From the IMG/VR virus record IMGVR_UViG_3300022555_000042: a stretch of DNA of 64,000 nucleotides, one strand, 5' to 3'. Below, piece after piece: positions 1 to 64,000 of this stretch. Within the stretch, counting starts at the first letter, position 1. The number at the start of each line of letters is the position of its first letter. The notes under the pieces were generated by a model. It saw only the letters and a program-made list of their open reading frames with translations. It searched no databases and had not been told where the DNA came from. Made by a program: the position numbers and the translations under genes. This stretch comes from an uncultured virus (IMG/VR IMGVR_UViG_3300022555_000042) (Duplodnaviria > Heunggongvirae > Uroviricota > Caudoviricetes).

Positions 1-274
1 CCCTAGGATTGATTACCCGGCGTCCGTTGGTTTCCAATAACGTTACAGACCTAGCCCTTTGGCCGCTGGAACTGAGTAGCGGTCTGACTGCTGAGGAGCT
101 AATGCTGAAACTCTCGGGCGGTGATTCGTCGGTATCGGATCCGTTGGGTGGGTTGCTTGAATGCGCTTATGGCGCTCAAACCTTCAACTAGCCCGTTGTT
201 TGTGTCTAGGTTGTCTGTGATTTGGCTGGCAATTTCGTTGATATCGTCATAGTTCATAGTTCACTACCCTATAT

Positions 275-523
275 TTGAATACATTGATATACCGTCACGG
301 GCTTTTGCGAATGTATTTGAGGCGCATGACACCTCAGGACAGTAAGATGCTCGATGATTTGTATGGCCTTAAGCAGCTAAGCTGTATTGTTCCGGAGCGT
401 GATTGCCAGTTTGTGAATGGTCTGCACAAGAAGCGGTCGCTAATTACCGATTACATTATGACCGCGACCCAGCGAGCACGGCTTACTGCGATTTGGCAGG
501 GCACAGCCAAATATAATACATGA
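275..523 (+). CDS. hypothetical protein
   Basis: 82-aa ORF overlapping the next start; true start uncertain. Confidence 0.4.
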   Translation: MNTLIYRHGLLRMYLRRMTPQDSKMLDDLYGLKQLSCIVPERDCQFVNGLHKKRSLITDYIMTATQRARLTAIWQGTAKYNT

Positions 524-1473
524 AATTGAAGACCATATCTGAGGGGTATCTCGACAGGCCGCGTCAATCTGCCGATGAAATCTTTAGCAAGATTGCGGAG
601 CATGCCCTAGTTTTCTTCGACGTCCGCGTCTCTGACCAAGAGCCGGCCAACGTTTGGAGCCAGATTGTCAGCATTGCGGCAGTGGCCAAGGACTTAAACG
701 CTAGTGGCCGCTCAGATGTGGGGAGATTTTACGAAGTCGCCGAGCTGGAGCCAGAAACCAGGGCCGAACTAGATGCACAACGGACTGAGCGAGACATTGA
801 AGATACAGATCCGGAGCAAAGCGAAAAGCGGCTGGAAGAAATTACCATCGAGAAGATGCTAGAGGATGCCGGATATGATTATGAATCAGTTGGGGCGGGG
901 AGCCATCCGTCCAGTGTGTTAGAAGCTTTTGCGGGCAGGGAGGGCTTCCTCAATAAGTATATCGCAGCCTATCCCAAGGGGGTGATCTTGGTGGCTTATG
1001 ATGCCCGTTGGCAGTGGCGTCAGCTTAACGGGCATTTGGCCAAGTATAGCATGGATCCGCTCCGAGCACAGCGTAATGGGTTACTAGTGTTGGATATTAA
1101 ACAGCTGGTCCAATATTATTTCGGGCCGCTATTTAAGGCGTGGGCCTCCACTAGGGCAACCAACCAGGCCAGGGAGATGGCTGCCAAATTCAAGAATTTG
1201 AAGGGCGAGGGTGGTTTAGGGTATGCTGACGTTAGCCCAGACCGGCTTGCCCAGATGCTTGGTGATTTACCAATTGACCCGGCTGGATTGGAGCGTGCTT
1301 TCCCTATTCAGATGCCCAAGCACGGTATGACCAGCCTGGATCGTGTGCTGGCCATGGCTAATGCGGCCTGGGAGATGCTGCAGTTTATCAAGAGACACAG
1401 CGATTACATGAGTCAGTTGAATTACAAGAATTATGTCGACAAAGCCATCCAGTCCACTCAAAAACCAATATAG
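520..1473 (+). CDS. DEDDh 3'-5' exonuclease-like protein, catalytic motifs degenerate
   Basis: LVFFDVRVS..QIVSIAAV and ILVAYDARWQ occupy the ExoI and ExoII positions (canonical FFDxETTG and LVAHNAxFD). Confidence 0.55.
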   Translation: MKLKTISEGYLDRPRQSADEIFSKIAEHALVFFDVRVSDQEPANVWSQIVSIAAVAKDLNASGRSDVGRFYEVAELEPETRAELDAQRTERDIEDTDPEQSEKRLEEITIEKMLEDAGYDYESVGAGSHPSSVLEAFAGREGFLNKYIAAYPKGVILVAYDARWQWRQLNGHLAKYSMDPLRAQRNGLLVLDIKQLVQYYFGPLFKAWASTRATNQAREMAAKFKNLKGEGGLGYADVSPDRLAQMLGDLPIDPAGLERAFPIQMPKHGMTSLDRVLAMANAAWEMLQFIKRHSDYMSQLNYKNYVDKAIQSTQKPI

Positions 1474-1492
1474 TAGATAGTTCTATCGCATA

Positions 1493-1519
1493 TTTCCCGC
1501 CGCGACGAGCGCGCGTCAC
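1493..1519 (+). promoter_or_regulatory. TTTCC-N17-GTCAC motif upstream of the sigma gene
   Basis: One of nine copies with identical spacing (see findings). Confidence 0.55.
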
Positions 1520-1544
1520 GCGTGTCTAGCGAAAGAGAGGAACT

Positions 1545-2501
1545 ATGCTGAACCTTAGAGTAGTTATGCCGAAGTCACTTGCCCCCAACACCGCCCGCCA
1601 CCGTGCGGCTTGCCTTCAAGCCGGGCTTACTGAGTCTGTGCTTAGGCAGGCCTATAGTAATCCCATTAAATTCATGAAAAACCGCGCCTTCCGGCGTGTT
1701 GGCATCGAGCAAGAGTTGTTCAGCGATGATATGATGTCTATTCCGCCGGTCGATTGGTATCACCCCATGGTGGATGGGGACAATGGGGAGCGTGTTAGGA
1801 ATGCTACTCTAACGCCGGAGCAGGAGAGGAAGCTGTTCCTGCAGTACAATTACGCCAAGATGCAGGCCAAGGTAGCGGTGGAGTGGTTTTTCGACCACCC
1901 TGGTCAGAAGGTGGCGAAAGAGATTGCCACTTGGTTCCCTCGGGCCATGCATGCCCGCGAGGTGCTAGTGCGGGCCAATCTGCCCCTTGTGTTGTCTATG
2001 CTTGGCAAAACCTGGGAAAGGCTGTCTTCCGCAGCTGGTTTTAGCAGCGGGGATTGTATTGCCGAGGCCAACATGGCTCTATGCCGTGCAGTAGAAGGCT
2101 TCGACGTGGCTAAGGGGTTCAAGTTCAGCACCTACTGCTGCTATGCCATCATCAAGGGCTTTGGCCGATCCACTGAATCTAATTCTAAGTACTATGCCCA
2201 GAACACCTGTGAGTGGAAGCCAGAGTTCGAGAAAATTGATCAATATGAACATCGCCGCGATGAAATTAACCAGGAGGTGGTTGAGGAATTGAAACAGGTG
2301 TTGGCGCAGAACTCTGCCCAGTTATCTGACAATGAGAGAATCGTGATCAAGAAGCGGTTCAACCTCGATGGGCAAGGCGAATGGACTCTGGATAAAGTTG
2401 GGGAGCACATTGCTCTAACCAAAGAGCGGGTGCGGCAAATCCAGAATATTGCTCTTGGAAAGCTCCGGGACGCGATTGAGCTGGAGTCAGTGCACTTCTA
2501 G
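1545..2501 (+). CDS. RNA polymerase sigma-70 family factor
   Basis: Region 2 (RANLPLV..ALCRAVEGFDVAKGFKFSTY) and region 4 HTH (TLDKVGEHIALTKERVRQIQ); GAGGA RBS. Confidence 0.93.
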   Translation: MLNLRVVMPKSLAPNTARHRAACLQAGLTESVLRQAYSNPIKFMKNRAFRRVGIEQELFSDDMMSIPPVDWYHPMVDGDNGERVRNATLTPEQERKLFLQYNYAKMQAKVAVEWFFDHPGQKVAKEIATWFPRAMHAREVLVRANLPLVLSMLGKTWERLSSAAGFSSGDCIAEANMALCRAVEGFDVAKGFKFSTYCCYAIIKGFGRSTESNSKYYAQNTCEWKPEFEKIDQYEHRRDEINQEVVEELKQVLAQNSAQLSDNERIVIKKRFNLDGQGEWTLDKVGEHIALTKERVRQIQNIALGKLRDAIELESVHF

Positions 2502-2550
2502 TATTTTAGCCATAAGCCAGAGCGTAGATAGGCTATCTTTGGAGGAACTT

Positions 2551-4194
2551 ATGGCTAAGCAAGTGATGTTCAATAATTCTCAGTCGCAGGACGCACGGGA
2601 GAGGATCCGCAACGGCATCAGAATCCTGGCTGAGGCTGTCAAGATTACCTTAGGGCCGTCTGGGCGGGTGGTCATGTATGAGCGTGACCATGGCGACCCC
2701 GCCATCACCAAGGATGGCGTGACGGTAGCCAAACAGATTGAGCTTGAAGATCCTGTTGAGAATATGGCCGCAGCCATGGTTCGGCAAGCCGCCACCAAGA
2801 CTGCTATCACCGCTGGGGATGGCACCACTACTGCTACCATCTATGCCCAGGCTATCTATGAGGCCGGCATCAAAGGCATTAGCTCTGGGGCTAATCCCCA
2901 GGAAGTGCGGCGTGGGATTGAGTACGCCACCCAGGAAGTAATCAAGAAAATCAAGGAGATGGCCCGGCCTGTGGTTGATCTCAATCAGGTTAAGCAGGTG
3001 GCTATTTGTAGTTCCAACCAGGATGTCGCCATTGGCACTATGATCGCCGAAGCCATGGAGAAGGTGGGGAGGGATGGTATCATCACGATCGAGGAGGGGC
3101 AATCCCTCAACACCGTGATTGAGCTGGTTGACGGTCTGCAGTTTGCTCGTGGGTATCTCAGCCCGCAGTTTGTCACTGACACTGAGACCATGCTGGCACG
3201 GTATGAAGACCCACAGCGTCCCTATCTGCTAGTGACTGACCAGAAGATTGGCGATCTTCGCCTGACCCTGCGCATTATGGAGATGGTAGTCAAGGAACTG
3301 CGCAACGAACCGCTGGTAATAATTGCGGATGACTTCTCGGACGATGCTCTTTCGGCCTTGATCCTGAACCGGATTAAGGGGCAACTCAACATTGTGGCAG
3401 TGAAGGCTCCAGGGTTTGGTGACCGTAAGCGGCAGAGCTGCGAAGATATCGCTATCGCTACGGGGGCTACGCTCATCAGCAAAGATGGGGTTGATTTCAA
3501 CGCCATGAAGGTATCGCATCTTGGCCGGTGCAAGAAGATCAAGATTGATCGTGATACTACGACTATCATTGATGGCGCTGGGGACCCCGCTAAAGTTCAA
3601 GCTAGGATTGACCAGTTGAAGTCGCAGATGGAGGCAACTCCGGGCGACTTCGATCGGGAGCGGGTCCAGGAGAGGTTGGCCAGGCTGACTGGCTCGGTCG
3701 CACAGATTTTTGTCGGCGGCGCGACGGAAGTGGAAGTCCGAGAGAGGCGGGATCGGATTGAGGATGCTTTGCACGCATGCAAGGCGGCGATTGAGGAAGG
3801 GATTCTGCCTGGTGGCGGGGTGGCGGCACTTCATGCCATTAAGTCGATTGATTTTGTGTCGCCCAATGAGGATTTCCGGATTGGTGTGGATATCATCCGG
3901 AAAGCGTTAGAGGCTCCTCTGCGGCAGATCGCTATTAACACTGGGCAGGATGATGGGGTGGTGGTATCGAAGGTGGTTGAGGCTACCGACATTGCTTTTG
4001 GATTTGATGCTTCCAAAAAGGCCTATGGGAATATGGTCGCCTTTGGGATCATCGTCCCGGCTAAGGTTGAGCGGGTGGCCTTGCAGAATGCCGCGTCGGT
4101 GTCGGGGCTTCTTCTGACCACAGACTGCACTATTTCTAGGATGAGAGGGGAGAAGGCTGAGCAGGCGATGCCGCAGTTTCCCTCATTAGCTTAG
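2551..4194 (+). CDS. groEL: chaperonin GroEL
   Basis: TLGPSGR, ITKDGVTVAK, AGDGTTTAT, KAPGFGD, RIEDAL, EEGILPGGG; GGAGGA RBS before ATG 2551. Confidence 0.97.
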   Translation: MAKQVMFNNSQSQDARERIRNGIRILAEAVKITLGPSGRVVMYERDHGDPAITKDGVTVAKQIELEDPVENMAAAMVRQAATKTAITAGDGTTTATIYAQAIYEAGIKGISSGANPQEVRRGIEYATQEVIKKIKEMARPVVDLNQVKQVAICSSNQDVAIGTMIAEAMEKVGRDGIITIEEGQSLNTVIELVDGLQFARGYLSPQFVTDTETMLARYEDPQRPYLLVTDQKIGDLRLTLRIMEMVVKELRNEPLVIIADDFSDDALSALILNRIKGQLNIVAVKAPGFGDRKRQSCEDIAIATGATLISKDGVDFNAMKVSHLGRCKKIKIDRDTTTIIDGAGDPAKVQARIDQLKSQMEATPGDFDRERVQERLARLTGSVAQIFVGGATEVEVRERRDRIEDALHACKAAIEEGILPGGGVAALHAIKSIDFVSPNEDFRIGVDIIRKALEAPLRQIAINTGQDDGVVVSKVVEATDIAFGFDASKKAYGNMVAFGIIVPAKVERVALQNAASVSGLLLTTDCTISRMRGEKAEQAMPQFPSLA

Positions 4195-4664
4195 AGGTTT
4201 GCACCTTCGTCGGCACCCTGCTTCTGCTTCAACTCTTCGCAATATTTTGCGATTTTGGTTACGATGTGGTCGCGGTCAGAGATGGACAGATGCTGGAGTC
4301 TCTCCGGCATCTCATCGTCGTCGAGGATCCAATAATCCTTATCCTCTTTTTTACTGGGGTCAATAAATTGGCCGGGGCCTAATCTCCGGGCCGCCTCCCA
4401 AATGGTATCCCCGTCGGTAATGATCATTTCATCGGGAGACTCAACGTAACCAAATTTGGGATGGTTGATGCCAGTGGGGACTTTATCCACGACGTATTGG
4501 CTGGAACTATCAAACGTTATGCGTACCAAGAAATAGGGGGTGGCATCTACTCGCCCAGCGGCTCGCGAGATGAACCGCCCACCAGCCCCGTCTTGGATGA
4601 TGACTATATCTTTGACGTCTGCTCTGCCGACGTTCCGCTTGGTGGATTTTTCGAAGTTAATCAT
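4191..4664 (-). CDS. hypothetical protein
   Basis: Start moved to ATG 4664, which has a GGAGG RBS and an upstream GTTGC-N17-GACAC motif. Confidence 0.65.
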   Translation of the reverse strand: MINFEKSTKRNVGRADVKDIVIIQDGAGGRFISRAAGRVDATPYFLVRITFDSSSQYVVDKVPTGINHPKFGYVESPDEMIITDGDTIWEAARRLGPGQFIDPSKKEDKDYWILDDDEMPERLQHLSISDRDHIVTKIAKYCEELKQKQGADEGANL

Positions 4665-4683
4665 GCGATCCTCCAGCTCTGTG

Positions 4684-4710
4684 GTGTCGCGCGGCGGCGG
4701 CGCGAGCAAC
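4684..4710 (-). promoter_or_regulatory. GTTGC-N17-GACAC motif
   Basis: Same spacing and GCGC-NN-CAC core as the other copies. Confidence 0.5.
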
Positions 4711-4718
4711 TCCCATAG

Positions 4719-4922
4719 ATGAATAGGCAAAACTACTATATGGATAAGTTTGCCGAACGAATAGACTCGATTCTGGAGTCTGGTCATTGGGCTGTATATA
4801 CAGGAAAGGGCCAGGGGTCGGCCCATATCATTGTGGATCCCAAGAGCTGGCCTAAACTGCAACGGATGACTAAAAAGGGCCTTGCACCCAAAAAGAGCAA
4901 TAGAATAGCCGGGAAGATCTAA
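4719..4922 (+). CDS. small hypothetical protein
   Basis: Stop overlaps the next start (TAATG). Confidence 0.5.
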   Translation: MNRQNYYMDKFAERIDSILESGHWAVYTGKGQGSAHIIVDPKSWPKLQRMTKKGLAPKKSNRIAGKI

Positions 4923-6571
4923 TGCAACCAGCATTTCCAATCAATCCATTTGGCGGCCAAGAGTACGTGGATGCTTGGCGGATTAAGTGGGTCTACGACG
5001 CCGAGCAAGACAACTGGACTATGGTTGGGGTCGTTCTAGATGTTCCTATCGCGCGTCCGCCCGACTCCACAGATGGTCCGACTAATGGCCTCCTATCCGC
5101 CGCCAGCAAGACTCTCCTGGACAAACTGCCAGATAAGGCCGGCGGATTCGGGATCTTGCTGAAGCCAGGTTACTATATTACCCCAGATAAGGGTGCCGAC
5201 AACATCCTCACTGGCGACATCCAGCTTATCAGCGAAACCCTGCAGTTTACCTGCCTTAATGACACTGGGAGCAGCATCTTCGGACCTATCCCAACCATTA
5301 AGATTGCATTGAGCAATGACTTCTTACAAGCGTATTCACTCAATATCAAAGGCCCCAAAGGGAAGACTGGTGAGGTGGGCAATAAGGGCAGAAGTGGGCG
5401 GCCTGGCACAGGGGATGGTCCGGTTGGCGATCCCGGCCCAGATGGGCAAGATGCAGCTACACATCACACCCTTAGTGGGATAAAGTACGTCGAGCTGGAC
5501 TCGGTCTATGATACAGCGGTAGTGGGTTTGCGGCTCGACCCAGCCACCTCAACTCTAGAAGTAACCAAAGCTAAAATGGATGTGCCGGGAGACAATCGGG
5601 CAGCGTCCAGAGTCGCCGCTACTCCGGTGGTTCGTGATGTTGAATTCACAGGCTCAGACTTATCCAGCTGGCAGTTGGTAGCCCCCGGCAGCGATAGTGC
5701 CTCCACCGATTTGAACCTCGTTAAACTTCCCAAGGGTTGGTCGGGGCAATCTGGTACCCCAGTGCCAGTAACGCCCGTGAAGCTGAGTACGGTGGTGCAG
5801 TCCATCGTTGACTATTATCAAACCCAGGCTAATACCATTATTACTCAATGGGAAGCGGCCCTGCGAGACTGGGTTTCGGCTAAGGATAAAGAAGCTCGGC
5901 AGGCGTTGTTCTCTCTCGCCACAGAGGTCGCTGAATGCCAGTTCCAGTTGCCCCTAGAGATGTGCGTGGGCATCAAGAAAGTACCTTGCACTAACCCAGA
6001 TCCACCGGTTAGCCCAGCTGGTGGTCCGACCGCGACCGGATCGGTGGTAGTTATTGTACTGGCCGATGAAGCGCCTGGGTATGACGGACAATATGCGATA
6101 TATTCTGCCGATCGCGAGCAGGCTTCGACTTTTTACAACAGGTTCCCATGCTTTCAGGATAATCTGATCCAATCTAAATGTTTAGTGGGCATTCTAATTC
6201 CATGCGGGGCAACGGTGAAGGCTCTGGGGCCGTCTAACAATGTGGATTTACCACTAGGATGGACGGCATCAACTACCGGCTCTACGCCTACCACATTGGA
6301 TTTACTCAATATTTGGACATCTATCATAAGCACTCAGGCTAGTGGATCCAAACCATATATTGGTGACATCACTAATGTGATTATACTGGTGGATGACACC
6401 CCAGCCAGGGCGGTGCCGAGCGAATTGTTTGCCGCTTCCCTCGAGCCAGGCTTGGGCAATTTCATCAGTCTACTGCGATCGACTACCAATGCCAACATCG
6501 TTGAGGTACCTTATACTTCGGAGCGTTGGGCCGCCGAGGTATCGGCGGTGCTATCCAATTTAGGAATATAG
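4922..6571 (+). CDS. putative virion structural protein with short collagen segment
   Basis: FPINPFGGQEY N-terminus, Gly-X-Y run (GPKGKTGEVGNKG), paralogous to 6573 and 30219. Confidence 0.65.
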   Translation: MQPAFPINPFGGQEYVDAWRIKWVYDAEQDNWTMVGVVLDVPIARPPDSTDGPTNGLLSAASKTLLDKLPDKAGGFGILLKPGYYITPDKGADNILTGDIQLISETLQFTCLNDTGSSIFGPIPTIKIALSNDFLQAYSLNIKGPKGKTGEVGNKGRSGRPGTGDGPVGDPGPDGQDAATHHTLSGIKYVELDSVYDTAVVGLRLDPATSTLEVTKAKMDVPGDNRAASRVAATPVVRDVEFTGSDLSSWQLVAPGSDSASTDLNLVKLPKGWSGQSGTPVPVTPVKLSTVVQSIVDYYQTQANTIITQWEAALRDWVSAKDKEARQALFSLATEVAECQFQLPLEMCVGIKKVPCTNPDPPVSPAGGPTATGSVVVIVLADEAPGYDGQYAIYSADREQASTFYNRFPCFQDNLIQSKCLVGILIPCGATVKALGPSNNVDLPLGWTASTTGSTPTTLDLLNIWTSIISTQASGSKPYIGDITNVIILVDDTPARAVPSELFAASLEPGLGNFISLLRSTTNANIVEVPYTSERWAAEVSAVLSNLGI

Positions 6572-6572
6572 C

Positions 6573-8648
6573 ATGAAATTCCCGGACAACCCAACCAACG
6601 GACAAGTTTATGAGGCCTCGCCAGGTGTCTACTACGAATATAGCACACCGACCAAGTCCTGGTATAGGATTGTGGCCCCTTCTATTCCTCTGGCTACGCA
6701 CAACGCCGCCGGGCTGATGTCGGCAGACGATTACAAGAAAATCCTGGGCTTAATCGTTCCTCCACCGCAGATTGCTCTTAGCTTCGAAGGTTGCACCACA
6801 ACTTATAGCAATGGATATATCAATCTTGTTGGTGACGATACTGGCATCATTACTGTTGAGGTTAAGAGCAGCAACCTCCACGAGAATACTGCCCAGATCA
6901 ATTTGGGCCTTGATACCCAGAAGCTAGCAGACAAGCTGATTGAACTAGGCCAGCTGCGTATGACTGCCCCCGTGGGGGATCGCGGGGCGCAGGGCGAGAC
7001 CGGTGACGCTGGGGCTGACCATCTCCCAGTTGGTCCACAAGGTCCGGATGGGAAAGACGGAGCTAACGCGGCCTGGCCTGGGTCATTGACTGAGGAATCC
7101 TTTAATGTGGTCAGCCAAGACCGCGGCATCGTGGATATCGGAGTGGAGAAAGTTAGCCCGACCGAGAATTATATCATAGTGACCAGGGCCAACATTGGCA
7201 ATCCGGATGCGTGCCCTGACACCATTTTGCCGCAGGATGTTGTTAGCCCCTGGGTATTGGGATTTTCTACTCCAACTGCCGCAACCCAATTGGTCAATCA
7301 GTCAGGCCAGACCTGTGGTTGGGCTTGCAATTCAGATCTCTATTATTTTGATATGGATGCGGTAGTGCAGTCCATCCGGACCCAATTCCTGGCTTATCTG
7401 GCCAAGACCAAGGCGGCCAAGGAGCAGTTAGCCCAGGATTGGTTGTCGGCAATGATGACCCTGTTCAATGAGCAGAAATCTGCGCTGTGCTGTGCTCTGG
7501 AGGCATGCCGCTCTCGGACGCGCAATCAGGACGCTCGCAGGTACCTGGAGCAGCAGGGGATTCAGGCGGCTCAGTCCAATTATTCTTTACTGGTTGGGAC
7601 CGAGGGCGACAAAGAATTCCCGCCGCTGGGTCCAAGCGGCGAATGTAAGTGGGATATCGCGTCGGCCAATTACAATCCAGTTCACTTGTCTGATCCTAAT
7701 TGCGCTGTGGATTGGTCGCAGGTTTGTCCGGTTAACTACGCGACTCCGCCTGTGGGTCAGCCGACTTCCGGTTCCGTGCGGGAGTCGAAGCTGGGGGCCA
7801 GTCGAGCCATATCCTCGTGGGATTACTCGACAACGCCGCCCACCGCCCCCGATGGGACGGATCCGCTTCCTCCTGGCCTTTATATTGAGCGTGACACGGG
7901 CCTGGTGGCATGGTTTACGTTCAATGATGCCGCCAATAGCTATTTTCTTGATTCCCAGAACCATAACAATATCCTGAAAGCTGGGGAGTATAGCTATACT
8001 ACTATTAATCGTGAGGCTTTGGGTGTCTGGCCTGGGCTGATGTTGAATGGGCCTAAGATTCCATATGTGACCCCATATGAATGGCCCACGGTGGCCCCCA
8101 CTTATCTGCCCATGGGCAGTGACGCCCGAAGTATCTCGGTCTTTATGCGGCAGGAGAATGTGGTTGAGTCCCTGGCACTCTCAGGGGCCGCGATTTGGTG
8201 GGGCGGGTCGCGGAGAACGATGCTACGTATCGTTGGGCCTTCTTCTCTTGAATCGGATACTGATACTACATATTACGGGCATGTCGAGACTTTCATCGGG
8301 ACTGAGGTTGGGCATGAGGCTGCAATTAGTCGGCAGCCTATCGATGATAATCTTTGGCACCATGTCGCCATGACTTATGATCCTGCTAGTCAGTTCTTGA
8401 CTCTCTATGTTGATAGTCTGATGGTTGGCAGAGTCCAGGGGATCTTCACTGGTGGCTCTGATCCGGATTTGGATCTTTTCCAGATTATGGGCGATAAGAC
8501 TTCGCTTGCAGATTTGCGGGTGTATAAGCGGACGCTGAGCAGCGTAGAAGTGTCCGGCCTATCCAAGAATCGCCTTTGGACTAAGCCTTCGGCTGCTCTA
8601 AGCCTAGTGCAGAATGGTCAAAGCCGGAACGGTGTTTGTGCTGAATAA
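6573..8648 (+). CDS. putative virion protein with collagen segment and C-terminal LamG/concanavalin-like domain
   Basis: FPDNPTNGQVY, Gly-X-Y run, GLVAWFTFND..DNLWHHVAMTYD..LTLYVD..LADLRVYKRTLS. Confidence 0.75.
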   Translation: MKFPDNPTNGQVYEASPGVYYEYSTPTKSWYRIVAPSIPLATHNAAGLMSADDYKKILGLIVPPPQIALSFEGCTTTYSNGYINLVGDDTGIITVEVKSSNLHENTAQINLGLDTQKLADKLIELGQLRMTAPVGDRGAQGETGDAGADHLPVGPQGPDGKDGANAAWPGSLTEESFNVVSQDRGIVDIGVEKVSPTENYIIVTRANIGNPDACPDTILPQDVVSPWVLGFSTPTAATQLVNQSGQTCGWACNSDLYYFDMDAVVQSIRTQFLAYLAKTKAAKEQLAQDWLSAMMTLFNEQKSALCCALEACRSRTRNQDARRYLEQQGIQAAQSNYSLLVGTEGDKEFPPLGPSGECKWDIASANYNPVHLSDPNCAVDWSQVCPVNYATPPVGQPTSGSVRESKLGASRAISSWDYSTTPPTAPDGTDPLPPGLYIERDTGLVAWFTFNDAANSYFLDSQNHNNILKAGEYSYTTINREALGVWPGLMLNGPKIPYVTPYEWPTVAPTYLPMGSDARSISVFMRQENVVESLALSGAAIWWGGSRRTMLRIVGPSSLESDTDTTYYGHVETFIGTEVGHEAAISRQPIDDNLWHHVAMTYDPASQFLTLYVDSLMVGRVQGIFTGGSDPDLDLFQIMGDKTSLADLRVYKRTLSSVEVSGLSKNRLWTKPSAALSLVQNGQSRNGVCAE

Positions 8649-8692
8649 CGCTGGCGGCAGGTCGATGTCGGTCAAGCTAGTGTAGATACGGT

Positions 8693-8977
8693 ATGGAGAA
8701 TTTATTCTATCTGACTCCTGCGGATTTGTGGCATTACGATTATATGCTGCGGCGTGGTTATCATAGGATTGTAGTCCCAGTAGGCTCTCAGAAGTTTGTG
8801 GTGTTTCAGCTAGTTGATAAGCCAGTGTTTATTGCTTGGCCTTCCGCTAGTGGCCAAATTGATTGGATCCCGCAAGGCAATTTGGTTTTTGAGGCTTCTC
8901 CATGGTTTCAGAGTTTTGTGAAACCACATTTGGCCGGGCGTAATGCAAAATGTGTGCTGTTTCCTAAGATGCAGTGA
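8693..8977 (+). CDS. hypothetical protein
   Basis: ORF in a co-directional run. Confidence 0.55.
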   Translation: MENLFYLTPADLWHYDYMLRRGYHRIVVPVGSQKFVVFQLVDKPVFIAWPSASGQIDWIPQGNLVFEASPWFQSFVKPHLAGRNAKCVLFPKMQ

Positions 8978-8984
8978 GGTTCAT

Positions 8985-9659
8985 ATGCCACTTCATGAAG
9001 GTTCGGAATACTACATCGTTAAGGGCTGGTTTGAACACTCAAACGGCTTGCACAATAACCAGTTTTACGGGGCGGTGGCCACGCCGGAAAACTTACTCAA
9101 GCCACGTCGGGTAGTGCTGGCCGGGGCAGATGCTCAAAAGGCCAGCGAAATGGCCGCAAGGCAGCCGGCCAAAGTGTATCCATCTGAGATCCTGGAGGGC
9201 GACACTGGTGGGCTAACTCCAGCTCAGGCGCAGGATACTCAGCGCCTGATCTTGGACCAGGATAAGGTGCAGCGCCGGAAGTGTACTAAATGCGGTGGCT
9301 GTGCGGATCGGGCGAAGGGCCAGAAGTGCGGCTTGCCAATGAACGGGGGAGAGTGTGATGGGGTGATGGGCGACGTTGCTAGTGAGTCGGTGTGTGGTAC
9401 TGGGTCTATCGCGATGAACGCCTATAAATCCGGGATGCCTGACCGGGGCGGCTTTGGCCGGGAGAAGTACACTACTGGTAGGGGTTTTGGGAAGCAGGAG
9501 CCTCAGAAGGGGAATAATTCAAAATTTGGTAAGCGGATCGGGTTGAGGAGCATCAAGCGGGGAACGGGTGCCAAGTTTGGGCTAAAGGGCATTGCCAATA
9601 AGATGAAGAATTTGCCCACAGTCAGCGCATCGGGCGGCTCGCTCGGTGGGAGGTCATAA
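8985..9659 (+). CDS. hypothetical protein with Cys cluster and basic tail
   Basis: GAGG RBS; CTKCGGC..C..C motif. Confidence 0.65.
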   Translation: MPLHEGSEYYIVKGWFEHSNGLHNNQFYGAVATPENLLKPRRVVLAGADAQKASEMAARQPAKVYPSEILEGDTGGLTPAQAQDTQRLILDQDKVQRRKCTKCGGCADRAKGQKCGLPMNGGECDGVMGDVASESVCGTGSIAMNAYKSGMPDRGGFGREKYTTGRGFGKQEPQKGNNSKFGKRIGLRSIKRGTGAKFGLKGIANKMKNLPTVSASGGSLGGRS

Positions 9660-10118
9660 GTGGTCGCAGAGGAAAAAGGGTATCCAAAGATCCTAGAAAA
9701 TTATGATCCGGAAGCGGATGACTTTGTTCGCCATCCCGTTTATCAGTTGGAGGTAAGCATGTACCTCCGGCGTCTTGATCCGACCCCTGAAATGGCTGGG
9801 TTCGGATTGGTTTCGATTGACCCCATTGATTATTATGTGACCAGTGGCGATGCAGTTCAGAAGACGACTTATTTGAGCCGGATCCTGTGGGCCTACGCGG
9901 GCAAAGCTCGCAAGGTCTTGAGTGAGCTGGAACATCCTAGCCAGGAATCTGTGGAGTTTGAGCAGGAGTGCTGGAAACAAGCCGGGAATGCACAGCGGCT
10001 GCTGAATTTGCTGATTAAGGTGCGCGGCCACGATGTATTTTTAGAGACAGAATGGAACCAGCATCAGTTGCTGTGCATCCCCAAAAATCCTCGCTCTAAG
10101 GGCGAGGTCATCGAATAA
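9660..10118 (+). CDS. hypothetical protein
   Basis: GGAGG RBS, abuts the previous gene. Confidence 0.65.
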   Translation: MVAEEKGYPKILENYDPEADDFVRHPVYQLEVSMYLRRLDPTPEMAGFGLVSIDPIDYYVTSGDAVQKTTYLSRILWAYAGKARKVLSELEHPSQESVEFEQECWKQAGNAQRLLNLLIKVRGHDVFLETEWNQHQLLCIPKNPRSKGEVIE

Positions 10119-10129
10119 ATGAGGAAGAC

Positions 10130-10186
10130 ATGAAGTTATTGATCCTGGGTTATACGCAGGTTTTGCCAGCACACAGTGTATCCTAA
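10130..10186 (+). pseudogene. orphaned 5' end of the P-loop kinase gene
   Basis: GAGGA RBS + MKLLILGYTQ, matching KILIVGYTQ of ORF 11001. Confidence 0.7.
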
Positions 10187-10201
10187 AATCAAACATAGAT
10201 T

Positions 10202-11017
10202 ATGCTAAAATTGAGTGATCGTGAAGTGTGCGATTTATATAAAGCCGGGCTATCACAGCAGAAGATAGCCGGATTGGCCGGATGCTGTCAAAAGTGGGTG
10301 TCTAAAATTATGAAAAAATCTGGCCAGCCCGTGAGGGTGCCAGAGAGAGACTGGTCGTTTGTCAATCTGGAAGACCAGTTTTTCTTTTATTGGCTTGGCT
10401 GGATGTTATCGGATGGTTGCATTGCGTACAAGAAGACTGGCGATCGTCTGCGAGGGGTTGTTTGTAAGATTGCCATACAAGCTGCCGACTCAGTTGTGTT
10501 GGAATTGTTTAAAAATAGGATACAGCCTCAGGCCAAAATCTACTTGAATAAACCAAGAGCTGGACACAAGCAGCAAAAAATATTGTCATTGAGCGTGCCC
10601 AGGAATGTGGCGATGGCGCTGGTCAAATGGGGGCTTGTTCCGGCCAAATCATTTATATTGAATCCCCCACTAGATAGAATGAGTCAACGCCAGTTTTATC
10701 AATTTTTATGTGGATATATAGAAGGCGATGGCGGCGTTGACTATAGGATAATGAAATCTAGAATGAATTTCTATGGGATGCTGCGTATCCGTATTTTCTC
10801 AGCCTCGACCAAGTTTATATCGCAGCTTAATGCTAAAATGATATCTCTTGGCTTTAAGAATAGAAAATGGCACACAAAACAGACCAAGAATGGTATGTTA
10901 CATACATATTCGGTAAATGGCAAAGATGCCTTTAAGCTGTACAATAAGATTAAGTCAAATTCACAATATATGTCCCTTGATCGCAAGTGGAGTAAGTGTA
11001 ATGCCCAGAAAAGTTAA
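10202..11017 (+). CDS. LAGLIDADG homing endonuclease with N-terminal HTH
   Basis: YWLGWMLSDGCI and FLCGYIEGDGGV; Lys-rich, AT-rich. Confidence 0.88.
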   Translation: MLKLSDREVCDLYKAGLSQQKIAGLAGCCQKWVSKIMKKSGQPVRVPERDWSFVNLEDQFFFYWLGWMLSDGCIAYKKTGDRLRGVVCKIAIQAADSVVLELFKNRIQPQAKIYLNKPRAGHKQQKILSLSVPRNVAMALVKWGLVPAKSFILNPPLDRMSQRQFYQFLCGYIEGDGGVDYRIMKSRMNFYGMLRIRIFSASTKFISQLNAKMISLGFKNRKWHTKQTKNGMLHTYSVNGKDAFKLYNKIKSNSQYMSLDRKWSKCNAQKS

Positions 11018-11501
11018 AATACTTATTGTTGGCTACACTCAGGCGGGCAAGTCCACCTCTGCGGAGATTCTGTCTGACTATCTGCGAGTGAGCTACGCGA
11101 ACAGCTCCGACGCCATCGTGGAGCAATACGCTCTAGCTGCGGGATTAACCCCCGCGCACATCCGGGCCAATAAGAGTGAATATCGTTCGGAGCTGTTTAA
11201 TTTTGGGCGAGCCAAGCAGGCTGTGGATGCTTTTTGGCCCCAGAGCGACTTGTTGAAGACTGCACACATTATCGCGGGCCTCCGCAATCCTGACGAAGTT
11301 CAGGCAGCGCGGGACCACAAGGCCTATGACGCGATTCTGTGGATCAGCCGTCCCGGCTGTGTGAAAGGCCCCACGGATAAGTTGGACCCGAGTTGTGCCG
11401 ATGTCCAGGTTGAGAATGACGGGGCTATTAGCGACTTGCGAGGTAAATTAATAGCAATAGTGCAAGGACTGCAGCAGCTCCCAGAACTGCGAGCCAGTTG
11501 A
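11001..11501 (+). CDS. dNMP kinase-like P-loop protein
   Basis: GYTQAGKST Walker A, YRSELFNFG, IAGLRNPDE. Confidence 0.7.
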   Translation: MPRKVKILIVGYTQAGKSTSAEILSDYLRVSYANSSDAIVEQYALAAGLTPAHIRANKSEYRSELFNFGRAKQAVDAFWPQSDLLKTAHIIAGLRNPDEVQAARDHKAYDAILWISRPGCVKGPTDKLDPSCADVQVENDGAISDLRGKLIAIVQGLQQLPELRAS

Positions 11502-11757
11502 TTTCCAGCCGCGTGGGGGGTTGGGGTAGAGGGGGAGGTTTAGGCAAGTGCGCGTGCAATTTCCGTAGTTGGGCTTCGGCCTGGCGGAGTCTTTGGTATT
11601 CGGGGTATTCAACTACGGTAACGAGTTTTGGGACTAAATTCTTTTTGGCTAACTCAATGATGACTAGTTCAAACCGGTCGCACTCCATGACTCCGTCATG
11701 GTATTTGAGATCAAAGTCGAGTGCTTGCCATTTAAAATAAGCCATTAAGAAACTCAA
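11428..11757 (-). CDS. hypothetical protein with C-terminal membrane segment
   Basis: Pro-rich linker then hydrophobic tail; start uncertain. Confidence 0.5.
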   Translation of the reverse strand: MSFLMAYFKWQALDFDLKYHDGVMECDRFELVIIELAKKNLVPKLVTVVEYPEYQRLRQAEAQLRKLHAHLPKPPPLPQPPTRLEINWLAVLGAAAVLALLLLIYLASR

Positions 11758-11769
11758 ATACGGTGGTAA

Positions 11770-12252
11770 ATGTTTGGATTTTCACACAAGAAGCAAGCTC
11801 CGGTAGCTATTTTCCGCAGGCATCATGTCATATTTCAATATAAACTAATTCATTCCGACGCCAAAGTTCCGACCCAATCGCGTGATACCGACGCCGCCTA
11901 TGATGTGTATACCATCGATGCGGCCCTCATTGAGCCCGGCACCATGGTAAATTTACACACTGGTATCAGGCTGGCTTGTCCCGATGGCTGGTATTATACC
12001 ACAGAAGGTCGCTCCGGGCTTAATTCCAAATTTATAACTCCATTGCGCGGGGTTATCGATGCGTCGTTCAATGGAGAACTGCGGATCATCCTTTGCAATT
12101 TTTCTAAGGTACCATATCAAGTATCTAAAGGCGATCGGGTCGCCCAAATCATCGCACATGAGATGAATAAAGTTACGTTCAAACAGGTTGAGGAATTTAG
12201 CCCGGAGTATGATATGCGCGGGATTAAAGGCTGGGGATCAACCGGAAAGTGA
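11770..12252 (+). CDS. dut: trimeric dUTPase
   Basis: All five motifs: AAYDV, GRSGL, GVIDASFNGE, RVAQII, RGxxGWGSTG. Confidence 0.93.
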   Translation: MFGFSHKKQAPVAIFRRHHVIFQYKLIHSDAKVPTQSRDTDAAYDVYTIDAALIEPGTMVNLHTGIRLACPDGWYYTTEGRSGLNSKFITPLRGVIDASFNGELRIILCNFSKVPYQVSKGDRVAQIIAHEMNKVTFKQVEEFSPEYDMRGIKGWGSTGK

Positions 12253-12257
12253 GTATC

Positions 12258-12545
12258 ATGAGTAAGAACAGATATGTTGTTGTCTATGCCAAAGTGACGG
12301 ACAACAAGGAGAGCGGGGCACTAATGAGCGGTGTTTATTTCGGAGGCGTAGCTTCAACTGTCGAGGAAGCTGACAAAATCGCTGAACGCTGTGTGGCCGA
12401 GACCCAGGGCGGCCTGGTTATTCCCAAGGTTGCCAAGATGCATACCGATGACTTGCTCGAAGTAATTAAGGTTATTGAGGGTCGTTTCGACGAGCTGGCC
12501 AAGCAGATGTATGAGAATGAGCGGATCGCCAGCCGGCGGCGCTAA
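12258..12545 (+). CDS. hypothetical protein
   Basis: ORF following dut. Confidence 0.6.
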   Translation: MSKNRYVVVYAKVTDNKESGALMSGVYFGGVASTVEEADKIAERCVAETQGGLVIPKVAKMHTDDLLEVIKVIEGRFDELAKQMYENERIASRRR

Positions 12546-13462
12546 TCTGGCTGGGCTAGCCTGTTTCTAGAATTATATCCCCCAAACTCCTTTCGGAAGA
12601 AACAGGCTCTCCGAATGTTGCTTTTGGTTTTCGATTCGACCAGCTTCTGCTGGGCTGCGCTAAGTGGAATGAAAGACTTGGCGATGGCAACATTCTCTTC
12701 TAGTTGGGCAACTGAGCCCATCCCTACGATTACTGTAGAGACCGGCTGTGACAGTGAGTAAGTCAGAGCCTCCCATACCGTCCGGAGCCCATCTCGCTTT
12801 TTATCGAAGATGAACCCTTGGGCGAAGACCTTCATGCCGATTACGCCTAAGTTATGCTTCTGAGCCGTGCCCTTGGCGACCACGGCGATAAATGATGGAT
12901 TCATATTAGCATCGGCGGCGTTGATGGGGCACAGAACCGTATCGAAGCTGTGCCGTTTGGCCATCTCTGCCAGTACCTTAGGGTCTTCGTGGCCGGTGAA
13001 CCCAAGATGTTTTACTACTTTTTGCTCCTGCATCTCTATTAAGGCTTGTAGCGCTCCGTCCTTGCCAGTAACCTCGGAGATCTCATCCATCGCCCTGAGA
13101 TGGTGAATCTGCCATAGGTCCAAGTGGTCGGTCTTGAGCTTCTTGAGTGATTTTTCGAGAAGTTTTAGAGAGCCGTCGCGGGTGCGCTCGTCTGTTTTAC
13201 AAGCCAGAAAGATCTTACTCCGAATTCCTTGGAGAGCCTCACCATAATAGGATTCAGAGGGGCCATATGCGGGGGCGGTGTCAAAGTATCTAAGTCCAAG
13301 CTCATAGGCTCGGCGGATAATTTTGACGCAGTTGTCCATGTTGCCGTGGGTTTCGAGGGAGCCTTGCCCACCAAGGCTGAGGATGGGGACTTTAAAGCCA
13401 GTTGCGCCCAACCGGCGTGTGGCTAGTTTGCCTTTGGCTTCATGGAGGGTTTCTAGATTCAT
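12542..13462 (-). CDS. aldo/keto reductase
   Basis: RRLGATG, YFDTAPAYGPSE, LACK, LKTDHLDLWQIHH, GMKVF. Confidence 0.93.
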   Translation of the reverse strand: MNLETLHEAKGKLATRRLGATGFKVPILSLGGQGSLETHGNMDNCVKIIRRAYELGLRYFDTAPAYGPSESYYGEALQGIRSKIFLACKTDERTRDGSLKLLEKSLKKLKTDHLDLWQIHHLRAMDEISEVTGKDGALQALIEMQEQKVVKHLGFTGHEDPKVLAEMAKRHSFDTVLCPINAADANMNPSFIAVVAKGTAQKHNLGVIGMKVFAQGFIFDKKRDGLRTVWEALTYSLSQPVSTVIVGMGSVAQLEENVAIAKSFIPLSAAQQKLVESKTKSNIRRACFFRKEFGGYNSRNRLAQPD

Positions 13463-15795
13463 TAGCTAAGCTCAAGCTGGCCTAGGCTATACTGCGAGAA
13501 CTGGAAGAGCTTGGAGCGAACCACAACTCTCCGAACTCTCGACCCAGGCCAGAGCCGCAAGCCAAACTTCCCATATTTAACCACATCAGTGATCTCAAAG
13601 AATGGGTTGCCGCTGGCAGTTGGCACCAGCAGATTATTCCACCACATCCAGACTTGGTTTTCGATGACCATAACCCGGAGTGTGTTGTAATACTCAACGC
13701 CACTTACGATGCCACCATTGAGAATATAGAAGCCTTCGGTGCTCGTGACAGCCCCAGCACTTGAAGTTTCTGGGCTGCCGTCCTGCCAATAGGTTGGGCC
13801 AGCCTCATAAGAGCTGAAATCCCGAATATAGTTGGCCCCCGATTCACTGCCATAGTCCACTGCCATATCCAGGGTGCCTACCAGCGGTGTGACTTCGATA
13901 TCATGCCCATCAGTGTTGTGCAAGAATTGCAGTCTGACTGCGGGGGTGGTGTATTCCTCATGGAGGATTTCGACCTGCGATCCGGCGTTGGGCGTGGTTT
14001 CAGTGGTAACCAGGTAAATCGAATCGCCAGTGAAATTCATAACCTTCGCGATGTAGGACATGGTCTGCCCATAGGTGTAAGATCCATTATGGTTGGTGAC
14101 CTTGATCATGCCGCGTGGTGGGTAGTCATTCCAAGTTGGGCCGACCAGTTTGACGTAGCCGTACCCAGCATATACGCCACTAGCGAAGGTCCCTTTGGCA
14201 GTTATTAGGGCATACCTGCTATCCACTGTGGATACCGGTGCTCGGAGCAGCACATCAACTGGGGGATAGATTAACCCAGAAGTTGGCACGATGGGGCGTG
14301 CCATGTAGATGTCAATGAGGGCATTGCGGAGGCTGGCCCGGTGCCAGATGAAAACAGGTCTCTGGGCATTGATGGCGGAGATATCGATGTCATCGTCGAC
14401 GATCTCCAGATACTTACGCTCGACCGCTCCCGTAGTGTGGACTACGGTTGAGGTGTAGTTGGCTTGGCCGGTGAGTGGGACCAGATTGTCGGAGCCATCC
14501 ACGCCTAGCAAGGGGTCATAAAGGTTAGTCACGCCCCATTGGGATGGGTCGATGATCGGAACGTCATTGTGCTCCGGCTCGCCAGCGGTGTCTCCGCTTT
14601 CTTGCGTGCCGTTGTTCAGTTCATCTCCAAATTCGATCGCCCCCATGGTTGTCCAGAGTCCGTTGACGTCCATGGCCGGCTTTTCCATGCAGTAGTAGCA
14701 TGGGGAGGAGCCGCACTGAACCATCCAGACATCCACGAATTGCCCGACGTTTAGGATGGATCCTAGTACACCATCGGTCACCATAACGTTATTGGTTAGG
14801 TCCCACTGCTGCAGATTGGTGATGGAAATCTCAGCCCCGACGGAAGCCTGACTGGTTAAGCTCCAGAATTTCGCCTTATATTTGTTGGTGGCGAGGACAT
14901 CCGACGAGTAACCAATAATTACAGCCATCTGTTTGGTGATGGAGTTATTCTTGTAGAGCAGAGCGCCGAACAACCCAGGAGCTGAATTGGGGCTGAACTT
15001 GAAGTCAATCCGGTTCCCGGAAGTGTCTGTGCCCAAATACCAGAGGCACTCAGCAGTACCAGTTGCACCGGGGGTAAAGGCCCATCCAACTGTGGCTGCT
15101 CCAGCAGTGTTACGCTGCAGGACGATATCAAGTTCGCCCTCATTGGTGCCAGTTCCGTCGTCATATCTCTTGAAAATTAGGGTGGGGTATTGGCCTTTGG
15201 CCGCCAGGGTGTCGGTGGTTGAGTTGGGGTTGATTACGGTCGATTCTGGGAATAGATAAATCTTGAGTTCACCATAACCATTAACGCCAGGGAGGTGCCC
15301 ACCGCAGGAAGGCGGGCGGATAGCGTTGACGTCAGTTTCGTCTTGGATCCAATAGATCTGGAAACATTCTTCGGCGGTGCACACGAATGGGCTGGGGACG
15401 TCTACGACCCATCTGATGATATTTCCAACGCGCTCCAAGCTGATGAAATCGCTGCCGGCTGAGAAGATGATATCGCCGGTCATCCAGCCGCCGTCATCTG
15501 GGAATCCAGCTCCCTGGAACCCTAGAACACCGATCCTAGTGCCGGTAATGGCGTCCAGCTTGCATTTATCGTTGGCGGACATAAGCCCTGGGGTATTGCA
15601 AGATGCGGCTGGGACTGGGTCCTGTGCTATGTGGGTACTTCCGTGCTTAGCAGTGGCCCCAAGCACCCCATCACGGATATAGAAAGTGCGCTGGGTCTGG
15701 TCATATTGGTACGCGAGGGCGGTATTATCTGGGCCGGTGAGCTGTACCAGTTGTCCATCGATGTAACTGGTGTGGGGCTGCAACTTATTGCTCAT
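13462..15795 (-). CDS. putative virion structural protein
   Basis: Long T/G/S-rich ORF with PGLMSANDKCKLD motif similar to 6573; GGAG RBS. Confidence 0.65.
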   Translation of the reverse strand: MSNKLQPHTSYIDGQLVQLTGPDNTALAYQYDQTQRTFYIRDGVLGATAKHGSTHIAQDPVPAASCNTPGLMSANDKCKLDAITGTRIGVLGFQGAGFPDDGGWMTGDIIFSAGSDFISLERVGNIIRWVVDVPSPFVCTAEECFQIYWIQDETDVNAIRPPSCGGHLPGVNGYGELKIYLFPESTVINPNSTTDTLAAKGQYPTLIFKRYDDGTGTNEGELDIVLQRNTAGAATVGWAFTPGATGTAECLWYLGTDTSGNRIDFKFSPNSAPGLFGALLYKNNSITKQMAVIIGYSSDVLATNKYKAKFWSLTSQASVGAEISITNLQQWDLTNNVMVTDGVLGSILNVGQFVDVWMVQCGSSPCYYCMEKPAMDVNGLWTTMGAIEFGDELNNGTQESGDTAGEPEHNDVPIIDPSQWGVTNLYDPLLGVDGSDNLVPLTGQANYTSTVVHTTGAVERKYLEIVDDDIDISAINAQRPVFIWHRASLRNALIDIYMARPIVPTSGLIYPPVDVLLRAPVSTVDSRYALITAKGTFASGVYAGYGYVKLVGPTWNDYPPRGMIKVTNHNGSYTYGQTMSYIAKVMNFTGDSIYLVTTETTPNAGSQVEILHEEYTTPAVRLQFLHNTDGHDIEVTPLVGTLDMAVDYGSESGANYIRDFSSYEAGPTYWQDGSPETSSAGAVTSTEGFYILNGGIVSGVEYYNTLRVMVIENQVWMWWNNLLVPTASGNPFFEITDVVKYGKFGLRLWPGSRVRRVVVRSKLFQFSQYSLGQLELS

Positions 15796-15808
15796 ATGGG
15801 TTCTCCGA

Positions 15809-16978
15809 TTATATGGTATATGGCTCACCATTAGATTGGTTTCTCGCTTCCACGAGATGCGTCTTCGCGTCTCTCTGCGAGCGTAAATTCCGGTCAGCCC
15901 GACCGTATACTAATATATTTGATGCAGCATTTACATCGCGGTCGTGAACTACACAGCATTCGTTGCACCGCCACGACCGATCGGATAACTGTAAGCCGCG
16001 GTTTATTTCACCGCATTTACTACATGTCTTACTAGATGGGAAAAATCTGTCTATCTTAAACACGTCGCAGCCATACCACAACCCTTTATAGGACAGCTGC
16101 TTAACAAATTCACTCCATCCAGCATCGCCAACTTGTCTTCCAAAGCGCTGCTTCATTCCCTCAATGTTCAAGTCTTCGACATAGATGGCTTGGTTTTCAC
16201 CAACCAGTCTCCGGCTTAATTTATGAAGAAAATCGCTTCGGATATTGGTGATTCTCTCGTGCTGTAGCGCCAGCCTATGTTTTGCTTTGCTCCTCCTCTT
16301 TGATCCTAATTTTTTATGTGATAGCAGCCTATTTAGACGCCGCAATCTGCGAAGCTTCTTTGCCAATGGCCTTGGGTGCTCTACTTTGATTCCATCAGAT
16401 GTAGTGATAAAATGTTTTAACCCAAAATCTAATCCGATCATTGGCTTTGTTTTGTCGGCAATCGGATCTGCGATTTCCATCTCATAATTAATTGAGGCAA
16501 AGTATTTGCCCGTGGTGGTTTTTGATATGGTAATTGACCATAATTTATATTGCACTGGTAATTTAACTTCACATTTCAATATCCCAATAATTGGGATGGC
16601 CACCCCATCGTTACCGGCTCGGCAGAATGGTGCGCTTATCCTGAATGACTGTCTTCCGCGTTTCTTTTTAAATTTGGGGTACGACGATTTCTTCTTATAG
16701 AAATTATTATATGCTGCATCCAAATTAGCGATTGAATTTGCGGCGCATTGCCTGCCCACATCGCATAACCAACCCGTCTCTGGCTTCTTCTTTAATTTGG
16801 TAAGGCCGTGGCACATCATCACAAATGAGTCTGATTTTTTGTTGATTTTATATTGTTCTGTCTTATGGTGTAGGAAGTGATTGTAGATCCATCGTGCGGC
16901 ACCAAAATGTTGTGCTAATTGCCCGCGCTGCTCGGTGGTTGGGTAGATTCTGGCTTTATGTGCTTTATTAATTTTCAC
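15809..16978 (-). mobile_element. tnpB: stand-alone TnpB RNA-guided endonuclease (IS200/IS605 family), no tnpA nearby
   Basis: N-terminal HTH (KARIYPT..FGAARWIYN), RuvC GLDFG / VEDL / DRDVNAA, CxxC-CxxC zinc finger. Confidence 0.92.
15810..15905 (-). ncRNA. putative omegaRNA scaffold overlapping the tnpB 3' end
   Basis: Nested hairpin 15843-15881 at the position where TnpB guide-RNA scaffolds normally lie; boundaries approximate. Confidence 0.45.
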
Positions 16979-17070
16979 ACATTATATTTGACTGGCAAAT
17001 AAAAATTGCGCATTCTTATTTTAAGGCTTTTACTAACCATGTAATACGTATGGCTTGGTATATTTGCGGC

Positions 17071-17997
17071 CTACGAGTAGATGAGGGCATAATGCTTCTT
17101 TCCTGGGGTCCCTCGGATTTCCACGATTTTTGTGGGCGTGGCCAACTCTAGGGCCTGGGGCAGTTTCTTCTCGTTCATGATTGCCAGCATGCGTGTGCTC
17201 TTCTCACGTAGCTCCTTAAGTGCCCCAATCCGCCAGTATTTATAGGCACTGGCGAAGACCGTTAAGTCATATGGCTCGGTAGCCTGGCATTGGATTAGTC
17301 CGATGCGGCTAGCCATCTCACTGGGTGGACCCGATCCATCTAGGGTTGCATATTTGCAGCCGCACATGGTTGCAGTGACTGCTTTCTCGTATAGGTTTGG
17401 AAGAGCATCTACTAGAACAGTATTCTTATCGATGGCGAAGTGCCTAGTTAGGATTCCATAGAGGGCGACGGGGCTGAGCCATTTTGGGCCGAATCCCATG
17501 CGAAAGAACATGGAGTGGATAGTGGATAGGTTTAGATCCCATTTGGTTCTATGGATAACACGATGTATAGCCAAGAAGAGGGCGCGGTGTGATCCGAAGG
17601 CCGACTCCATGGAGTATTTCCACCCGAGCGGCTGCATTTCTCGGATGTCGCAATAGCGATCCAGGAAGGCACGGAAAGGTCGGTGTGGTAGGCCGTATTT
17701 GCTATACATGCAGATGGTTGGCGGGAATTTGACTCGTTTGTGGCACACCAGCTCTTGATCGATTTCCTTTTCGGCTACGGGAGGCTTCATGAAGCCGCAT
17801 GGCATAAGGGTTCTTAATAGATATTGGATCAATAACTCTTTTTGCATGAAACTGAGCGTGTCGATTAAGCGGCGTGGAATATGGGGGTACATGTATTTGT
17901 CGAAGAAGGAGTCAAAGGGGTCGTGCTGGACTTGGCAGCCGATTGGGATTGGCCATTTGCATGTGGCCATTTCTGGTGAGATGTCGATTCGGTACAT
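17071..17997 (-). CDS. hypothetical protein, weak resemblance to a degenerate SAM-dependent methyltransferase
   Basis: LSPVALYGIL..VLVDALPNLYEK..GCKYATLD loosely parallels F.P..AK.IY..VLDP..GWGGR..Y.G.D. Confidence 0.5.
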   Translation of the reverse strand: MYRIDISPEMATCKWPIPIGCQVQHDPFDSFFDKYMYPHIPRRLIDTLSFMQKELLIQYLLRTLMPCGFMKPPVAEKEIDQELVCHKRVKFPPTICMYSKYGLPHRPFRAFLDRYCDIREMQPLGWKYSMESAFGSHRALFLAIHRVIHRTKWDLNLSTIHSMFFRMGFGPKWLSPVALYGILTRHFAIDKNTVLVDALPNLYEKAVTATMCGCKYATLDGSGPPSEMASRIGLIQCQATEPYDLTVFASAYKYWRIGALKELREKSTRMLAIMNEKKLPQALELATPTKIVEIRGTPGKKHYALIYS

Positions 17998-18159
17998 GTA
18001 TCTCTTGCGTGGTGGGCGATATAGGTAGGATCTTCTAAATCCAGTAGTATACCATACCCGGATAGCGTCGTAGCGTACGTCGATTTTTTCGACTAGTTCG
18101 CATCGAAGCAGGTCGTTGGCCAGTCTTCTGACCCAGTATGGTCTAGTTCCGTGTTCCAG

Positions 18160-18606
18160 TTAGAGATCCTTTAGAAAGCCTGGGATTGGCCGAGCGGCGC
18201 GTAATGCCCTAGCCATGCGTATCAAGCGGCCCCGCGAGGCCCCGGTCAATTTGGCCAGTTGCCGCATTCCTACTTTGTTTTCAATCTGGGCAGGCAGCCA
18301 GGCCGGGTCTACGGCCCAGTTCGATGGCACGATGAGGTCTGGGAGAGGCTTTTTGGGTGGCTTGTAGTTGGGGGCGTGGGGTTTGACGCAGACCATTCCG
18401 CGGTATGATTCGTACATATACACGAAGGTGGCATATGACTTTCTCTTCCAGCGGCGGATAGTGATAGTGGCGACTTTGGCGACTTGGGCGTGCTCTTTGA
18501 CGGATAACTCTGGAAAAGATAGGAACCACTCTCGTAGGGAAGTGGAGTCAGCGGTGTTAACCGCCCCAAACTGCTGTTGAAGCCATGGTAATTCGTAGTC
18601 TTCCAT
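18160..18606 (-). CDS. HTH-containing protein, possibly the 5' part of a gene continuing to 17071
   Basis: SVKEHAQVAKVATITIRRW and GMRQLAKLTGAS; in frame with 17071..17997. Confidence 0.55.
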   Translation of the reverse strand: MEDYELPWLQQQFGAVNTADSTSLREWFLSFPELSVKEHAQVAKVATITIRRWKRKSYATFVYMYESYRGMVCVKPHAPNYKPPKKPLPDLIVPSNWAVDPAWLPAQIENKVGMRQLAKLTGASRGRLIRMARALRAARPIPGFLKDL

Positions 18607-18647
18607 CCAAAGAATATCTACAACAAAGATAACCAGTAGGAGTTAGT

Positions 18648-18962
18648 ATGAACTATAATACCCTCTCACTTGATGACTTTTTAATTTTGGATGAAGCTGA
18701 GTACCTTGCAATGCCACTTTCCGGCATCCCCTTTGCCCCACCCGCTTCAACCCCTACTCCGCGGCGTAGCATAGGCTGGAATCCTCACCGCATGGCCGAG
18801 CTAACGGGTGGGGCGATGATAGAAGTTTGGAATCATGAGCCTGACGCCCAGACCTTCCGCCAGGACTACTACTACAATTCTAGAACCAATCAGCTATTTA
18901 GGCGGATGAGTCGTGGATCTAAACCCAAGCAGCGTTATTGGGTAGCCTCACACAGCGATTGA
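18648..18962 (+). CDS. hypothetical protein
   Basis: AGGAG RBS. Confidence 0.6.
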   Translation: MNYNTLSLDDFLILDEAEYLAMPLSGIPFAPPASTPTPRRSIGWNPHRMAELTGGAMIEVWNHEPDAQTFRQDYYYNSRTNQLFRRMSRGSKPKQRYWVASHSD

Positions 18963-20062
18963 ACCAAGCCCCAATACTCATGCTCACGCATAATGGAAAG
19001 GCTGGCCGGCGTCGGCTCGATCCGTTTACTATTTTCATCGATCAAGACGCTGACGACGTCCGCGCAGAGCCAACCGGTATTGGCCAGGATCTCTTCAACA
19101 GAATCGGCCAGATCTACCACCATACGCCCCTCCATGGTGTTGTATGCGACGATAAGCTTACCGCCGTTCGCATAATCCAGAACCTTTCCTCTGAGTCTGG
19201 GCTGGTACTCTGTAAATTTCTGGGGATTGTGCCAATAGATATAGTTCTCGGTGCCATCCCAGATTAGGGCTTTGGGTTCAATCATAGCCTCGATGATTGG
19301 GCTGAGCCTGCTCAGAAAGCCCTCCCCGGCCTCGTAATCTAAAATCGATCTTTTTAGGTCGTCTGTGTCCGGCTCAATGTCGGGGCCTGGTTCTAGCTCC
19401 GACCCAGGCTCTGGTTTCTTGGGCAACGCTTCCTTCTCGCGGTTGCGGTCTTGTTTGGCTTTGAGGAGCTTGGCGATATTGATGATGGTATCCTGGGAAA
19501 GGCGGGTCAGGCCAGGTTCTTTGTCGGGGTCTTGGGGCGGCTCCCCCTTCTTCTGGGCCACCAGCTGAGTTACTTTGTGTAGAGCTGCCGCCTGTTCTGG
19601 CGGCATAGTCTCCGCGTCGGAGGGTTCGAACAGTTGCTTGGGCTTTTCATAATCTGGCGGAGTCGGCTCGATATCTCCTATCTCAACGCTGCGGATGAAA
19701 TTACTATCGTAGGAGCGGTAGGCCTTTTTGACTATGCTTGGCATAGCTAGTTTGAGAAGCTTGAAGCGGATGCGTGGGTCATTAGGGGTGGTGATGCGCG
19801 ACCAAAGACGCTTCACCATTGCGATTTCTTTTTCGTTCAGATAGTCGAGGTTCAGCCCGAAGGCCAGCTTGTTTCCAGTGTCTGGATGGACCCAGGGGCG
19901 GGTATCCAGTAGGAGGACGCGGGGAGTGCGATCGTGTTCTGCTCTGGCGTAATTGAAGTGAACGGCTCGTAACTCACTGAGTAGTTCACGCGGCCAGAGG
20001 GTCTCGGTGGCCGCGAGTGAGTCGGCATATTCGACATTGAGTAATTCTTCGAGGTGGATCAC
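18935..20062 (-). CDS. hypothetical protein
   Basis: 375-aa ORF coupled to the upstream gene. Confidence 0.75.
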   Translation of the reverse strand: MIHLEELLNVEYADSLAATETLWPRELLSELRAVHFNYARAEHDRTPRVLLLDTRPWVHPDTGNKLAFGLNLDYLNEKEIAMVKRLWSRITTPNDPRIRFKLLKLAMPSIVKKAYRSYDSNFIRSVEIGDIEPTPPDYEKPKQLFEPSDAETMPPEQAAALHKVTQLVAQKKGEPPQDPDKEPGLTRLSQDTIINIAKLLKAKQDRNREKEALPKKPEPGSELEPGPDIEPDTDDLKRSILDYEAGEGFLSRLSPIIEAMIEPKALIWDGTENYIYWHNPQKFTEYQPRLRGKVLDYANGGKLIVAYNTMEGRMVVDLADSVEEILANTGWLCADVVSVLIDENSKRIEPTPASLSIMREHEYWGLVQSLCEATQ

Positions 20063-20313
20063 TTGTAATCCGTCAGATCAAGGTTTTCGATAACATACGT
20101 ACCTTTATCTTCATGTTTGGGCTCGGCCTGTACTTCGCCGCCAGTGGTGATCTCAGGGACATCCAATTTTATCATGGACGGGGTGGTTGGCTTGTGCTCG
20201 ATAGGTTTGGCCTTCGGCTCAATGGTTTGTACCGGCTGGGCGGCTGGGACACGGTTGAACTTAGTGGGTCTCGGGATGTCGGTGAAGAGTGGCTTTTGAG
20301 CGATTTTCCTCAT
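20059..20313 (-). CDS. small Pro-rich hypothetical protein
   Basis: Start and stop overlap both neighbours. Confidence 0.6.
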   Translation of the reverse strand: MRKIAQKPLFTDIPRPTKFNRVPAAQPVQTIEPKAKPIEHKPTTPSMIKLDVPEITTGGEVQAEPKHEDKGTYVIENLDLTDYK

Positions 20314-23264
20314 ACGATATAATAGGCGCGGCTATTGATGTCCTCAATGGTGGCTTCGCCGCGCTCAATCTCTTCGAGGAGGGTTTTGTAATCGAGGCGG
20401 AAGATGGCGCGGATACATTCTTCCATTCCTGCCTTCTTGATTGTATATCGCGTATGCCCAGCTTTGCCAGGTGTATTGTCTTGGCTCTGGGTTACTACGT
20501 ACTTCCCTTCCTGGGTCTGCGGGTGCGACATAAATGCATTTACTAGCTGCTCGTTGCTGGTTGTGATATTGGGATGCTTGTCCAGCAGCCGCACTACGGA
20601 GCTGTAGTCTAGCTCATCTTCTGGCCAGGGCGGTGGCGGGGAAACTTTGGGCCATGGTTTAGCGGCGGGAGTGGTAGCGGGGGGAGCTGTCGGAGCCGAA
20701 GTGGTGGCAGGGGCTGTCCCTTCACCCTTTTTGGCCAGTAAGTTGAGTACCTTTTCGCCAGGCTTGGGAGCACGCCCTGGAATCGGTCCAAGCCTCTGCC
20801 CGAGTTTGCTCACTGTATCCCTTAGAGAGTCCAGAGTTTTTACCCACCTATTGGCAATGCCCACCTTAGACATTGTTTCCATGACTTTGGGGTTGAAGAT
20901 GCGTTGACGCAGGTTGAGCATCAGCCAATCTAGCCTGTCGCCGTAGAAATTTCCGGTATAGGTTTTCTTCTTTCCCATACCTTTCTGTTTTTCTTTATCT
21001 GTCTGCTTGATCATGAGGCGGGCGGAGAATGTATTGCCTTTGACTACGGCTTCAAAGTCACGGCTGCTCCGCTCCTGTGAAGCCTCAACTTGGCCCCAGA
21101 TCCGATTTGGCTCTGGCATTGAGATTGTGAGGACACGGTTGGATATAGCCGTTACGCCGTCCGCCACTGGGAATTCCCAAATGCCTTCGAACGTTGGCTG
21201 GCTAGTTGGCGTGTCCAGCTGCTGCTGCTGTTTGCCGACTGCCGTTTGTGGTTTTTGGCGTTTCAGGGTTACGTCTCTGTGGCTATCTTCCGGCTTGCCC
21301 ATATAGGCCGTCCCCTGTGGTCCTGGCGGCCCAGGGTTGAAGCTTTTGATGACCAGGGTGTCATTGTCAACAAGTTGGCCGGTGATAATCTGACCGTCAT
21401 CCACTGTCTCGCACAATGGAGCGATCTGGAGCGACGCTGGCAGATTGGGGTTGAATGGCGCGTGTTCTATCTCGCCGAAGGCTTGATCCCAGATAGCCTG
21501 GAATTCTTTTTCCTTACCCATCTTAACTGCTTCTGGATAAATGCCGGTGGCTTTCTGCCCTTGCTGCAATGGCGGTCTGTAGATGTTGACAGCTGCCGCG
21601 AGGATTCTGGAGACCTCGGTGTCTCCCCTTAGGGACTCTTCCGGGCCGGCTTCAACACCGCCAGAGCTATCATGCAGGGATGGGTCGAAAATGCTCTCGG
21701 ACCCAAGCTTTAGGAGCAGCAATTCAGACTCACGCTGATTTAGCGCGCCCTGGCTGGTCATCCCGGTAATCACGCCGGACGCGCTGCCGGCTGGGGCCGA
21801 GGCGGGTGGTTGCGGAGTGGTAAACGCTTGGATCTCAGTGGCCGGTTTGAACTGGCCTGGGACTTGAGCAACGGCATACATGCCGGTCTGGAGATTTTCA
21901 GGCCCAGCCTCTTTACCATCAATTTTTATAATGGTGGGTGGGGTGGGATCGGCCTGGGTGGGGTTGCCAAAGTTGAGAAGCACTGAGGTGGGCATGGGCT
22001 TGCCGGGCTTCTTGAGGGTGATTGCACTTGGCACCCCGGTAACGAGCTTTTTGATCATGCCCCGGCGGATGCCTTGCAGTTCACGGCTGGCGGCGATCTC
22101 GTCGGTCCAGTCGGATTTGCGTTCTCTGGTGGGGGCTACTGCTGGGATTAAGCCCGCCCCTGGCGATCGCGCGTTTGGGTTGCCGCATTCGTCGCACTGT
22201 ACTAAATCGCCAGGCTCAGCCCACTTATCAATGATTTTGTTCGATCCAACTGGGCCTTTCACGAATTTGGGAGGATTCCTCGCAGGGTCTCCGTTGTAGT
22301 AGGTGCTCGGGTTGTATGGGATCCACCCGGTACCCTTTTTATCCTTGCTTTCGCCTCTTGCGCAGGTCGGGCACGGGATGGTGTCAGTTTTGGCTGCGTC
22401 CTGTGGGATGGTTTGGCCGACTGTACCCTTGCCATCCCCGCCAGCCATGCTTACTTCAGCGTCTGTTGATGATACTGTTTGTCCGAGGCGGCGATCCCGC
22501 GAACGCGTGGCTGTACCTTCGGCATTTTTTACGGTGTGCCTGGTCCCATATCTTACTGATATGTTAAAGTATGACACGAATGGGGAGCGCCCTTCGTCAC
22601 CCATTAGCTTTCTTAGCACGAGGATGTCAGCCTCTTGCTTTAGGTCAACGTCAGTCATTCCCACCTTGAAGCCGCCGCCCTCACTATTATAGCTGCTTCC
22701 GCCATATTGCCTGGCCAATGCTATGGATATGGGTCGGACAGCCTCGATGACTTCTTCAAGAGTCCAGTCACGCAGGGTTGATCCGGGGGCTCGCTCTTGG
22801 TCTGATAAGATGAGGGGCAGGAAGCATTTCTTAAGAGCTTCGAGATCGTGGACCTCATCCTTGGTTACAGTAACGTCGGAGTAGTTGTCGCCAGACTTTA
22901 CGCTGCCATACCCTATCATGGGGTACCGCCACTTGTCCGGGTCTTCACCATTGAGTAATGCCTGGCTGACCTCCGCAGTCCTTCTATCGAAGTTGTCCCG
23001 TTGTGCTTTCTTGATGGTTTCGAGATCAAGGCTTTGCCTAACGAGTTGCTTTTTGGTTTTATCAATGTCAACCCCTGCCCATTGGTCTTCTGGCTGTGCG
23101 GGGGCTGACGCGGTAGGAGCCGATGCGGTAGATGGCATAGGAGTAGGTGTTGGCGTGGGGTCTACGCCTCCCTCCGGTTCCGCCTCCGCTGCTTCGGGTT
23201 CCTGGCCCTCTTCCCCTGGCTCGATCTCTTCTTCGCCGAAGTCGAAGTCGTCTAGTTCAGACAT
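20310..23264 (-). CDS. large hypothetical protein with acidic N-terminus and split CxxC pair
   Basis: 984 aa; CPTCARG..GTG and CDECG..GAG; GGAG RBS. Confidence 0.8.
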   Translation of the reverse strand: MSELDDFDFGEEEIEPGEEGQEPEAAEAEPEGGVDPTPTPTPMPSTASAPTASAPAQPEDQWAGVDIDKTKKQLVRQSLDLETIKKAQRDNFDRRTAEVSQALLNGEDPDKWRYPMIGYGSVKSGDNYSDVTVTKDEVHDLEALKKCFLPLILSDQERAPGSTLRDWTLEEVIEAVRPISIALARQYGGSSYNSEGGGFKVGMTDVDLKQEADILVLRKLMGDEGRSPFVSYFNISVRYGTRHTVKNAEGTATRSRDRRLGQTVSSTDAEVSMAGGDGKGTVGQTIPQDAAKTDTIPCPTCARGESKDKKGTGWIPYNPSTYYNGDPARNPPKFVKGPVGSNKIIDKWAEPGDLVQCDECGNPNARSPGAGLIPAVAPTRERKSDWTDEIAASRELQGIRRGMIKKLVTGVPSAITLKKPGKPMPTSVLLNFGNPTQADPTPPTIIKIDGKEAGPENLQTGMYAVAQVPGQFKPATEIQAFTTPQPPASAPAGSASGVITGMTSQGALNQRESELLLLKLGSESIFDPSLHDSSGGVEAGPEESLRGDTEVSRILAAAVNIYRPPLQQGQKATGIYPEAVKMGKEKEFQAIWDQAFGEIEHAPFNPNLPASLQIAPLCETVDDGQIITGQLVDNDTLVIKSFNPGPPGPQGTAYMGKPEDSHRDVTLKRQKPQTAVGKQQQQLDTPTSQPTFEGIWEFPVADGVTAISNRVLTISMPEPNRIWGQVEASQERSSRDFEAVVKGNTFSARLMIKQTDKEKQKGMGKKKTYTGNFYGDRLDWLMLNLRQRIFNPKVMETMSKVGIANRWVKTLDSLRDTVSKLGQRLGPIPGRAPKPGEKVLNLLAKKGEGTAPATTSAPTAPPATTPAAKPWPKVSPPPPWPEDELDYSSVVRLLDKHPNITTSNEQLVNAFMSHPQTQEGKYVVTQSQDNTPGKAGHTRYTIKKAGMEECIRAIFRLDYKTLLEEIERGEATIEDINSRAYYIV

Positions 23265-23299
23265 AACGGTACTCCAATACTTTATTTATCTTTGAGCCA

Positions 23300-24280
23300 C
23301 TAGACATGACGGGGGTAATTAGCGTGCCGCTGGTGCCGCGAAGCATCCCAGGCATTCTTCATCAAATCTCCGGCTTGGTCCGGAGAGATTAGGCTGTGTG
23401 TGATAGCCAGAGAGAATTCGTCGTCCAACGAGCAGTTAAATTGGATCGGGTCATCAGTATTCAGTGTCACTACACACTTCATTCCCAGCATCTTTTTGAG
23501 CGGGTGCGTGGTGATGTCGCCCCACGCCCCTGTGACTAAGTTGCTATGCAAGGCCAGGTCGAAGCACACCCCGCGATCCACAGCTAATTTTAGTGTGTCA
23601 TCGCTGGCCTGGATTCCATGGGCGATTCGATTGACCCCCAATACTTCAATAGCTTTCCTAACGTTATCAGATGATCCGGGCATCTCACCCACGTGGGCGC
23701 GCAGAGTCTTGCCATTGAACCGCCACTTATCGAATATGGATTTATAAAATTCAGCGTCGAAGGACCGCTCATCGCCCACTAGGTCGATCCCGCAGAAGAT
23801 TTTCTTCATCTCAGGGCGGTCGATTAGGCTGGCCGTGTTATTCTGCCTGGATCTATCGCTATCATATTTAAGAGACAAGAGGAGGCCGATTTTTACTTCA
23901 TAGGCAGTGGCATAATGCTTGAACGCCTGGTCTATCATATTGATGACGGAGACCGGATCGCTATCATACTGGAGATATTTATCTATGGACAGACTAATCT
24001 CAGAATAATCAATCCCCTCCTGGGCCAGATCGTAGCAGACTTGTTCAATGGCTAGTTCGATGGCCCAGCTCGGCCAGGGGGCACGCTCCAAAATAGCGAA
24101 TTTCTTTAGGAACTCCGTGAACCCAATTCCATTCCGGTCGCACACCATTGATTTGTAGATGGTTCTAGGGGTATCGTCACACAATTTCTCCGCCATATCT
24201 AGGATTCTGAAGACTGTGCGCGGGGCGATGCTTCCGCCGAGATGGCGATGAAGATCACATCGTTGATCTTTCCAAGCCAC
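23300..24280 (-). CDS. add: adenosine/adenine deaminase family protein
   Basis: DLHRHLGGS, GIDLVGDE, AHVGE, RIAHG, LNTDDP. Confidence 0.9.
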   Translation of the reverse strand: MAWKDQRCDLHRHLGGSIAPRTVFRILDMAEKLCDDTPRTIYKSMVCDRNGIGFTEFLKKFAILERAPWPSWAIELAIEQVCYDLAQEGIDYSEISLSIDKYLQYDSDPVSVINMIDQAFKHYATAYEVKIGLLLSLKYDSDRSRQNNTASLIDRPEMKKIFCGIDLVGDERSFDAEFYKSIFDKWRFNGKTLRAHVGEMPGSSDNVRKAIEVLGVNRIAHGIQASDDTLKLAVDRGVCFDLALHSNLVTGAWGDITTHPLKKMLGMKCVVTLNTDDPIQFNCSLDDEFSLAITHSLISPDQAGDLMKNAWDASRHQRHANYPRHV

Positions 24281-24340
24281 GATTCACCATATTTTGGAGC
24301 AGTAGCTGCTCACTATATTTCAAATATTTGCCGCGACACG

Positions 24341-24835
24341 CTAGATCGGCAGCTCTCCGCTCGGAAGTGCTTCCATGATTTCGCTGAAGCCCTCTTCGAG
24401 CGCTGGAGCTTCATAGAACTTCCGATGCCACTGGCAGGCTCGCAGCCAGTAATCATAGTCAAGTCCGCGGCTATCGAATGCCATGCGCCTACGAGCGTGT
24501 TCTTCGTCGGTACCCCATGGGAATAATACAGCCACCACCTCAGCTCCCATTGCCGTAGCTATGCTGATGTAGCGTGCCCTGGTAGATCTTTTAACGTTTG
24601 GACGGTCAATGATCACGTCTCGGCCCGCCAGCAGAGCGGCTTGAAGGATGTAGTTCTCGATGGATTTATAGAATGGTTTGAGAGATTTGTCGTAGAGAAG
24701 GTAATCACCGCCGTGGACTAGCTCAACGATGGCGTCGTCATTAATGATGATTTTGCCGTGTTTAGCGGCCCATCCGCAGTGCGAGGACTTGCCAGCCGCT
24801 ATCGGTCCGACCAATATCCAGACGCAGTTTGCCAT
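24341..24835 (-). CDS. AAA_33 / polynucleotide-kinase-like P-loop protein
   Basis: LVGPIAAGKS, IINDD, VIIDRPN..R. Confidence 0.8.
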   Translation of the reverse strand: MANCVWILVGPIAAGKSSHCGWAAKHGKIIINDDAIVELVHGGDYLLYDKSLKPFYKSIENYILQAALLAGRDVIIDRPNVKRSTRARYISIATAMGAEVVAVLFPWGTDEEHARRRMAFDSRGLDYDYWLRACQWHRKFYEAPALEEGFSEIMEALPSGELPI

Positions 24836-24867
24836 GCGTTTATGGCTCCGTCAAGCAAAAATAGTGT

Positions 24868-25875
24868 ATGATTAAAATACAAGAACAAGACCGTTGCGGC
24901 ATGTATAACGCTGGCAATTCGATTGGCAGAATAGCAAGGCATTGTGGGGTGTGCAGCCACTCAATAAGGGATTACTTACTACGGCGCGGCGTAAAAATGA
25001 GATCGCATGCTCCGGCTTGTAGATTAACCACCAATGAAGTTGAGGACTTGGTATCTAAGTTTGATAGTGGCGTGTCGATCCGTAAGTTGGCGACGATTTA
25101 TAAGTACACACCTTCGGGTGTGTCGTTTATTTTGTCTAGGCATGGGCGGTTTGGCGAGTCGCCCAAAACCGAGGCCGATTGGTCATTTATTTATGATGTC
25201 AATGATCTGTTCTTATATTGGCTTGGCTGGATGTTGTCAGATGGATGCATCCATCATGTGCACAAGGGTGGTCGCAATAGGGGAATATCAGCCGGTTTAA
25301 CTGTAAAGCGTGCAGACTCCCACATACTTGAATTTTTCAAATCATTTATTCACCAAAGAATTAAAATAAATTGCCAGAAAAATGCGGCCACTCTTGCGAT
25401 TGCTCTACCACGAGAGCATACTGATTACTTATCGAGCTATGGATTAGTTCAGCGTAAAAGTTTGATTTTAGCTCCAACAGAGCTGCTTAATTCGTTGACT
25501 AGGAAAGAGTTCATGCAGATGCTAGGGGGCTATATTGAGGGCGATGGAACTGTTAATATTAAATGTCTTAAATCTAGATCACATCGCTATAAGTGTCTTA
25601 GTGTTGGCATTACTTGCGGGTCGAGACGATGGTTGGAGTGGATAAACTATAAATTAATGCTATTTGGATATAAATCACGTAAAATTTATGTGAAAGTTAG
25701 CAAAAAATACCCTAGATCAACTGGTTTCGATTATAGGGTTGTGGGGGCCGAAGCTGTCAGATTAGCCGATGAGTTGATGCAAAATAAATATGCATTACTT
25801 AATCGAAAATGGGATAATGCAAGACAATACGCTGGGCTAACGTTATCTGATAGGCGGCAATTAGCCCAGGCATGA
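24868..25875 (+). CDS. LAGLIDADG homing endonuclease with HTH repeats
   Basis: YWLGWMLSDGCI and GGYIEGDGTV; paralogue of 10202. Confidence 0.88.
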   Translation: MIKIQEQDRCGMYNAGNSIGRIARHCGVCSHSIRDYLLRRGVKMRSHAPACRLTTNEVEDLVSKFDSGVSIRKLATIYKYTPSGVSFILSRHGRFGESPKTEADWSFIYDVNDLFLYWLGWMLSDGCIHHVHKGGRNRGISAGLTVKRADSHILEFFKSFIHQRIKINCQKNAATLAIALPREHTDYLSSYGLVQRKSLILAPTELLNSLTRKEFMQMLGGYIEGDGTVNIKCLKSRSHRYKCLSVGITCGSRRWLEWINYKLMLFGYKSRKIYVKVSKKYPRSTGFDYRVVGAEAVRLADELMQNKYALLNRKWDNARQYAGLTLSDRRQLAQA

Positions 25876-25902
25876 TTTGCTGCGAGCCGTGGGCGGCGAC
25901 AC
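25876..25902 (+). promoter_or_regulatory. TTTGC-N17-GACAC motif
   Basis: Recurrent motif, upstream of 25929. Confidence 0.55.
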
Positions 25903-25928
25903 TTCAAACATGTAGTTAAGGAGCGATT

Positions 25929-26564
25929 GTGAGAAACGTGATTGGTATTGCGATAGCTCTGGGGGCATCCTTGGTTGCCCATGGTGCCCCCTCGGACCTT
26001 GACCTCTTGTTTGCAACCCCCAGTGCTCAGGCAACCACCCAACCAATCGCCGCTCCCAGCACACAGAAGCGCATCTCCGAATTACAGGAAACTATCCGGA
26101 AGGCGCAAGCAGAACTCAAAGAGCTCCAAGACCAACTCGACGTCGCGACGCCTTTCCTTACCTTAGAGAAAGCACGAAAGATACCAGAAAATGCCACGGG
26201 CGACGATCCAATATCCAAAATCCACCGCAGCGAATACATACAATCACTAGTTAATAAGCAGATTGAATTCTATGTGTGGGTGCAGCCAAACCCATCTGTT
26301 GCCAGAGACGCGGGCGGATGGATCATTACCTATGGGCTGGGAACCATAGAATTATTTGGAGTTAAAAGCGTGAATTTTCCAGCCCCTTGGGGTGGCTCTC
26401 CGCCAGGAAGTGTTAGTGGGAGTGTGGCTATTCATTGTAAAGATGAAATAGAAGCCAAGAAAATGCTTAAAATCAGGGGGGTGATGCTCATCAGCACAAT
26501 CAAGTGGTTTGATGGTTACAAAATCGTAATCGACAAGCCAAGCAGTGTAGTGCCAGTAGAATAA
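25929..26564 (+). CDS. putative secreted protein with coiled coil
   Basis: Signal-peptide-like N-terminus, PSAQATTQP, heptad stretch; AAGGAG RBS. Confidence 0.7.
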   Translation: MRNVIGIAIALGASLVAHGAPSDLDLLFATPSAQATTQPIAAPSTQKRISELQETIRKAQAELKELQDQLDVATPFLTLEKARKIPENATGDDPISKIHRSEYIQSLVNKQIEFYVWVQPNPSVARDAGGWIITYGLGTIELFGVKSVNFPAPWGGSPPGSVSGSVAIHCKDEIEAKKMLKIRGVMLISTIKWFDGYKIVIDKPSSVVPVE

Positions 26565-26584
26565 ACGACTGACGCGGGAACCAG

Positions 26585-27229
26585 CTAGGTGGCCACCTCG
26601 CCGCGGAACCTCCCTATGGCCTGCTTAATAGCGGCTTTGATTATAGCCGAATCGGCCCCCGACAATTCTACTTGGTAGCTCTGATCAGTAGGCCAATACC
26701 GCTCGCCATCTGTGGCGATGGTCGTTTTTGTGCCATTGGTGTGAGTCAATGCCACAATTATGACCACGCCATTGCCGGGGTTCGTAACATCATCGGTTAA
26801 TTGGCCACGGCGGTCCCATGCCGCAATCCGAAGGAAGTGGGCACTGACAATGTTCTTAGTGTTTCCTCGGTAATATTTGGCATCTCTGAATGCTGCTGTA
26901 CGTGGAGATATTATCGGAGGTGTTCGCACTTCCTCAATCAATACTGGCCCAGGCTGGGCCGAGACCGTCCGCTTATGGATTTCGGGATTAAAGAATCCAG
27001 ATAAGGTAGGGCGAAAGACCTCAAAGACCTGCCCTCCAGCCTCGTTGGCTGGGACTAGTACGCACCGGTCTGCGTTGACTGCGGCAACTATATAATTGCC
27101 GCTAGGGATACGGATGGCGTCGGCGATAATAGCGGTAACGTTGATGACTGTCCCCTCTTCAATCTTGCCGCTATCACCTTTATCATTCAGGATGCTCTCG
27201 ACGCGTGAAGTAAAGGACTGGCTACTCAT
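26585..27229 (-). CDS. hypothetical protein
   Basis: GAGGAG RBS. Confidence 0.7.
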   Translation of the reverse strand: MSSQSFTSRVESILNDKGDSGKIEEGTVINVTAIIADAIRIPSGNYIVAAVNADRCVLVPANEAGGQVFEVFRPTLSGFFNPEIHKRTVSAQPGPVLIEEVRTPPIISPRTAAFRDAKYYRGNTKNIVSAHFLRIAAWDRRGQLTDDVTNPGNGVVIIVALTHTNGTKTTIATDGERYWPTDQSYQVELSGADSAIIKAAIKQAIGRFRGEVAT

Positions 27230-27327
27230 ATCATACTCCTCTTAAATTATTTTTGAAACATACGCAGACAAAATTAAAGTACATAAGGAGAGCAAACCTA
27301 GTAGTAGGTACTTTCGAGGGAATCAAT

Positions 27328-29055
27328 ATGGCTATCGACCCAAATCTAATCCCCACTATCAATCCGGGCAGCCTCTTCACCACTTTTACTGATAATAACA
27401 CCTATAATATTAGGTGGCTCACCGCGACCGATCCGGCTTACTTCGAAGTCCTGAATCGCCCGCTGTACGACATCACTGTGCGCCAACTTATCATCGCTAA
27501 GGCTCTGGACAATCTCGATACCTCTCTCGGGTATCAAGCCCTCTTCCCCTTTATTATCCCGCCGCAAGTTACCGACGGCTCTGTGATTGTTAACGTTCCA
27601 GTACGGACCTTCTGGGACACGCATGTGTCTGTCGCGGGTGGGATCCAAACTACAACTTGGTCGAATCTCCGCCTCGCTCGTATTGACCGCCTCACCGGCA
27701 CCAATGGGACTGGCACTTATACTGGCGAGCTGCGGTTCATCTTCACCGCGCAGAAAACCACAGGCGGCATAATCTCGGCTACCGAGACCGCGATCTTCTA
27801 CGCCGACTATACCATCGATAGCCCTCTGACCTATCAGCGTGTTCGCATTGTTCCGGCGACTGCTGCTGCTTGCCCAGGGTTTACGGCCATCAGCGTCTCG
27901 GAGTGGGTTACGATTGACGGCGAGATTATCTTCCGGACGCTGGACCAAAGCTCGGTCGAAACTCAGACCTTCTACGACTTGCTAGCCCCAGGCTCGAACG
28001 CCTACTATGAGATAGTTGACTCCAATGGGTCACTGTCCGATCCGGACTTTGATCCCAATCCAATTAGCCACGGCAGTGGCATGCTGTCCAGCAATGCATA
28101 TAACTTGGTTACGCCGGTTGACGCGGATCCGACAGCCTGGCTCAACTCCTTCAATTATCCATTCTCATTGGATGCCACGAGAGAGTCCGGCGGGTCTTTT
28201 TCGGTCACCATCCCAACTGGGCTATTCAATGAGTTCAATGTGGTAGCGCCGGCGTCTGACCTTCCCACCGGGAGCACTTCAGCGGCCTTCTTCCCAGTGT
28301 GGATTAGTCGGGTGGTTCGTGACGGCAGTGTAACCACGCCGACATTAATCTTCTATCTGTCCACTTATGGGATTTCTCCGGTAAGCAATACGCCGGTTGA
28401 ATTCGCTTCCTTCACGCTGACGGTAGACATGCTGGAGGGGCAGATTGTTGAGATCACCCCAGAGAGCAAGCTATACACCGCCCAGACTTCGGCTCTATGG
28501 AATCAGGATTTTGGACGCGGGCACGTGGCCCTTTCCGGCAAATGGACTGGGACTGGCGGGGAAGTGTCCAATTTCTTTGATAGTTTCCCACTGGTCATTG
28601 GCTCCGACACCACGGCCACTTTCTCACTGACTGCTACTAGGGTAGCTTCTTGGGGCATTTCGCGTGTGCCACAGTACTCCCCCACTGCTGGGCAGTCGGC
28701 GGCCTTGGCTGGTAGTGGTGCTCGGTTTAACACCCCCAAGACTCCCAGCGACGTTAACCGGTACGTCACAGAGCTGGATGAGGGTTTGGGTGACTCGGTT
28801 GATTTGGACTCCCAGAGTGGTATCACTGCCAATGCGGCTATTGAGCGGTATGGCAATAAGGGAACCAGGTCGCACATGCTGGTGAAATTGGTAGTCGATC
28901 CGGAAGTGGCTTCACAGGATGCCAATCCTGATTTCTATGCCAATGAGATTCTGCCCCGCCTGATTGTTTTGCTGGGCCGAGCACCGGTGTTTGGCGATGA
29001 GTGGTATAACGGCAATCGGTTTATGCGGTACAACGGTGACTCGTGGATAGGATAG
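27328..29055 (+). CDS. putative virion structural protein
   Basis: Long T/S/G-rich ORF with YFEVLNRPL; GAGG RBS before ATG 27328. Confidence 0.65.
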   Translation: MAIDPNLIPTINPGSLFTTFTDNNTYNIRWLTATDPAYFEVLNRPLYDITVRQLIIAKALDNLDTSLGYQALFPFIIPPQVTDGSVIVNVPVRTFWDTHVSVAGGIQTTTWSNLRLARIDRLTGTNGTGTYTGELRFIFTAQKTTGGIISATETAIFYADYTIDSPLTYQRVRIVPATAAACPGFTAISVSEWVTIDGEIIFRTLDQSSVETQTFYDLLAPGSNAYYEIVDSNGSLSDPDFDPNPISHGSGMLSSNAYNLVTPVDADPTAWLNSFNYPFSLDATRESGGSFSVTIPTGLFNEFNVVAPASDLPTGSTSAAFFPVWISRVVRDGSVTTPTLIFYLSTYGISPVSNTPVEFASFTLTVDMLEGQIVEITPESKLYTAQTSALWNQDFGRGHVALSGKWTGTGGEVSNFFDSFPLVIGSDTTATFSLTATRVASWGISRVPQYSPTAGQSAALAGSGARFNTPKTPSDVNRYVTELDEGLGDSVDLDSQSGITANAAIERYGNKGTRSHMLVKLVVDPEVASQDANPDFYANEILPRLIVLLGRAPVFGDEWYNGNRFMRYNGDSWIG

Positions 29056-29112
29056 ATTTAACATAATTGTCACCATAATGTTTGATGTATTTGATTTCCA
29101 ATGGGAGGCCAA

Positions 29113-30198
29113 ATGCATCAAAACTATGAAGCAGCCATTCAAGCTCACGTTGACGGCAAGACGATCGATTGGATTCTGTCAACATACTCTATTCCCAAGA
29201 CCACTTTTTATAGATGGTTGTCGAAGCTTGAAGTGCCCAAGCGGCTAGGTGGTCGTGCGTTTTCCGCAACCGAAATTGATCAAATTAATGAGCTATACAG
29301 CTCGGGCGTGTCTATAACTGAGCTGATTAAAAAATTCAGCTCGTCATTCAATATGATAAAGTCAGTTATTAAAGAGGTGAGGACTAAGCCTGAGGCGATC
29401 AGTCTTGGCTTGCGAGTTTACACAGACGCGCAGGTCGATGAAGCGGTTGCTATGTATGGGTTCGGGCTTACATCGAGTGCTGTTGGTCAAGCGCTTGGTA
29501 TGTCTGAAGCCGCTGTGCTACGGTTTCTTAAGTTGCGCGGCGTAAAAGCGAGGGAAATTGCATATGAGTGTAATGAGCATTATTTTGATGAATTAGATAC
29601 TGAGCAAAAGCTGTATTGGTTTGGATTTTTGGCTGCCGATGGGAGACTAAGTTTAAGAAATTATGCCAGCAGTTTTCTAGAATGTAATTTGGGAATGAAA
29701 GACAAGCCACATCTAGAATTATTATCTAAGCACATGGGCTACACTGGGCCAATTCGGGATAAAACTGTGGTTCATTCTAAAACTGGTAAAATATATACCC
29801 ATGCTAATTTTAAAATTACTCGAATTAATATTGTCGATGCTCTTAGGAGGTGGGGGCTAAAAGACATTAAAGCTGGTGATGTGTGGCCACTTACAGTGTT
29901 TGATGATGAACAGATTAGACTTATTTTGCGCGGATATTTTGACGGCGATGGATCAATCTATAAGGACAACCGCCGCGCTTTGAAGTGGCATATCTGTGGC
30001 CCACACAAAGAGCCACTCGAATATCTTATGTCGCGATGTTCTGTGGTTGGTCGATTTAATGCAATTGGCAAATCAATGAAATACCGTGTGGGGTATAGTG
30101 GGAACAAAATTGTTCCACGAATTTGCGAGTGGCTATATCGTGATGCCACGGTGTGGTTGCCAAGGAAGCGTGCGGTGATAGAGGCTCATCTGAAGTAG
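29113..30198 (+). CDS. LAGLIDADG homing endonuclease with HTH repeats
   Basis: YWFGFLAADG and LRGYFDGDGSI; GGAGG RBS. Confidence 0.9.
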   Translation: MHQNYEAAIQAHVDGKTIDWILSTYSIPKTTFYRWLSKLEVPKRLGGRAFSATEIDQINELYSSGVSITELIKKFSSSFNMIKSVIKEVRTKPEAISLGLRVYTDAQVDEAVAMYGFGLTSSAVGQALGMSEAAVLRFLKLRGVKAREIAYECNEHYFDELDTEQKLYWFGFLAADGRLSLRNYASSFLECNLGMKDKPHLELLSKHMGYTGPIRDKTVVHSKTGKIYTHANFKITRINIVDALRRWGLKDIKAGDVWPLTVFDDEQIRLILRGYFDGDGSIYKDNRRALKWHICGPHKEPLEYLMSRCSVVGRFNAIGKSMKYRVGYSGNKIVPRICEWLYRDATVWLPRKRAVIEAHLK

Positions 30199-30218
30199 TA
30201 TTCTTGTAAATATAACAT

Positions 30219-31661
30219 ATGGTCAAGAACCCCGTAGATGGCCAAGTTATAACTGACAGTAGCGGAACAATGCTTCGCTACCATGCCGATATCAATGCCT
30301 GGATCAGCACCGGGGCTGTACTCAATACTCAGCTAGTCACCATCAAAGATGCTGGCTTAGTTTTCCCAGAGCTAGCTGCCCAGTTGGACAAGCTTTCTAA
30401 TGTCCCCACCTTCAAGATCTTTCAAAATCCTGATGCATATTATTACATCATCATCGGAGCGCGGGGATTCTATAATACCTCAGTGGAGGGGAATAATGTT
30501 CGGGTAGAATTAAACCGGGGGACGATTACCCGAACGTTATTCATGAAGGCCTGTCAGGGCGAAAGGGGGCCAAAGGGGTATGACGGCGTAGCTGGGGCGA
30601 ACGGGCTGCCTGGGCCTAATGAAATTTCTTTCGCGGTGGTTGTCGAGGGGGCCAAGCTGAGTTTTGTTGCTCCGGTTGCTGCGCCTCTCGATACTCAGGT
30701 TTCTATCCGGCTATATGTAAATCAATCTTTATCTCTTGAGATTTGGTATGATCCATTCGATCAGGGCACTAATGTATGGGAATTAGTCTCTAATATTAGT
30801 GGGATTGGGATTATGTCGGCTGAATTTGGGTACGCCGATGGGGACTTGTCGGTATCGCTGACTGGCGATAAAGAATGGGGCAGTGGGTGGTCGGCTAAGG
30901 CTCGTCAAAGGGGGCCGGTGGGATGGGTTGGGGTAGATGGGGAGTCTTTCTTAGAAGTAACCGAATCGGTGCTTTACAGCATTACTTCTTCGCAGTTCAC
31001 GATGAGCCTACGGAAGGCCAGTGACGATACTTTGTATATGGCCACGCAGACGCTCGGTGAGATGCCAGCGTTTCATTTGAGGCCCGTGAGCATCCAGAAT
31101 TTCAATTCCACATTTTTGTCCACTGATACCGTGGCTTCGGTGGAGCCATCTGTGGACAATAGCAAGCTATTGAGGAAGTGGCTGCTTCCAGCTTCTGATG
31201 ACAAGGCTGACCCTTTGGTTTTGCCGATATGGACGCCAGATCCGTCTTGCCTGCGGCAAGGTTTCAACGGTGTCGGGCTGGACACTCCTACTGATGAATT
31301 TGATTGGCATAGTCAGTTTACGGGTGACCAAGCTCTGCCGGTCAACATTGAATCCCCCGGAATGATTCCGAAGAGGTGTTGCCAGGAAGATTTTTATTTC
31401 TGCCCGAATCTTAATGAGGGTGTGTGTGATCCGAACCTGACGCCTGCGGCGGCTCCTGTCACCACTTTCTATTTCAGCCAGGACACTCCAGCCGCCACGT
31501 GGGAGATCATTCACAATGCTGGGAAGAGGCCGACTGATGTGGTGGCGCATGATATGGATGGAAATATAATTATTGGAGACATTAGTAATCCTGATGTCAA
31601 TACGACGATTATTACGTTCTCGTCGGCTATTGCCGGCAGGGCTGTCCTCAGTTTTCTGTAG
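30219..31661 (+). CDS. putative virion protein with collagen segment and C-terminal beta module
   Basis: NPVDGQV N-terminus, GERGPKGYDG, CCQEDFYFCPN, WEIIHNAG module. Confidence 0.7.
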   Translation: MVKNPVDGQVITDSSGTMLRYHADINAWISTGAVLNTQLVTIKDAGLVFPELAAQLDKLSNVPTFKIFQNPDAYYYIIIGARGFYNTSVEGNNVRVELNRGTITRTLFMKACQGERGPKGYDGVAGANGLPGPNEISFAVVVEGAKLSFVAPVAAPLDTQVSIRLYVNQSLSLEIWYDPFDQGTNVWELVSNISGIGIMSAEFGYADGDLSVSLTGDKEWGSGWSAKARQRGPVGWVGVDGESFLEVTESVLYSITSSQFTMSLRKASDDTLYMATQTLGEMPAFHLRPVSIQNFNSTFLSTDTVASVEPSVDNSKLLRKWLLPASDDKADPLVLPIWTPDPSCLRQGFNGVGLDTPTDEFDWHSQFTGDQALPVNIESPGMIPKRCCQEDFYFCPNLNEGVCDPNLTPAAAPVTTFYFSQDTPAATWEIIHNAGKRPTDVVAHDMDGNIIIGDISNPDVNTTIITFSSAIAGRAVLSFL

Positions 31662-31716
31662 ATATAGTACGGCTGAGGTCCACCACAAAGATAATTAAGA
31701 TCGATATAGGTGAACT

Positions 31717-32133
31717 ATGCCAGATGATATTATTGAGAGCAGCACTAATGCCTTGTTGTACAAGATCAGGAATCTTGTCTACTTGGACACTATTTTCTCG
31801 TTGGAGGAGGATTTTAATAGGATTGGGCTGACTGTGCAGCTATCGAGTGGCAATAGGGCCATACTGTGTAAGATTGTGGAGGGGCGCGCCGCTGCTTCTT
31901 CGGTTATGGATGATTATATGTTTCTTGGCTCATTTGCGGGCACAGAGGCCAAGCAGGAAGTGCCGCCCAAGCTGATTGCTACTTTATCTGACTTTGTGAT
32001 GAATAAGGCGGGGGCTTCGGCCAAGGTTACCAGTGCTCCTCGTAGGTGGCAACATGGTATTAAAACATATGGTCAGATCATCCGGATTCTTGATGAAGAT
32101 GTGCAAGTAATTGCACAGAATATTAATGGCTAG
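31717..32133 (+). CDS. hypothetical protein
   Basis: AGGTG RBS. Confidence 0.65.
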   Translation: MPDDIIESSTNALLYKIRNLVYLDTIFSLEEDFNRIGLTVQLSSGNRAILCKIVEGRAAASSVMDDYMFLGSFAGTEAKQEVPPKLIATLSDFVMNKAGASAKVTSAPRRWQHGIKTYGQIIRILDEDVQVIAQNING

Positions 32134-32620
32134 TTATAAAATTCCAGTGCCGTATGGCCGCGGTTTTAGAGGTGGTGATCCACCATCACCTCAGCAAATC
32201 GCAAAAGCCACTCGGGTGGCCGATCTTATTTTACACTCTTTAATTGGCAGGGTTGCAGCTAACGATAATTCTTCCTATGAATTTGATGTTCGGTACGATG
32301 AGAAGAGTGGGAAACTAGACTTAAATATTCCAGATGAATACTTAAATATTATTAGCCAGGTGGACAAGGGGGAGCGGCTCAATAGCTACATAGCGTGGTT
32401 AATTTCCGGCACTGGGGCAACGACTGAATTTAAGTATTCTCAGCCTGTGGATTCGGCAACGTGGACTATTGTTCATGACTTGGGTAGGAATCCAGCGACT
32501 GTTTCCACACACGACCAATTTGATAATACGATATTTGGTGATGTTTCTTATCCGGATATCAATACGGTGGTGATAACGTATTCGTCTGCTATCGCTGGGC
32601 ACGCCTTGCTGATTTTTTGA
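32126..32620 (+). CDS. putative virion protein sharing a C-terminal module with 30219
   Basis: ATWTIVHDLGRNP..GDVSYPDINTVVITYSSAIAG. Confidence 0.7.
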   Translation: MASYKIPVPYGRGFRGGDPPSPQQIAKATRVADLILHSLIGRVAANDNSSYEFDVRYDEKSGKLDLNIPDEYLNIISQVDKGERLNSYIAWLISGTGATTEFKYSQPVDSATWTIVHDLGRNPATVSTHDQFDNTIFGDVSYPDINTVVITYSSAIAGHALLIF

Positions 32621-32685
32621 TGTATGTGGTGGTGGAGGGGGCTGCTTGTAAATATAAGATAGTTTGGTTGTAGCTTGGTAGCGTA

Positions 32686-33936
32686 ATGTATAAATTTTTA
32701 ACCACCGTTGATCTTACTGGCAATCAGATTCTGAATCTGCGCCTGGAGAACCGGGCCGCTCCGCCTAGCACGCCTCAGGCTGGGTGGATTTATTTTGATA
32801 CTGCTGCCCATAAGTGCTACTATTATGATGGAACAAACTGGGTTGACATGAGCGGGGGCGGGGGGAGTGGGGCGTGTGGTTTAGCTGGTCCGTGCGGGTT
32901 GCAAGGCCCCTCTGGTCCGTCAGGCCCGTCCGGTGCAACTGGTCCATGCGGGGCTGGTCCTTGTGGTTTAGTTGGTCCTTGTGGGGCGTTGGGTCCATGT
33001 GGCCCATGCGGCGCTTTGGGTCCTTGCGGAGCATTAGGGCCATGTGGCCCTGTTGGATCTACTGGTCCTTGCGGTGTCGCCGGAGCGTGTGGTGTTCCGG
33101 GGGCGTGTGGAATTCCGGGCGCATGTGGGATTCCTGGCGCATGTGGTGCATTAGGTCCTTGCGGCGCTCTGGGGCCTTGTGGCCCAATTGGGTCAACTGG
33201 CCCTTGCGGTGCTTTAGGGCCATGCGGGGCTTTAGGATCATGTGGTCCTATTGGCTCGTGCGGCTTGGTCGGCCCATGCGGGGCATTAGGACCTTGTGGT
33301 CCCATTGGCTCTACTGGTCCGTGTGGCGCGATTGGTCCATGTGGAGCAGTAGGCCCGTGCGGTGTGGCCGGGGCGTGTGGGGTTCCAGGAGCATGTGGCG
33401 CATTAGGTCCCTGTGGACCCATTGGGTCTACTGGTCCTTGCGGAGCGGTTGGGCCTTGCGGCGTAGACGGTGCGTGCGGTTTAGTTGGCCCGTGTGGTGC
33501 TTTAGGTCCCTGCGGAGCATTAGGCTCAACTGGTCCATGTGGAGCGCTAGGACCCTGTGGCCCAATTGGTCCTTGTGGGGCATTAGGACCTTGCGGCCCA
33601 ATCGGATCAACTGGACCCTGTGGCCCCGTTGGTTCTACAGGCTCATGTGGGGCAATTGGCTCTACCGGTCCGTGTGGGGCTGTCGGGCCTTGTGGGGCAC
33701 TAGGAGCGGTAGGACCCTGTGGGGCACTGGGATCCTGTGGAGCATTAGGACCCTGTGGCCCATGCGGGGCAATTGGTTCTACTGGCCCATGCGGTGCTTT
33801 AGGACCATGCGGACCATGCGGAGCATTGGGGGCATGCGGCCCCCTGGGGCCTTGTGGGGCTGTTGGGCCATGTGGGGCGGCAGGTGGGGGGGCAGCTGGG
33901 TCCACAGCACGATTGTTTATGCTAATGGGCGCATAG
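32686..33936 (+). CDS. cysteine-rich collagen-like fibre protein
   Basis: About 110 Gly-X-Y triplets, about 50 being GPC/GAC/GSC; N-terminal GWIYFDT..YYYDGTNW. Confidence 0.85.
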   Translation: MYKFLTTVDLTGNQILNLRLENRAAPPSTPQAGWIYFDTAAHKCYYYDGTNWVDMSGGGGSGACGLAGPCGLQGPSGPSGPSGATGPCGAGPCGLVGPCGALGPCGPCGALGPCGALGPCGPVGSTGPCGVAGACGVPGACGIPGACGIPGACGALGPCGALGPCGPIGSTGPCGALGPCGALGSCGPIGSCGLVGPCGALGPCGPIGSTGPCGAIGPCGAVGPCGVAGACGVPGACGALGPCGPIGSTGPCGAVGPCGVDGACGLVGPCGALGPCGALGSTGPCGALGPCGPIGPCGALGPCGPIGSTGPCGPVGSTGSCGAIGSTGPCGAVGPCGALGAVGPCGALGSCGALGPCGPCGAIGSTGPCGALGPCGPCGALGACGPLGPCGAVGPCGAAGGGAAGSTARLFMLMGA

Positions 33937-33945
33937 GAGTATAAA

Positions 33946-34275
33946 ATGGCTGACACTATCCAAGTTTTAAGTCAGACTAATCCTCAAGCTGGCGCTTTGA
34001 CTAATGCCTATACAGTGCCTGGGGCTACTAGTACTGTTATATCAACCATAACAGTATGTAACTCTGGTGGATCCACAGCCACCTTTAATATATCAATAGC
34101 TGTTGGGGGAGCAGCCGACACTATTGCCCAATATATTTACTATGGAGTTAGTATTCCAGCTCACAACACTTTTTCAGCGACTATTGGTATAAGCTTGGCT
34201 ACTACTGATATTGTTAGGGTTTATGCCTCAACCTCTATGCTGTCGTTTAATTTCTTTGGAGTACAAGTAACCTAA
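33946..34275 (+). CDS. small beta-rich virion-type protein
   Basis: YTVPGATSTVISTITVCN..FNFFG; AGGAG RBS. Confidence 0.7.
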   Translation: MADTIQVLSQTNPQAGALTNAYTVPGATSTVISTITVCNSGGSTATFNISIAVGGAADTIAQYIYYGVSIPAHNTFSATIGISLATTDIVRVYASTSMLSFNFFGVQVT

Positions 34276-35300
34276 TGGCTCAAGGATTAATAACAAATAC
34301 CACGCGAATCGTTGACCCAACTGGGAATATTGCTCCCACAAGCAATAATGGGTTAATGGTTGATTCTCCATCCATTAAGAATCTTCTGAGTGAGCGGTTG
34401 TCTTTGTTGCGGGATATAGAAGATTATCTTGAGATGCTATCGCAGACTGGGGTTAGGGGGGCAGCGGCTTCGTTGCCTATATCTGTAGCTAATGATCAAA
34501 TAGTAGCGACGAGCATACCAGATGTAACGGTGAGTGGACAAATAAACTCTACCGGCACTTTACATCCTACTACTTTTATTCCCGGTACTTTTGTTGATAT
34601 AGAGTTGAGTGGGCACTCAGTAGTAGCCGGGCAAGCTATGGGTTTGCCAACCGTGTCCTCATACTTACTACCATACGCATCATTGGATGGCATAAATTTT
34701 GTCCCGACGCCCGCTATTAATTCTGCTGGCGGCCTTGCGGCGTCGAAGTATGGATTTTATGTAGCAAATTATCCATGGTTATTTTTGGTCCCATGTTCTG
34801 GGTATAAAAGGGTGCGAATATTAAACACATCGGGAGGGATGCCCGGCGGTGTGCAAGTTACTCTCCGTGCCTCCGCAGCCATGCCAATGAATTATCTGTC
34901 TTTGCTTCTCTCCAGTGCTGCCAATACCTCTCTAACTGGTGTTCAATATGCGTACTCATATGTCGGCTCGGCCGCATCTACTCTAGTCCCTCGTTTTTAT
35001 CAAGGGCTACAACGGGCCGTGATTTATGCCGCCGCAGATCAACTTTTTAGTTTATATATCAATAATTTCAATGATTTTTCTATTTATCTTCTATTTTATA
35101 ACACAACCACTATTGCCAATATCTTAAGTGCCACACCAAATATGGTGATCTCGGTCCCACCGGGACTCACCACTATTAATTCTGGTAATTTTAATATGTA
35201 TAATTTATCATCTGGGTTGTGTTTGGCAGCTTCTCAATCTCCTTATTCTTATGTCCCATTGCAACTTGGACCAGATGTGACTACTTTTACAGGAATTTGA
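34275..35300 (+). CDS. array A paralogue 1 of 5, putative fibre/decoration subunit
   Basis: YLEMLSQTG..AASLPISVANDQIVATSIPDV, PCSGYK, PMNYLS, LGPDVT. Confidence 0.75.
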   Translation: MAQGLITNTTRIVDPTGNIAPTSNNGLMVDSPSIKNLLSERLSLLRDIEDYLEMLSQTGVRGAAASLPISVANDQIVATSIPDVTVSGQINSTGTLHPTTFIPGTFVDIELSGHSVVAGQAMGLPTVSSYLLPYASLDGINFVPTPAINSAGGLAASKYGFYVANYPWLFLVPCSGYKRVRILNTSGGMPGGVQVTLRASAAMPMNYLSLLLSSAANTSLTGVQYAYSYVGSAASTLVPRFYQGLQRAVIYAAADQLFSLYINNFNDFSIYLLFYNTTTIANILSATPNMVISVPPGLTTINSGNFNMYNLSSGLCLAASQSPYSYVPLQLGPDVTTFTGI

Positions 35301-36299
35301 ATGCAAGGTTTGTCTGAAAATCTTACGCAAACTATTGATCCTAATGGGAACATCGCCCAGATTGATCCAGTCGATGGATTGGCGGTGGATTCCTCGCAAG
35401 CCAAGATGCTGTTGTGCAGGCAAATCCAGTCTCTTAAGAAGACTCGTGATTATTTAGAGATACTATCGCAAACTGGGGCCAGGAGTGCCGCTGCATCGTT
35501 GCCAGTAGCAGTAGCGAATGACCAAATAGTTGCTACAAGCATACCGGATGTAACGGTGAGTGGGATTGTACCTACAAATGGCGGTATATTAAGTATTGAC
35601 TTAAACGGACATTCTGTGGTTGCCGTGTATATGTATACAGCGGATAATGGACTTGGTTTTTATCCACAGGCATCAATTGATGGTGTAAATTATGTGACGG
35701 TAGTTGGTATCACTTTAACATCTTGGTATAACTTTCCAAATCTTGCCGGTCTTACTGCCTCCGCATTTAACACCGCCGGAGCGGGCGGAGGGGGGCCTGT
35801 GCTCATTCCATGTGCCGGGTATAAGTCAGTGCGGATAGTTACAAATCGTGGAGTTGTTGGCAGAACTACTATTATTCTTCGTGCTTCTGTTGCTTTCCCA
35901 ATGAATTATCTCTCCTTATTATTTAACAATCACGCTAATGCGCAGTTTGGTGTAGCTCAATCAATATCTAAAGCCAACACTCTTGTCCCACGCTTCTACA
36001 AAGGCTTACAAAAAGTAGTCAATAATGCAGCGGCTACAGTTTTGTCTAACATGCTGGTTAATAATCCTAATGACTTTACGATTTATCTGTTGCTATACAA
36101 CACTAATACCAACGCCCTTTTGATGAATGCGGCAATTTATTATGCTATTCCGGTTGCCCCCGGTTTTTCAACAATTCCAGCCAGCAACTTTGGTTTAGGG
36201 GCATTTACTACTGGGCTATGTATAGCAGCATCGCAGTCTGCTACTGTTTATTCTCCCCTGCAATTGGGTCCGGATGTAACGATTTTCACGAGCACATAA
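35301..36299 (+). CDS. array A paralogue 2 of 5
   Basis: Same conserved blocks. Confidence 0.75.
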   Translation: MQGLSENLTQTIDPNGNIAQIDPVDGLAVDSSQAKMLLCRQIQSLKKTRDYLEILSQTGARSAAASLPVAVANDQIVATSIPDVTVSGIVPTNGGILSIDLNGHSVVAVYMYTADNGLGFYPQASIDGVNYVTVVGITLTSWYNFPNLAGLTASAFNTAGAGGGGPVLIPCAGYKSVRIVTNRGVVGRTTIILRASVAFPMNYLSLLFNNHANAQFGVAQSISKANTLVPRFYKGLQKVVNNAAATVLSNMLVNNPNDFTIYLLLYNTNTNALLMNAAIYYAIPVAPGFSTIPASNFGLGAFTTGLCIAASQSATVYSPLQLGPDVTIFTST

Positions 36300-36300
36300 T

Positions 36301-37344
36301 ATGGCACAAGGCTTACTTACAACTTCAACGCAGATTGCTGACCAAGATGGAAAAGTGGTTCCAGTTGATCCCACTAATGGTTTGAGCGTGGATTCTCCAT
36401 CCATTAAGGAGTTACTGGATCAATCTTCTGACTCTATTCAAAATATTAGTAATTACTTAGAGATATTAAGTCAGACTGGAACCAAAAATGCCGCAGCATC
36501 CTTGCCAGTGGCGGTAGCTAATGACCAAGTAGTGGCTACTTCAATACCGGATGTGGTAGTAAGCGGGCAGATTGTGAGAGCAAATACTGGCGGTCTCGCC
36601 TCGCTTCCGCCCACGCCCGGCTCTTTCATTGATATTCAGCTAAATGGGCACTCAACAGTAACAGTTCAGGCAATAAGCCAGCCTAATAATTCATATACCT
36701 TAATGGTGTTTGTATCATTAGATGGTACAAATTTTGTGAATTTTGTATCATTAGGTGGTACAAATTTTGTGAATATTGCAGCGCCTGATATGAATATGGG
36801 CAATTTAACTGGTGGTTCTATCCTAAAAGGTGGATACGCTGCTGGCAATTATATTTCTATTGTTCCATGTGCTGGATATAAAGTAGTTCGATTGGTGTGC
36901 TCTTATCTTTCTAGTAGTTTTGCGAATGTTACTCTCAGTGCCTCCTCCGCCATGCCGATGAATTATCTCTCTTTACTCCTTTCTCTCCAAGCTAACACTT
37001 CTGTTACTATGTCCCAATCGACTACGCCAGTTGATTTGGTGCCCAGATTTATACCAAATCTATCTACAAAATTCCTTGCGCTCTATAATTTCTGTTTTGG
37101 ATTAATCATTAACAACCCAAATGATTTTACTATTTATTTGCTCTTTTTCAATGCGAACTCGGTTAGTCCCAATACTCCGATCTACTTTGTTTTGTCTATT
37201 CCTCCAGGCTTCTCTACAATACCCATAGGTAATTTTTCTATAGGAAATTATACAACTGGGTTATGTGTTGCTGCATCGTCGTCTCCTATAAGTTATATCA
37301 AACTTCCTATTGGTCCAGATGTTACAATATTTTCTAGTTCATAA
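36301..37344 (+). CDS. array A paralogue 3 of 5
   Basis: Same blocks plus an internal 33-nt duplication. Confidence 0.75.
   Translation: MAQGLLTTSTQIADQDGKVVPVDPTNGLSVDSPSIKELLDQSSDSIQNISNYLEILSQTGTKNAAASLPVAVANDQVVATSIPDVVVSGQIVRANTGGLASLPPTPGSFIDIQLNGHSTVTVQAISQPNNSYTLMVFVSLDGTNFVNFVSLGGTNFVNIAAPDMNMGNLTGGSILKGGYAAGNYISIVPCAGYKVVRLVCSYLSSSFANVTLSASSAMPMNYLSLLLSLQANTSVTMSQSTTPVDLVPRFIPNLSTKFLALYNFCFGLIINNPNDFTIYLLFFNANSVSPNTPIYFVLSIPPGFSTIPIGNFSIGNYTTGLCVAASSSPISYIKLPIGPDVTIFSSS
36709..36774 (+). repeat. 33-nt in-frame tandem duplication
   Basis: FVSLDGTNFVN / FVSLGGTNFVN, one nucleotide mismatch. Confidence 0.9.
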
Positions 37345-37352
37345 GGATTAAA

Positions 37353-38357
37353 ATGGCTCATGGGCTTACAACTGCAATTACACAAATTACTGATGATAGG
37401 AGTAATGTAGCTATTATCGATCCAGTAAATGGGCTTGAAGTAGACGATCCGTCTCTGGTTGCTACTTTACGAGAACAATCCAAAGTCTTTAAAAACATTA
37501 GGGATTATTTAGAAATATTAAGTCAAACGGGGGTTAGAGGTTCTGCTGCATCATTACCAGTAGCAATAGCTAATGACCAAGTGGTGGCTACAAGCATACC
37601 AGATGTAGTGGTAAGTGGTACGATAAATAAAATCGCTGTCAACGCACTCTTCGCCCTTCCGGGCTCCTATATCGACATAGACTTAAATGGACACTCGATA
37701 GTTACGGTCCAAGCCACCGGAACCATTCAGAGTATTGCTTATTATATTTATGCGTCATTAGATGGGGTAAATTTTGTAAATTGTAGCGGTGGGTCAATCT
37801 ATAAAAACTATACCCAAGGATTCAATCCATATACTGATGGCGCAATCTGTTGGTTTCCGTGTGCCGGATACAAACGATGGAGAATGGTAGCCGTATCTAC
37901 TATTACTGGGCTTGCTACCTTTACTCTCCGAGCATCAGTTGCTCCCCCAATGAATTATCTTTCTTCGCTTCTAACCTATACGAATACTGTTTTTGGCACC
38001 GTTCAACCAGTATTAGCTGCCGCTGACAGTTATAGGCCGACGTTAACACCATATTATTACAAAAACTTACAACGAAAAGTAGTTAGTGGGGCTAACACTC
38101 TATTTGGCTTTACTGCTAACAATCCAAATGATTCATTAGTGTATTTATTATTTTATAATCTATCAACCTTACCTACGCTGCTAAATGGAACTCCAACCCT
38201 AGTTATTCCAATACCACCAGGGCAATCTTCTTATCCAGTGAGCAATTTTGGCTTGGGAACTTTTACGACAGGGATATGCTTGGCGGCATCAATGACTTCA
38301 TCTAATTATGCTCCAGCACCATTAGGCCCAGATGTAACAATATATATTAGAGTGTAA
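37353..38357 (+). CDS. array A paralogue 4 of 5
   Basis: Same conserved blocks. Confidence 0.75.
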   Translation: MAHGLTTAITQITDDRSNVAIIDPVNGLEVDDPSLVATLREQSKVFKNIRDYLEILSQTGVRGSAASLPVAIANDQVVATSIPDVVVSGTINKIAVNALFALPGSYIDIDLNGHSIVTVQATGTIQSIAYYIYASLDGVNFVNCSGGSIYKNYTQGFNPYTDGAICWFPCAGYKRWRMVAVSTITGLATFTLRASVAPPMNYLSSLLTYTNTVFGTVQPVLAAADSYRPTLTPYYYKNLQRKVVSGANTLFGFTANNPNDSLVYLLFYNLSTLPTLLNGTPTLVIPIPPGQSSYPVSNFGLGTFTTGICLAASMTSSNYAPAPLGPDVTIYIRV

Positions 38358-38358
38358 T

Positions 38359-39393
38359 GTGGCACAAAACTTAGCAAATCAAATTACACAGATAAATGAT
38401 CTGAATGGGAATATTGCGCAAATTGACCCAGTGAGTGGTCTGGCTGTAAACTCCCCGTCCGTCAACGAGATACTTGAAGAGCAATTGGAGACGATGCAGG
38501 ATATTGAAAATTATTTGGAAGCACTATCGCAAACTGGGATGGGGAGTTCTGCTGCATCGTTGCCGGTAACCATAGCAAATGACCAAGTGGTAGCTACAAG
38601 CATGCCAGATGTGGTAGTGAGCGGACGGATAACAGTAACCGCCCCAAGCTACATTGGCTCTGGTGTAAGTCAATCATTCATTAAAGGATCATATGTTGAT
38701 ATATCCCTAAATGGGCATTCCATAGTTGCTGCCGGAATTGATAGTTATGGTGTTGCTTCGACAGGCTACATTTATGCGGCGTATTCGCTAGACGGCATAT
38801 ATTATTCAGTAGTCCCAAAACTTGTAATATTATCAAATTCATACGCAATGCCATCTGGCAACGCACAGGGCACTTCAGCCTCAGCGCCTGATATATTTCT
38901 TATTCCATGTAGTGGATATAAAATAGTTCGGCTTATTGCTTGGACCGGAACGGGTGGGGCGTCTATTACTCTTCGGGCATCAACAGCATTTCCTATGAAT
39001 TACCTCTCTGTGCTTACTTCATTATACACTAATAATTCAGTTACTATTGTCCAATCTATCACCAATGCCGCAACTTTAATCCCTCGGTTTTATCCTGCTC
39101 TTCAACGTTGTCTAATCACAGCCGCCGCCAATAGTAGCATGAGCATAATTGCCAATAACCCTAATGATATCCTAATATACTTACTATTCTATAATATAGC
39201 CAGTTATTCTGGGATGTTTAGCGGCACTGTTTTATATACCATTGCTTTACCACCTGGTCCCTACGTTGTCCCCGCAGGGAATTTTAGTTTAGGATCTTTT
39301 ACTACTGGATTGTGTATAGCTGCCTCTACCTCACCTTATTCATATGCCCCACCAGCATTAGGTCCAGACGTAACAATTTTTGCAGGTAGTTAA
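38359..39393 (+). CDS. array A paralogue 5 of 5
   Basis: Same conserved blocks; GTG start. Confidence 0.75.
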   Translation: MAQNLANQITQINDLNGNIAQIDPVSGLAVNSPSVNEILEEQLETMQDIENYLEALSQTGMGSSAASLPVTIANDQVVATSMPDVVVSGRITVTAPSYIGSGVSQSFIKGSYVDISLNGHSIVAAGIDSYGVASTGYIYAAYSLDGIYYSVVPKLVILSNSYAMPSGNAQGTSASAPDIFLIPCSGYKIVRLIAWTGTGGASITLRASTAFPMNYLSVLTSLYTNNSVTIVQSITNAATLIPRFYPALQRCLITAAANSSMSIIANNPNDILIYLLFYNIASYSGMFSGTVLYTIALPPGPYVVPAGNFSLGSFTTGLCIAASTSPYSYAPPALGPDVTIFAGS

Positions 39394-39461
39394 AGGAAAA
39401 CATAAAAGAGAATAGATGCCAAAACTGTACATAAAACTAGCTAGTTGTCTAGGAGAAAAAT

Positions 39462-40112
39462 ATGATAGCTGAAATCCAAGTTGGTCCACAAATTCTCGCT
39501 AATGGTGTTCGCCCAGCCGCCCGTGGAGATCGTAGCGCAGCCCTGGCAGTAACTGATGCCCATGCTCGTTTCCAGGAGGCTGTGCTTAATGGTAACGTTT
39601 TTGGGCTATGCCTAACCGCAGTAACTACTAACCCACAAGCGGGTAATTACTTGCCCACCTCTGGTGCCACCGCTGCCTCCACTAATTTTACAATCTGGAA
39701 TCCAATTGGCTCAGGCGTAAATTTAGTTCTCTGGCAATTTAATTTGGGGTATGTTTCTGGTACTCCGGCGGCTGGTCCTGTATGGCACTGCTTATATAAT
39801 GCTCAAGCTGTCTCAGCAGCAGTTACTGGCACAGCTAGAAATTTGATGGGACAGCTTTCTGGACCCCACGCAGCATATGTTGCTAGTGCTGGTGGGGTTA
39901 CAATGACCGGCCAACAAGCCCCATACCAAGTCTGCATGGCTAATTTTTCAGGTACAGCCATTGCCCAAGCTGTAGCTTATCCAGTGAATACTACTGACTT
40001 GCTTGAAGGTAAAATTATTGTTCCGCAAGGCATGGGCTGGGTTCCACTACTGGCTGGCGCAGGAACATATGTTGTTGGCTTTTCAGTTGTCTGGGAAGAA
40101 ATTCCGAGCTAG
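39462..40112 (+). CDS. array B paralogue 1 of 4
   Basis: HARFQEAV..GNVF, IWNPIGSG, CMANF, GKIIVPQGMGW, VWEEIP. Confidence 0.75.
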   Translation: MIAEIQVGPQILANGVRPAARGDRSAALAVTDAHARFQEAVLNGNVFGLCLTAVTTNPQAGNYLPTSGATAASTNFTIWNPIGSGVNLVLWQFNLGYVSGTPAAGPVWHCLYNAQAVSAAVTGTARNLMGQLSGPHAAYVASAGGVTMTGQQAPYQVCMANFSGTAIAQAVAYPVNTTDLLEGKIIVPQGMGWVPLLAGAGTYVVGFSVVWEEIPS

Positions 40113-40135
40113 TCCCAGACTAATTAGGAGCAAAT

Positions 40136-40795
40136 ATGATAGTCGAAACTGAAGTTGGAGCAAAAATCCTGACTGCTGGGTCTAAGCCTCCGATTCGAGT
40201 TGATCGCTCGGGGGCGATGGTGATCTCAGATGCTCGCACTCGCTTTCAAGAGGCGGTCTTGCAGGGTAACTGTTTCGCCCTCTGTCAAGCTGCGGCCACA
40301 AATAATACTGTAGTAGCAGGCAATGCTTATGGTGCGGGTGCTGCCGCTTCTACAAACTTCTGTCTCTGGAATCCTATTGGCTCAGGGAAAATAGCAGTTT
40401 TGTGGCAATTCAATCTATGTGTAGTAACCTGCACTACGCTTACGTCGTATCCGGTTTTCCATGCCCTTTTTAACGCTACATCTGTAACGGCTACTTCTTC
40501 CGGTGGTATTCGCAACCTCAATGGAGCTTCGGGTGGGTCGCAGATGTTTTGCCTAAACAGCACTGCTGGAACAGCTATAACTGGCGGTTTGGCTCCTTAC
40601 CCGGTTTGTATGGCTAATTTTACACAAACGGTCGCCCCAGGAACCGCTGCGACTTGGCCTAACCCTACTACTGATTTAATTGAGGGAAGAATTATTATTC
40701 CACAAGGCATAGGCTGGGTTCCTCTGATTTATGGTACGGCCAGTTCTGCACTTGTGGTTAGTTATTCGGTGGTATGGGAAGAAATACCCGCTTAA
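40136..40795 (+). CDS. array B paralogue 2 of 4
   Basis: Same conserved blocks. Confidence 0.75.
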   Translation: MIVETEVGAKILTAGSKPPIRVDRSGAMVISDARTRFQEAVLQGNCFALCQAAATNNTVVAGNAYGAGAAASTNFCLWNPIGSGKIAVLWQFNLCVVTCTTLTSYPVFHALFNATSVTATSSGGIRNLNGASGGSQMFCLNSTAGTAITGGLAPYPVCMANFTQTVAPGTAATWPNPTTDLIEGRIIIPQGIGWVPLIYGTASSALVVSYSVVWEEIPA

Positions 40796-40804
40796 GGAGA
40801 ATGT

Positions 40805-41470
40805 ATGATCGCCCCTCTTGAAACTCAAGTTGGCATACAAAATCTTGCGAATATGGCTAGACCCACTATTCGTTCGGATCGCACTGGTGCCGTTGTTACA
40901 GTTGATACCCATGCTCGCTTTCAAGAGGCCGTCATACAGGGCAATGTCTATGGGTTTACTGGCGTAGCTACAGCCACCGCTGCCGCCCAAATAGTTGGCG
41001 GTGCCGCTGGTGGCCATCTTAATTTTGCTATATGGAACCCAGTTGGTTCTGGGAAGAACCTGGTATTATGGGTTTTTGGAATGGGCATTATCAGCGGAAC
41101 CCCAACCGCTGGCCCTGCGTGGCATGGGATGATGAACACTTCCAACGTTTCGGCAGTATCCTCAGTGGCAGCCGGGCTTGGCCCTTATAACCTAAATGGT
41201 TCGTTCAGCAAATCAGTGGCCAACGTATGGTTTGTGGCAGCCGATACCACTAATTTTACTGGCGGTGGAGCACCCTATCAGGTGTGTATGGCTAACTTCT
41301 CCATGGCCAACACCAACACTAACACTTTAGCCAACCCCAACTACACCAATGATTTCATTGATGGGAAAATTATAATTCCCCAAGGCATGGGTTGGCTACC
41401 ACTGCGGGCTGGAACTGGAAGCAGCGACAACACCGCTTATTCTATTGTTTGGGAAGAAATAGCGGCTTAA
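40805..41470 (+). CDS. array B paralogue 3 of 4
   Basis: Same conserved blocks. Confidence 0.75.
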   Translation: MIAPLETQVGIQNLANMARPTIRSDRTGAVVTVDTHARFQEAVIQGNVYGFTGVATATAAAQIVGGAAGGHLNFAIWNPVGSGKNLVLWVFGMGIISGTPTAGPAWHGMMNTSNVSAVSSVAAGLGPYNLNGSFSKSVANVWFVAADTTNFTGGGAPYQVCMANFSMANTNTNTLANPNYTNDFIDGKIIIPQGMGWLPLRAGTGSSDNTAYSIVWEEIAA

Positions 41471-41484
41471 AATCGGAGAATTGC

Positions 41485-42156
41485 ATGTTAATTGAAACCC
41501 AAGTAGGCCCGTTAAATCTTGCTGCAGGCAGCAATGCCATTCTGCGCAGTGATAGAAGCGCTGCAACCACAGTTGTGGAGGGGCACGCTCGCTTTCAAGA
41601 CGCCGTGTACAACGGTAACGTATTCGGATTTAGCGGGAGTTGCACTACGGCTGGGGCCGGGCAGGTAATGGCTGGAGCCGCCGCCGCCGCCCTTAATTTC
41701 ATTATCTGGAATCCAGTGGGCTCTGGTAAAAACCTCGTACTTTGGCAATTTAATTGTGGTCTTATTAGCGGCGCAGCATCTACTTTACAGATTGGTGCCA
41801 TTTGGCACCAAATGATGAATACAGCTGCGGTATCAATAGCCACAGGCTGGGCTGGCCAGTATGGAGCATATAATATGGGCGGGACGCCAGCTAAGCCAGT
41901 TGCTAATACTTTGTTTAGTGCTGGTGGAACCGCATTCACTGGTGGTACGGCTCCCTTCCCACTTTACATGGCTAATTTTGGAGTAAGCTTGTCATCGGCA
42001 CAAACTGCAGCAGTGACCTTCCCCATCTCGACTGTTGATCTGATTGATGGAAAGATCGTAATACCACAAGGTATGGGATGGTTGCCCACACCTAATGTAA
42101 CAAATGCCACACAGTTGTATGCTTACTCAGTTATTTGGGAAGAAATCCCAGTTTAA
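41485..42156 (+). CDS. array B paralogue 4 of 4
   Basis: Same blocks; start at MLIETQVG with GGAG RBS. Confidence 0.75.
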   Translation: MLIETQVGPLNLAAGSNAILRSDRSAATTVVEGHARFQDAVYNGNVFGFSGSCTTAGAGQVMAGAAAAALNFIIWNPVGSGKNLVLWQFNCGLISGAASTLQIGAIWHQMMNTAAVSIATGWAGQYGAYNMGGTPAKPVANTLFSAGGTAFTGGTAPFPLYMANFGVSLSSAQTAAVTFPISTVDLIDGKIVIPQGMGWLPTPNVTNATQLYAYSVIWEEIPV

Positions 42157-42168
42157 TAGGATCTTGAC

Positions 42169-43323
42169 ATGCCAAGAGCTGACGGGCAAATTTCTACTTC
42201 AGTATCTGACATCCCAGAACTTCTCCAAGTTGCATATGATCAAAAGGATCTTTTGGAGATAATGTCACAAACTGGGCAGAAGGCGATGGCAGCTTCTCTG
42301 CCAGTAGCCATCGCCTCGGACCAACAACCCGTTCCTGTTATGGGATTCGGGGGCACTATAAATGCCACTATGTCAGATAAATTCAGTGGAAATAAAGCCC
42401 AGATATCCCCGATGCGTGATCTTAAAACTATTGAACCATTTAGATTAGTTGGGACGTCTTTTACTACTTCTAATGATACAAACTTTTGGACTGTATCTAA
42501 TAGCGGCGCAGCTTCAGGAGCAACAGTAAATGTTATTGCTACCCTGACTTCTGGCACAGGTAACAGTGGTTATGGTCAAATTCAGTCTGTCAGAAGTGGT
42601 AGATTCATTTTTGCGAACCCAAACCAGTTTAGGTGCATTTCTCGTGTGACTGCTACTACGGTTGCTTTAAACACCCGAAGATGGGGTGCATTTACTGTAT
42701 CAGGACAAACTCCTCAAGATGGATTTTATTTTGAACTATCTGCTGTTGGAGTTTTATCTGTTAATATGGTTAAGGGAGGTACTCCTACTTCTATAGAATC
42801 TGGATTATTCAACGGTGATGTAGGTTCTATAAAAATGGATACACAAAAACATTCTTATGAAATTATATACTTTATGGAGTGGGCAGATTTCTATGTTGAT
42901 AATGTATGGATTCATAGAATATCTCCAACAACTGCCCCAATGACCAATACTCTACTTCTACCAGTTGGTGCAACTTCCATCAATAGTGCTTCAGGCGTAA
43001 CTTCTGGAGTTTTAGAAGTATGGTCAGCAATGATTTTAAGGTTAGGCAAAGAAAATTCTGAACCTAAAAGTATCCATCTGACTACTGCTGCCACAACCAC
43101 ACTTAAATTAGGCGCTGGTAATTTACATCGGATAGTGCTCAACAATGCTGGCGGGACATTAATTACTATATATGATAATACTGCTGGTTCTGGAACTGTG
43201 TTGGCAATTATCAATACTCCAGAGACTGCCAGTGCGATATCATTAGATTATTTTATTCCATTTGCTATTGGTTTAACTATCGTTACTACTGGGACTTGGG
43301 ACCTGACTGTTATTTATGAGTGA
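42169..43323 (+). CDS. putative virion protein, lectin-like, sharing the array A N-terminal motif
   Basis: LLEIMSQTGQKAMAASLPVAIASDQ; DGFYFEL..HSYEI..FYVDN. Confidence 0.7.
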   Translation: MPRADGQISTSVSDIPELLQVAYDQKDLLEIMSQTGQKAMAASLPVAIASDQQPVPVMGFGGTINATMSDKFSGNKAQISPMRDLKTIEPFRLVGTSFTTSNDTNFWTVSNSGAASGATVNVIATLTSGTGNSGYGQIQSVRSGRFIFANPNQFRCISRVTATTVALNTRRWGAFTVSGQTPQDGFYFELSAVGVLSVNMVKGGTPTSIESGLFNGDVGSIKMDTQKHSYEIIYFMEWADFYVDNVWIHRISPTTAPMTNTLLLPVGATSINSASGVTSGVLEVWSAMILRLGKENSEPKSIHLTTAATTTLKLGAGNLHRIVLNNAGGTLITIYDNTAGSGTVLAIINTPETASAISLDYFIPFAIGLTIVTTGTWDLTVIYE

Positions 43324-43334
43324 GGATATTTAAT

Positions 43335-43667
43335 ATGACTGACTTTTTGACAACCCCAATCCAAGCATCTAATGCTTTCCAACAGGTAGAAGAAATCCGT
43401 AAAGAGTCTAGGGCAATGTTTGATAGTTTTGCGGTTCAAACCCAAAAAACCTATGACAAAATTTGGAATAATCTCGATCCAACCTGCACCCCAGACAAAA
43501 TGTGGGAGGCAATCGGAACAGCTGGAGTCTCAGCTTTAAAGACTCATATTGCTGCCTGCACCTTTATCGAAACAGTGTGTCCGGGCACATTATCTCCTCG
43601 TTTTCTATCAGCCCAGCAACCAATAACTATTAATGAGGATGGATCGATTAAAATAACGGGCCAATAA
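43335..43667 (+). CDS. hypothetical protein
   Basis: GAGGA RBS. Confidence 0.6.
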   Translation: MTDFLTTPIQASNAFQQVEEIRKESRAMFDSFAVQTQKTYDKIWNNLDPTCTPDKMWEAIGTAGVSALKTHIAACTFIETVCPGTLSPRFLSAQQPITINEDGSIKITGQ

Positions 43668-43694
43668 TCGTTGTGCCGTATGTATTAAAACTGC

Positions 43695-44837
43695 ATGCAA
43701 TTACGATTTCACGTCCTCGGCCTACCCCACACACAGACCAGCAAAGCATATAATGTCTGTGCCTTCACTTCAAATTGTTATTCCTTCTGTAAAATGATGA
43801 TGTCACTTGGCCATGAAGTCATCCATTATGGCGTGGAAGGCTCAAACCCGCCGTGCACTGAAAACGTCCAAGTAATGACCAAGGTGGAGCAGTCGGAATT
43901 CTTTGGCGGGCACGACCATCGCACCCAAGGAGCAATAGTAGAGTGGGATGGCTCCAAACCATACTGGCTGTTTATGAACGGCAAAATCATCGCCGAAATG
44001 GCCAGACGAGTCAAACACAAAGACTTCATTGCCGTTACTACCCCCATCCAAGATACCATTGCTGACACATATCGCGGCATAACAATACCAGTTGAGTATA
44101 CTACAGGGTATACTGGGATAGGTAAAAACCATAAAGTATTCCCATCATATACCCATATGCATTATGTGTATGGCCAATATCGCTGGAATGAAGACGGACG
44201 ATATTATGACTCAGTAATTCCACATTATGTAGATCCAGATGATTTTAGCCTATGCCAAGAGAAGGGCGATTATTATCTATATCTCGGGCGAATCATGGCC
44301 CGCAAAGGCATTCATATCGCATTAACTACCACTGAACATATTGGTGCCAAATTAATTATAGCAGGCCAGGGCGGCAAACTGGTGAACGGTAGACTGCTCG
44401 GAGACCACTTAGACTTAGCCCCTGGAAATTGGGAGTACGTTGGGCCAGCCGATGTTAAGAAACGATCAGAGTTAATGGGGCATGCCAAGGCTGTGTTTGT
44501 TCCGTCAACTTACCTTGAACCATTTGGATTAGTGGCCATAGAAGCTCAAGCGTGTGGCACCCCAGTAATTACTACAGACTGGGGCGCATTTGTGGAAACT
44601 GTAGAACATGGAGTCACTGGGTTTAGATGCAGAACCCTCGATCATTTTGTGTGGGCCGCACAAAACGTCCACACCTTGGATCCCAAAACAATTAGAGAGA
44701 AGACTCTAGCTAAGTATTCAATCGATCGGATTAAGCTAGCATATGATGAATATTTCCACATGCTATATGACCTATGGGGTGATGGTTGGAACGTTGTACA
44801 TGATGATAGAGTACAACTCGATTGGTTGAAGAAATAA
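43695..44837 (+). CDS. glycosyltransferase, GT-B fold (GT4-like)
   Basis: YLGRIMARKG, EPFGLVAIEAQACGTPVITTDWGAFVETVEHGVTG. Confidence 0.92.
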   Translation: MQLRFHVLGLPHTQTSKAYNVCAFTSNCYSFCKMMMSLGHEVIHYGVEGSNPPCTENVQVMTKVEQSEFFGGHDHRTQGAIVEWDGSKPYWLFMNGKIIAEMARRVKHKDFIAVTTPIQDTIADTYRGITIPVEYTTGYTGIGKNHKVFPSYTHMHYVYGQYRWNEDGRYYDSVIPHYVDPDDFSLCQEKGDYYLYLGRIMARKGIHIALTTTEHIGAKLIIAGQGGKLVNGRLLGDHLDLAPGNWEYVGPADVKKRSELMGHAKAVFVPSTYLEPFGLVAIEAQACGTPVITTDWGAFVETVEHGVTGFRCRTLDHFVWAAQNVHTLDPKTIREKTLAKYSIDRIKLAYDEYFHMLYDLWGDGWNVVHDDRVQLDWLKK

Positions 44838-45460
44838 TGCTGCCTAACACTTGGAATGAATTATGGTCGTCATGGTATGCCAATAAATCTGCAATGAATT
44901 GCTATGACTTTCAACGTGAACAAGTTGGCCGCTGCGCTAGGCCGGTCCTTAATGCAGCTTGTGCCTATGACCCAGCCGACCTAGGGGATATGGGTGCTAT
45001 TAATATGGATATTCAGCAAGTTGAACCATGGACCAATAGAGACTTCTCAAAGTGCAAGCAATATATAAATGGAGATGTGCGTAATATTCCATTCCCCAAT
45101 CGGCATTTCGGGGCGGTCGTCCTGGGCGAATTTCTGGAGCATTGTACTGTCGAATCAGCCGCAGCGGCCTTGAGTGAATGCCACCGGGCGTTGCGGGACG
45201 AGGGCGTAGTTATTATTACACTGCCGCTCGATGCCCGTCCCAGAGGTGAGCAGGAAATGTTCCACACCGCCGGCATGCCTATCCCTCCAGATATGTATTG
45301 CGACGACATCACAGCGTATCACAGCATGTATTGGTCCAATACGATGCTTGATACCCTGTTTATCAGGACTGGATTTATAGAGATACTACGGCAGCCACTG
45401 TTGTATTTTCTTACTGCGCCAGTGGGCGGATGGGGTCTGGTTCTCAGAAAGTCTATTTAA
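44837..45460 (+). CDS. class I SAM-dependent methyltransferase-like protein
   Basis: VLNAAC, GDVRNIPFPNRHFGAVVLGEFLEH, ECHRALRDEG. Confidence 0.8.
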   Translation: MLPNTWNELWSSWYANKSAMNCYDFQREQVGRCARPVLNAACAYDPADLGDMGAINMDIQQVEPWTNRDFSKCKQYINGDVRNIPFPNRHFGAVVLGEFLEHCTVESAAAALSECHRALRDEGVVIITLPLDARPRGEQEMFHTAGMPIPPDMYCDDITAYHSMYWSNTMLDTLFIRTGFIEILRQPLLYFLTAPVGGWGLVLRKSI

Positions 45461-46013
45461 TCCCCAGGATGTTCTTGGGCGAAATCAGCACGGACACCCC
45501 ATCTTCTGTTTCGCACAGATAGCAGGCTCCGCGCTTGACCTTGATGCTGGCTATTTTTGTGGCCTGACCCATCTGCACTTCCAGACGGCAGCCTGGCCAT
45601 AGCTCGGGGTGCGGTGGGATCTTGATCTTGCCCTTGCCCTTGATCCGCAGAATATTGATGAGTTTCTCGATCTCTTCTGTGGCCAGGTCGTATTCCTCGA
45701 TCTCGTCGATGAGGCGGCTGAGCATGCCAAAATGGAGGGAGCTAATGGGTACCACGTAACGGCTGTGATCGTTTTCAACTAGGCAGAGGCCATCTTGCCG
45801 GCGTAGGACCAGGACCTTGCCGCAGAGGTCATGGGTGGCCCATCGGCAATTGCGGTCTGTATTCTTATCCAGGTCGATATTCTTGTGCGCTTCGGAACAG
45901 GTTCGGATATGCTCGTAAACTCGTCTGTCTGCCTGCCCGCAGTGCGGGCAGTTGTCTCCTGCGATGGCCTCCTCGATGCTCATTACGGCGATTATTTGGG
46001 GCTTGGTATCCAT
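45453..46013 (-). CDS. hypothetical protein with CPHC..EH..C zinc motif
   Basis: AAGGAGG upstream; start uncertain. Confidence 0.6.
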   Translation of the reverse strand: MDTKPQIIAVMSIEEAIAGDNCPHCGQADRRVYEHIRTCSEAHKNIDLDKNTDRNCRWATHDLCGKVLVLRRQDGLCLVENDHSRYVVPISSLHFGMLSRLIDEIEEYDLATEEIEKLINILRIKGKGKIKIPPHPELWPGCRLEVQMGQATKIASIKVKRGACYLCETEDGVSVLISPKNILGIK

Positions 46014-46102
46014 GGGTTTCAAGTCCGCCTCCTTGTTGTGTGTACGCTGTTTCTTTAAATACCCTTCAGAGGCTAGCGGTAGCAGCTTCTCCCCATCGGC
46101 TC

Positions 46103-46129
46103 GTGCCGCGCCGCGCCGCCGCCAGCAAA
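46103..46129 (-). promoter_or_regulatory. TTTGC-N17-GGCAC motif
   Basis: Very similar to the copy at 54387. Confidence 0.6.
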
Positions 46130-46199
46130 GCAGACTCCGCCATGGCCGCTGGACCGCCAAGACTGGTCAAGCCAAAAATAAGTATATAAGGGATAACCT

Positions 46200-46634
46200 A
46201 TGGCCCGAAACATATTTGAGAATGTCATCGACGTCATCCTGGAAGACGCGGAGAGCTTCAAACCAGTGCGGGACGCCGTAGGCAGACTGTCAGCATCTAA
46301 GCAGACTGTCAGCAATGCCGAACAGGAACTGCGGCGTCAAGTGCACGAGCTGAATGCGCGGTTAGCCTCTGAAATACGCCGCAACAACCCCAGCCTCAGC
46401 GTGGCGATCATCGATGGTAAATGTGTAGTTCAGCTTGGAGATTATCGCAGGAAGCTTACCCTCAGGCCAGACGTGGAGCGAAGCATCTTTATATGCGGCA
46501 ACTCCAAATTTGATAGGGGCTTTATCCGTCGGCGTGGCCACACTCTCGGTCTAGACCTACCACAGCTTGGGCGGGAAATTGCTGATTTCTTCAAGGCCAA
46601 CTACCGGTCAATTGAGCAAGAGGATTTGCCGTGA
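46200..46634 (+). CDS. hypothetical protein
   Basis: First ORF of a coupled run. Confidence 0.7.
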   Translation: MARNIFENVIDVILEDAESFKPVRDAVGRLSASKQTVSNAEQELRRQVHELNARLASEIRRNNPSLSVAIIDGKCVVQLGDYRRKLTLRPDVERSIFICGNSKFDRGFIRRRGHTLGLDLPQLGREIADFFKANYRSIEQEDLP

Positions 46635-47191
46635 ATGCTGAGGCCATACTAGCGTCGCTTATCGCCCACATGGAAAGACCCATCGACCTCGCCGAACGCG
46701 CCAGGCGGCTTGAACCAATGCTTCCTGTGGCCACTCGGCGGGCTAAATCTGTATTCGCAAAGTATTACGGGCTACTCGGCAAGAAAATCGCTCACGAAGA
46801 CATCCTCGGATATATCTCCCGCCTCAAAGAGCAAATGGAAGCGGGCAAAGCAGAATCAGAGGCGCGAAAAGCCGACGAACCCCAGGCACAGCAAGAAATG
46901 CCCGCAGGAGGCATGCGAGAAAGCATCGAGGCCCGTCTTGACCGCATCCTGACCGAAGAGCATGCGGTATATAGAACCGCCGACGGAAAGGCTGGCATCT
47001 CACCAGACTTGGGCGTAATCGTGGTTAAGACCGACACTGGGGAGGAAGCCCCGGTAACTAAAAACCATGCTGATACACTAAAATTACTGGTTAGTGCGTT
47101 GGCGAGTAGCCCAACGGGCAACAAAGCCCTCCAGGATGCCGTGGCAGGTATCGCCAATCCGGCGGCCTCTAATCGGCTAGTCATGAAATAA
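46631..47191 (+). CDS. hypothetical protein
   Basis: GTGA overlap, GAGGA RBS. Confidence 0.7.
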   Translation: MNAEAILASLIAHMERPIDLAERARRLEPMLPVATRRAKSVFAKYYGLLGKKIAHEDILGYISRLKEQMEAGKAESEARKADEPQAQQEMPAGGMRESIEARLDRILTEEHAVYRTADGKAGISPDLGVIVVKTDTGEEAPVTKNHADTLKLLVSALASSPTGNKALQDAVAGIANPAASNRLVMK

Positions 47192-47201
47192 TGGAGTTAC
47201 A

Positions 47202-48281
47202 ATGTCCTCCAAGATAACTGTCTCCGAATCCTTCAAGCAGTATCGCGGCGAAGTCGAAATCGAAATCCGCGACCGCCACGGCAACCTTATCAGTAGGCAC
47301 CGTGAGCATAACCTCATCAAAATCTTCGCCAAAGAAATGCTTTCCCACCGCCTCCCATACTCCAAAGTGTGGGATCCAACCGCATCGTCCGGGACCGGTG
47401 GATGGGTAGACTCTGGAATTGACGCTTTGGAGGAATTCGCCGCAAAGTACATCCTCTTTGGTGCTTCCTTTGACAGTGACAAGGCCAGTTCAACCTACGG
47501 ATACCCACTCAGTTCGACCGATACCAGGTACTATACAATTGATCCCGTGACTGGCACGCCAGTCGCTAAGACGCCAGATGTCGGAGCAGACCATGGCGGC
47601 GACCTCATCAATCCAATCCCCATTTCCGATCCAGATCGGCCTCTTAAGAAGATTGAGCGGGCCTATTTTGAGCCGTCTTACCAGCCACCTGAGAGTCCGC
47701 TGCTCTCCAGTGACGTTAGGGCAGTCAACAACGTCCTGGTGCTCGAAACCACGCTCGAATCTGGCGAGTATAATGGATTTGGGGTTACTAGCGGCGATTT
47801 CTTTACCATTACTGAGGTGGCTTTGGCCGGCGGGGCAATCCTGCCCGATACCTCTACGCCATGCGATTGCGTCCCGAGCCTATTGTTCCTGGAAGGCGTG
47901 GGCGGCCTGAACGACAAGCAGATTATTGCGGTGGCCAACGGCTCGCAAACGATCACCATCGATCCAACCGTTGATGCTTCTGACGTCAACCGAATTAAGG
48001 AAGGCGATCAGATCTACATTGTGGGGCGTAGCGGGTCTGCTGAGGAGTATGACCCAATTGAGCAATCCAACCCATATTATCTGGCCTTGACGAAGGCGGT
48101 GGGCGGGCGCGATATTGTATTGGACCGTACGCCAGTGACCAGTGCAGGTGCGCCGCTCACTGGTCCAATTGGGATCTATCGCACGACGCTTCGGCTGTTC
48201 AGCCAGAGGATTCTGAGCGTGCCGTTCAAGAAATCCTCAGATTTCCAGATTATATGCCGCTGGCGCATAAGTTTTGCCTAA
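47202..48281 (+). CDS. putative baseplate/tail structural protein
   Basis: RGEVEIEI..HNLI N-terminus, ITEVAL, KSSDFQIICRWRISF C-terminus, a pattern seen in baseplate-type proteins. Confidence 0.6.
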   Translation: MSSKITVSESFKQYRGEVEIEIRDRHGNLISRHREHNLIKIFAKEMLSHRLPYSKVWDPTASSGTGGWVDSGIDALEEFAAKYILFGASFDSDKASSTYGYPLSSTDTRYYTIDPVTGTPVAKTPDVGADHGGDLINPIPISDPDRPLKKIERAYFEPSYQPPESPLLSSDVRAVNNVLVLETTLESGEYNGFGVTSGDFFTITEVALAGGAILPDTSTPCDCVPSLLFLEGVGGLNDKQIIAVANGSQTITIDPTVDASDVNRIKEGDQIYIVGRSGSAEEYDPIEQSNPYYLALTKAVGGRDIVLDRTPVTSAGAPLTGPIGIYRTTLRLFSQRILSVPFKKSSDFQIICRWRISFA

Positions 48282-48326
48282 TTTTATAATCGCTCGCCTT
48301 CTGAGTAAATATAACCAGGAGGCCAT

Positions 48327-49424
48327 ATGAAAGCGATTGATTGGGCTGTCGTTGATCCACTCATTAGACAGCATCTACCAAGTATGAGTTGTGTAAACTT
48401 TTGTGGTCAGTTTACACCATTTACAATCCCTAGAACTATTGGCATGAGAGCTAGAAAGCTTGGCATTAAGTCAGCTCACAAGGTTATCTCACCAGAGCAA
48501 AAGCTAGCTATTTCCAGGGCTGTAAGGAGCCGCCTAGTCTGGCGCATTGATTGGGCTAAATATGATGATTTTATTAAGTCTGGTCTACCGAATCATTCGG
48601 TCGCTGAATTTTGTAAGAAGTATCAAGTAGCCGCGTCAGCAAAACAAGTTGCTAAGAGAGCTAGGTTGCTGGGCGTGGTGCCACTGAGAATATGCTCAGA
48701 GCAAAAAAGAAATAAGATCGCCAATTCAATAAAACAGTATGACTTTACTAAAGAGTCGGATGAGTTTATTCTAAAACACAAAGACGATATGGGTCAAAGA
48801 GAGATTGCGAATTCTCTTGGTGTTAGCCACGCTGCATTGTGGAGGAGAATGAATGAGCTTGGACTGCATCGTGACCCATCCGTCCTTAGTAGTATAATAT
48901 CCAAGCACATGGAAAAAGCCGCGCCAAAAATGGCTGCTCGGTCATCGGCTAGGATTAGAGCCATGTCTGCCAATGAGTATATGGCATATCGCAAGGAGCT
49001 AAGCGAGAGGGCGGTGAAGTTATTTAAAGAGGGGAAGATTAGGCCAGGCCGTGGTGTTGGGCAAGACATGATTACATTAAAGGGTGGAAATTTTCGTACG
49101 AGGTCGAGTTATGAGACTAAGTACGTGAATATTCTTGAGAGTGATCCACAAGTCGTTAAGTTTGAGTATGAGCCTTTTCAAATTGAATATGAGCACGATG
49201 GGATAATTAAGTCGTACACCCCCGATTTCTTGGTGATCTATGAAGACCACGCTGAGTTAGTTGAGGTTAAACCATCTCGTTTGATTTCTATGGAACGGAA
49301 TCCGGCAAAATTTATAGCTGCTAGAAGGCATTGTCTAGATAATGATCTCGATTTTGTAGTAGTCACAGAGAAGCGGCTATTTAGGCCCAAACATAATATA
49401 GAGGTGATCGATGAAGCTATATAA
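48327..49424 (+). CDS. free-standing endonuclease with HTH repeats and TnsA-like PD-(D/E)XK domain
   Basis: RSSYE, FEYEPFQIEY, YTPDFLV, LVEVKP. Confidence 0.85.
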   Translation: MKAIDWAVVDPLIRQHLPSMSCVNFCGQFTPFTIPRTIGMRARKLGIKSAHKVISPEQKLAISRAVRSRLVWRIDWAKYDDFIKSGLPNHSVAEFCKKYQVAASAKQVAKRARLLGVVPLRICSEQKRNKIANSIKQYDFTKESDEFILKHKDDMGQREIANSLGVSHAALWRRMNELGLHRDPSVLSSIISKHMEKAAPKMAARSSARIRAMSANEYMAYRKELSERAVKLFKEGKIRPGRGVGQDMITLKGGNFRTRSSYETKYVNILESDPQVVKFEYEPFQIEYEHDGIIKSYTPDFLVIYEDHAELVEVKPSRLISMERNPAKFIAARRHCLDNDLDFVVVTEKRLFRPKHNIEVIDEAI

Positions 49425-50211
49425 TCTATATCTCATGGAGGCGGATGAGCAGCCCAGCCAGCCAGGCCAGCCTGGGATGGGCGGCAAGGTGGGGAAGATT
49501 TTAGACGCGGTGGCTGCGAACCCAGTTGGGCGTATCCTGATGGTTCTTGCTTCGATCATTTACAATGGGGTGATGAAGACTACGGTTAGTGTGGGGGAGA
49601 CTAAGCCCAGCGAAGGCATGCGTGGTCTTAGCGCCAATAGCCAGCGGATTCGCGATGAGACGCTGCGGAATTTGGGGCAGCATAAGGCATTGTACGACAA
49701 GGTGAAGACCCTGTCTGATGAAAATGGGGTCAAGTACAAGAATCTGCAAGAGTTAATGGTTCAGATAGAGGGCTCGGGGAATGACGCCGCCGCCAAGAAG
49801 ATGTATTTGGCCTTCTATGATGCTCACGTGCAGCTGATGAAGGAAGCGGACGATGGCGATGCGGCCACTAAGGTAGCAGCAATTCAGAAGGAATCGGACT
49901 TGTTATCGCAGGCTATCGATCAGTTGCAGGAGTATGCTAAGAATTTGGCGGCCTCTAAGAAGGCTTCGCCAGACGAGGAGGGAGCGGCCAGGGACGCGGC
50001 TGAGGTTGCGTTGGCTTTGGATCCAAAGGAGCAGGCTGAGTTCTTAGGCGTGTTGGCTAACACGTTGGGCGCGGATGGGGTTGAGGTGGTCAGGAAGCAG
50101 GCTGATGCGCTGGTCAAATCTGGGATCTCATTTACTCCTCAGCAGCGGGACGCTGCACGCCGGAAAGCCGCGTTGTACGTGAAAATGAAGGGACCGGGAT
50201 CGGGTCCATAA
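49411..50211 (+). CDS. hypothetical helical protein
   Basis: GAGGT RBS. Confidence 0.7.
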   Translation: MKLYNLYLMEADEQPSQPGQPGMGGKVGKILDAVAANPVGRILMVLASIIYNGVMKTTVSVGETKPSEGMRGLSANSQRIRDETLRNLGQHKALYDKVKTLSDENGVKYKNLQELMVQIEGSGNDAAAKKMYLAFYDAHVQLMKEADDGDAATKVAAIQKESDLLSQAIDQLQEYAKNLAASKKASPDEEGAARDAAEVALALDPKEQAEFLGVLANTLGADGVEVVRKQADALVKSGISFTPQQRDAARRKAALYVKMKGPGSGP

Positions 50212-50213
50212 GA

Positions 50214-50240
50214 TTTTCTTGGGCGGCCAGCGCGCCGCAC
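50214..50240 (+). promoter_or_regulatory. TTTTC-N17-CGCAC motif at the head of the RNA cluster
   Basis: Recurrent motif. Confidence 0.55.
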
Positions 50241-50261
50241 GTTGTCTCGGCAAACATAATA

Positions 50262-50530
50262 GTGTCGCGTATTTAACCGACAGAGGCTGGGTCTTTACCC
50301 AGGAGTTTAGGAATGGCTACCATGTTGCGAGTTACGACAAAAATACAATCCCGCCAGCGTCGCCCGCTCTCGGGTTGTAACTCGCTCTTTACTATTAGAT
50401 ATAATAGTAAAGACCATTCAGGATGCGGGCATACCACCCTGAAGCAGCGGCCCGAGACCGCTTAATCAGCTCCGAAAAACAATAAGGAACCTGAATTAAG
50501 CGGCGAGGGCAACCCCGACCAGGGGTAACT
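50262..50530 (+). ncRNA. candidate structured RNA of unknown class
   Basis: Several stems, e.g. 50327-38/50374-85, 50386-96/50403-13, 50458-66/50495-503. Confidence 0.45.
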
Positions 50531-50580
50531 TTCGTTCGCTTAAAAGTATATGTGAACTAAAGGGAAATAAGGAGAGATGC

Positions 50581-50666
50581 GGAAGAGTGTCCGAGTGGCT
50601 TAAGGAGCCGAGCCTGAACCTCGGTAGGTGTAAAAAGCCTCGTGGGTTCGAATCCCACCTCTTCCA
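50581..50666 (+). tRNA. tRNA-Ser(TGA)
   Basis: GGAAGAG/CTCTTCC acceptor, loop CCTGAAC, long variable arm, TTCGAAT. Confidence 0.88.
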
Positions 50667-50712
50667 TCAAATATAGTTTATTGCATTGGTTGTTTTACTG
50701 ATGGAGTAGACT

Positions 50713-51303
50713 ATGGATAGGTATGATAGGCTGCGTGGTAGGTATTACTTCAAGAGCGTAATTTTGCGGCTTAAATTAAGAGGATCAACGAATGAGGAGA
50801 TTGCCGAGATACTTGGGTGCTCGATTTCCACTGTCAAGTATTGTATTAGGCACTCTCAAGAAGAGCAAGAGGCGGCTGCCGATGGCCTTAAGGAATTCGG
50901 TGAAGTAGACGATGAATTCCTGAGGGTTGTGGCAGTTAATAAGTGCAAGGAGTTTTTGACAGCTAGAGGCTGGCAGGTTGGAGAGTCTGATCCAAAGTGC
51001 GTGTTTGACTTGTTTGCATTGAAGCAAGGCAAGATAATCACGATTCAGGTTAGAGGCTCAACTAGTCTAAGCAACAGAAATTGGCCAGAGTTTGGTCTAC
51101 GTAGATCGCACTTTAACACCAAGATATCTACCAAAGAGGCGTTTAAAAAGGGAAGTTTCGATTACTGGTTTTTTTGCCATAAGAATGGTGATTGTTGGAT
51201 GATTCCATTCCATGTGATTGCTAACGTTAGCCTTATATCAATGGAAGGGTTGGATCAATATTACGTGGCCAATGACGGATATGACGAGAATAACCCCGCT
51301 TAG
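50713..51303 (+). CDS. HTH + PD-(D/E)XK-type nuclease
   Basis: TNEEIAEILGCSISTV; FDLFA..IQVR; FDYWF..WMIP. Confidence 0.7.
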   Translation: MDRYDRLRGRYYFKSVILRLKLRGSTNEEIAEILGCSISTVKYCIRHSQEEQEAAADGLKEFGEVDDEFLRVVAVNKCKEFLTARGWQVGESDPKCVFDLFALKQGKIITIQVRGSTSLSNRNWPEFGLRRSHFNTKISTKEAFKKGSFDYWFFCHKNGDCWMIPFHVIANVSLISMEGLDQYYVANDGYDENNPA

Positions 51304-51398
51304 GCGGGATGAATCTCCGATCTCGAGGCCGTTCTTTGACAAGTCAATAACTCCTACTTAACTCCGTCAATAGCGGGGCGTTCAATCACGGGGCGTAC

Positions 51399-51472
51399 GG
51401 TGGATGTAGCTCAGTTGGTAGAGCATCTGGTTGTGGTCCAGAGGGTCGCGGGTTCGAATCCCGTCATTCACC
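51399..51472 (+). tRNA. tRNA-His(GTG)
   Basis: Canonical cloverleaf with encoded G-1 and C73. Confidence 0.95.
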
Positions 51473-51506
51473 CTTCAAGCGCGTGAGGTTCGGTCAAAAA
51501 TACCAT

Positions 51507-52232
51507 ATGAAAACGGACTCGAACCGCATAAACCACGATCTGTTTGATACTTGGAATGAAAACTCGGCATATATCTTAGGCTTTTGGTATGCTGATGGCT
51601 GGATTTGTTTTAAGAAGAATAAATCAAGAATCGATAAGACATGGGGTCTGGCAAGTGTAGACCGCGAATTCCTTTGCTATTTCTCCAAGTTTCTGGGGAA
51701 AGAGGTGTGTTTGAGCCACGCGGCGACGGTTAGGTGCAAAGCTTGCTGGCAAATCCTGATCTACTCGGCCAAATTGTTTGACTTTTGCTTTAAATATGCT
51801 CAAACCACACGGAAAAGTGAGACGCGTCTTAAGCTGCCATTCGATATACCATCACATCTTACTCACCATTTTATACGTGGGTTTTTTGACGGTGATGGCT
51901 CTATCCACTGGGTTAATTATAAAACACGGCACGGTAAGCGCGTTAGTAATCTACGACTGTCTTTTTCAGCCGGAAACGCAACTGGCAATTTGCTTGATGA
52001 GGTTGCTGCCACAATAAATAAGCATTTAGGTATATATAAAAAATTCAAACATAACCCAAACGCTGTCAGCCAAAAATTGCGGTATGGCCAATTCGATACC
52101 GCAATGATATGTAGTTGGTTGTACAAAGATGCCACCATGTTCTTGGATCGTAAGAAGGCAATTTGGGATGCAGCCGATAAAGATAAGCTCAAAAATTCAT
52201 TAAAGTATAGAAGGCTGATTCCGGCCTCGTAA
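51507..52232 (+). CDS. LAGLIDADG homing endonuclease
   Basis: AYILGFWYADG, FIRGFFDGDGSI; stop codon lies inside tRNA-Val. Confidence 0.9.
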   Translation: MKTDSNRINHDLFDTWNENSAYILGFWYADGWICFKKNKSRIDKTWGLASVDREFLCYFSKFLGKEVCLSHAATVRCKACWQILIYSAKLFDFCFKYAQTTRKSETRLKLPFDIPSHLTHHFIRGFFDGDGSIHWVNYKTRHGKRVSNLRLSFSAGNATGNLLDEVAATINKHLGIYKKFKHNPNAVSQKLRYGQFDTAMICSWLYKDATMFLDRKKAIWDAADKDKLKNSLKYRRLIPAS

Positions 52233-52295
52233 CTCAGCGGTTAGAGTGCTTCGATCACACCGAAGAAGTCGCAAGTTCGAATCTTGCCGAGGTCA
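52223..52295 (+). tRNA. tRNA-Val(CAC)
   Basis: GGCCTCG/CGAGGTC acceptor, loop ATCACAC. Confidence 0.92.
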
Positions 52296-52333
52296 TTTCG
52301 CAATCCTCCACGTAAATATAAGTGGAGGCCAAT

Positions 52334-52975
52334 ATGATCACCAACCTAAAAATCACCAACGTCAAAATAACCTGCGAATTCGACTACACTCCCGAAGATG
52401 GTGAGGTTGTGCCCCCCATCGCCATGCCCCCCAGAGAACCAGCCATCCCGCCAGAAGAGCCAGCCATCCCGCCAGAAGAGACACCAAAAACCATCCTAGT
52501 CCTAGTAGTCGGAGGCCTAGGAAATAGCCAACTAGATGATGGTGACAGTCAAGCACAAAATATGCTCCTGGCCCTCCAGGCCAATTGCTCCGCCAAGGCC
52601 GAAATCCATGACGCTGGTAGCTGGAACGGCTATAAGGTAGATGTCTCAGCGATGGTGGCTGAGCATCCTGGCATGAAAATAGTGTTGATTGGCCACTCTT
52701 TTGGTGGCGCGACGGTCATCAAGGCATGTAGCGACATAGCCCAGGTAGATTATGTGGTGGCCATCGACGCGGTAAACGACGATCCGTGTTGGGGCGATTT
52801 GGTGATGCCCACCAATATGGTTAAGTATGATTTTTATGTGAGGTCAAGCGGGTGGGGTCCTCGGACGGCAAGGATTCCAGGGGCGATGATGCAGACTCTG
52901 GAGGGTGGGCACAACTCGGTTGCCCACGACCAGGAAATGATCCAAAAGACCATAAATATGATAAATTCACTATGA
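52334..52975 (+). CDS. alpha/beta hydrolase
   Basis: VLIGHSFGG nucleophile elbow, GGHNS His motif; Pro-rich 7-aa repeat near the N-terminus. Confidence 0.8.
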   Translation: MITNLKITNVKITCEFDYTPEDGEVVPPIAMPPREPAIPPEEPAIPPEETPKTILVLVVGGLGNSQLDDGDSQAQNMLLALQANCSAKAEIHDAGSWNGYKVDVSAMVAEHPGMKIVLIGHSFGGATVIKACSDIAQVDYVVAIDAVNDDPCWGDLVMPTNMVKYDFYVRSSGWGPRTARIPGAMMQTLEGGHNSVAHDQEMIQKTINMINSL

Positions 52976-53730
52976 AATTCGACTGTGGTGTATATTGCAT
53001 ATATAATAGAGTCTCTCAAAAGAGATACTTTGGGAGTTCAAATTCTTGGGCTATACGATTTCGCAAACACAAATGCGACCTAAGGAAAAACCGACACGAA
53101 AATGAACATCTTCAAAGGGCGTGGAATAAATATGGAGAGATCGCTTTCGAATTTATTGGCCTTGAGTTGTGCGATGAAAAGAATCTATTAACTGTTGAAG
53201 AAAAATATCTTAATTCTTGCCATAAAAGAGAACTCTACAACGAAACGCTGTGCCCATCTAGGGTCAGTCACACCAAAGAGTCCAAAGAAAAGATGAGAAA
53301 AGCTCAAATGCACAAAGTTAAATATGTTTCAAAGTATAGTTTAGACGGCATATTTATCTGTTCTTATTACGGGTTGCAAGAAGCCGCTCGGAGTGTGTCC
53401 CTTAGCCCTTGCAACATATCTGCCTGCTGTAACTTGCGTTTCAAGAGTTATGGTGGATATCAATGGAGATTTTCAAATGATGGGAGGAATATCCCGGAAT
53501 TAAAAGAAGAAAAGAATGAGGGTAGATATCCACAAAGGAAAGTTAATCAGTATTCTTTGGATAAGACGTTCATATCGTCATTCGATAGTATTTCAAGCGC
53601 GAGCAGAAAGACAATGGTTCCAATAGGTAGCATATGGCTATGCTTGGCGGGAGGGACAAAGTCAGCGTATAATTTTAAATGGGAATACGCATCCTGCGAT
53701 GATTCAGCATGTGGTGGATGTAATCAATAG
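52972..53730 (+). CDS. GIY-YIG homing endonuclease with NUMOD-type repeats
   Basis: GVYCI..YFGSS..RFRKH, LQRAWNKYG, LYN; VNQYSLD..GYQW repeats. Confidence 0.9.
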   Translation: MKFDCGVYCIYNRVSQKRYFGSSNSWAIRFRKHKCDLRKNRHENEHLQRAWNKYGEIAFEFIGLELCDEKNLLTVEEKYLNSCHKRELYNETLCPSRVSHTKESKEKMRKAQMHKVKYVSKYSLDGIFICSYYGLQEAARSVSLSPCNISACCNLRFKSYGGYQWRFSNDGRNIPELKEEKNEGRYPQRKVNQYSLDKTFISSFDSISSASRKTMVPIGSIWLCLAGGTKSAYNFKWEYASCDDSACGGCNQ

Positions 53731-53737
53731 CATGTAA

Positions 53738-53821
53738 GTACGGTTGGCAGAGCGGCAATTGCGCGAGATTGTAGATCTCGTGACCTTCGGGTCTACGGGG
53801 GTTCGAATCCCTCACCGTACA
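53738..53821 (+). tRNA. tRNA-Tyr(GTA)
   Basis: GTACGGT/ACCGTAC acceptor, loop TTGTAGA, long variable arm. Confidence 0.93.
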
Positions 53822-53998
53822 TTCAAGGAGGCGGGTTCCGGAGGTGTCAGCTCCGGCACCGCAGAGGCTCACTGGCCCGCCCTACCTTGTTTTAGTCTGG
53901 AACCCAATAATCATCAGACCTAGTATCAATAATCACATACTGACGATACTTTGATCTGAGAAGCTTCTTGGCACCGACGTCCGCCATTTTCCTGGCGA

Positions 53999-54217
53999 TT
54001 GCTTCAAAATCATCATAGTCATCTGGCACAATCTGATTCGATGAGTAAAATTGCTAGGGTATATGGGGTTTCTGATCACACAGCTGCTAAGTGGTGTGAT
54101 GAGTATAAAATAAAACGCTTAATGTTAAGACCCCAGGCGGCTCAATTGGCAGAAACTCACGGCTGCCCCCCTCCTTCTGCTTTCAAAGATCATACGGAGG
54201 TGTGCCATGCTCACTAA
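53999..54217 (+). pseudogene. probable HTH remnant of an endonuclease gene
   Basis: SMSKIARVYGVSDHTAAKW resembles the HTH at the end of 60872; no clear start. Confidence 0.35.
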
Positions 54218-54386
54218 ACTACGCGGCTGGGTCCGACTCTTCCTATTCAATAATTGCCCACACTGCAATAGTGATGGGTGTGATCCTTGCCCGATCTGTG
54301 ATGGGGGGATGCCGGAGAGGAGGGGCGAGCGGCGGAAGATATGGGCTGAGTACAAGAAGCTGCTGAGTTCTATCCGCAAGAAATAG
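54207..54386 (+). CDS. small Cys-rich protein (59 aa, below the track cutoff)
   Basis: GGAGG RBS; MLTKLRGWVRLFLFNNCPHCNSDGCDPCPICDGG.. Confidence 0.6.
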   Translation: MLTKLRGWVRLFLFNNCPHCNSDGCDPCPICDGGMPERRGERRKIWAEYKKLLSSIRKK

Positions 54387-54413
54387 TTTGCTGGCGGCGC
54401 CGCCGCGCCGCAC
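54387..54413 (+). promoter_or_regulatory. TTTGC-N17-CGCAC motif
   Basis: Recurrent motif upstream of the zinc-finger gene. Confidence 0.6.
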
Positions 54414-54449
54414 CCCTCGCTGCCCCAAGGACTTACAAGCGAGGATTAA

Positions 54450-55109
54450 ATGGCGACTACTAAGCCCGTGGCCGACCCCGATACCATGTGCGGGTCATGT
54501 GGATTCCCCGCCAAGACGAAGACTGGACTCGGCATTCACGTGCTGCGGAAGCATACCGCCGCTGGTAAGACCTGGGGCAATACGGGGAAGAGACAGCCTA
54601 AGAAACCAGCTACCGTTGTGATTCCCGACAACTTGATTTGCTCGGTCTGCAAGTATGATGCCAAAACTTCGCACGGGTACCGGATGCATTACATCCGGAA
54701 GCACACGGCGAAGGGCAAGCATTGGAACACGGCAATTGGGGCCAAGATTGCGGCGCAGGTGAAGGCCGGCAAGAGCATTGAGGAAGCTCGGAAGATCGTC
54801 TACGAGGGATTGGGGTTGCCGATGGATGCGGCGGCTCGGCGGGAGGCATTGAAGGGGCGGCGGATGGGTGCTCATCTTGGTAACCCCACGATTGCTGCGA
54901 GCTTTGGTCTGCAGAAGGCGAAGAGGCCGTATCATCGGCGGAAGCTGGTGGAGGCAGTGGCTCCTCTTCCAGTGGTGAATTATTGTCCTAGTTGTGGAAC
55001 GCACCTTGCTGCGGTGAGCGTTGCGGGCCACGTGAAGTTTTGCTGGGGCTGCGGAGCCAATGTAGAGTCGGTGGCCGTGGCCCTGTCGATGTTCTCTAAG
55101 AAAGGGTAA
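54450..55109 (+). CDS. protein with two C2H2 zinc fingers and a double zinc ribbon
   Basis: CGSC-x12-H-x4-H, CSVC-x12-H-x4-H, CPSCG..CWGCG. Confidence 0.8.
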   Translation: MATTKPVADPDTMCGSCGFPAKTKTGLGIHVLRKHTAAGKTWGNTGKRQPKKPATVVIPDNLICSVCKYDAKTSHGYRMHYIRKHTAKGKHWNTAIGAKIAAQVKAGKSIEEARKIVYEGLGLPMDAAARREALKGRRMGAHLGNPTIAASFGLQKAKRPYHRRKLVEAVAPLPVVNYCPSCGTHLAAVSVAGHVKFCWGCGANVESVAVALSMFSKKG

Positions 55110-55111
55110 TC

Positions 55112-55465
55112 ATGTTGGACAGGACCAGGTACCGGATTGCTCTCATGGGGCAGCGCGGTCTCTTGGGGCGGACCATCCAGAGGGAGTGCCGGAAGCACGA
55201 TGGGGAGACTTTCTCGCTGGGCCACATCTACGGGACTCTCCGCAAGGATGGGATTCGCATCCGGGATTACCGCGAGGGCGAGGGGGAGTGGGGTAAGGAA
55301 GCGGTGCAGGCGGCCAATTTCTCGGCGGATGGGGGGAATGTCCCTAACGCCTACAAGCGGTCCAAGAAGAACAAAGCCAAGAAGGTGCGGGGCAAGGGGC
55401 GGTTTACTCTCGACATGCAAGTCACCAGGAAGAAGGCCCGGAAGCGGGCTTTAGTACCGGCCTAG
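55112..55465 (+). CDS. basic hypothetical protein
   Basis: Directly follows the upstream gene. Confidence 0.65.
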   Translation: MLDRTRYRIALMGQRGLLGRTIQRECRKHDGETFSLGHIYGTLRKDGIRIRDYREGEGEWGKEAVQAANFSADGGNVPNAYKRSKKNKAKKVRGKGRFTLDMQVTRKKARKRALVPA

Positions 55466-55486
55466 CGTCAAGCTGGGCTGGCCCAA

Positions 55487-55561
55487 GGGCGGTTAGCTCA
55501 GTTGGTTAGAGCGCTTCCTCGACACGGAAGAGGTTCACGGGTTCGAACCCTGTACCGCCCA
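55487..55561 (+). tRNA. tRNA-Val(GAC)
   Basis: GGGCGGT/ACCGCCC acceptor, loop TCGACAC. Confidence 0.92.
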
Positions 55562-55588
55562 TTTACCGCCGACGCGTCGGCGCGACAC
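55562..55588 (+). promoter_or_regulatory. TTTAC-N17-GACAC motif
   Basis: Recurrent motif. Confidence 0.55.
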
Positions 55589-55638
55589 ATGGGAGCACGA
55601 CCGAGCTACGCGATCTCAAAATCGAGAGAATCACCTTT

Positions 55639-55890
55639 GTGGCGGTGACACGTCTCCACAATCGAGGGTGGATTGACGTCAAAGAGGTCAAATCTATCTG
55701 CAATCCTAAGGATAAGGTCGAGTGGGTGTGGGTAATTTTCTCCGCATACTTTGACAACTATTCATCTCGCCGCGTTGCCATTTTGACTAATGGCCGGAGG
55801 TTTTGGGGGCAGGAATGCTTTCGACCACCACTTGTTTTGTGCATCAGAGGTTTAACTGGCGAGGTCATTTTGGGTCGGATCCGGGGGTAG
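55639..55890 (+). CDS. hypothetical protein
   Basis: ORF between tRNAs; start uncertain. Confidence 0.4.
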   Translation: MAVTRLHNRGWIDVKEVKSICNPKDKVEWVWVIFSAYFDNYSSRRVAILTNGRRFWGQECFRPPLVLCIRGLTGEVILGRIRG

Positions 55891-55971
55891 CTCAGAGTGT
55901 CAAGAAGATGTTGAAGGAGCGGATTAGGGAGCATTATAATGGTCCATAGCGGGCATGTGCCGGAATTAAGT

Positions 55972-56055
55972 GCTCGGTTGCCGGAGAAGACGAACGGGCC
56001 TGATTGCAAATCAGGATGGCTTCGCCACACAGAGGTGCAAATCCTCTACCGAGCT
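55972..56055 (+). tRNA. tRNA-Cys(GCA) with long variable arm
   Basis: GCTCGGT/ACCGAGC + U73, loop TTGCAAA, arm TGGCTTCGCCA, T-loop TGCAAAT. Confidence 0.85.
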
Positions 56056-56652
56056 TTGGCGTGTACACTCGATCCACGCCATTAATTTTTGTTTGAGCCT
56101 CCAGTCACTAAATCGTAGGTGCGCAGTTCCATGGTTAGTATATTTCCGCTTGCCAGATGATTCTTTCCTTATGATCCTGATTGGGCATGACAGATGTAGT
56201 TGTTCCGACCAGTATTTAGATATAGATGCCCCATTCTCGTCTGGATAGATCATGATTGTGCAATCATATTTTGGTGATGTGAATCTTTCAAAGATGTGCA
56301 TACATTTTCGTATAAGTGCCGGGTCAGTGTTGGATATACCCACTTGGCTACATCTTTTGTCTCCTTCTCCCCAATATATGCCAATAAATTCCATAAAATT
56401 TGGATCTTGTTTAAGAAGTGCCCATTCGGATATGGCCTCTGCTATTGCTTCAGAGTGTAACTTGGACCACTTTTGGGCGCAAGCCAGACTGCCTCGCGCT
56501 GCATTCAATTTAATATTGGTCCTTGCTCGTTTGTCGCTACCTTTAATCCCTCTGCACCAAACACTGGCTGTTGATTTAGATATGCCCATTGCAGCTATTT
56601 CGCGTATGCTCAAGCCTGATTCCCGCAAGGTTATAGCCTGTTCTTTGTTCAT
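56011..56652 (-). CDS. HTH + LAGLIDADG-like protein
   Basis: LRESGLSIREIA..SKSTASVW, IGIYWGEGDK, SNTDP; start at MNKEQ with GAGG RBS. Confidence 0.75.
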   Translation of the reverse strand: MNKEQAITLRESGLSIREIAAMGISKSTASVWCRGIKGSDKRARTNIKLNAARGSLACAQKWSKLHSEAIAEAISEWALLKQDPNFMEFIGIYWGEGDKRCSQVGISNTDPALIRKCMHIFERFTSPKYDCTIMIYPDENGASISKYWSEQLHLSCPIRIIRKESSGKRKYTNHGTAHLRFSDWRLKQKLMAWIECTRQSSVEDLHLCVAKPS

Positions 56653-56697
56653 GCGAACCTCTACTATTTCGATATGTCTATATTTGATTACCGGTTC

Positions 56698-56768
56698 TGG
56701 GACGTAGTGAAGTGGTATCACAAGAGGCTCTGGACCTCTTATCGCAAGTTCGAATCTTGCCGTCCCAA
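56698..56768 (+). tRNA. tRNA-Gln(CTG)
   Basis: TGGGACG/CGTCCCA acceptor, loop CTCTGGA. Confidence 0.92.
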
Positions 56769-56772
56769 TAAC

Positions 56773-56861
56773 TCTCGGGCCGTCAGTGTTGGTAGCTGAC
56801 ATGAGGCTTTGGCCCTCAAGTGTCTTATGACACCTCGCTGGTTCGATTCCAGCCCCGAGAA
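56773..56861 (+). tRNA. tRNA with TTG (Gln) anticodon, 5-bp D-stem and long variable arm
   Basis: TCTCGGG/CCCGAGA, GTCAG/CTGAC, loop CTTTGGC, GTGTC-TTAT-GACAC, GCTGG-TTCGATT-CCAGC. Confidence 0.8.
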
Positions 56862-56865
56862 TAAA

Positions 56866-56939
56866 GCTCCGTTGGCGCAATTGGATAGCGCAGGCCGTTC
56901 CTAACGGCAAGGTTCTCAGTTCAAATCTGAGGCGGAGCA
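56866..56939 (+). tRNA. tRNA-Arg(CCT)
   Basis: GCTCCGT/GCGGAGC acceptor, loop TTCCTAA. Confidence 0.9.
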
Positions 56940-56941
56940 GT

Positions 56942-57298
56942 ATGAAGAAATGGATTCTTCCAGATCTGCCCAACGGGCTAGTGCCCCACATTACCGGGCC
57001 ATTGGCAACCAGCACCATTGCGGGCTTCTACGGCGAAGTGGAAATTGCGGTATGCGTTAGTGACCAGCCCGGCATCGAGCCGATGATCGTTGCCAGATTA
57101 CAGTGGTTCAATTCGCGCGACGCTTCGGTGTTGGGCACTACAGCCGTTACTCGGGAATGCATCTACCACTATGATCCGGAGTACCTGGATGGCTACATTT
57201 CGCTAAGGCGAGGCATTGAGCATCGCGAAATGTCTGTTTGGGTCGACAAGATGATAAAAGAGGTAGTGAAGAATTTCGCCGAGCAGTTCAATGATTGA
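56942..57298 (+). CDS. hypothetical protein
   Basis: GGAG in the tRNA 3' end could serve as RBS. Confidence 0.6.
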   Translation: MKKWILPDLPNGLVPHITGPLATSTIAGFYGEVEIAVCVSDQPGIEPMIVARLQWFNSRDASVLGTTAVTRECIYHYDPEYLDGYISLRRGIEHREMSVWVDKMIKEVVKNFAEQFND

Positions 57299-57491
57299 CA
57301 ACGAGAATGACCTATATCGGTTTTTGATGGGTTCCACTAAGAACCCCAAGGTTGTGAGTGGGTCTGAGGCGGAGATCTTCAAATTTATTCACAAGGTGGT
57401 GACGCCCAAGTTTGTGTGTGATCCCGTGGTGTGTTTGTATTTTATGTTCGGGTATCTTGGCCGGGACTATGATGATTTGACGATTGAGTAA
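57291..57491 (+). CDS. hypothetical protein
   Basis: Overlaps the upstream stop. Confidence 0.5.
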   Translation: MIDNENDLYRFLMGSTKNPKVVSGSEAEIFKFIHKVVTPKFVCDPVVCLYFMFGYLGRDYDDLTIE

Positions 57492-57492
57492 A

Positions 57493-57574
57493 GCCCTCGT
57501 GGCGGAATTGGCAGACGCGCCGGTCTTAGGAGCCGGTGGTGAAAACCGTGCAGGTTCGACTCCTGCCGGGGGCA
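57493..57574 (+). tRNA. tRNA-Leu(TAG)
   Basis: Class II cloverleaf, loop CTTAGGA. Confidence 0.95.
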
Positions 57575-57590
57575 TTGGGAGGCGTCGGGT

Positions 57591-57866
57591 ATGCATCCGG
57601 ATAAGGTAAGGATAGTGGCGGTCAAACACGCCAGGATTCTGGATGCCGCCGCCGACCCAACTGCTGAAGATGTCTGCTTCCTGGTGAAGGTTAGGGACGA
57701 GGAGGTTCTGGTCAGGCCGGGGATCGAATGGAGAGTGATGGAGGTGTGGCCAAACCTTTACGGAGTCAAGCACGAAGGGCTGGAGGAATTAAGAACAACT
57801 TACGTCGATCGGGCTTGTGCTAGCGTGCGGCGATTCATGAAAGACCACCTTAAAAAGAGCACATGA
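57591..57866 (+). CDS. hypothetical protein
   Basis: GGAGG RBS. Confidence 0.6.
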   Translation: MHPDKVRIVAVKHARILDAAADPTAEDVCFLVKVRDEEVLVRPGIEWRVMEVWPNLYGVKHEGLEELRTTYVDRACASVRRFMKDHLKKST

Positions 57867-58498
57867 TGCAGAACCATGAGACTATCGCCATCACCACTAA
57901 GGAGTTTGATGATCTCCTTGAGTACAGTGCATCATTACCCACCGGAACCACTATTGGGAAACGATGGAAAGCCCATCGGGTGCACGATGGCCTGGACTAT
58001 TGGCTGATGGGTGAATATACACCCCACCTCGATCCAGAGATGGTTGGAATCAAGTGGCGGAAGATCATCGTCAACGAGATCGAGCAGGTCATCGGAGACT
58101 ATCAGATCGCAGATATCACGAAAATGTACCAGGGCGTGCCACCCCCCAAGTGCATGCAGGACAGCGTTGATTGGTGGTTTATGATCGGGCAGTTTGTTGC
58201 TGAATATAGCTCCCTTCCCGAGGTGCCGGCTCGGATCATCGTTCATGGATTTATGGCTGTAATGGTGGATTATACTCGTTTCCGAGAGGTCAGGTATGAG
58301 TACGCCAATGGGGATTTGATGCTGCTTGACCGAGAGGATTTGAGGATCACGAACGAGTTCGCCAACAAGAACGCGGTGGTGGCGGCATTGGAGTCGGCGA
58401 TTGCGAATATGGGATCAGCTCCGCGCATAGAGCTGTTGAAATGGCGTCTTCCTGGCGATGCCAGGGAAAGTGAATCGGGGTTCGAAGAAATTCGTTAG
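57863..58498 (+). CDS. hypothetical protein
   Basis: ATGA overlap; EYSASLPTGTTIGKRWK. Confidence 0.65.
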   Translation: MMQNHETIAITTKEFDDLLEYSASLPTGTTIGKRWKAHRVHDGLDYWLMGEYTPHLDPEMVGIKWRKIIVNEIEQVIGDYQIADITKMYQGVPPPKCMQDSVDWWFMIGQFVAEYSSLPEVPARIIVHGFMAVMVDYTRFREVRYEYANGDLMLLDREDLRITNEFANKNAVVAALESAIANMGSAPRIELLKWRLPGDARESESGFEEIR

Positions 58499-59043
58499 AC
58501 TCTATCTAATTTGAAACCGGGAAACCGCAATTCTGGTGTTATGGTAATCTGCTGCACCAGTAGCGATGATGGTATTAGCCACGAGTTCTTATTCTGATCG
58601 AACAGAAAGAAATAATCGACGTCGTCCAAGCTATATTGCACTTTTTCTCTGGTGCCATTACCCCACTGACGATGGAACACATTGAATATGAAATTGCCGC
58701 TGGGGTTGGCCAAGCCGGACGATTTTATCTGTACTCTCCTCCAGCCAGATCCAAAATCCACTAAGAGGTCATATGGTAGGCTAGCGTGAACTTGCGCCCA
58801 CTCGAATCCAGCGAGGTCGCAGCGAAATTTTAAATACGATTCGGCAGCACGATCCAATTTACCATTGCCTCCGAATAGTATTAATGACTTCTCGCCATTT
58901 GGGACAACCGAAGAGTTGCGTGACAGGCCTAGTCTCATTAACTGCCTGGACACAGTGGCGTGGTGCTTGTAGCCCAATGTTCTCGCTATTTTGCGAGCGC
59001 CAAGCCCCATTTTGAATAATTCGATAATTCGCTGGTCTTGCAT
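58495..59043 (-). CDS. HTH + PD-(D/E)XK endonuclease
   Basis: PYDLLVD..RVQIKS, YSLDDVDYF..WLIP. Confidence 0.8.
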   Translation of the reverse strand: MQDQRIIELFKMGLGARKIARTLGYKHHATVSRQLMRLGLSRNSSVVPNGEKSLILFGGNGKLDRAAESYLKFRCDLAGFEWAQVHASLPYDLLVDFGSGWRRVQIKSSGLANPSGNFIFNVFHRQWGNGTREKVQYSLDDVDYFFLFDQNKNSWLIPSSLLVQQITITPELRFPGFKLDRV

Positions 59044-59071
59044 ACACATTAGATTTGATCGGAATACATTC

Positions 59072-59152
59072 GCTCTCATGGCGGAATTGGCATACGCAGC
59101 GGTTTCAGATACCGTGCCGAATGGCTTGCAGGTTCGACTCCTGCTGAGAGCA
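59072..59152 (+). tRNA. tRNA-Leu(CAG)
   Basis: GCTCTCA/TGAGAGC acceptor, loop TTCAGAT. Confidence 0.92.
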
Positions 59153-59530
59153 TTAGAATTTTTGTTGCTGCATCTGCGTCCTGATATCCCCGAGCCTTAG
59201 AATGTTCTGATGGAGTTTATCATCAATGACCTTCGGAGGGGTCGGGCGGGCCACTGGTGCCATGGGAATGGTGGTGGGCGGGGTTGGGACCTTGGCGGCT
59301 ACCTTCTGTAGTTCATCTTCTTTGGCTTTGAGAGCCTCAAAGGCCGTCTCGATGTCGGAGATGCCCCGGATCATTTGGATCTTGGTATTTGCGACCTCGA
59401 TGGAGACGTTCGAGGATTTGAAGAAAACCCACATTAGGCCGCTAGTGACCACCAGGATGGAGAAGCTGACCACATACCAGAAGATCTTGGGGATACCAGT
59501 CTCGGTGAAAGCGTCTTTAATAACACCCAT
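59153..59530 (-). CDS. membrane-anchored coiled-coil protein
   Basis: AAGGAG RBS, one hydrophobic segment. Confidence 0.65.
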   Translation of the reverse strand: MGVIKDAFTETGIPKIFWYVVSFSILVVTSGLMWVFFKSSNVSIEVANTKIQMIRGISDIETAFEALKAKEDELQKVAAKVPTPPTTIPMAPVARPTPPKVIDDKLHQNILRLGDIRTQMQQQKF

Positions 59531-59542
59531 GTTTAACTCCTT

Positions 59543-59616
59543 GCACTCGTAGCACAATTGGATAGTGCTTCTGACTACGAATCAGAGGGTTGCAGGTTCG
59601 AGTCCTGCCGAGTGCA
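59543..59616 (+). tRNA. tRNA-Arg(ACG)
   Basis: Canonical cloverleaf, loop CTACGAA. Confidence 0.95.
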
Positions 59617-60037
59617 TTTGTGAAGGTTTGTGGAACACATACTCAAAGTTCTCAGCGTAGTCGTGGGCGTGGATGCGGTCCCGCACCAAGAGTGGGTCCC
59701 GCAGAGCCTTTAGAAACTCTTCCTTCCCCAGGCCGACGATGTGGGCGGTGACATCCCAGAAGCTGTCGTCGCCGATGTTCCAGAATCCGTGAGGCTGGCC
59801 GATGATCTCGGCGTAGGCGTCTAGGGCACCTTGGAGGGTTCGCCGCTTGGTTTTGGCGAAGGCTTCTAGGCGGACAAGTTCTTCTTCGGGGACCCGTTGC
59901 TGGAGGGCGATAGCCAATTCGGTTCGGTCGGCTCCCTTGCACCATCCGATTTCCTTGATGAGATTCCACCAGTAGGCATCCCCACGGGCGTAGGATGGTT
60001 GAGGCACTGGGACAGTTGGAACCGCTATTTCTGACAT
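59582..60037 (-). CDS. DUF4240-like protein
   Basis: YWWNLI..GDDSFWDVTAHIVGLGKEEF..DP..YAENFEY. Confidence 0.6.
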   Translation of the reverse strand: MSEIAVPTVPVPQPSYARGDAYWWNLIKEIGWCKGADRTELAIALQQRVPEEELVRLEAFAKTKRRTLQGALDAYAEIIGQPHGFWNIGDDSFWDVTAHIVGLGKEEFLKALRDPLLVRDRIHAHDYAENFEYVFHKPSQMHSAGLEPATL

Positions 60038-60038
60038 G

Positions 60039-60368
60039 TTATTCTCCGCCCAATAAGATGATTGCTACGGTGGCGAGTACAAGACCCAACCACTGATACC
60101 ATTCTAATTTTTCTCTAAAGACTACAATGCCGATAATGGCGGTGGTGAGAACCGCCAGTACGGACCAGACGATGCCCACCACGGCCAGCTTGTTATATTC
60201 TTTAATGGCAGGAAGCCATAGGACCGAGCAGGCCACGTAGCAGACTACTGCGAGAGGGATGTAATACCATTTGGAGTTATTGGCCCACAATTTGGAGCAG
60301 ATTTCGCCGCACGCGAAGGCTGCGGCTGAGGAGAGCAACCACCAGAACCAATGGTATTGTAGGATCAT
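60039..60368 (-). CDS. SMR/DMT family four-helix membrane protein
   Basis: Four hydrophobic segments, GEICSK, IGIVVFREKL. Confidence 0.75.
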   Translation of the reverse strand: MILQYHWFWWLLSSAAAFACGEICSKLWANNSKWYYIPLAVVCYVACSVLWLPAIKEYNKLAVVGIVWSVLAVLTTAIIGIVVFREKLEWYQWLGLVLATVAIILLGGE

Positions 60369-60374
60369 GCGATA

Positions 60375-60401
60375 TTTACCGCCAGGTGCGCCGCGCCACA
60401 C
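60375..60401 (+). promoter_or_regulatory. TTTAC-N17-CACAC motif
   Basis: Recurrent motif. Confidence 0.55.
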
Positions 60402-60420
60402 AACACTAATACAGTGAGAT

Positions 60421-60732
60421 ATGGATAGTCGTCACTACATCCTCAAAGGCCACAAGCCCAAAGCTGTAGGTTTGTACGAATGGGCCGAGTGGTTTGAGAC
60501 CCACAAAGTGGAACGAGTGGTGGCTCAGCACACGATCAAGGGGCACTCCGTTTCAACGGTATTCTTGGGCTTAGATCACAATTTCTCGAAGGGTGGCCCT
60601 CCCATCCTTTTTGAGACGATGATCTTTGGTCCGAAGGGTGAGGAAATGTGTAAGCGGTATGCAACTTGGGAGGAGGCTGAGGAGGGGCATGCTGGTTTGG
60701 TGATGGCTTTAGAAGGGTGTGATCCAGAGTGA
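60421..60732 (+). CDS. phage hypothetical protein
   Basis: VSTVFLGLDH..PILFETMIFG..RYATWEEAEEGH, a motif I recall from small phage proteins. Confidence 0.75.
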   Translation: MDSRHYILKGHKPKAVGLYEWAEWFETHKVERVVAQHTIKGHSVSTVFLGLDHNFSKGGPPILFETMIFGPKGEEMCKRYATWEEAEEGHAGLVMALEGCDPE

Positions 60733-60733
60733 T

Positions 60734-60787
60734 GCCGCCGTAGCTCAATGGCAGAGCCGGACTGCCGCCGTAGCTCAATAGCAGAGC
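60734..60787 (+). repeat. 24-nt direct repeat of the tRNA-Thr 5' end
   Basis: GCCGCCGTAGCTCAATRGCAGAGC at 60734 and 60764. Confidence 0.9.
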
Positions 60788-60835
60788 TCCCGTCTTGTAC
60801 ACGGGTGGTTGTAGGTGCGAATCCTACCGGTGGCT
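60764..60835 (+). tRNA. tRNA-Thr(TGT)
   Basis: GCCGCCG/CGGTGGC acceptor, loop CTTGTAC; D-loop lacks GG. Confidence 0.85.
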
Positions 60836-60871
60836 ATTCTATGCAAACATAATGTTTTAATCGAGGGTTCG

Positions 60872-61609
60872 ATGAGTTATGTTAGCACACAACGATGGCG
60901 AGTTAAGGCAAAACAGTGGCTCGTCAAGTACAGTGGGGGTAAATGTCAGTCATGTGGATATGATAAATATCACGGCAACTTTGCATGGCACCATTTGCGA
61001 GATAAAAAGGCAGCCATGGCTAGGTTGATTAATAAGTGCTCATCGTGGAATGATATTATTGAGGAGGCGGATAAATGCGTGATGGTCTGTCATAATTGTC
61101 ATGGTGAGATTCACGCTGGTATTAGGGCATGTCCAGAAGTTAATGTTGATAATCGCAAGGTGGCGATGGCAGCCATTGGGCCTCAGAGACCAATCCCAAC
61201 TAGCCATAAATTCACATATTGCCACGAGTGCGGGAGGCCAACCAAGGGCAATAAATTCTGTTCATGGAAATGTCAATGCCAGTATGCCAATAAAATAAAG
61301 TGGCCTGATGACCTCGCTGGCTTGGTTGCGAACGAGACAATAGAAGTAGTCGCCGATAAGATGGGCATATCACCAGTGCTTGTTAACAAACGATTGCACG
61401 CCAAGAGGTGCAGGTGTGGCAAGCTAATGAGGCGTGGGAATACATGCCGCGAGTGTGCCCTTATTAAACGGGAGAAAATTACTTGGCCAGATAATCTCCC
61501 AGAGCTAATAAAGAATTCATCGTATCGGGCTGTCGCAATATCATTGGGTGTTTCAGACAAAGCTGTCGCAAAAAGGATAAAGAACCATTATGGGACGTTA
61601 CACGTATGA
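60872..61609 (+). CDS. HNH endonuclease with zinc motifs and HTH
   Basis: GGKCQSCGYD..FAWHH..KCVMVCHNCHGEIH. Confidence 0.85.
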   Translation: MSYVSTQRWRVKAKQWLVKYSGGKCQSCGYDKYHGNFAWHHLRDKKAAMARLINKCSSWNDIIEEADKCVMVCHNCHGEIHAGIRACPEVNVDNRKVAMAAIGPQRPIPTSHKFTYCHECGRPTKGNKFCSWKCQCQYANKIKWPDDLAGLVANETIEVVADKMGISPVLVNKRLHAKRCRCGKLMRRGNTCRECALIKREKITWPDNLPELIKNSSYRAVAISLGVSDKAVAKRIKNHYGTLHV

Positions 61610-62012
61610 GGTTCTAGGGATTGTGGGACTGCGGCCTATGCGTCCGCCGACCATTTTTGATTTAATGACTGACGCAATAACCACAGAACTTGATCGTGAA
61701 TGCTTTGCGGGGATCGGTACATTGCCAGACGCATCAGACAAATGGCCGAATAAGTGGTATGTTTCTGATGCTGTGGAATCGCCAGGCAGTAAGCCGGTGT
61801 TCCATGTCCGGGTTAAACCTGCCACCTGGGCATTTAGTAGAACAGGAACTAGAGAGTTTTTCTACGATGGCAATGGGGTCTATGAGGGTCTATGGGAGCA
61901 CGGAATGCTGGTGACTAATCGGTCGTATGTAAAAGTATTCAAGAGCACCCGGAAAGAACTAAAGGAAGCTGTTGATGCTTGGACAAGAGAGCAGAATCTT
62001 TCCCTCGAATGA
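61590..62012 (+). CDS. hypothetical protein
   Basis: AAGGA upstream. Confidence 0.55.
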   Translation: MGRYTYEVLGIVGLRPMRPPTIFDLMTDAITTELDRECFAGIGTLPDASDKWPNKWYVSDAVESPGSKPVFHVRVKPATWAFSRTGTREFFYDGNGVYEGLWEHGMLVTNRSYVKVFKSTRKELKEAVDAWTREQNLSLE

Positions 62013-62217
62013 ACTCCACTTCGAACTGGGCCAAAAATATCATCGGATGATCCGGGGGAGTATAGACAAGGCCACTTTTGTGGTGATCGTCTCTGAGAAG
62101 TTACACTCGCCTATTTTAGAGGTGTATACTGTCACTGGGGATGAGTTGCTGGCAAAGTTCGGAGCTGCGATTTGGGGGCGGGCAGAGGTTTTGGCTTACC
62201 CCAATGGGTTTAAGTAA
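61972..62217 (+). CDS. hypothetical protein
   Basis: Short ORF; start uncertain. Confidence 0.35.
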   Translation: MMLGQESRIFPSNELHFELGQKYHRMIRGSIDKATFVVIVSEKLHSPILEVYTVTGDELLAKFGAAIWGRAEVLAYPNGFK

Positions 62218-62224
62218 AAATATC

Positions 62225-62306
62225 GCGGGTATGGTGGAATTGGCAGACACGCTAGTCTCAAGAACTAGTGGCGCAAGCCGTGCAGGTTCGACTCCTGCTA
62301 TCCGCA
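62225..62306 (+). tRNA. tRNA-Leu(CAA)
   Basis: Class II cloverleaf, loop CTCAAGA. Confidence 0.95.
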
Positions 62307-62347
62307 TTCCGGGTTATGCGCTGGCCACGAGCGTGATCGTGGCATTC

Positions 62348-62422
62348 GACCTCGTAGCTCAGTTGGATTAGAGCATCTGCCTTCTAAGCAGAGGGTCGTG
62401 GGTTCGAGCCCCACCGGGGTCA
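62348..62422 (+). tRNA. tRNA-Arg(TCT)
   Basis: Canonical cloverleaf, loop CTTCTAA. Confidence 0.95.
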
Positions 62423-62424
62423 TT

Positions 62425-62712
62425 ATGAAATCAAAGCCCTGTATCAATGGATTTAGCAACCACCTTTACGAGGAGGGAAGGATATGTAAACGATGCGGAA
62501 CGACTAAGCGCGTTTACAAATCTTCATCTAAATGTAATCGCGCCCGTGCTGGGTATGGTCTTGATTATTATGTGCAAGGGTACTACGCATTTGGTAATGG
62601 GTTGAAGCGTGAGGCCAACCCACACCAGGGGGAACGGCGTGAGCAATGGTTTTTAGGGTGGGATGAGGGGAAAGCGGATACGCCCAGGCGTTGGGAAATT
62701 AAGCACCCGTAG
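62425..62712 (+). CDS. hypothetical protein with RMF-like C-terminal motif
   Basis: YVQGYYAF..NPH..REQWFLGWDEG. Confidence 0.5.
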   Translation: MKSKPCINGFSNHLYEEGRICKRCGTTKRVYKSSSKCNRARAGYGLDYYVQGYYAFGNGLKREANPHQGERREQWFLGWDEGKADTPRRWEIKHP

Positions 62713-62730
62713 TCCAATTGGATAGGGCAC
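62703..62730 (+). pseudogene. 5' half of an interrupted tRNA-Arg
   Basis: GCACCCG TA GTCC AATTGGATA GGGC A; acceptor strand pairs with 63475-63481. Confidence 0.8.
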
Positions 62731-62793
62731 ACTTTTCTGGTTCTATCTTAGTGTAGCCCAATTGGATAGAGTACTTAGTGTCAAATATAGTAT

Positions 62794-63375
62794 ATGAAAA
62801 CATGCAAATGTGGCGCTACGTTTCCGAATTGGATGACAATAGATGGCAAGCTCCATAATTTGGGTAGTCGAGTTCGGTGCCTTGATTGTCAGCCATTCAA
62901 GTCGCCCCGCCCCACTTGCTCTGTCGAGAATTTTAGGGCTAGGAAACGTAATAATACCCGCAATTGGCGCGATAAATTTGTAGAGGCGCATGGCGCTGAC
63001 CCAGCTAATTTAATCCGAAGTAGGAATCGGCGAGCAATCCTTTGTTTAATTGGGTATAGATGCCAAAAGTGTGGCTATGATAAAACCATAACCAACATTG
63101 TGTTCCATCATCTTAAAGATAAGTCGTTTGAGTTGGGAAATAAAGCGTTTGGGCACCAATTCAAGAAGATTATTGCGGAACTTAGGAAATGTGTCGCTTA
63201 TTGCCACAATTGTCATGGTGAATATCACCGTGGCCTAATTGACGATAAGATAGTTATAGATCATAATTGCCAATTAAATAAGGCTATTGATACAATATGT
63301 AATTGCGGCGATTGGCTTGTGGTTCTTGATAAATTAAAACTTCCGCGAGATTACACTCTCCCTATGCGTCCCTGA
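62794..63375 (+). CDS. HNH endonuclease
   Basis: CQKCGYD..VFHH..KCVAYCHNCHGEYH; stop codon lies inside tRNA-Arg(CCG). Confidence 0.85.
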   Translation: MKTCKCGATFPNWMTIDGKLHNLGSRVRCLDCQPFKSPRPTCSVENFRARKRNNTRNWRDKFVEAHGADPANLIRSRNRRAILCLIGYRCQKCGYDKTITNIVFHHLKDKSFELGNKAFGHQFKKIIAELRKCVAYCHNCHGEYHRGLIDDKIVIDHNCQLNKAIDTICNCGDWLVVLDKLKLPRDYTLPMRP

Positions 63376-63441
63376 TGCTCAATTGGATGGGCACCACTTT
63401 CCGAAGGTGGTATTTTGTGGGTTCGAATCCCACCAGGGACA
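63368..63441 (+). tRNA. tRNA-Arg(CCG)
   Basis: GTCCCTG/CAGGGAC acceptor, loop TTCCGAA. Confidence 0.85.
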
Positions 63442-63482
63442 TTCGAAGCTGGGTTGTGCGAGTTCGAGTCTCGCCGGGTGCA
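63442..63482 (+). pseudogene. 3' half of an interrupted tRNA-Arg(TCG)
   Basis: T TCG AA GCTGG GTTGT GCGAG TTCGAGT CTCGC CGGGTGC A. Confidence 0.8.
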
Positions 63483-63722
63483 TTAGACAGTGGGTGAGGG
63501 GGCGGACATTTGGTGGTATTCTTCGTGACGTTTGCGATACCCCTCCGCTCCACCATTCTTAATATAGTATTTAAGGAGGATTTCTGGGTCTGAGACGTTG
63601 TATCCCATGGCTTGGGAGCAGTACCACCGGTTGACCTCTCCGAGAGCTTCTTCGACTTGCTGCTGTAAGTGGTTTTGAAGTTCTGGCGGCGTCATATTCT
63701 CGTACAATACGGCGATCTTCAT
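63483..63722 (-). CDS. hypothetical protein
   Basis: ORF between tRNAs; start uncertain. Confidence 0.55.
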   Translation of the reverse strand: MKIAVLYENMTPPELQNHLQQQVEEALGEVNRWYCSQAMGYNVSDPEILLKYYIKNGGAEGYRKRHEEYHQMSAPSPTV

Positions 63723-63746
63723 ACCGGACTTTTGAATTATGTGGTA

Positions 63747-63773
63747 TTTGCCGCTGCTGCCGCTGGACAGCAC
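63747..63773 (+). promoter_or_regulatory. TTTGC-N17-AGCAC motif within an inverted repeat
   Basis: Recurrent motif; CGCTGCTG/CAGCAGCG arms. Confidence 0.45.
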
Positions 63774-63836
63774 GGGCGGCCAGCAGCGAGGTAAGCCCAC
63801 CGATGAATAAATATAAGTAGGAGTTGTTGACTAATC

Positions 63837-63920
63837 GCTCGGGTGGCGAAATTGGCAGACGCGCAAGCTTGAGGTGCTTGTGGCCGCAAGGTCTTGCAGG
63901 TTCGACTCCTGTCCCGAGCA
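63837..63920 (+). tRNA. tRNA-Leu(GAG)
   Basis: Class II cloverleaf, loop TTGAGGT. Confidence 0.95.
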
Positions 63921-63934
63921 TTAAGGAGGTTATC

Positions 63935-64000
63935 ATGACTGCCGTATTATCAGAGCCTGTTCTGATCCTGAACCGCAACTATGTGGCGCAAGATTTCGTC
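63935..64000 (+). CDS. 5' end of a probable HNH (McrA-like) protein, cut by the window edge
   Basis: AAGGAGGT RBS, MTAVLSEPVLILNRNY. Confidence 0.55.
   Translation, partial: MTAVLSEPVLILNRNYVAQDFV

What the first reader, a model, noticed from the sequence alone, without database searches (positions are those of the whole stretch)
10120..11060. Homing endonuclease inserted in a kinase P-loop, supplying a recoded replacement 5' end
Seen: upstream of the endonuclease is an RBS plus ATG AAG TTA TTG ATC CTG GGT TAT ACG CAG G (MKLLILGYTQ), which then degenerates. Overlapping the endonuclease stop is a new start leading to AAA ATA CTT ATT GTT GGC TAC ACT CAG G|CG GGC AAG (KILIVGYTQAGK). The peptides match while most codons differ, and the junction falls inside Walker A. 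Inference: the element splits its target without splicing and repairs it with a cleavage-resistant N-terminus.
Basis: partly seen in the sequence, partly recalled or inferred. Interest (0 to 1): 0.7.

Follow-up and report, generated by a model that had tools for sequence, protein, structure and literature searches.

The report
Phage nuclease gene replaces kinase start
A selfish DNA-cutting enzyme gene sits inside the start of a phage kinase gene and keeps that gene working by carrying a re-spelled copy of its first codons, leaving the old start as a dead stub; this layout is known from fungal mitochondria but is rarely noted in phages.

Summary
A 10-codon stub with its own ribosome-binding site (10130-10160, MKLLILGYTQ, then 8 unrelated codons and a stop) lies 41 nt upstream of an intact two-motif LAGLIDADG homing endonuclease gene (10202-11017). 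The last 17 nt of that gene overlap the start of a complete dNMP-kinase-like gene (11001-11501, MPRKVKILIVGYTQAGKST). The stub and the new start agree at 7 of 9 residues but differ at 10 of 27 bases, and 8 of 9 codons differ. Both junctions fall after the same CAGG, inside the Walker A codons. Chance is excluded: the stub scores 39, against 22 for the next best of 88,940 nine-mers. Assembly error is excluded: an independent metagenome contig is identical, and contigs of four runs bridge both junctions. Rfam finds no intron, and the endonuclease is not in frame as an intein. The kinase needs no splicing. Random mutation would keep the peptide this well in only 0.015-0.04% of trials, so both copies diverged while they were working gene starts. 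I found no endonuclease-free allele. The target site, the cleavage resistance and which copy is native therefore remain inferences. The layout mirrors the mobile endonuclease ORFs of fungal mitochondria, but at the 5' end. This scan has noted similar layouts on other phage DNA.

The parts
9660..10118 (+). Upstream gene (152 aa, no family). Its stop lies 11 nt before the stub's ATG, so it is the left homology arm of the locus.
10121..10127 (+). Ribosome-binding site GAGGAAG of the old kinase start.
10130..10186 (+). Stub ORF. The first 10 codons (10130-10159, plus G 10160) are the old kinase start MKLLILGYTQ; 8 unrelated codons and TAA follow. It is in the same frame as the endonuclease, with two stops between them.
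10161..11043 (+). Inferred insert of 883 nt: spacer, endonuclease gene and replacement 5' end. CAGG is shared at both junctions (10157-10160 and 11040-11043), so the boundaries can slide by up to 4 nt. GC is 36-47% in 200-nt windows lying within the insert, against 51-58% in the flanks.
10202..11017 (+). Free-standing LAGLIDADG homing endonuclease gene, 271 aa. It has an N-terminal helix-turn-helix, motif 1 WLGWMLSDG (10391-10417) and motif 2 LCGYIEGDG (10706-10732). No Shine-Dalgarno sequence is recognisable before its ATG.
10988..10991 (+). GGAG ribosome-binding site of the new kinase start, embedded in the endonuclease coding sequence.
11001..11043 (+). Replacement 5' end of the kinase: MPRKV plus KILIVGYTQ plus the first base of Ala15. 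Bases 11001-11017 overlap the endonuclease ORF. GC3 is 5 of 14.
11001..11501 (+). Complete dNMP-kinase-like P-loop kinase gene, 166 aa. Walker A GYTQAGKS is at 11031-11054.

Best explanation
A free-standing, monomeric two-motif LAGLIDADG homing endonuclease gene occupies the 5' end of a phage dNMP-kinase-like gene, between the first and second base of codon 11 of the old reading frame, inside the Walker A codons. The inserted block (about 10161-11043) has three parts: a 41-nt spacer, the endonuclease gene, and a second, differently spelled copy of the kinase's first codons. That copy overlaps the endonuclease's last 17 nt and has a new RBS and ATG. The kinase is therefore made whole from the new start, with 4 extra residues (MPRKV), and needs neither RNA nor protein splicing. 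The old start remains as an 18-codon dead stub. This much is shown. The rest is inferred. The enzyme probably cuts endonuclease-free alleles at or near the Walker A codons, and the break is repaired from an occupied genome. The upstream gene plus stub serve as the left homology arm and the kinase body as the right arm, so the block is copied in like an intron. The occupied allele escapes re-cutting because the site is split: its right half now follows a left half that differs at 5 of the 16 bases next to the junction. The replacement start most likely came from another, diverged kinase allele together with the endonuclease. The stub's retained RBS and ATG, ending 15 nt before the endonuclease ATG (which has no Shine-Dalgarno sequence), may now feed weak coupled translation of the endonuclease.
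For: Anatomy. Endonuclease identity: Pfam LAGLIDADG_3 scores 25.5 bits against a cut-off of 22.5. PHROG 4645 'endonuclease' matches at 8e-23 over residues 7-264. Both motifs and their acidic residues D71 and D176 are invariant in the alignment with a 33%-identical homologue. The AlphaFold model (pLDDT 70.9) hits I-Tsp061I, I-SceI, E-DreI, I-DmoI and the I-OnuI family, with 141 matches at E<=0.001. Kinase identity and intactness: PHROG 139 'dNMP kinase' matches at 1.6e-11. There are 332 relatives at E<=1e-3, and all 11 invariant columns are kept. The family profile hits phosphomevalonate kinase 3ch4 over its full length and T4 dNMP kinase 1dek. The stub is the canonical start: 15 of 19 aligned relatives begin as it does, and the Walker A first G is at residue 7, as in the stub, in 31 of the 79 relatives with a strict motif. 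Chance is excluded. Both copies evolved as working gene starts: of the 10 base differences, 8 are synonymous-type and 2 are conservative, and 10 random substitutions keep at least 7 of 9 residues in only 0.015-0.04% of 200,000 trials. No intron. Composition: the insert is low in GC. GC3 is 5/14 for the new start and 7/10 for the stub; it is 0.47 for the endonuclease and 0.62 for the kinase body, and the shift falls at about codon 15. The structure is stable in nature: L001 is identical, and four runs bridge both junctions. Precedent: fungal mitochondrial mobile endonuclease ORFs that bring a foreign gene end and strand the native one (passages read in PMC3630166; PMC7487136).
Against: No endonuclease-free allele and no relative closer than 48% identity was found. 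Insertion polarity, target site and immunity are therefore untested. The look-ups were: the kinase's 90% cluster holds only this protein and a longer ORF call of it. All DNA laid carried the endonuclease, and no joint skipped it; contigs drop rare variants, so this neither shows fixation nor helps. The composition evidence is weak: the codon log-odds are +1.6 and -1.8 bits over 9 codons, and the stub itself is only 40% GC. Similarity of the start is not a marker of close kinship. 3 of 149 relatives reach 7/9 identity to the stub, and P0036 reaches 8/9 to the new start despite about 37% identity overall. The 're-spelling' may therefore be plain divergence of a distant donor rather than selected escape. 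Free-standing endonucleases can cut at a distance from their own gene, so the junction need not be the cut site. None of the 7 other mobile-nuclease genes in the window shows such a flank duplication, so there is no sign that this is a general habit in this phage.
Confidence: 0.75

Rival explanations
1. Incidental or reversed insertion. The endonuclease's real target is elsewhere, or the new start is the native one and the stub came in with the endonuclease. On this view a single illegitimate recombination placed foreign DNA here, and the duplication has no role in homing or immunity.
For: No endonuclease-free allele is available to set polarity. The composition signal is weak. Free-standing endonucleases often cut away from their own gene (T4 review PMC2988022, passages read). 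The shared CAGG is only 4 nt, which is compatible with microhomology joining.
Against: The stub follows the upstream gene by 11 nt, has a strong RBS and has the family's canonical start position. The new start is physically interlocked with the endonuclease's last 17 nt and shares its low GC3. Both junctions fall at the same point of the kinase reading frame, as expected for insertion at one site. That point lies in the most conserved motif, the usual choice of homing endonucleases.
Confidence: 0.14
2. Local tandem duplication of the kinase's 5' end within this genome. The upstream copy later decayed, and the endonuclease landed independently between the copies.
For: Partial duplications beside free-standing endonuclease genes are reported in fungal mitochondria (PMC7487136, passages read).
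Against: An in-place duplicate starts out identical. An untranslated or unselected copy that gathers 10 changes in 27 bases would keep at least 7 of 9 residues in only 0.015-0.04% of trials. The observed changes are 8 synonymous-type and 2 conservative, which is the pattern of two genes each kept by selection.
Confidence: 0.05
3. A self-splicing group I intron or an intein. The stub would be exon 1, joined to the kinase body after RNA or protein splicing.
For: Phage endonuclease genes are often intron-borne. Short N-terminal exons are easily overlooked, as with the ICP1 terminase (PMC10448857, passage read).
Against: The Rfam E-value scan of 9900-11400 on both strands gave no intron family. 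Only 41 nt lie outside the ORF on the left and none on the right. The stub region's fold is no better than that of shuffles (z = 0.35). The endonuclease has its own start and stop, and there is no in-frame fusion to the kinase. The downstream kinase is already complete, so splicing would duplicate or delete Walker A residues.
Confidence: 0.03
4. Assembly chimera or chance resemblance.
For: The sequence comes from a metagenome, and the stub is only 10 codons long.
Against: An independent contig is 100% identical. Contigs of 4 runs from 2 studies bridge both junctions. The stub scores 39, against a window-wide maximum of 22.
Confidence: 0.01

Closest known systems
Mobile endonuclease ORFs (mORFs) of fungal mitochondria that create 'gene hybrids': Allomyces macrogynus atp6, and Glomus sp. 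atp6, atp9, cox2 and nad3 (PMC3630166, passages read; the Allomyces paper itself was seen only as cited there)
   Same: A free-standing endonuclease gene is inserted in a conserved protein gene together with a diverged duplicate of the displaced gene end. The duplicate keeps the gene whole, the native end is left behind as a remnant, and no splicing is needed. The duplicated ends diverge at the DNA level while the protein is conserved.
   Different: There the C-terminal (3') end is replaced and the endonuclease lies downstream of the new end. Here the N-terminal (5') end, with a new RBS and ATG, is replaced and the endonuclease lies upstream. The host here is a phage, not a mitochondrion. The target is a kinase Walker A motif. 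In the fungal cases a close relative proved which end is native; here none is available.
Phage genes split by free-standing endonuclease genes: mobE in nrdA of Aeromonas phage Aeh1, mobA between T4 genes 39 and 60, and a seg gene in gene 43 of phage 25 (review PMC2988022, passages read)
   Same: A free-standing homing endonuclease gene sits inside a functionally critical coding region of a phage nucleotide-metabolism or replication gene, without an intron or intein. Signals for the downstream gene are embedded in the endonuclease gene.
   Different: Those insertions leave two polypeptides that must reassemble. Here nothing is split at the protein level, because the lost piece is duplicated and the stub is dispensable. 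The word stem 'duplicat' occurs 0 times in that review.
Intronless homing of T4 Seg and Mob endonucleases, with co-conversion of flanking markers (PMC2988022; PMC2790892 and PMC2330249 seen as search listing and abstract only)
   Same: The proposed spread is the same: cleavage of the endonuclease-free allele, then repair from the occupied genome, which carries flanking donor sequence with it.
   Different: Seg and Mob genes sit between genes, and resistance comes from polymorphisms in the neighbouring gene. Here the gene sits inside the target ORF, and the resistant copy is a physically separate, duplicated segment. The enzyme family also differs: LAGLIDADG here, GIY-YIG or HNH there.
Synthetic 'home-and-rescue' or 'cleave-and-rescue' gene drives with a recoded rescue copy of the target gene (recalled, not from any call)
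   Same: The logic is the same: a nuclease inserted in a useful gene carries a re-spelled, cut-resistant replacement of the part it destroys.
   Different: Those are engineered, RNA-guided and work in eukaryotes. The resemblance here is functional only, and the resistance of the natural copy is untested.

Membership tests
LAGLIDADG homing endonucleases (monomeric, two-motif) | Two LAGLIDADG helices, each ending in a catalytic acidic residue | tested here: met
   WLGWMLSD71G and LCGYIEGD176G are both invariant in the alignment with the 33%-identical P0158.
LAGLIDADG homing endonucleases (monomeric, two-motif) | Profile match above the curated threshold | tested here: met
   Pfam LAGLIDADG_3 scores 25.5 bits against a cut-off of 22.5; it covers the second domain only. 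PHROG 4645 matches at 8e-23 over residues 7-264.
LAGLIDADG homing endonucleases (monomeric, two-motif) | Two tandem alpha-beta-beta-alpha-beta-beta-alpha domains | tested here: met
   The AlphaFold model has pLDDT 70.9 and pTM 0.67 from an alignment of only 3 sequences. The Foldseek top hits are all LAGLIDADG enzymes at probability 1.00, but TM-scores are only 0.35-0.44.
LAGLIDADG homing endonucleases (monomeric, two-motif) | Site-specific cleavage of a long target, leaving 4-nt 3' overhangs | not testable with these tools
   This needs a biochemical assay.
Free-standing homing endonuclease gene (intronless homing) | Not embedded in a self-splicing intron or an intein | tested here: met
   No Rfam intron hit. 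The gene has its own ATG and stop and is in a different frame from the kinase.
Free-standing homing endonuclease gene (intronless homing) | Presence/absence polymorphism among otherwise similar genomes | tested here: inconclusive
   No endonuclease-free allele turned up in the phage, viral, metagenome or protein collections, or in 4 laid runs. The only close DNA found is identical to the window.
Fungal-mitochondrial-type mORF 'gene hybrid' elements | An endonuclease ORF adjacent to a diverged duplicate of the interrupted gene's end, which keeps the gene intact | tested here: met
   Here it is the 5' end rather than the 3' end.
Fungal-mitochondrial-type mORF 'gene hybrid' elements | The displaced native end matches endonuclease-free relatives better than the inserted end does | tested here: inconclusive
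   No close relative exists in the collections searched. Only weak composition evidence is available.
Group I intron | A conserved catalytic core (P3-P9), with splicing needed to restore the ORF | tested here: not met
   No hit at E<=1 in 9900-11400. The downstream ORF is complete without splicing.
Intein | In-frame insertion with splicing blocks flanking the endonuclease | tested here: not met
   Stops separate the stub from the endonuclease. The endonuclease stop lies inside the kinase's 5' end in another frame. There is no Hint-domain hit.
Phage dNMP-kinase-like P-loop kinases | Walker A motif GxxxxGK[ST] near the N-terminus, plus a family profile match | tested here: met
   GYTQAGKS occupies residues 11-18. 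PHROG 139 matches at 1.6e-11. Pfam AAA_18 is below its cut-off, 16.9 against 29.4 bits. The family profile hits PDB 3ch4 and 1dek.
Phage dNMP-kinase-like P-loop kinases | Phosphorylation of dNMPs | not testable with these tools
   The substrate is unknown. The full-length structural-sequence match is to phosphomevalonate kinase.

The most novel reading that the evidence does not exclude
The block 10161-11043 is a self-contained 'cut-and-rescue' homing cassette: an endonuclease that travels with a re-spelled, cut-resistant copy of the target gene's first 14 codons and a new translation start. This would be a third natural way, beside introns and inteins, for a selfish nuclease gene to live inside the catalytic-motif codons of a useful gene without destroying it. 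It would be the 5'-end mirror image of the fungal mitochondrial mORFs and a natural counterpart of engineered home-and-rescue gene drives. The stranded old start may have been re-used as a leader ORF that throttles endonuclease translation.
Probability: 0.4. Interest if true: 0.65.

Novelty: new variant of a known kind. Interest (0 to 1): 0.45.

Why it matters
Homing endonuclease genes normally survive inside conserved coding sequence only by hiding in an intron or an intein. Otherwise they sit between genes, or they split a gene into two polypeptides. This locus shows a different arrangement in a phage: the element replaces the gene end it displaces with its own diverged copy. If the enzyme cuts the unbroken Walker A site and spares the re-spelled one, three things follow. 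The locus would be a compact natural model of nuclease-plus-recoded-rescue drive. It would explain how short foreign patches enter phage core genes. It would also predict that short orphan ORFs carrying a gene's canonical start or end beside nuclease genes are insertion scars that genome annotation should recognise. The enzyme would also be a new LAGLIDADG specificity with a target inferable from the sequence.

Tried and rejected
**Search for endonuclease-free or related alleles**
- blastn of 9000-12500 against phage records gave no match.
- tblastn of the kinase and of the endonuclease against phages found only relatives at 29% identity or less.
- Scans of viral contigs found nothing. The queries were the kinase, the upstream gene, the endonuclease, two kinase relatives and two exact DNA patterns.
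- The metagenome scan found only an identical contig.
- The genome-contig scan with the endonuclease homologue P0158 found nothing.
- The nearest virus record, G001, does not cover window 1-20000.
- The window's own assembly is not held.
- The word-index protein search found only the protein itself, and for the endonuclease only P0153 and P0158.

**Sequencing runs**
- No RNA holder is listed, so expression and splicing could not be examined.
- The laid contigs showed no joint that skips the endonuclease. Some parts had no cover.

**Checks within the window**
- Seven other mobile-nuclease genes in the window show no flank duplication.
- The inverted similarity 10175-10189 / 11025-11039 (15 nt, 80%) is no better than 23 other pairs in the same 1.1 kb, so I treat it as chance.
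- The RNA fold of 10105-10215 is no better than shuffles.
- The chaperonin search gave no useful lineage for the phage.

**Literature**
- Five searches and passages from five papers gave no phage case of an endonuclease gene carrying a duplicated 5' gene end. This is a limited search, not proof of absence. Supplements were not opened.

**Not run**
- I did not search public DNA for the joined, endonuclease-free junction, because that would require typing a joined sequence.

Full report
**The observation**

Reading 9700-11900 and listing ORFs confirms the layout. The upstream gene (9660-10118) ends 11 nt before an ATG at 10130, which is preceded by GAGGAAG. The frame reads MKLLILGYTQ (10130-10159). 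After G 10160 it continues into 8 unrelated codons and stops at 10184-10186.

A 271-aa ORF follows at 10202-11017. Seventeen bases before its stop, in another frame, an ATG at 11001 opens a 166-aa ORF that begins MPRKVKILIVGYTQAGKST. That ATG has GGAG 9 nt upstream.

The stub and the new start agree at 7 of 9 residues, and the two differences are conservative. They differ at 10 of 27 bases, and 8 of 9 codons differ. Both copies end in CAGG, after which they part. That point is the first base of the alanine codon within the Walker A motif GYTQAGKS.

In a six-frame scan of the window the stub scores 39 against the new start. The best of the other 88,940 nine-mers scores 22. The arrangement is not an assembly artefact. 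A contig from another metagenome is identical over 2001 nt. Contigs of four lake and freshwater runs from two studies bridge both junctions, with 0 differences apart from 1 other letter in one X3 piece.

**The parts**

The 271-aa protein is a LAGLIDADG homing endonuclease:
- Pfam LAGLIDADG_3 is above its threshold.
- PHROG 4645 'endonuclease' matches over nearly the full length, and weaker PHROG hits to transcription regulators cover the N-terminal helix-turn-helix, residues 9-38.
- Two motifs are present, with acidic residues D71 and D176 conserved in a 33%-identical homologue.
- A predicted structure of moderate confidence (pLDDT 70.9) has all its top PDB matches among LAGLIDADG enzymes: I-Tsp061I, I-SceI, I-DmoI and the I-OnuI family.

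The 166-aa protein belongs to a family of small P-loop kinases:
- PHROG 139 'dNMP kinase' matches at 1.6e-11.
- There are 332 relatives at E<=1e-3, the closest at 44-48% identity.
- The family profile matches phosphomevalonate kinase over its full length and T4 dNMP kinase in part.
- The protein keeps all 11 columns that are invariant in the alignment of 20 family members including it.

**Which start is the old one**

15 of 19 aligned relatives begin M[K/R/N] directly before the hydrophobic strand, exactly as the stub does. The window's kinase has 4 extra residues. Among the 79 of 149 relatives with a strict Walker A motif, the first glycine is at residue 7 in 31, as in the stub, and at residue 11 in 9, as in the present gene.

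The insert is low in GC: 36-47% in windows within it, against 51-58% in the flanks. GC3 is 5/14 for the new start and 7/10 for the stub. It is 0.47 for the endonuclease and 0.62 for the kinase body, with the shift at about codon 15. These numbers point to the stub as native and the new start as imported with the endonuclease, but they are weak.

**Intron, intein and local duplication are excluded**

An E-value Rfam scan of 9900-11400 gave no intron family. Only 41 nt lie outside ORFs. The endonuclease is not fused in frame to the kinase, and the kinase is complete as it stands.

A local duplication followed by decay is very unlikely. Ten random substitutions in 27 bases keep at least 7 of 9 residues in only 0.015-0.04% of 200,000 trials. 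The observed changes are 8 synonymous-type and 2 conservative. Both copies therefore diverged while each was the start of a working gene, that is, in different genomes.

**Most likely mechanism**

The enzyme probably cuts endonuclease-free alleles at or near the Walker A codons. Repair from an occupied genome then copies in the block 10161-11043. The upstream gene plus stub form one homology arm and the kinase body the other. The occupied allele is protected because the site is split: the kinase-side half now follows a left half that differs at 5 of the 16 nearest bases. The kinase is translated from the RBS and ATG embedded in the endonuclease gene.

The endonuclease ATG has no recognisable Shine-Dalgarno sequence. 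It lies 15 nt after the stub's stop, in the same frame, so the stub may now act as a leader ORF.

What is shown is the anatomy, the protein identities, the absence of an intron or intein, the intact kinase and the pattern of divergence. What is inferred is the cut site, the immunity, the polarity and the translational coupling.

**Evidence against, and what is missing**

I found no endonuclease-free allele and no relative closer than 48% identity. Every laid contig carries the endonuclease.

Similarity of the start is not a sign of kinship. 3 of 149 relatives reach 7/9 identity to the stub, and one distant relative reaches 8/9 to the new start. The re-spelling may therefore be plain divergence of a distant donor rather than selected escape. 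Free-standing endonucleases can also cut away from their own gene.

The window holds 7 other mobile-nuclease genes, and none of them shows a flank duplication. The three LAGLIDADG genes are only about 24% identical to each other.

**Comparison with what is known**

The closest parallel is the mobile endonuclease ORFs of fungal mitochondria. These insert with a foreign C-terminal gene end and strand the native end downstream. I read passages on them in PMC3630166. [quoted passage not shown] The present case is the 5'-end mirror image, in a phage.

Phage precedents are endonuclease insertions that split genes into two polypeptides: Aeh1 nrdA, T4 39/60 and gene 43 (PMC2988022). That review never uses the stem 'duplicat'. 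Five literature searches gave no phage description of this layout, but the search was limited.

Earlier notes of this scan report similar layouts on other phage and mitochondrial DNA. I did not test those notes.

**Verdict**

This is a new variant of a known kind. Interest is moderate.

Noticed in passing
window 15809-16978 (-), 29101-30198, 48327-49424, 50713-51303, 51483-52232, 52852-53730, 58495-59079 (-): The window is crowded with mobile-nuclease genes. There are two more LAGLIDADG genes (PHROG 4645, about 24% identical to the one studied), a GIY-YIG/NUMOD1 gene, two HTH plus PD-(D/E)XK genes, a TnsA-like endonuclease gene and a TnpB (OrfB_IS605) gene next to a tail-fibre-like gene. None shows a duplicated flank.
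   Followed up: partly
window 10382-10422: In all four laid runs, a different contig (up to 1514 nt) matches this 41-nt stretch with 4 mismatches and then runs on unlike the window. The stretch encodes the first LAGLIDADG motif. This suggests a second, related endonuclease gene in another context in the same lakes.
   Followed up: no
window 10202-11017 (protein cluster): A 3715-nt public contig carries this endonuclease as two broken ORFs. P0154 is 130 aa with a changed tail. P0155 is 76 aa and diverges after ...STKF. This hints that the gene is decaying in some populations. The DNA could not be fetched.
   Followed up: no
window 34275-39393 and 39462-41470: Five tandem paralogous ORFs of 332-347 aa (44-48% identical) are followed by three tandem paralogues of 216-221 aa (44-50% identical). 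None has a Pfam family. They lie just after a collagen-repeat protein at 32686-33936.
   Followed up: partly
window 1545-4194, 23300-24835, 12542-13462, 62398-62712: The phage carries an unusual set of auxiliary genes. The longest contig holding the kinase is 215,405 nt. The genes include a sigma-70-like factor, a Cpn60/GroEL chaperonin, an adenosine deaminase beside a second P-loop kinase (AAA_33), an aldo/keto reductase and a ribosome-modulation-factor-like ORF.
   Followed up: no
window 10175-10189 and 11025-11039: A 15-nt inverted similarity (80%) lies between the spacer just inside the left junction and the replacement start. On the minus strand, 10172-10198 even reads LCLILGYTV. It is no stronger than 23 other inverted pairs in the same 1.1 kb, so it is probably chance.
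   Followed up: partly

Follow-up and report, generated by a model that had tools for sequence, protein, structure and literature searches.

Sequence analysis indicated that an uncultured freshwater phage encodes a genuine cysteine-rich, collagen-like fibre, the composition of which was new relative to the literature searched. The DNA analysed, referred to here as the window, is a stretch of 64,000 nucleotides, and the collagen gene within it was divided into the following features.

32686-33936, + strand: Cys-rich collagen ORF of the uncultured freshwater phage, 416 aa
32686..32859, + strand: N-terminal domain of 58 aa, then a Gly-rich linker; putative virion attachment or trimerisation module
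32869..32949, + strand: collagen segment 1, 9 Gly-X-Y triplets
32950..32955, + strand: sole break in the repeat, two residues (Gly-Ala)
32956..33882, + strand: collagen segment 2, 103 unbroken Gly-X-Y triplets, approximately every second one having Cys at Y; PF01391 match, 8e-40
33883..33936, + strand: C-terminal tail of 17 aa, Gly/Ala-rich and then hydrophobic, and the TAG stop

Glycine opens each of the 112 triplets (9 + 103), and the score against the Pfam Collagen family (PF01391) was 134.9 bits, relative to a gathering threshold of 27.2. All 51 Cys residues of the repeat are at Y and none is at X. They occur in GPC (38), GAC (9) and GSC (4) triplets, while the commonest triplets lacking Cys are GAL (18), GST (9), GPI (6) and GAV (5). 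Cys accounts for 46% of the Y positions and Pro for 45% of the X positions; a single Asp is the only charge in 338 residues, there being no Glu, Lys, Arg or His. The whole ORF contains 12.5% Cys, whereas the figure for 13 other window ORFs is 1.0%. Successive Cys residues were spaced by exactly two triplets in 35 of 50 intervals and were adjacent in only 4, as against a mean of 22.7 adjacent pairs after shuffling (0 of 100,000 shuffles as extreme), demonstrating that the alternation is non-random. An earlier note on this DNA, which described about 110 triplets, about 50 Cys residues, one interruption and almost no charge, was accurate in these respects. Its estimate of a fibre of roughly 100 nm with about 150 thiols per trimer was also borne out arithmetically. 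The chains are predicted to form a homotrimeric triple helix, for which the rise per residue in collagen is 0.286 nm; hence, 112 triplets × 3 × 0.286 nm gives a length of approximately 96 nm, and 51 × 3 gives 153 thiols.

The collagen gene is real DNA, as it was reproduced by contigs of four other lake metagenome runs (X3 to X6; three studies in all), and the habitat labels of the runs holding the gene were freshwater or lake water. The X3 contig spanned 32846-34047 with no differences, and contigs of X4 to X6 spanned parts of the gene with at most one difference plus one low-depth 1-base insertion. The Cys codons are TGT (30) and TGC (21), with neither TGG nor TGA at any Cys place. DNA tandem repeats within the gene match at only 68-93%, and the 36 GPC units of segment 2 are spelled by 18 distinct DNA versions. 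This diversity of spelling, together with the non-random alternation, is indicative of selection on the protein, as the earlier note had proposed from the variation in codons. No Shine-Dalgarno motif was found at the collagen gene, and 25 of 44 window ORFs likewise lack one; one further feature was located upstream.

32648..32657, + strand: candidate promoter-like motif GTAAATATAA, 28 nt 5′ of the collagen start codon

Four exact copies of this motif were detected in the window, all on the + strand and each directly 5′ of an ORF start (30219, 32686, 48327 and about 52334); with up to one mismatch allowed, there were 9 matches versus 3.9 expected. The motif may function as a promoter.

In order to assess the location of the protein, the N-terminal 58 aa were scanned alone. 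Matches were obtained to phrog_8309 (1.5e-14) and phrog_38707 (2.1e-10), families with no annotated function, and to phrog_20787 (1e-6), which is annotated as 'virion structural protein'; in each case the N-terminus of the profile was the part matched. Matches to two tail-fibre families were weak (about 0.005), and a PDB sequence search with this domain detected nothing significant. PHROG 'tail fiber' matches of the whole protein stem from the collagen repeat and say little. Only 17 residues separate the repeat from the end of the protein, leaving it without a globular C-terminal domain, and the C-terminal receptor-binding or trimerising domain seen in phage tail fibres is absent. Genes neighbouring the collagen gene resemble fibre or receptor-binding parts. 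The 64-kb window yielded no capsid, portal, tail-tube, tape-measure or baseplate family, so that the interpretation as a virion fibre rests on the N-terminal PHROG matches and on these neighbours, which point to a probable location in the virion. The principal neighbours were as follows.

30219..31661, + strand: fibre-like protein, 480 aa, with a short collagen stretch at 30558-30620 and GTAAATATAA upstream
33946..34275, + strand: 109-aa all-beta protein, a separate gene with its own AGGAG ribosome-binding site; phrog_1276, 7.4e-8
34275..39393, + strand: array A1, five paralogues of 332-347 aa, 46-51% identity, each with an N-terminal helix and two beta-sandwich domains
39462..42156, + strand: array A2, four paralogues of 216-254 aa, 50-53% identity
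43695..44837, + strand: GT4-family glycosyltransferase; Pfam Glycos_transf_1, 1.2e-21; phrog_3408, 7.4e-78
44822..45460, + strand: class I SAM methyltransferase gene that overlaps the stop of GT4; Methyltransf_11, 2e-9

The 480-aa protein has a C-terminal domain in common with ORF 32111-32620, with phrog_30556, 21918, 34633 and 10272 matching at both C-termini. The 109-aa protein belongs to a widespread family of 109-aa phage proteins (Atlas: 30 clusters, feature scores of 0.98-0.99, TM 0.98), and a search of IMG/VR detected no relatives. Its ORF shares the reading frame of the collagen gene and is separated from it by the TAG and three codons, but read-through or fusion was rejected because of the AGGAG site and the ATG after the stop. 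Array A1 had 148 relatives among 1.84 billion representatives, of which 11 were at E ≤ 1e-30, but no Pfam or PDB sequence match. An AF2 model of an A1 paralogue (pLDDT 74) matched XepA/YomS-like beta-sandwiches and uncharacterised phage proteins in Foldseek, and these paralogues are candidate distal or receptor-binding proteins that could be exchanged for one another. Array A2 had no match in Pfam, PHROG or the PDB. The earlier note had placed the collagen gene at the head of a module of paralogue arrays and modifying enzymes: the arrays of five and four genes are real and the GT4 and methyltransferase genes lie 10 kb 3′ on the same strand, but the collagen gene is not at the head, being preceded by fibre-like genes from 27253. 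Among the 67 ORFs scanned there was no thiol-disulfide oxidoreductase and no family resembling a dehydratase or cyclase; lanthipeptide-like thioether rings between GST and GPC triplets were dropped as a candidate for the latter reason. The nearest named TnpB relatives (56-57% identity) were in Candidatus Nanopelagicaceae MAGs, a link too weak for naming the host.

The interpretation that we favour, and to which we give roughly an even chance, is that the protein is a structural phage fibre whose Y-position thiols act between molecules and become locked as disulfides after lysis. The source phage has a large genome, and its collagen gene would supply a structural fibre whose chains are anchored by the N-terminal module of 58 aa, which probably also sets their register. 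The 112 triplets would then form the homotrimeric helix, with an almost wholly apolar surface made up of Pro, Ala or Ser at X and of Cys alternating with Leu, Ile, Val or Thr at Y. The thiols would be solvent exposed and arranged in rings of three every ~1.7 nm, a spacing given by collagen helix geometry. According to a review (PMC13138384), Cys residues at Y positions lie at too great a distance from each other for disulfide bonding within one triple helix and mostly bond other molecules or get oxidised. As all of the Cys residues here are at Y, with no pairing within their own helix, their role is most likely intermolecular. In the host cytoplasm the thiols would stay reduced, and lysis into oxic lake water would allow disulfides to fasten one fibre to another or to a partner protein, conferring covalent stability on a helix lacking both hydroxyproline and charge pairs. 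A globular tip is missing from the fibre itself and may be provided by the 109-aa protein or the beta-sandwich paralogues. We infer both the redox switch and the fibre partners. Uncontrolled cross-linking between virions could be harmful, an argument against a disulfide role. The candidate roles offered by the earlier note were disulfide bundling, metal binding and S-linked modification.

No orthologue of the Cys collagen was found in a collection of 5.8 billion proteins or in scans of genomes, metagenomes and viral contigs. Among the 120 of 663 matches listed from the protein collection, at least 20% Cys at Y was observed only in P0078 (14/61) and P0103 (10/48), and the N-terminal region alone as query gave no match. 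The best 80 loci of each of the genome, metagenome and viral contig scans were ordinary collagens, besides the window's own contig; these scans rank by overall collagen similarity rather than constituting a census, and rarity in cellular genomes is not implied. Megablast against a phage collection gave no match, and a literature search, with subscription journals and supplementary files outside its scope, found no report of Cys-rich phage or bacterial collagens. The pattern search for Cys collagens and linked genes that the earlier note had advocated did, however, detect genuine alternating-Cys collagens in a few other, AT-rich phage contigs (L037/L016, L020/L041, L064 and L008); the Cys content of L056, P0078 and P0103 is weaker. 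The composition was undescribed in the literature searched but is not unique to the source phage. Like the window's protein, these collagens have Cys only at Y and mostly in every second triplet (52/114, 34/76, 21/73, 19/63 and 12/35 triplets), occur in phage structural contexts and in most cases are accompanied by a GT4 homologue. They differ in being unrelated outside the repeat, with different N-termini, in having bulky or aromatic residues before Cys (GFC, GYC, GWC and GLC, versus GPC, GAC and GSC here) and in the GC content of their contigs (29-36% versus 49%). One of them, of 189 aa, is encoded just 5′ of a capsid gene.

Collagen-like fibres of phages and prophages (PF01391; the EPclPs of E. 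coli O157, PMC3368898; mycobacteriophage minor tail proteins) resemble the window's protein in having a non-collagen N-terminal module and then a long Gly-X-Y stalk, and they share with it Pro-rich X positions, a lack of hydroxyproline machinery nearby and fibre-like gene surroundings. Unlike the window's protein, with its Cys-rich Y positions, single charge and missing C-terminal globular domain, they are highly charged and prefer Thr, Gln, Lys or Arg at Y. The view in the earlier note that Cys is rare in triple helices fits two papers, which describe Thr as predominant at Y in bacterial collagens (PMC8968730) and Cys as absent from the EPclP collagen domains of E. coli prophages (PMC3368898). 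BclA-type GXT collagens of the Bacillus exosporium have a similar low-charge stalk, one small nucleophilic Y residue repeated and sugar-modifying genes nearby. BclA differs in using Thr rather than Cys, in being a spore protein rather than a phage protein and in its C-terminal C1q-like trimerising head, which the window collagen lacks; a match to BclA in the PDB (1wck) covers the repeat only. In the collagen III cystine knot and the cnidarian minicollagens (named in the reference list of PMC13138384 and the abstract of PMC2289959), disulfides likewise lock or polymerise trimers after export to an oxidising medium, but those Cys residues are in knots or Cys-rich domains at helix ends, whereas those of the window's protein occupy Y positions within the helix over its whole length. 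An assumption in collagen biology has been that triple helices are almost free of Cys, with natural disulfide locks lying at helix ends. A natural helix with this length and Cys content would test the limit of that rule, would show stabilisation in the absence of hydroxyproline, charge pairs or polar hydration and could bring to light a step of virion maturation in which assembly is triggered by redox change. Cys has been added to recombinant bacterial collagens by engineering for cross-linking and thiol chemistry (PMC8968730), and a scaffold from nature that already has its thiols at regular intervals would be a ready-made material.

The alternative that survives best, although we consider it unlikely, is that the GT4 enzyme and the methyltransferase add (methylated) sugars to the collagen stalk, either O-linked to the Thr and Ser of the periodic GST triplets or S-linked to Cys. 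BclA-type GXT collagens are glycosylated, with Thr carrying the modification, and in the S-linked version Cys would take the place of this Thr. GT4 homologues (33-37% identity, ~370 aa) were present in four of five other genuine Cys-collagen records (G002, G003, G004 and G011, but not G005, a 10.9-kb fragment) and in one of 38 control records without a genuine Cys collagen (G008). In G002 and G003, a methyltransferase-GT4 fusion and a second GT4-domain protein are encoded directly 5′ of the Cys collagen, the start of which overlaps the preceding gene. The fusions in the AT-rich phages are of 607 and 628 aa; in the window, GT4 is followed by a separate methyltransferase. Against this, G002/G003 and G004/G011 are two related pairs and hence represent few independent lineages, every record searched had been picked for collagen-like DNA, the window GT4 gene is 10 kb from the collagen gene and the two methyltransferases are barely alike (E 0.007). 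In G008, a GPQ collagen of at least 1685 aa is encoded on one side of the GT4 homologue and a 2OG-Fe(II) oxygenase on the other, indicating that this GT4 family is tied to collagen fibres in general and that the enzyme does not require Cys; Thr and Ser are on hand as conventional acceptors. The S-glycosyltransferases known so far belong to families other than GT4, which weighs against S-linkage, and the window encodes only a generic GT4; S-glycosylated proteins of the glycocin type are characterised by a dedicated S-glycosyltransferase and a Cys-linked sugar. Co-occurrence with GT4 gives only hints of collagen glycosylation, but the link to the GT4/methyltransferase genes would provide a directly testable enzyme-substrate pair.

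The Cys residues could also be a tolerated by-product of inversion of a GPQ, GPH or GPN collagen gene and have no special role, an explanation that we regard as quite improbable. An ordinary GPQ collagen reads GPC from the antisense strand, as do GPH and GPN in one frame, and an inverted gene need only hold its Gly register. Many of the IMG/VR pattern matches were the antisense of ordinary collagens (L043, L059/L011, L108, L066, L072 and L004), a symmetry that calls for caution in automated censuses of unusual collagens, and the window's own antisense frame reads (G/A/E/D)-P-(H/Q/N/K...). The strict two-triplet spacing, the restriction of Cys to Y and the lack of TGG and TGA codons would, however, be unexpected from drift, and the AT-rich phages, whose collagens share the pattern but have quite different residues at X, suggest convergence. 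Furthermore, Cys columns were better conserved than others in the L037/L016 pair (30/39 versus 61/129 other non-Gly columns), subject to an uncertain register of the repeat alignment.

A broader and rather doubtful proposal is that phages evolved a 'thiol collagen', with Cys at Y in every second triplet, more than once; it would be inert in the reducing cytoplasm and would, outside the cell or through a dedicated GT4/methyltransferase pair, turn into either a network of covalently cross-linked fibres or a collagen that is S-glycosylated, the first of its kind. If this were true, thiol collagen would be the sulfur analogue of the Thr-glycosylated GXT collagens.

Binding by the thiol fibre of metal ions or sulfide minerals, of a host-surface electrophile or of reactive oxygen species is very unlikely. 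The large number of exposed thiols (~153), their regular 1.7-nm spacing, as expected from helix geometry, and the freshwater label would be compatible with such a role, but the repeat contains no His, Asp or Glu co-ligands and no supporting gene or motif was found, leaving this as conjecture. In the reactive-oxygen variant, the fibres would serve as an antioxidant coat, sacrificed to protect the virion in sunlit water.

It is barely credible that no protein is made and that repetitive DNA has been read here in an antisense or chance frame. The low complexity of the GGN-CCN DNA does leave several frames open (one of 377 aa on the minus strand, another plus frame of 356 aa), but Gly opens 112/112 triplets in the collagen frame alone. 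The N-terminal domain shows homology to phage proteins in that frame, variation falls at wobble positions with Cys, Leu and Gly retained, and the gene points in the direction of its neighbours and shares the upstream GTAAATATAA motif. An antisense artefact was ruled out by the absence of any Gly-X-Y run in the antisense frames, the use of TGY codons only for Cys and the N-terminal domain's own phage-family matches; together with the co-orientation of the neighbouring genes, these findings settled the coding strand.

The collagen gene of this lake phage encodes a protein in which a non-repetitive domain and a linker are followed by nine Gly-X-Y triplets, a break of two residues (Gly-Ala), 103 further triplets, and a 17-residue tail.

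32686-33936, + strand: collagen gene, ORF of 416 aa
Residues 1-58: N-terminal domain, non-repetitive
Residues 56-61: linker, Gly-rich

Glycine was first in 112 of 112 triplets. The X position held Pro in 50 triplets, Ala in 37, and Ser in 13, while Y held Cys in 51, Leu in 19, and Thr, Val, or Ile in 29; no Cys was present at X, and the whole repeat had one charged residue. Successive Cys residues were two triplets apart in 35 of 50 intervals and adjacent in 4, a degree of order reached by 0 of 100,000 shuffles. The earlier note had described the repeat accurately as to triplets, Cys at Y, single break, and near absence of charge. The 36 GPC units had 18 DNA spellings and the nine GST units had nine, and tandem-repeat matches at the DNA level were 68 to 93%, indicative of diverged units. 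The feature being kept is the protein pattern rather than a DNA repeat.

The window comes from a large phage genome and has PHROG matches typical of phages. It also encodes a dUTPase and the following:

2449-4194: GroEL
1545-2501: sigma-70-like factor
62398-62712: ribosome-modulation-factor-like protein
23300-24280: adenosine deaminase
12542-13462: aldo/keto reductase
10202-11017, 24868-25875, 29101-30198, 51483-52232, 52852-53730, 60815-61609, 62794-63375, 15809-16978: endonuclease and TnpB genes

Mobile endonuclease genes were unusually dense (four LAGLIDADG type [phrog_4645], one GIY-YIG with NUMOD1, and two HNH), with an additional IS605-type TnpB whose nearest named relatives (56 to 57% identity) were in Candidatus Nanopelagicaceae MAGs. 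Bases 30958-45297 matched one end of a 44.9-kb IMG/VR contig exactly, and CheckV put that contig at 18% completeness; hence, the phage genome probably well exceeds 200 kb. The phage collection yielded no close relative. The stretch was present in runs from three studies, labelled freshwater or lake-water metagenome.

Preceding the collagen gene on its strand are, in order, a 600-aa ORF, a LAGLIDADG endonuclease gene, a gene for a 480-aa protein containing a short collagen stretch (30219-31661), a 138-aa ORF, and a 169-aa ORF (32111-32620). The 480-aa and 169-aa products have a common C-terminal domain of ∼65 aa (phrog_30556, 21918, 34633, and 10272), which recurs at the C termini of many uncharacterised phage proteins. 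Directly after the TAG stop of the collagen gene come an AGGAG site and the start codon (ATG) for an all-beta protein of 109 aa, a member of a widespread family of 109-aa phage proteins. Next are five paralogues of ∼340 aa, a family with 148 relatives among 1.84 billion representatives. An AF2 model (pLDDT, 74) has an N-terminal helix and two beta-sandwiches, with the prophage proteins XepA/YomS as best likenesses in the PDB and uncharacterised phage proteins in BFVD. Four paralogues of ∼220 aa and two ORFs then precede a GT4 glycosyltransferase gene and an overlapping class I methyltransferase gene. The paralogue arrays and modifying enzymes named in the earlier note are, therefore, real, but the collagen gene lies inside this block and does not head it. 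No capsid or tail hallmark was detected within the 64-kb window.

No orthologue was found among the best-ranked matches in a 5.8-billion protein set or in genome, metagenome, and viral contigs, scans that rank by general collagen likeness. The best 120 of 663 protein matches were ordinary collagens, with Cys at 21 to 23% of Y in only two (P0078 and P0103), and the best 80 loci from each contig set were likewise ordinary, save the window's own contig. These results show that the composition is uncommon, as judged from best-ranked matches. A pattern scan of IMG/VR returned at least 118 loci; after an antisense filter, at least five loci with a genuine alternating-Cys collagen were present among the matches listed.

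Cys at Y per triplets in IMG/VR loci with alternating-Cys collagens
L037: 52/114
L016: 34/76
L020: 21/73
L041: 19/63
L064: 12/35

These other phages have 29 to 36% GC, different N termini, and bulky residues before Cys (GFC, GYC, GWC, and GLC). The Cys pattern appears to have arisen in unrelated fibre proteins, since only the repeat composition and GT4 are common to them and the window. The collagen gene joins a small group of "thiol collagens" scattered among uncultured phages. Between L037 and L016, Cys was kept in 30 of 39 columns versus 61 of 129 other non-Gly columns, with an uncertain register of the repeat alignment. On a giant-virus contig (L056), Cys was scattered. At another locus (L008, 2563-3129; record G011), the gene for a 189-aa protein that ends in (GLC-GPx)7 lies just 5′ of a Phage_capsid_4 major capsid gene, with a scaffold-like coiled-coil ORF on its other side; the product resembles a head-decoration protein carrying a short whisker of Cys collagen. 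Record G005 (L296; 10,927 bp) opens on the C-terminal end of one Cys-containing collagen ORF and breaks off within a second, perhaps as a circular assembly or one broken at repeats.

With Gly heading every triplet and Pro filling 45% of X positions, the repeat is predicted to form a triple helix. The collagen helix rises 0.286 nm per residue, so the predicted helix would be ∼96 nm long, and the staggering of its three chains would set thiols in rings of three at six-residue intervals, ∼1.7 nm apart. A 2025 review (PMC13138384) states that X and Y side chains are all solvent exposed in the triple helix, that a pair of Cys residues at Y (or a pair at X) is too widely spaced for an intra-helix bond, and that such residues bond to other molecules or become oxidised. 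Disulfide stapling within a single helix is therefore unlikely, as all 51 Cys residues are at Y, and the thiols must work outwards. The rest of the fibre surface is apolar and uncharged, which favours side-by-side association. We infer, with about even confidence, that the fibre would be reduced and soluble inside the cell and would form disulfide links to sister fibres or partner proteins in oxic lake water.

Glycosylation of the stalk by the GT4 and methyltransferase is a plausible alternative, either O-linked to the periodic GST triplets, the conservative version, or S-linked to Cys, the novel one. Homologues of the window GT4 (33 to 37% identity) were present in four of the five further records that carry a genuine Cys collagen and in only one of 38 without, all of these records having been picked for collagen-like DNA. 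Such enzymes precede a Cys collagen in G002 and G003, and in G008 a homologue of the window GT4 follows a GPQ/GIQ collagen.

L292 1-4960 (G002) and L293 11950-16552 (G003): operon of a methyltransferase-GT4 fusion (∼605 aa), a 686-aa protein that ends in a GT4 domain, and an alternating-Cys collagen overlapping the preceding gene at its start
L003 1-5055 and L297 1465-4020 (G008): GPQ/GIQ collagen fibre (≥1685 aa), then a GT4 homologue, a 2OG-Fe(II) oxygenase (PF13640), and a hexapeptide transferase

The enzymes are fused in G002 and G003 and encoded by separate, adjacent genes in the window, which suggests that they act together. The operon of G002 and G003 adjoins a gene for a 1759-aa beta-helix fibre protein. 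However, few independent lineages underlie the co-occurrence, and the single control match, G008, has its homologue between a GPQ collagen and the oxygenase, indicating that the GT4 family is tied to collagen fibres in general and not to Cys in particular. The G008 genes form a possible cluster for hydroxylating and glycosylating a phage collagen.

When GGN-CCN-CAR (Gly-Pro-Gln) is reverse complemented, one frame gives TGY-GGN-CCN; hence, a GPQ collagen mimics a GPC collagen on its antisense strand, and scans for Cys-collagen patterns or ORFs need a check of the opposite strand to avoid numerous false positives. Many pattern-scan matches were of this kind (L043, L059/L011, L108, L066, L072, and L004), with further cases at L302, L342, and L364. 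For the collagen gene, this reading was excluded: antisense frames contained no Gly-X-Y runs, and all 51 Cys codons were TGT or TGC, without the TGG or TGA that a Pro wobble position on the opposite strand would allow. The gene is also co-directional with its neighbours, and the 58 N-terminal residues, scanned alone in the coding frame, matched the N termini of phage profiles (phrog_8309, 1.5e-14; phrog_38707, 2.1e-10; a "virion structural protein" family, 1e-6). An assembly artefact was ruled out by contigs from four other runs that reproduced the sequence, one contig covering 32846-34047 with 0 differences. The gene is real and well reproduced. One low-depth contig (run X4) had an extra G at 33885, in a G-run near the 3′ end; this is probably an error, and the homopolymer could slip there.

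Its sequence places the protein in the collagen-repeat family, and it is predicted to work as other phage collagen-like fibres do. Assignment as a tail fibre was withheld because the defining C-terminal domain is absent and the module context is not decisive. It is not BclA-like, as the C1q-type head of BclA is absent, and, unlike disulfide-locked animal collagens and minicollagens, it has its Cys residues inside the helix. Thr predominates at Y in bacterial collagens (PMC8968730), and the collagen domains of E. coli prophages lack Cys (PMC3368898). In the main text of openly accessible articles, no account of a phage or bacterial collagen rich in Cys was found. The gene product represents a new compositional variant of the phage collagen-like fibre, whose thiol chemistry should be directly testable.

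The collagen gene has no Shine-Dalgarno motif, as is the case for 25 of the 44 window ORFs, and is preceded at 28 nt by GTAAATATAA, which occurs in four exact copies.

30206-30215, 32648-32657, 48305-48314, 52312-52321, + strand: GTAAATATAA, each directly 5′ of a + strand ORF start

Looser copies (CAAATATAAT) precede ORFs 520-1473 and 15809-16978, and the motif is a candidate phage promoter element.
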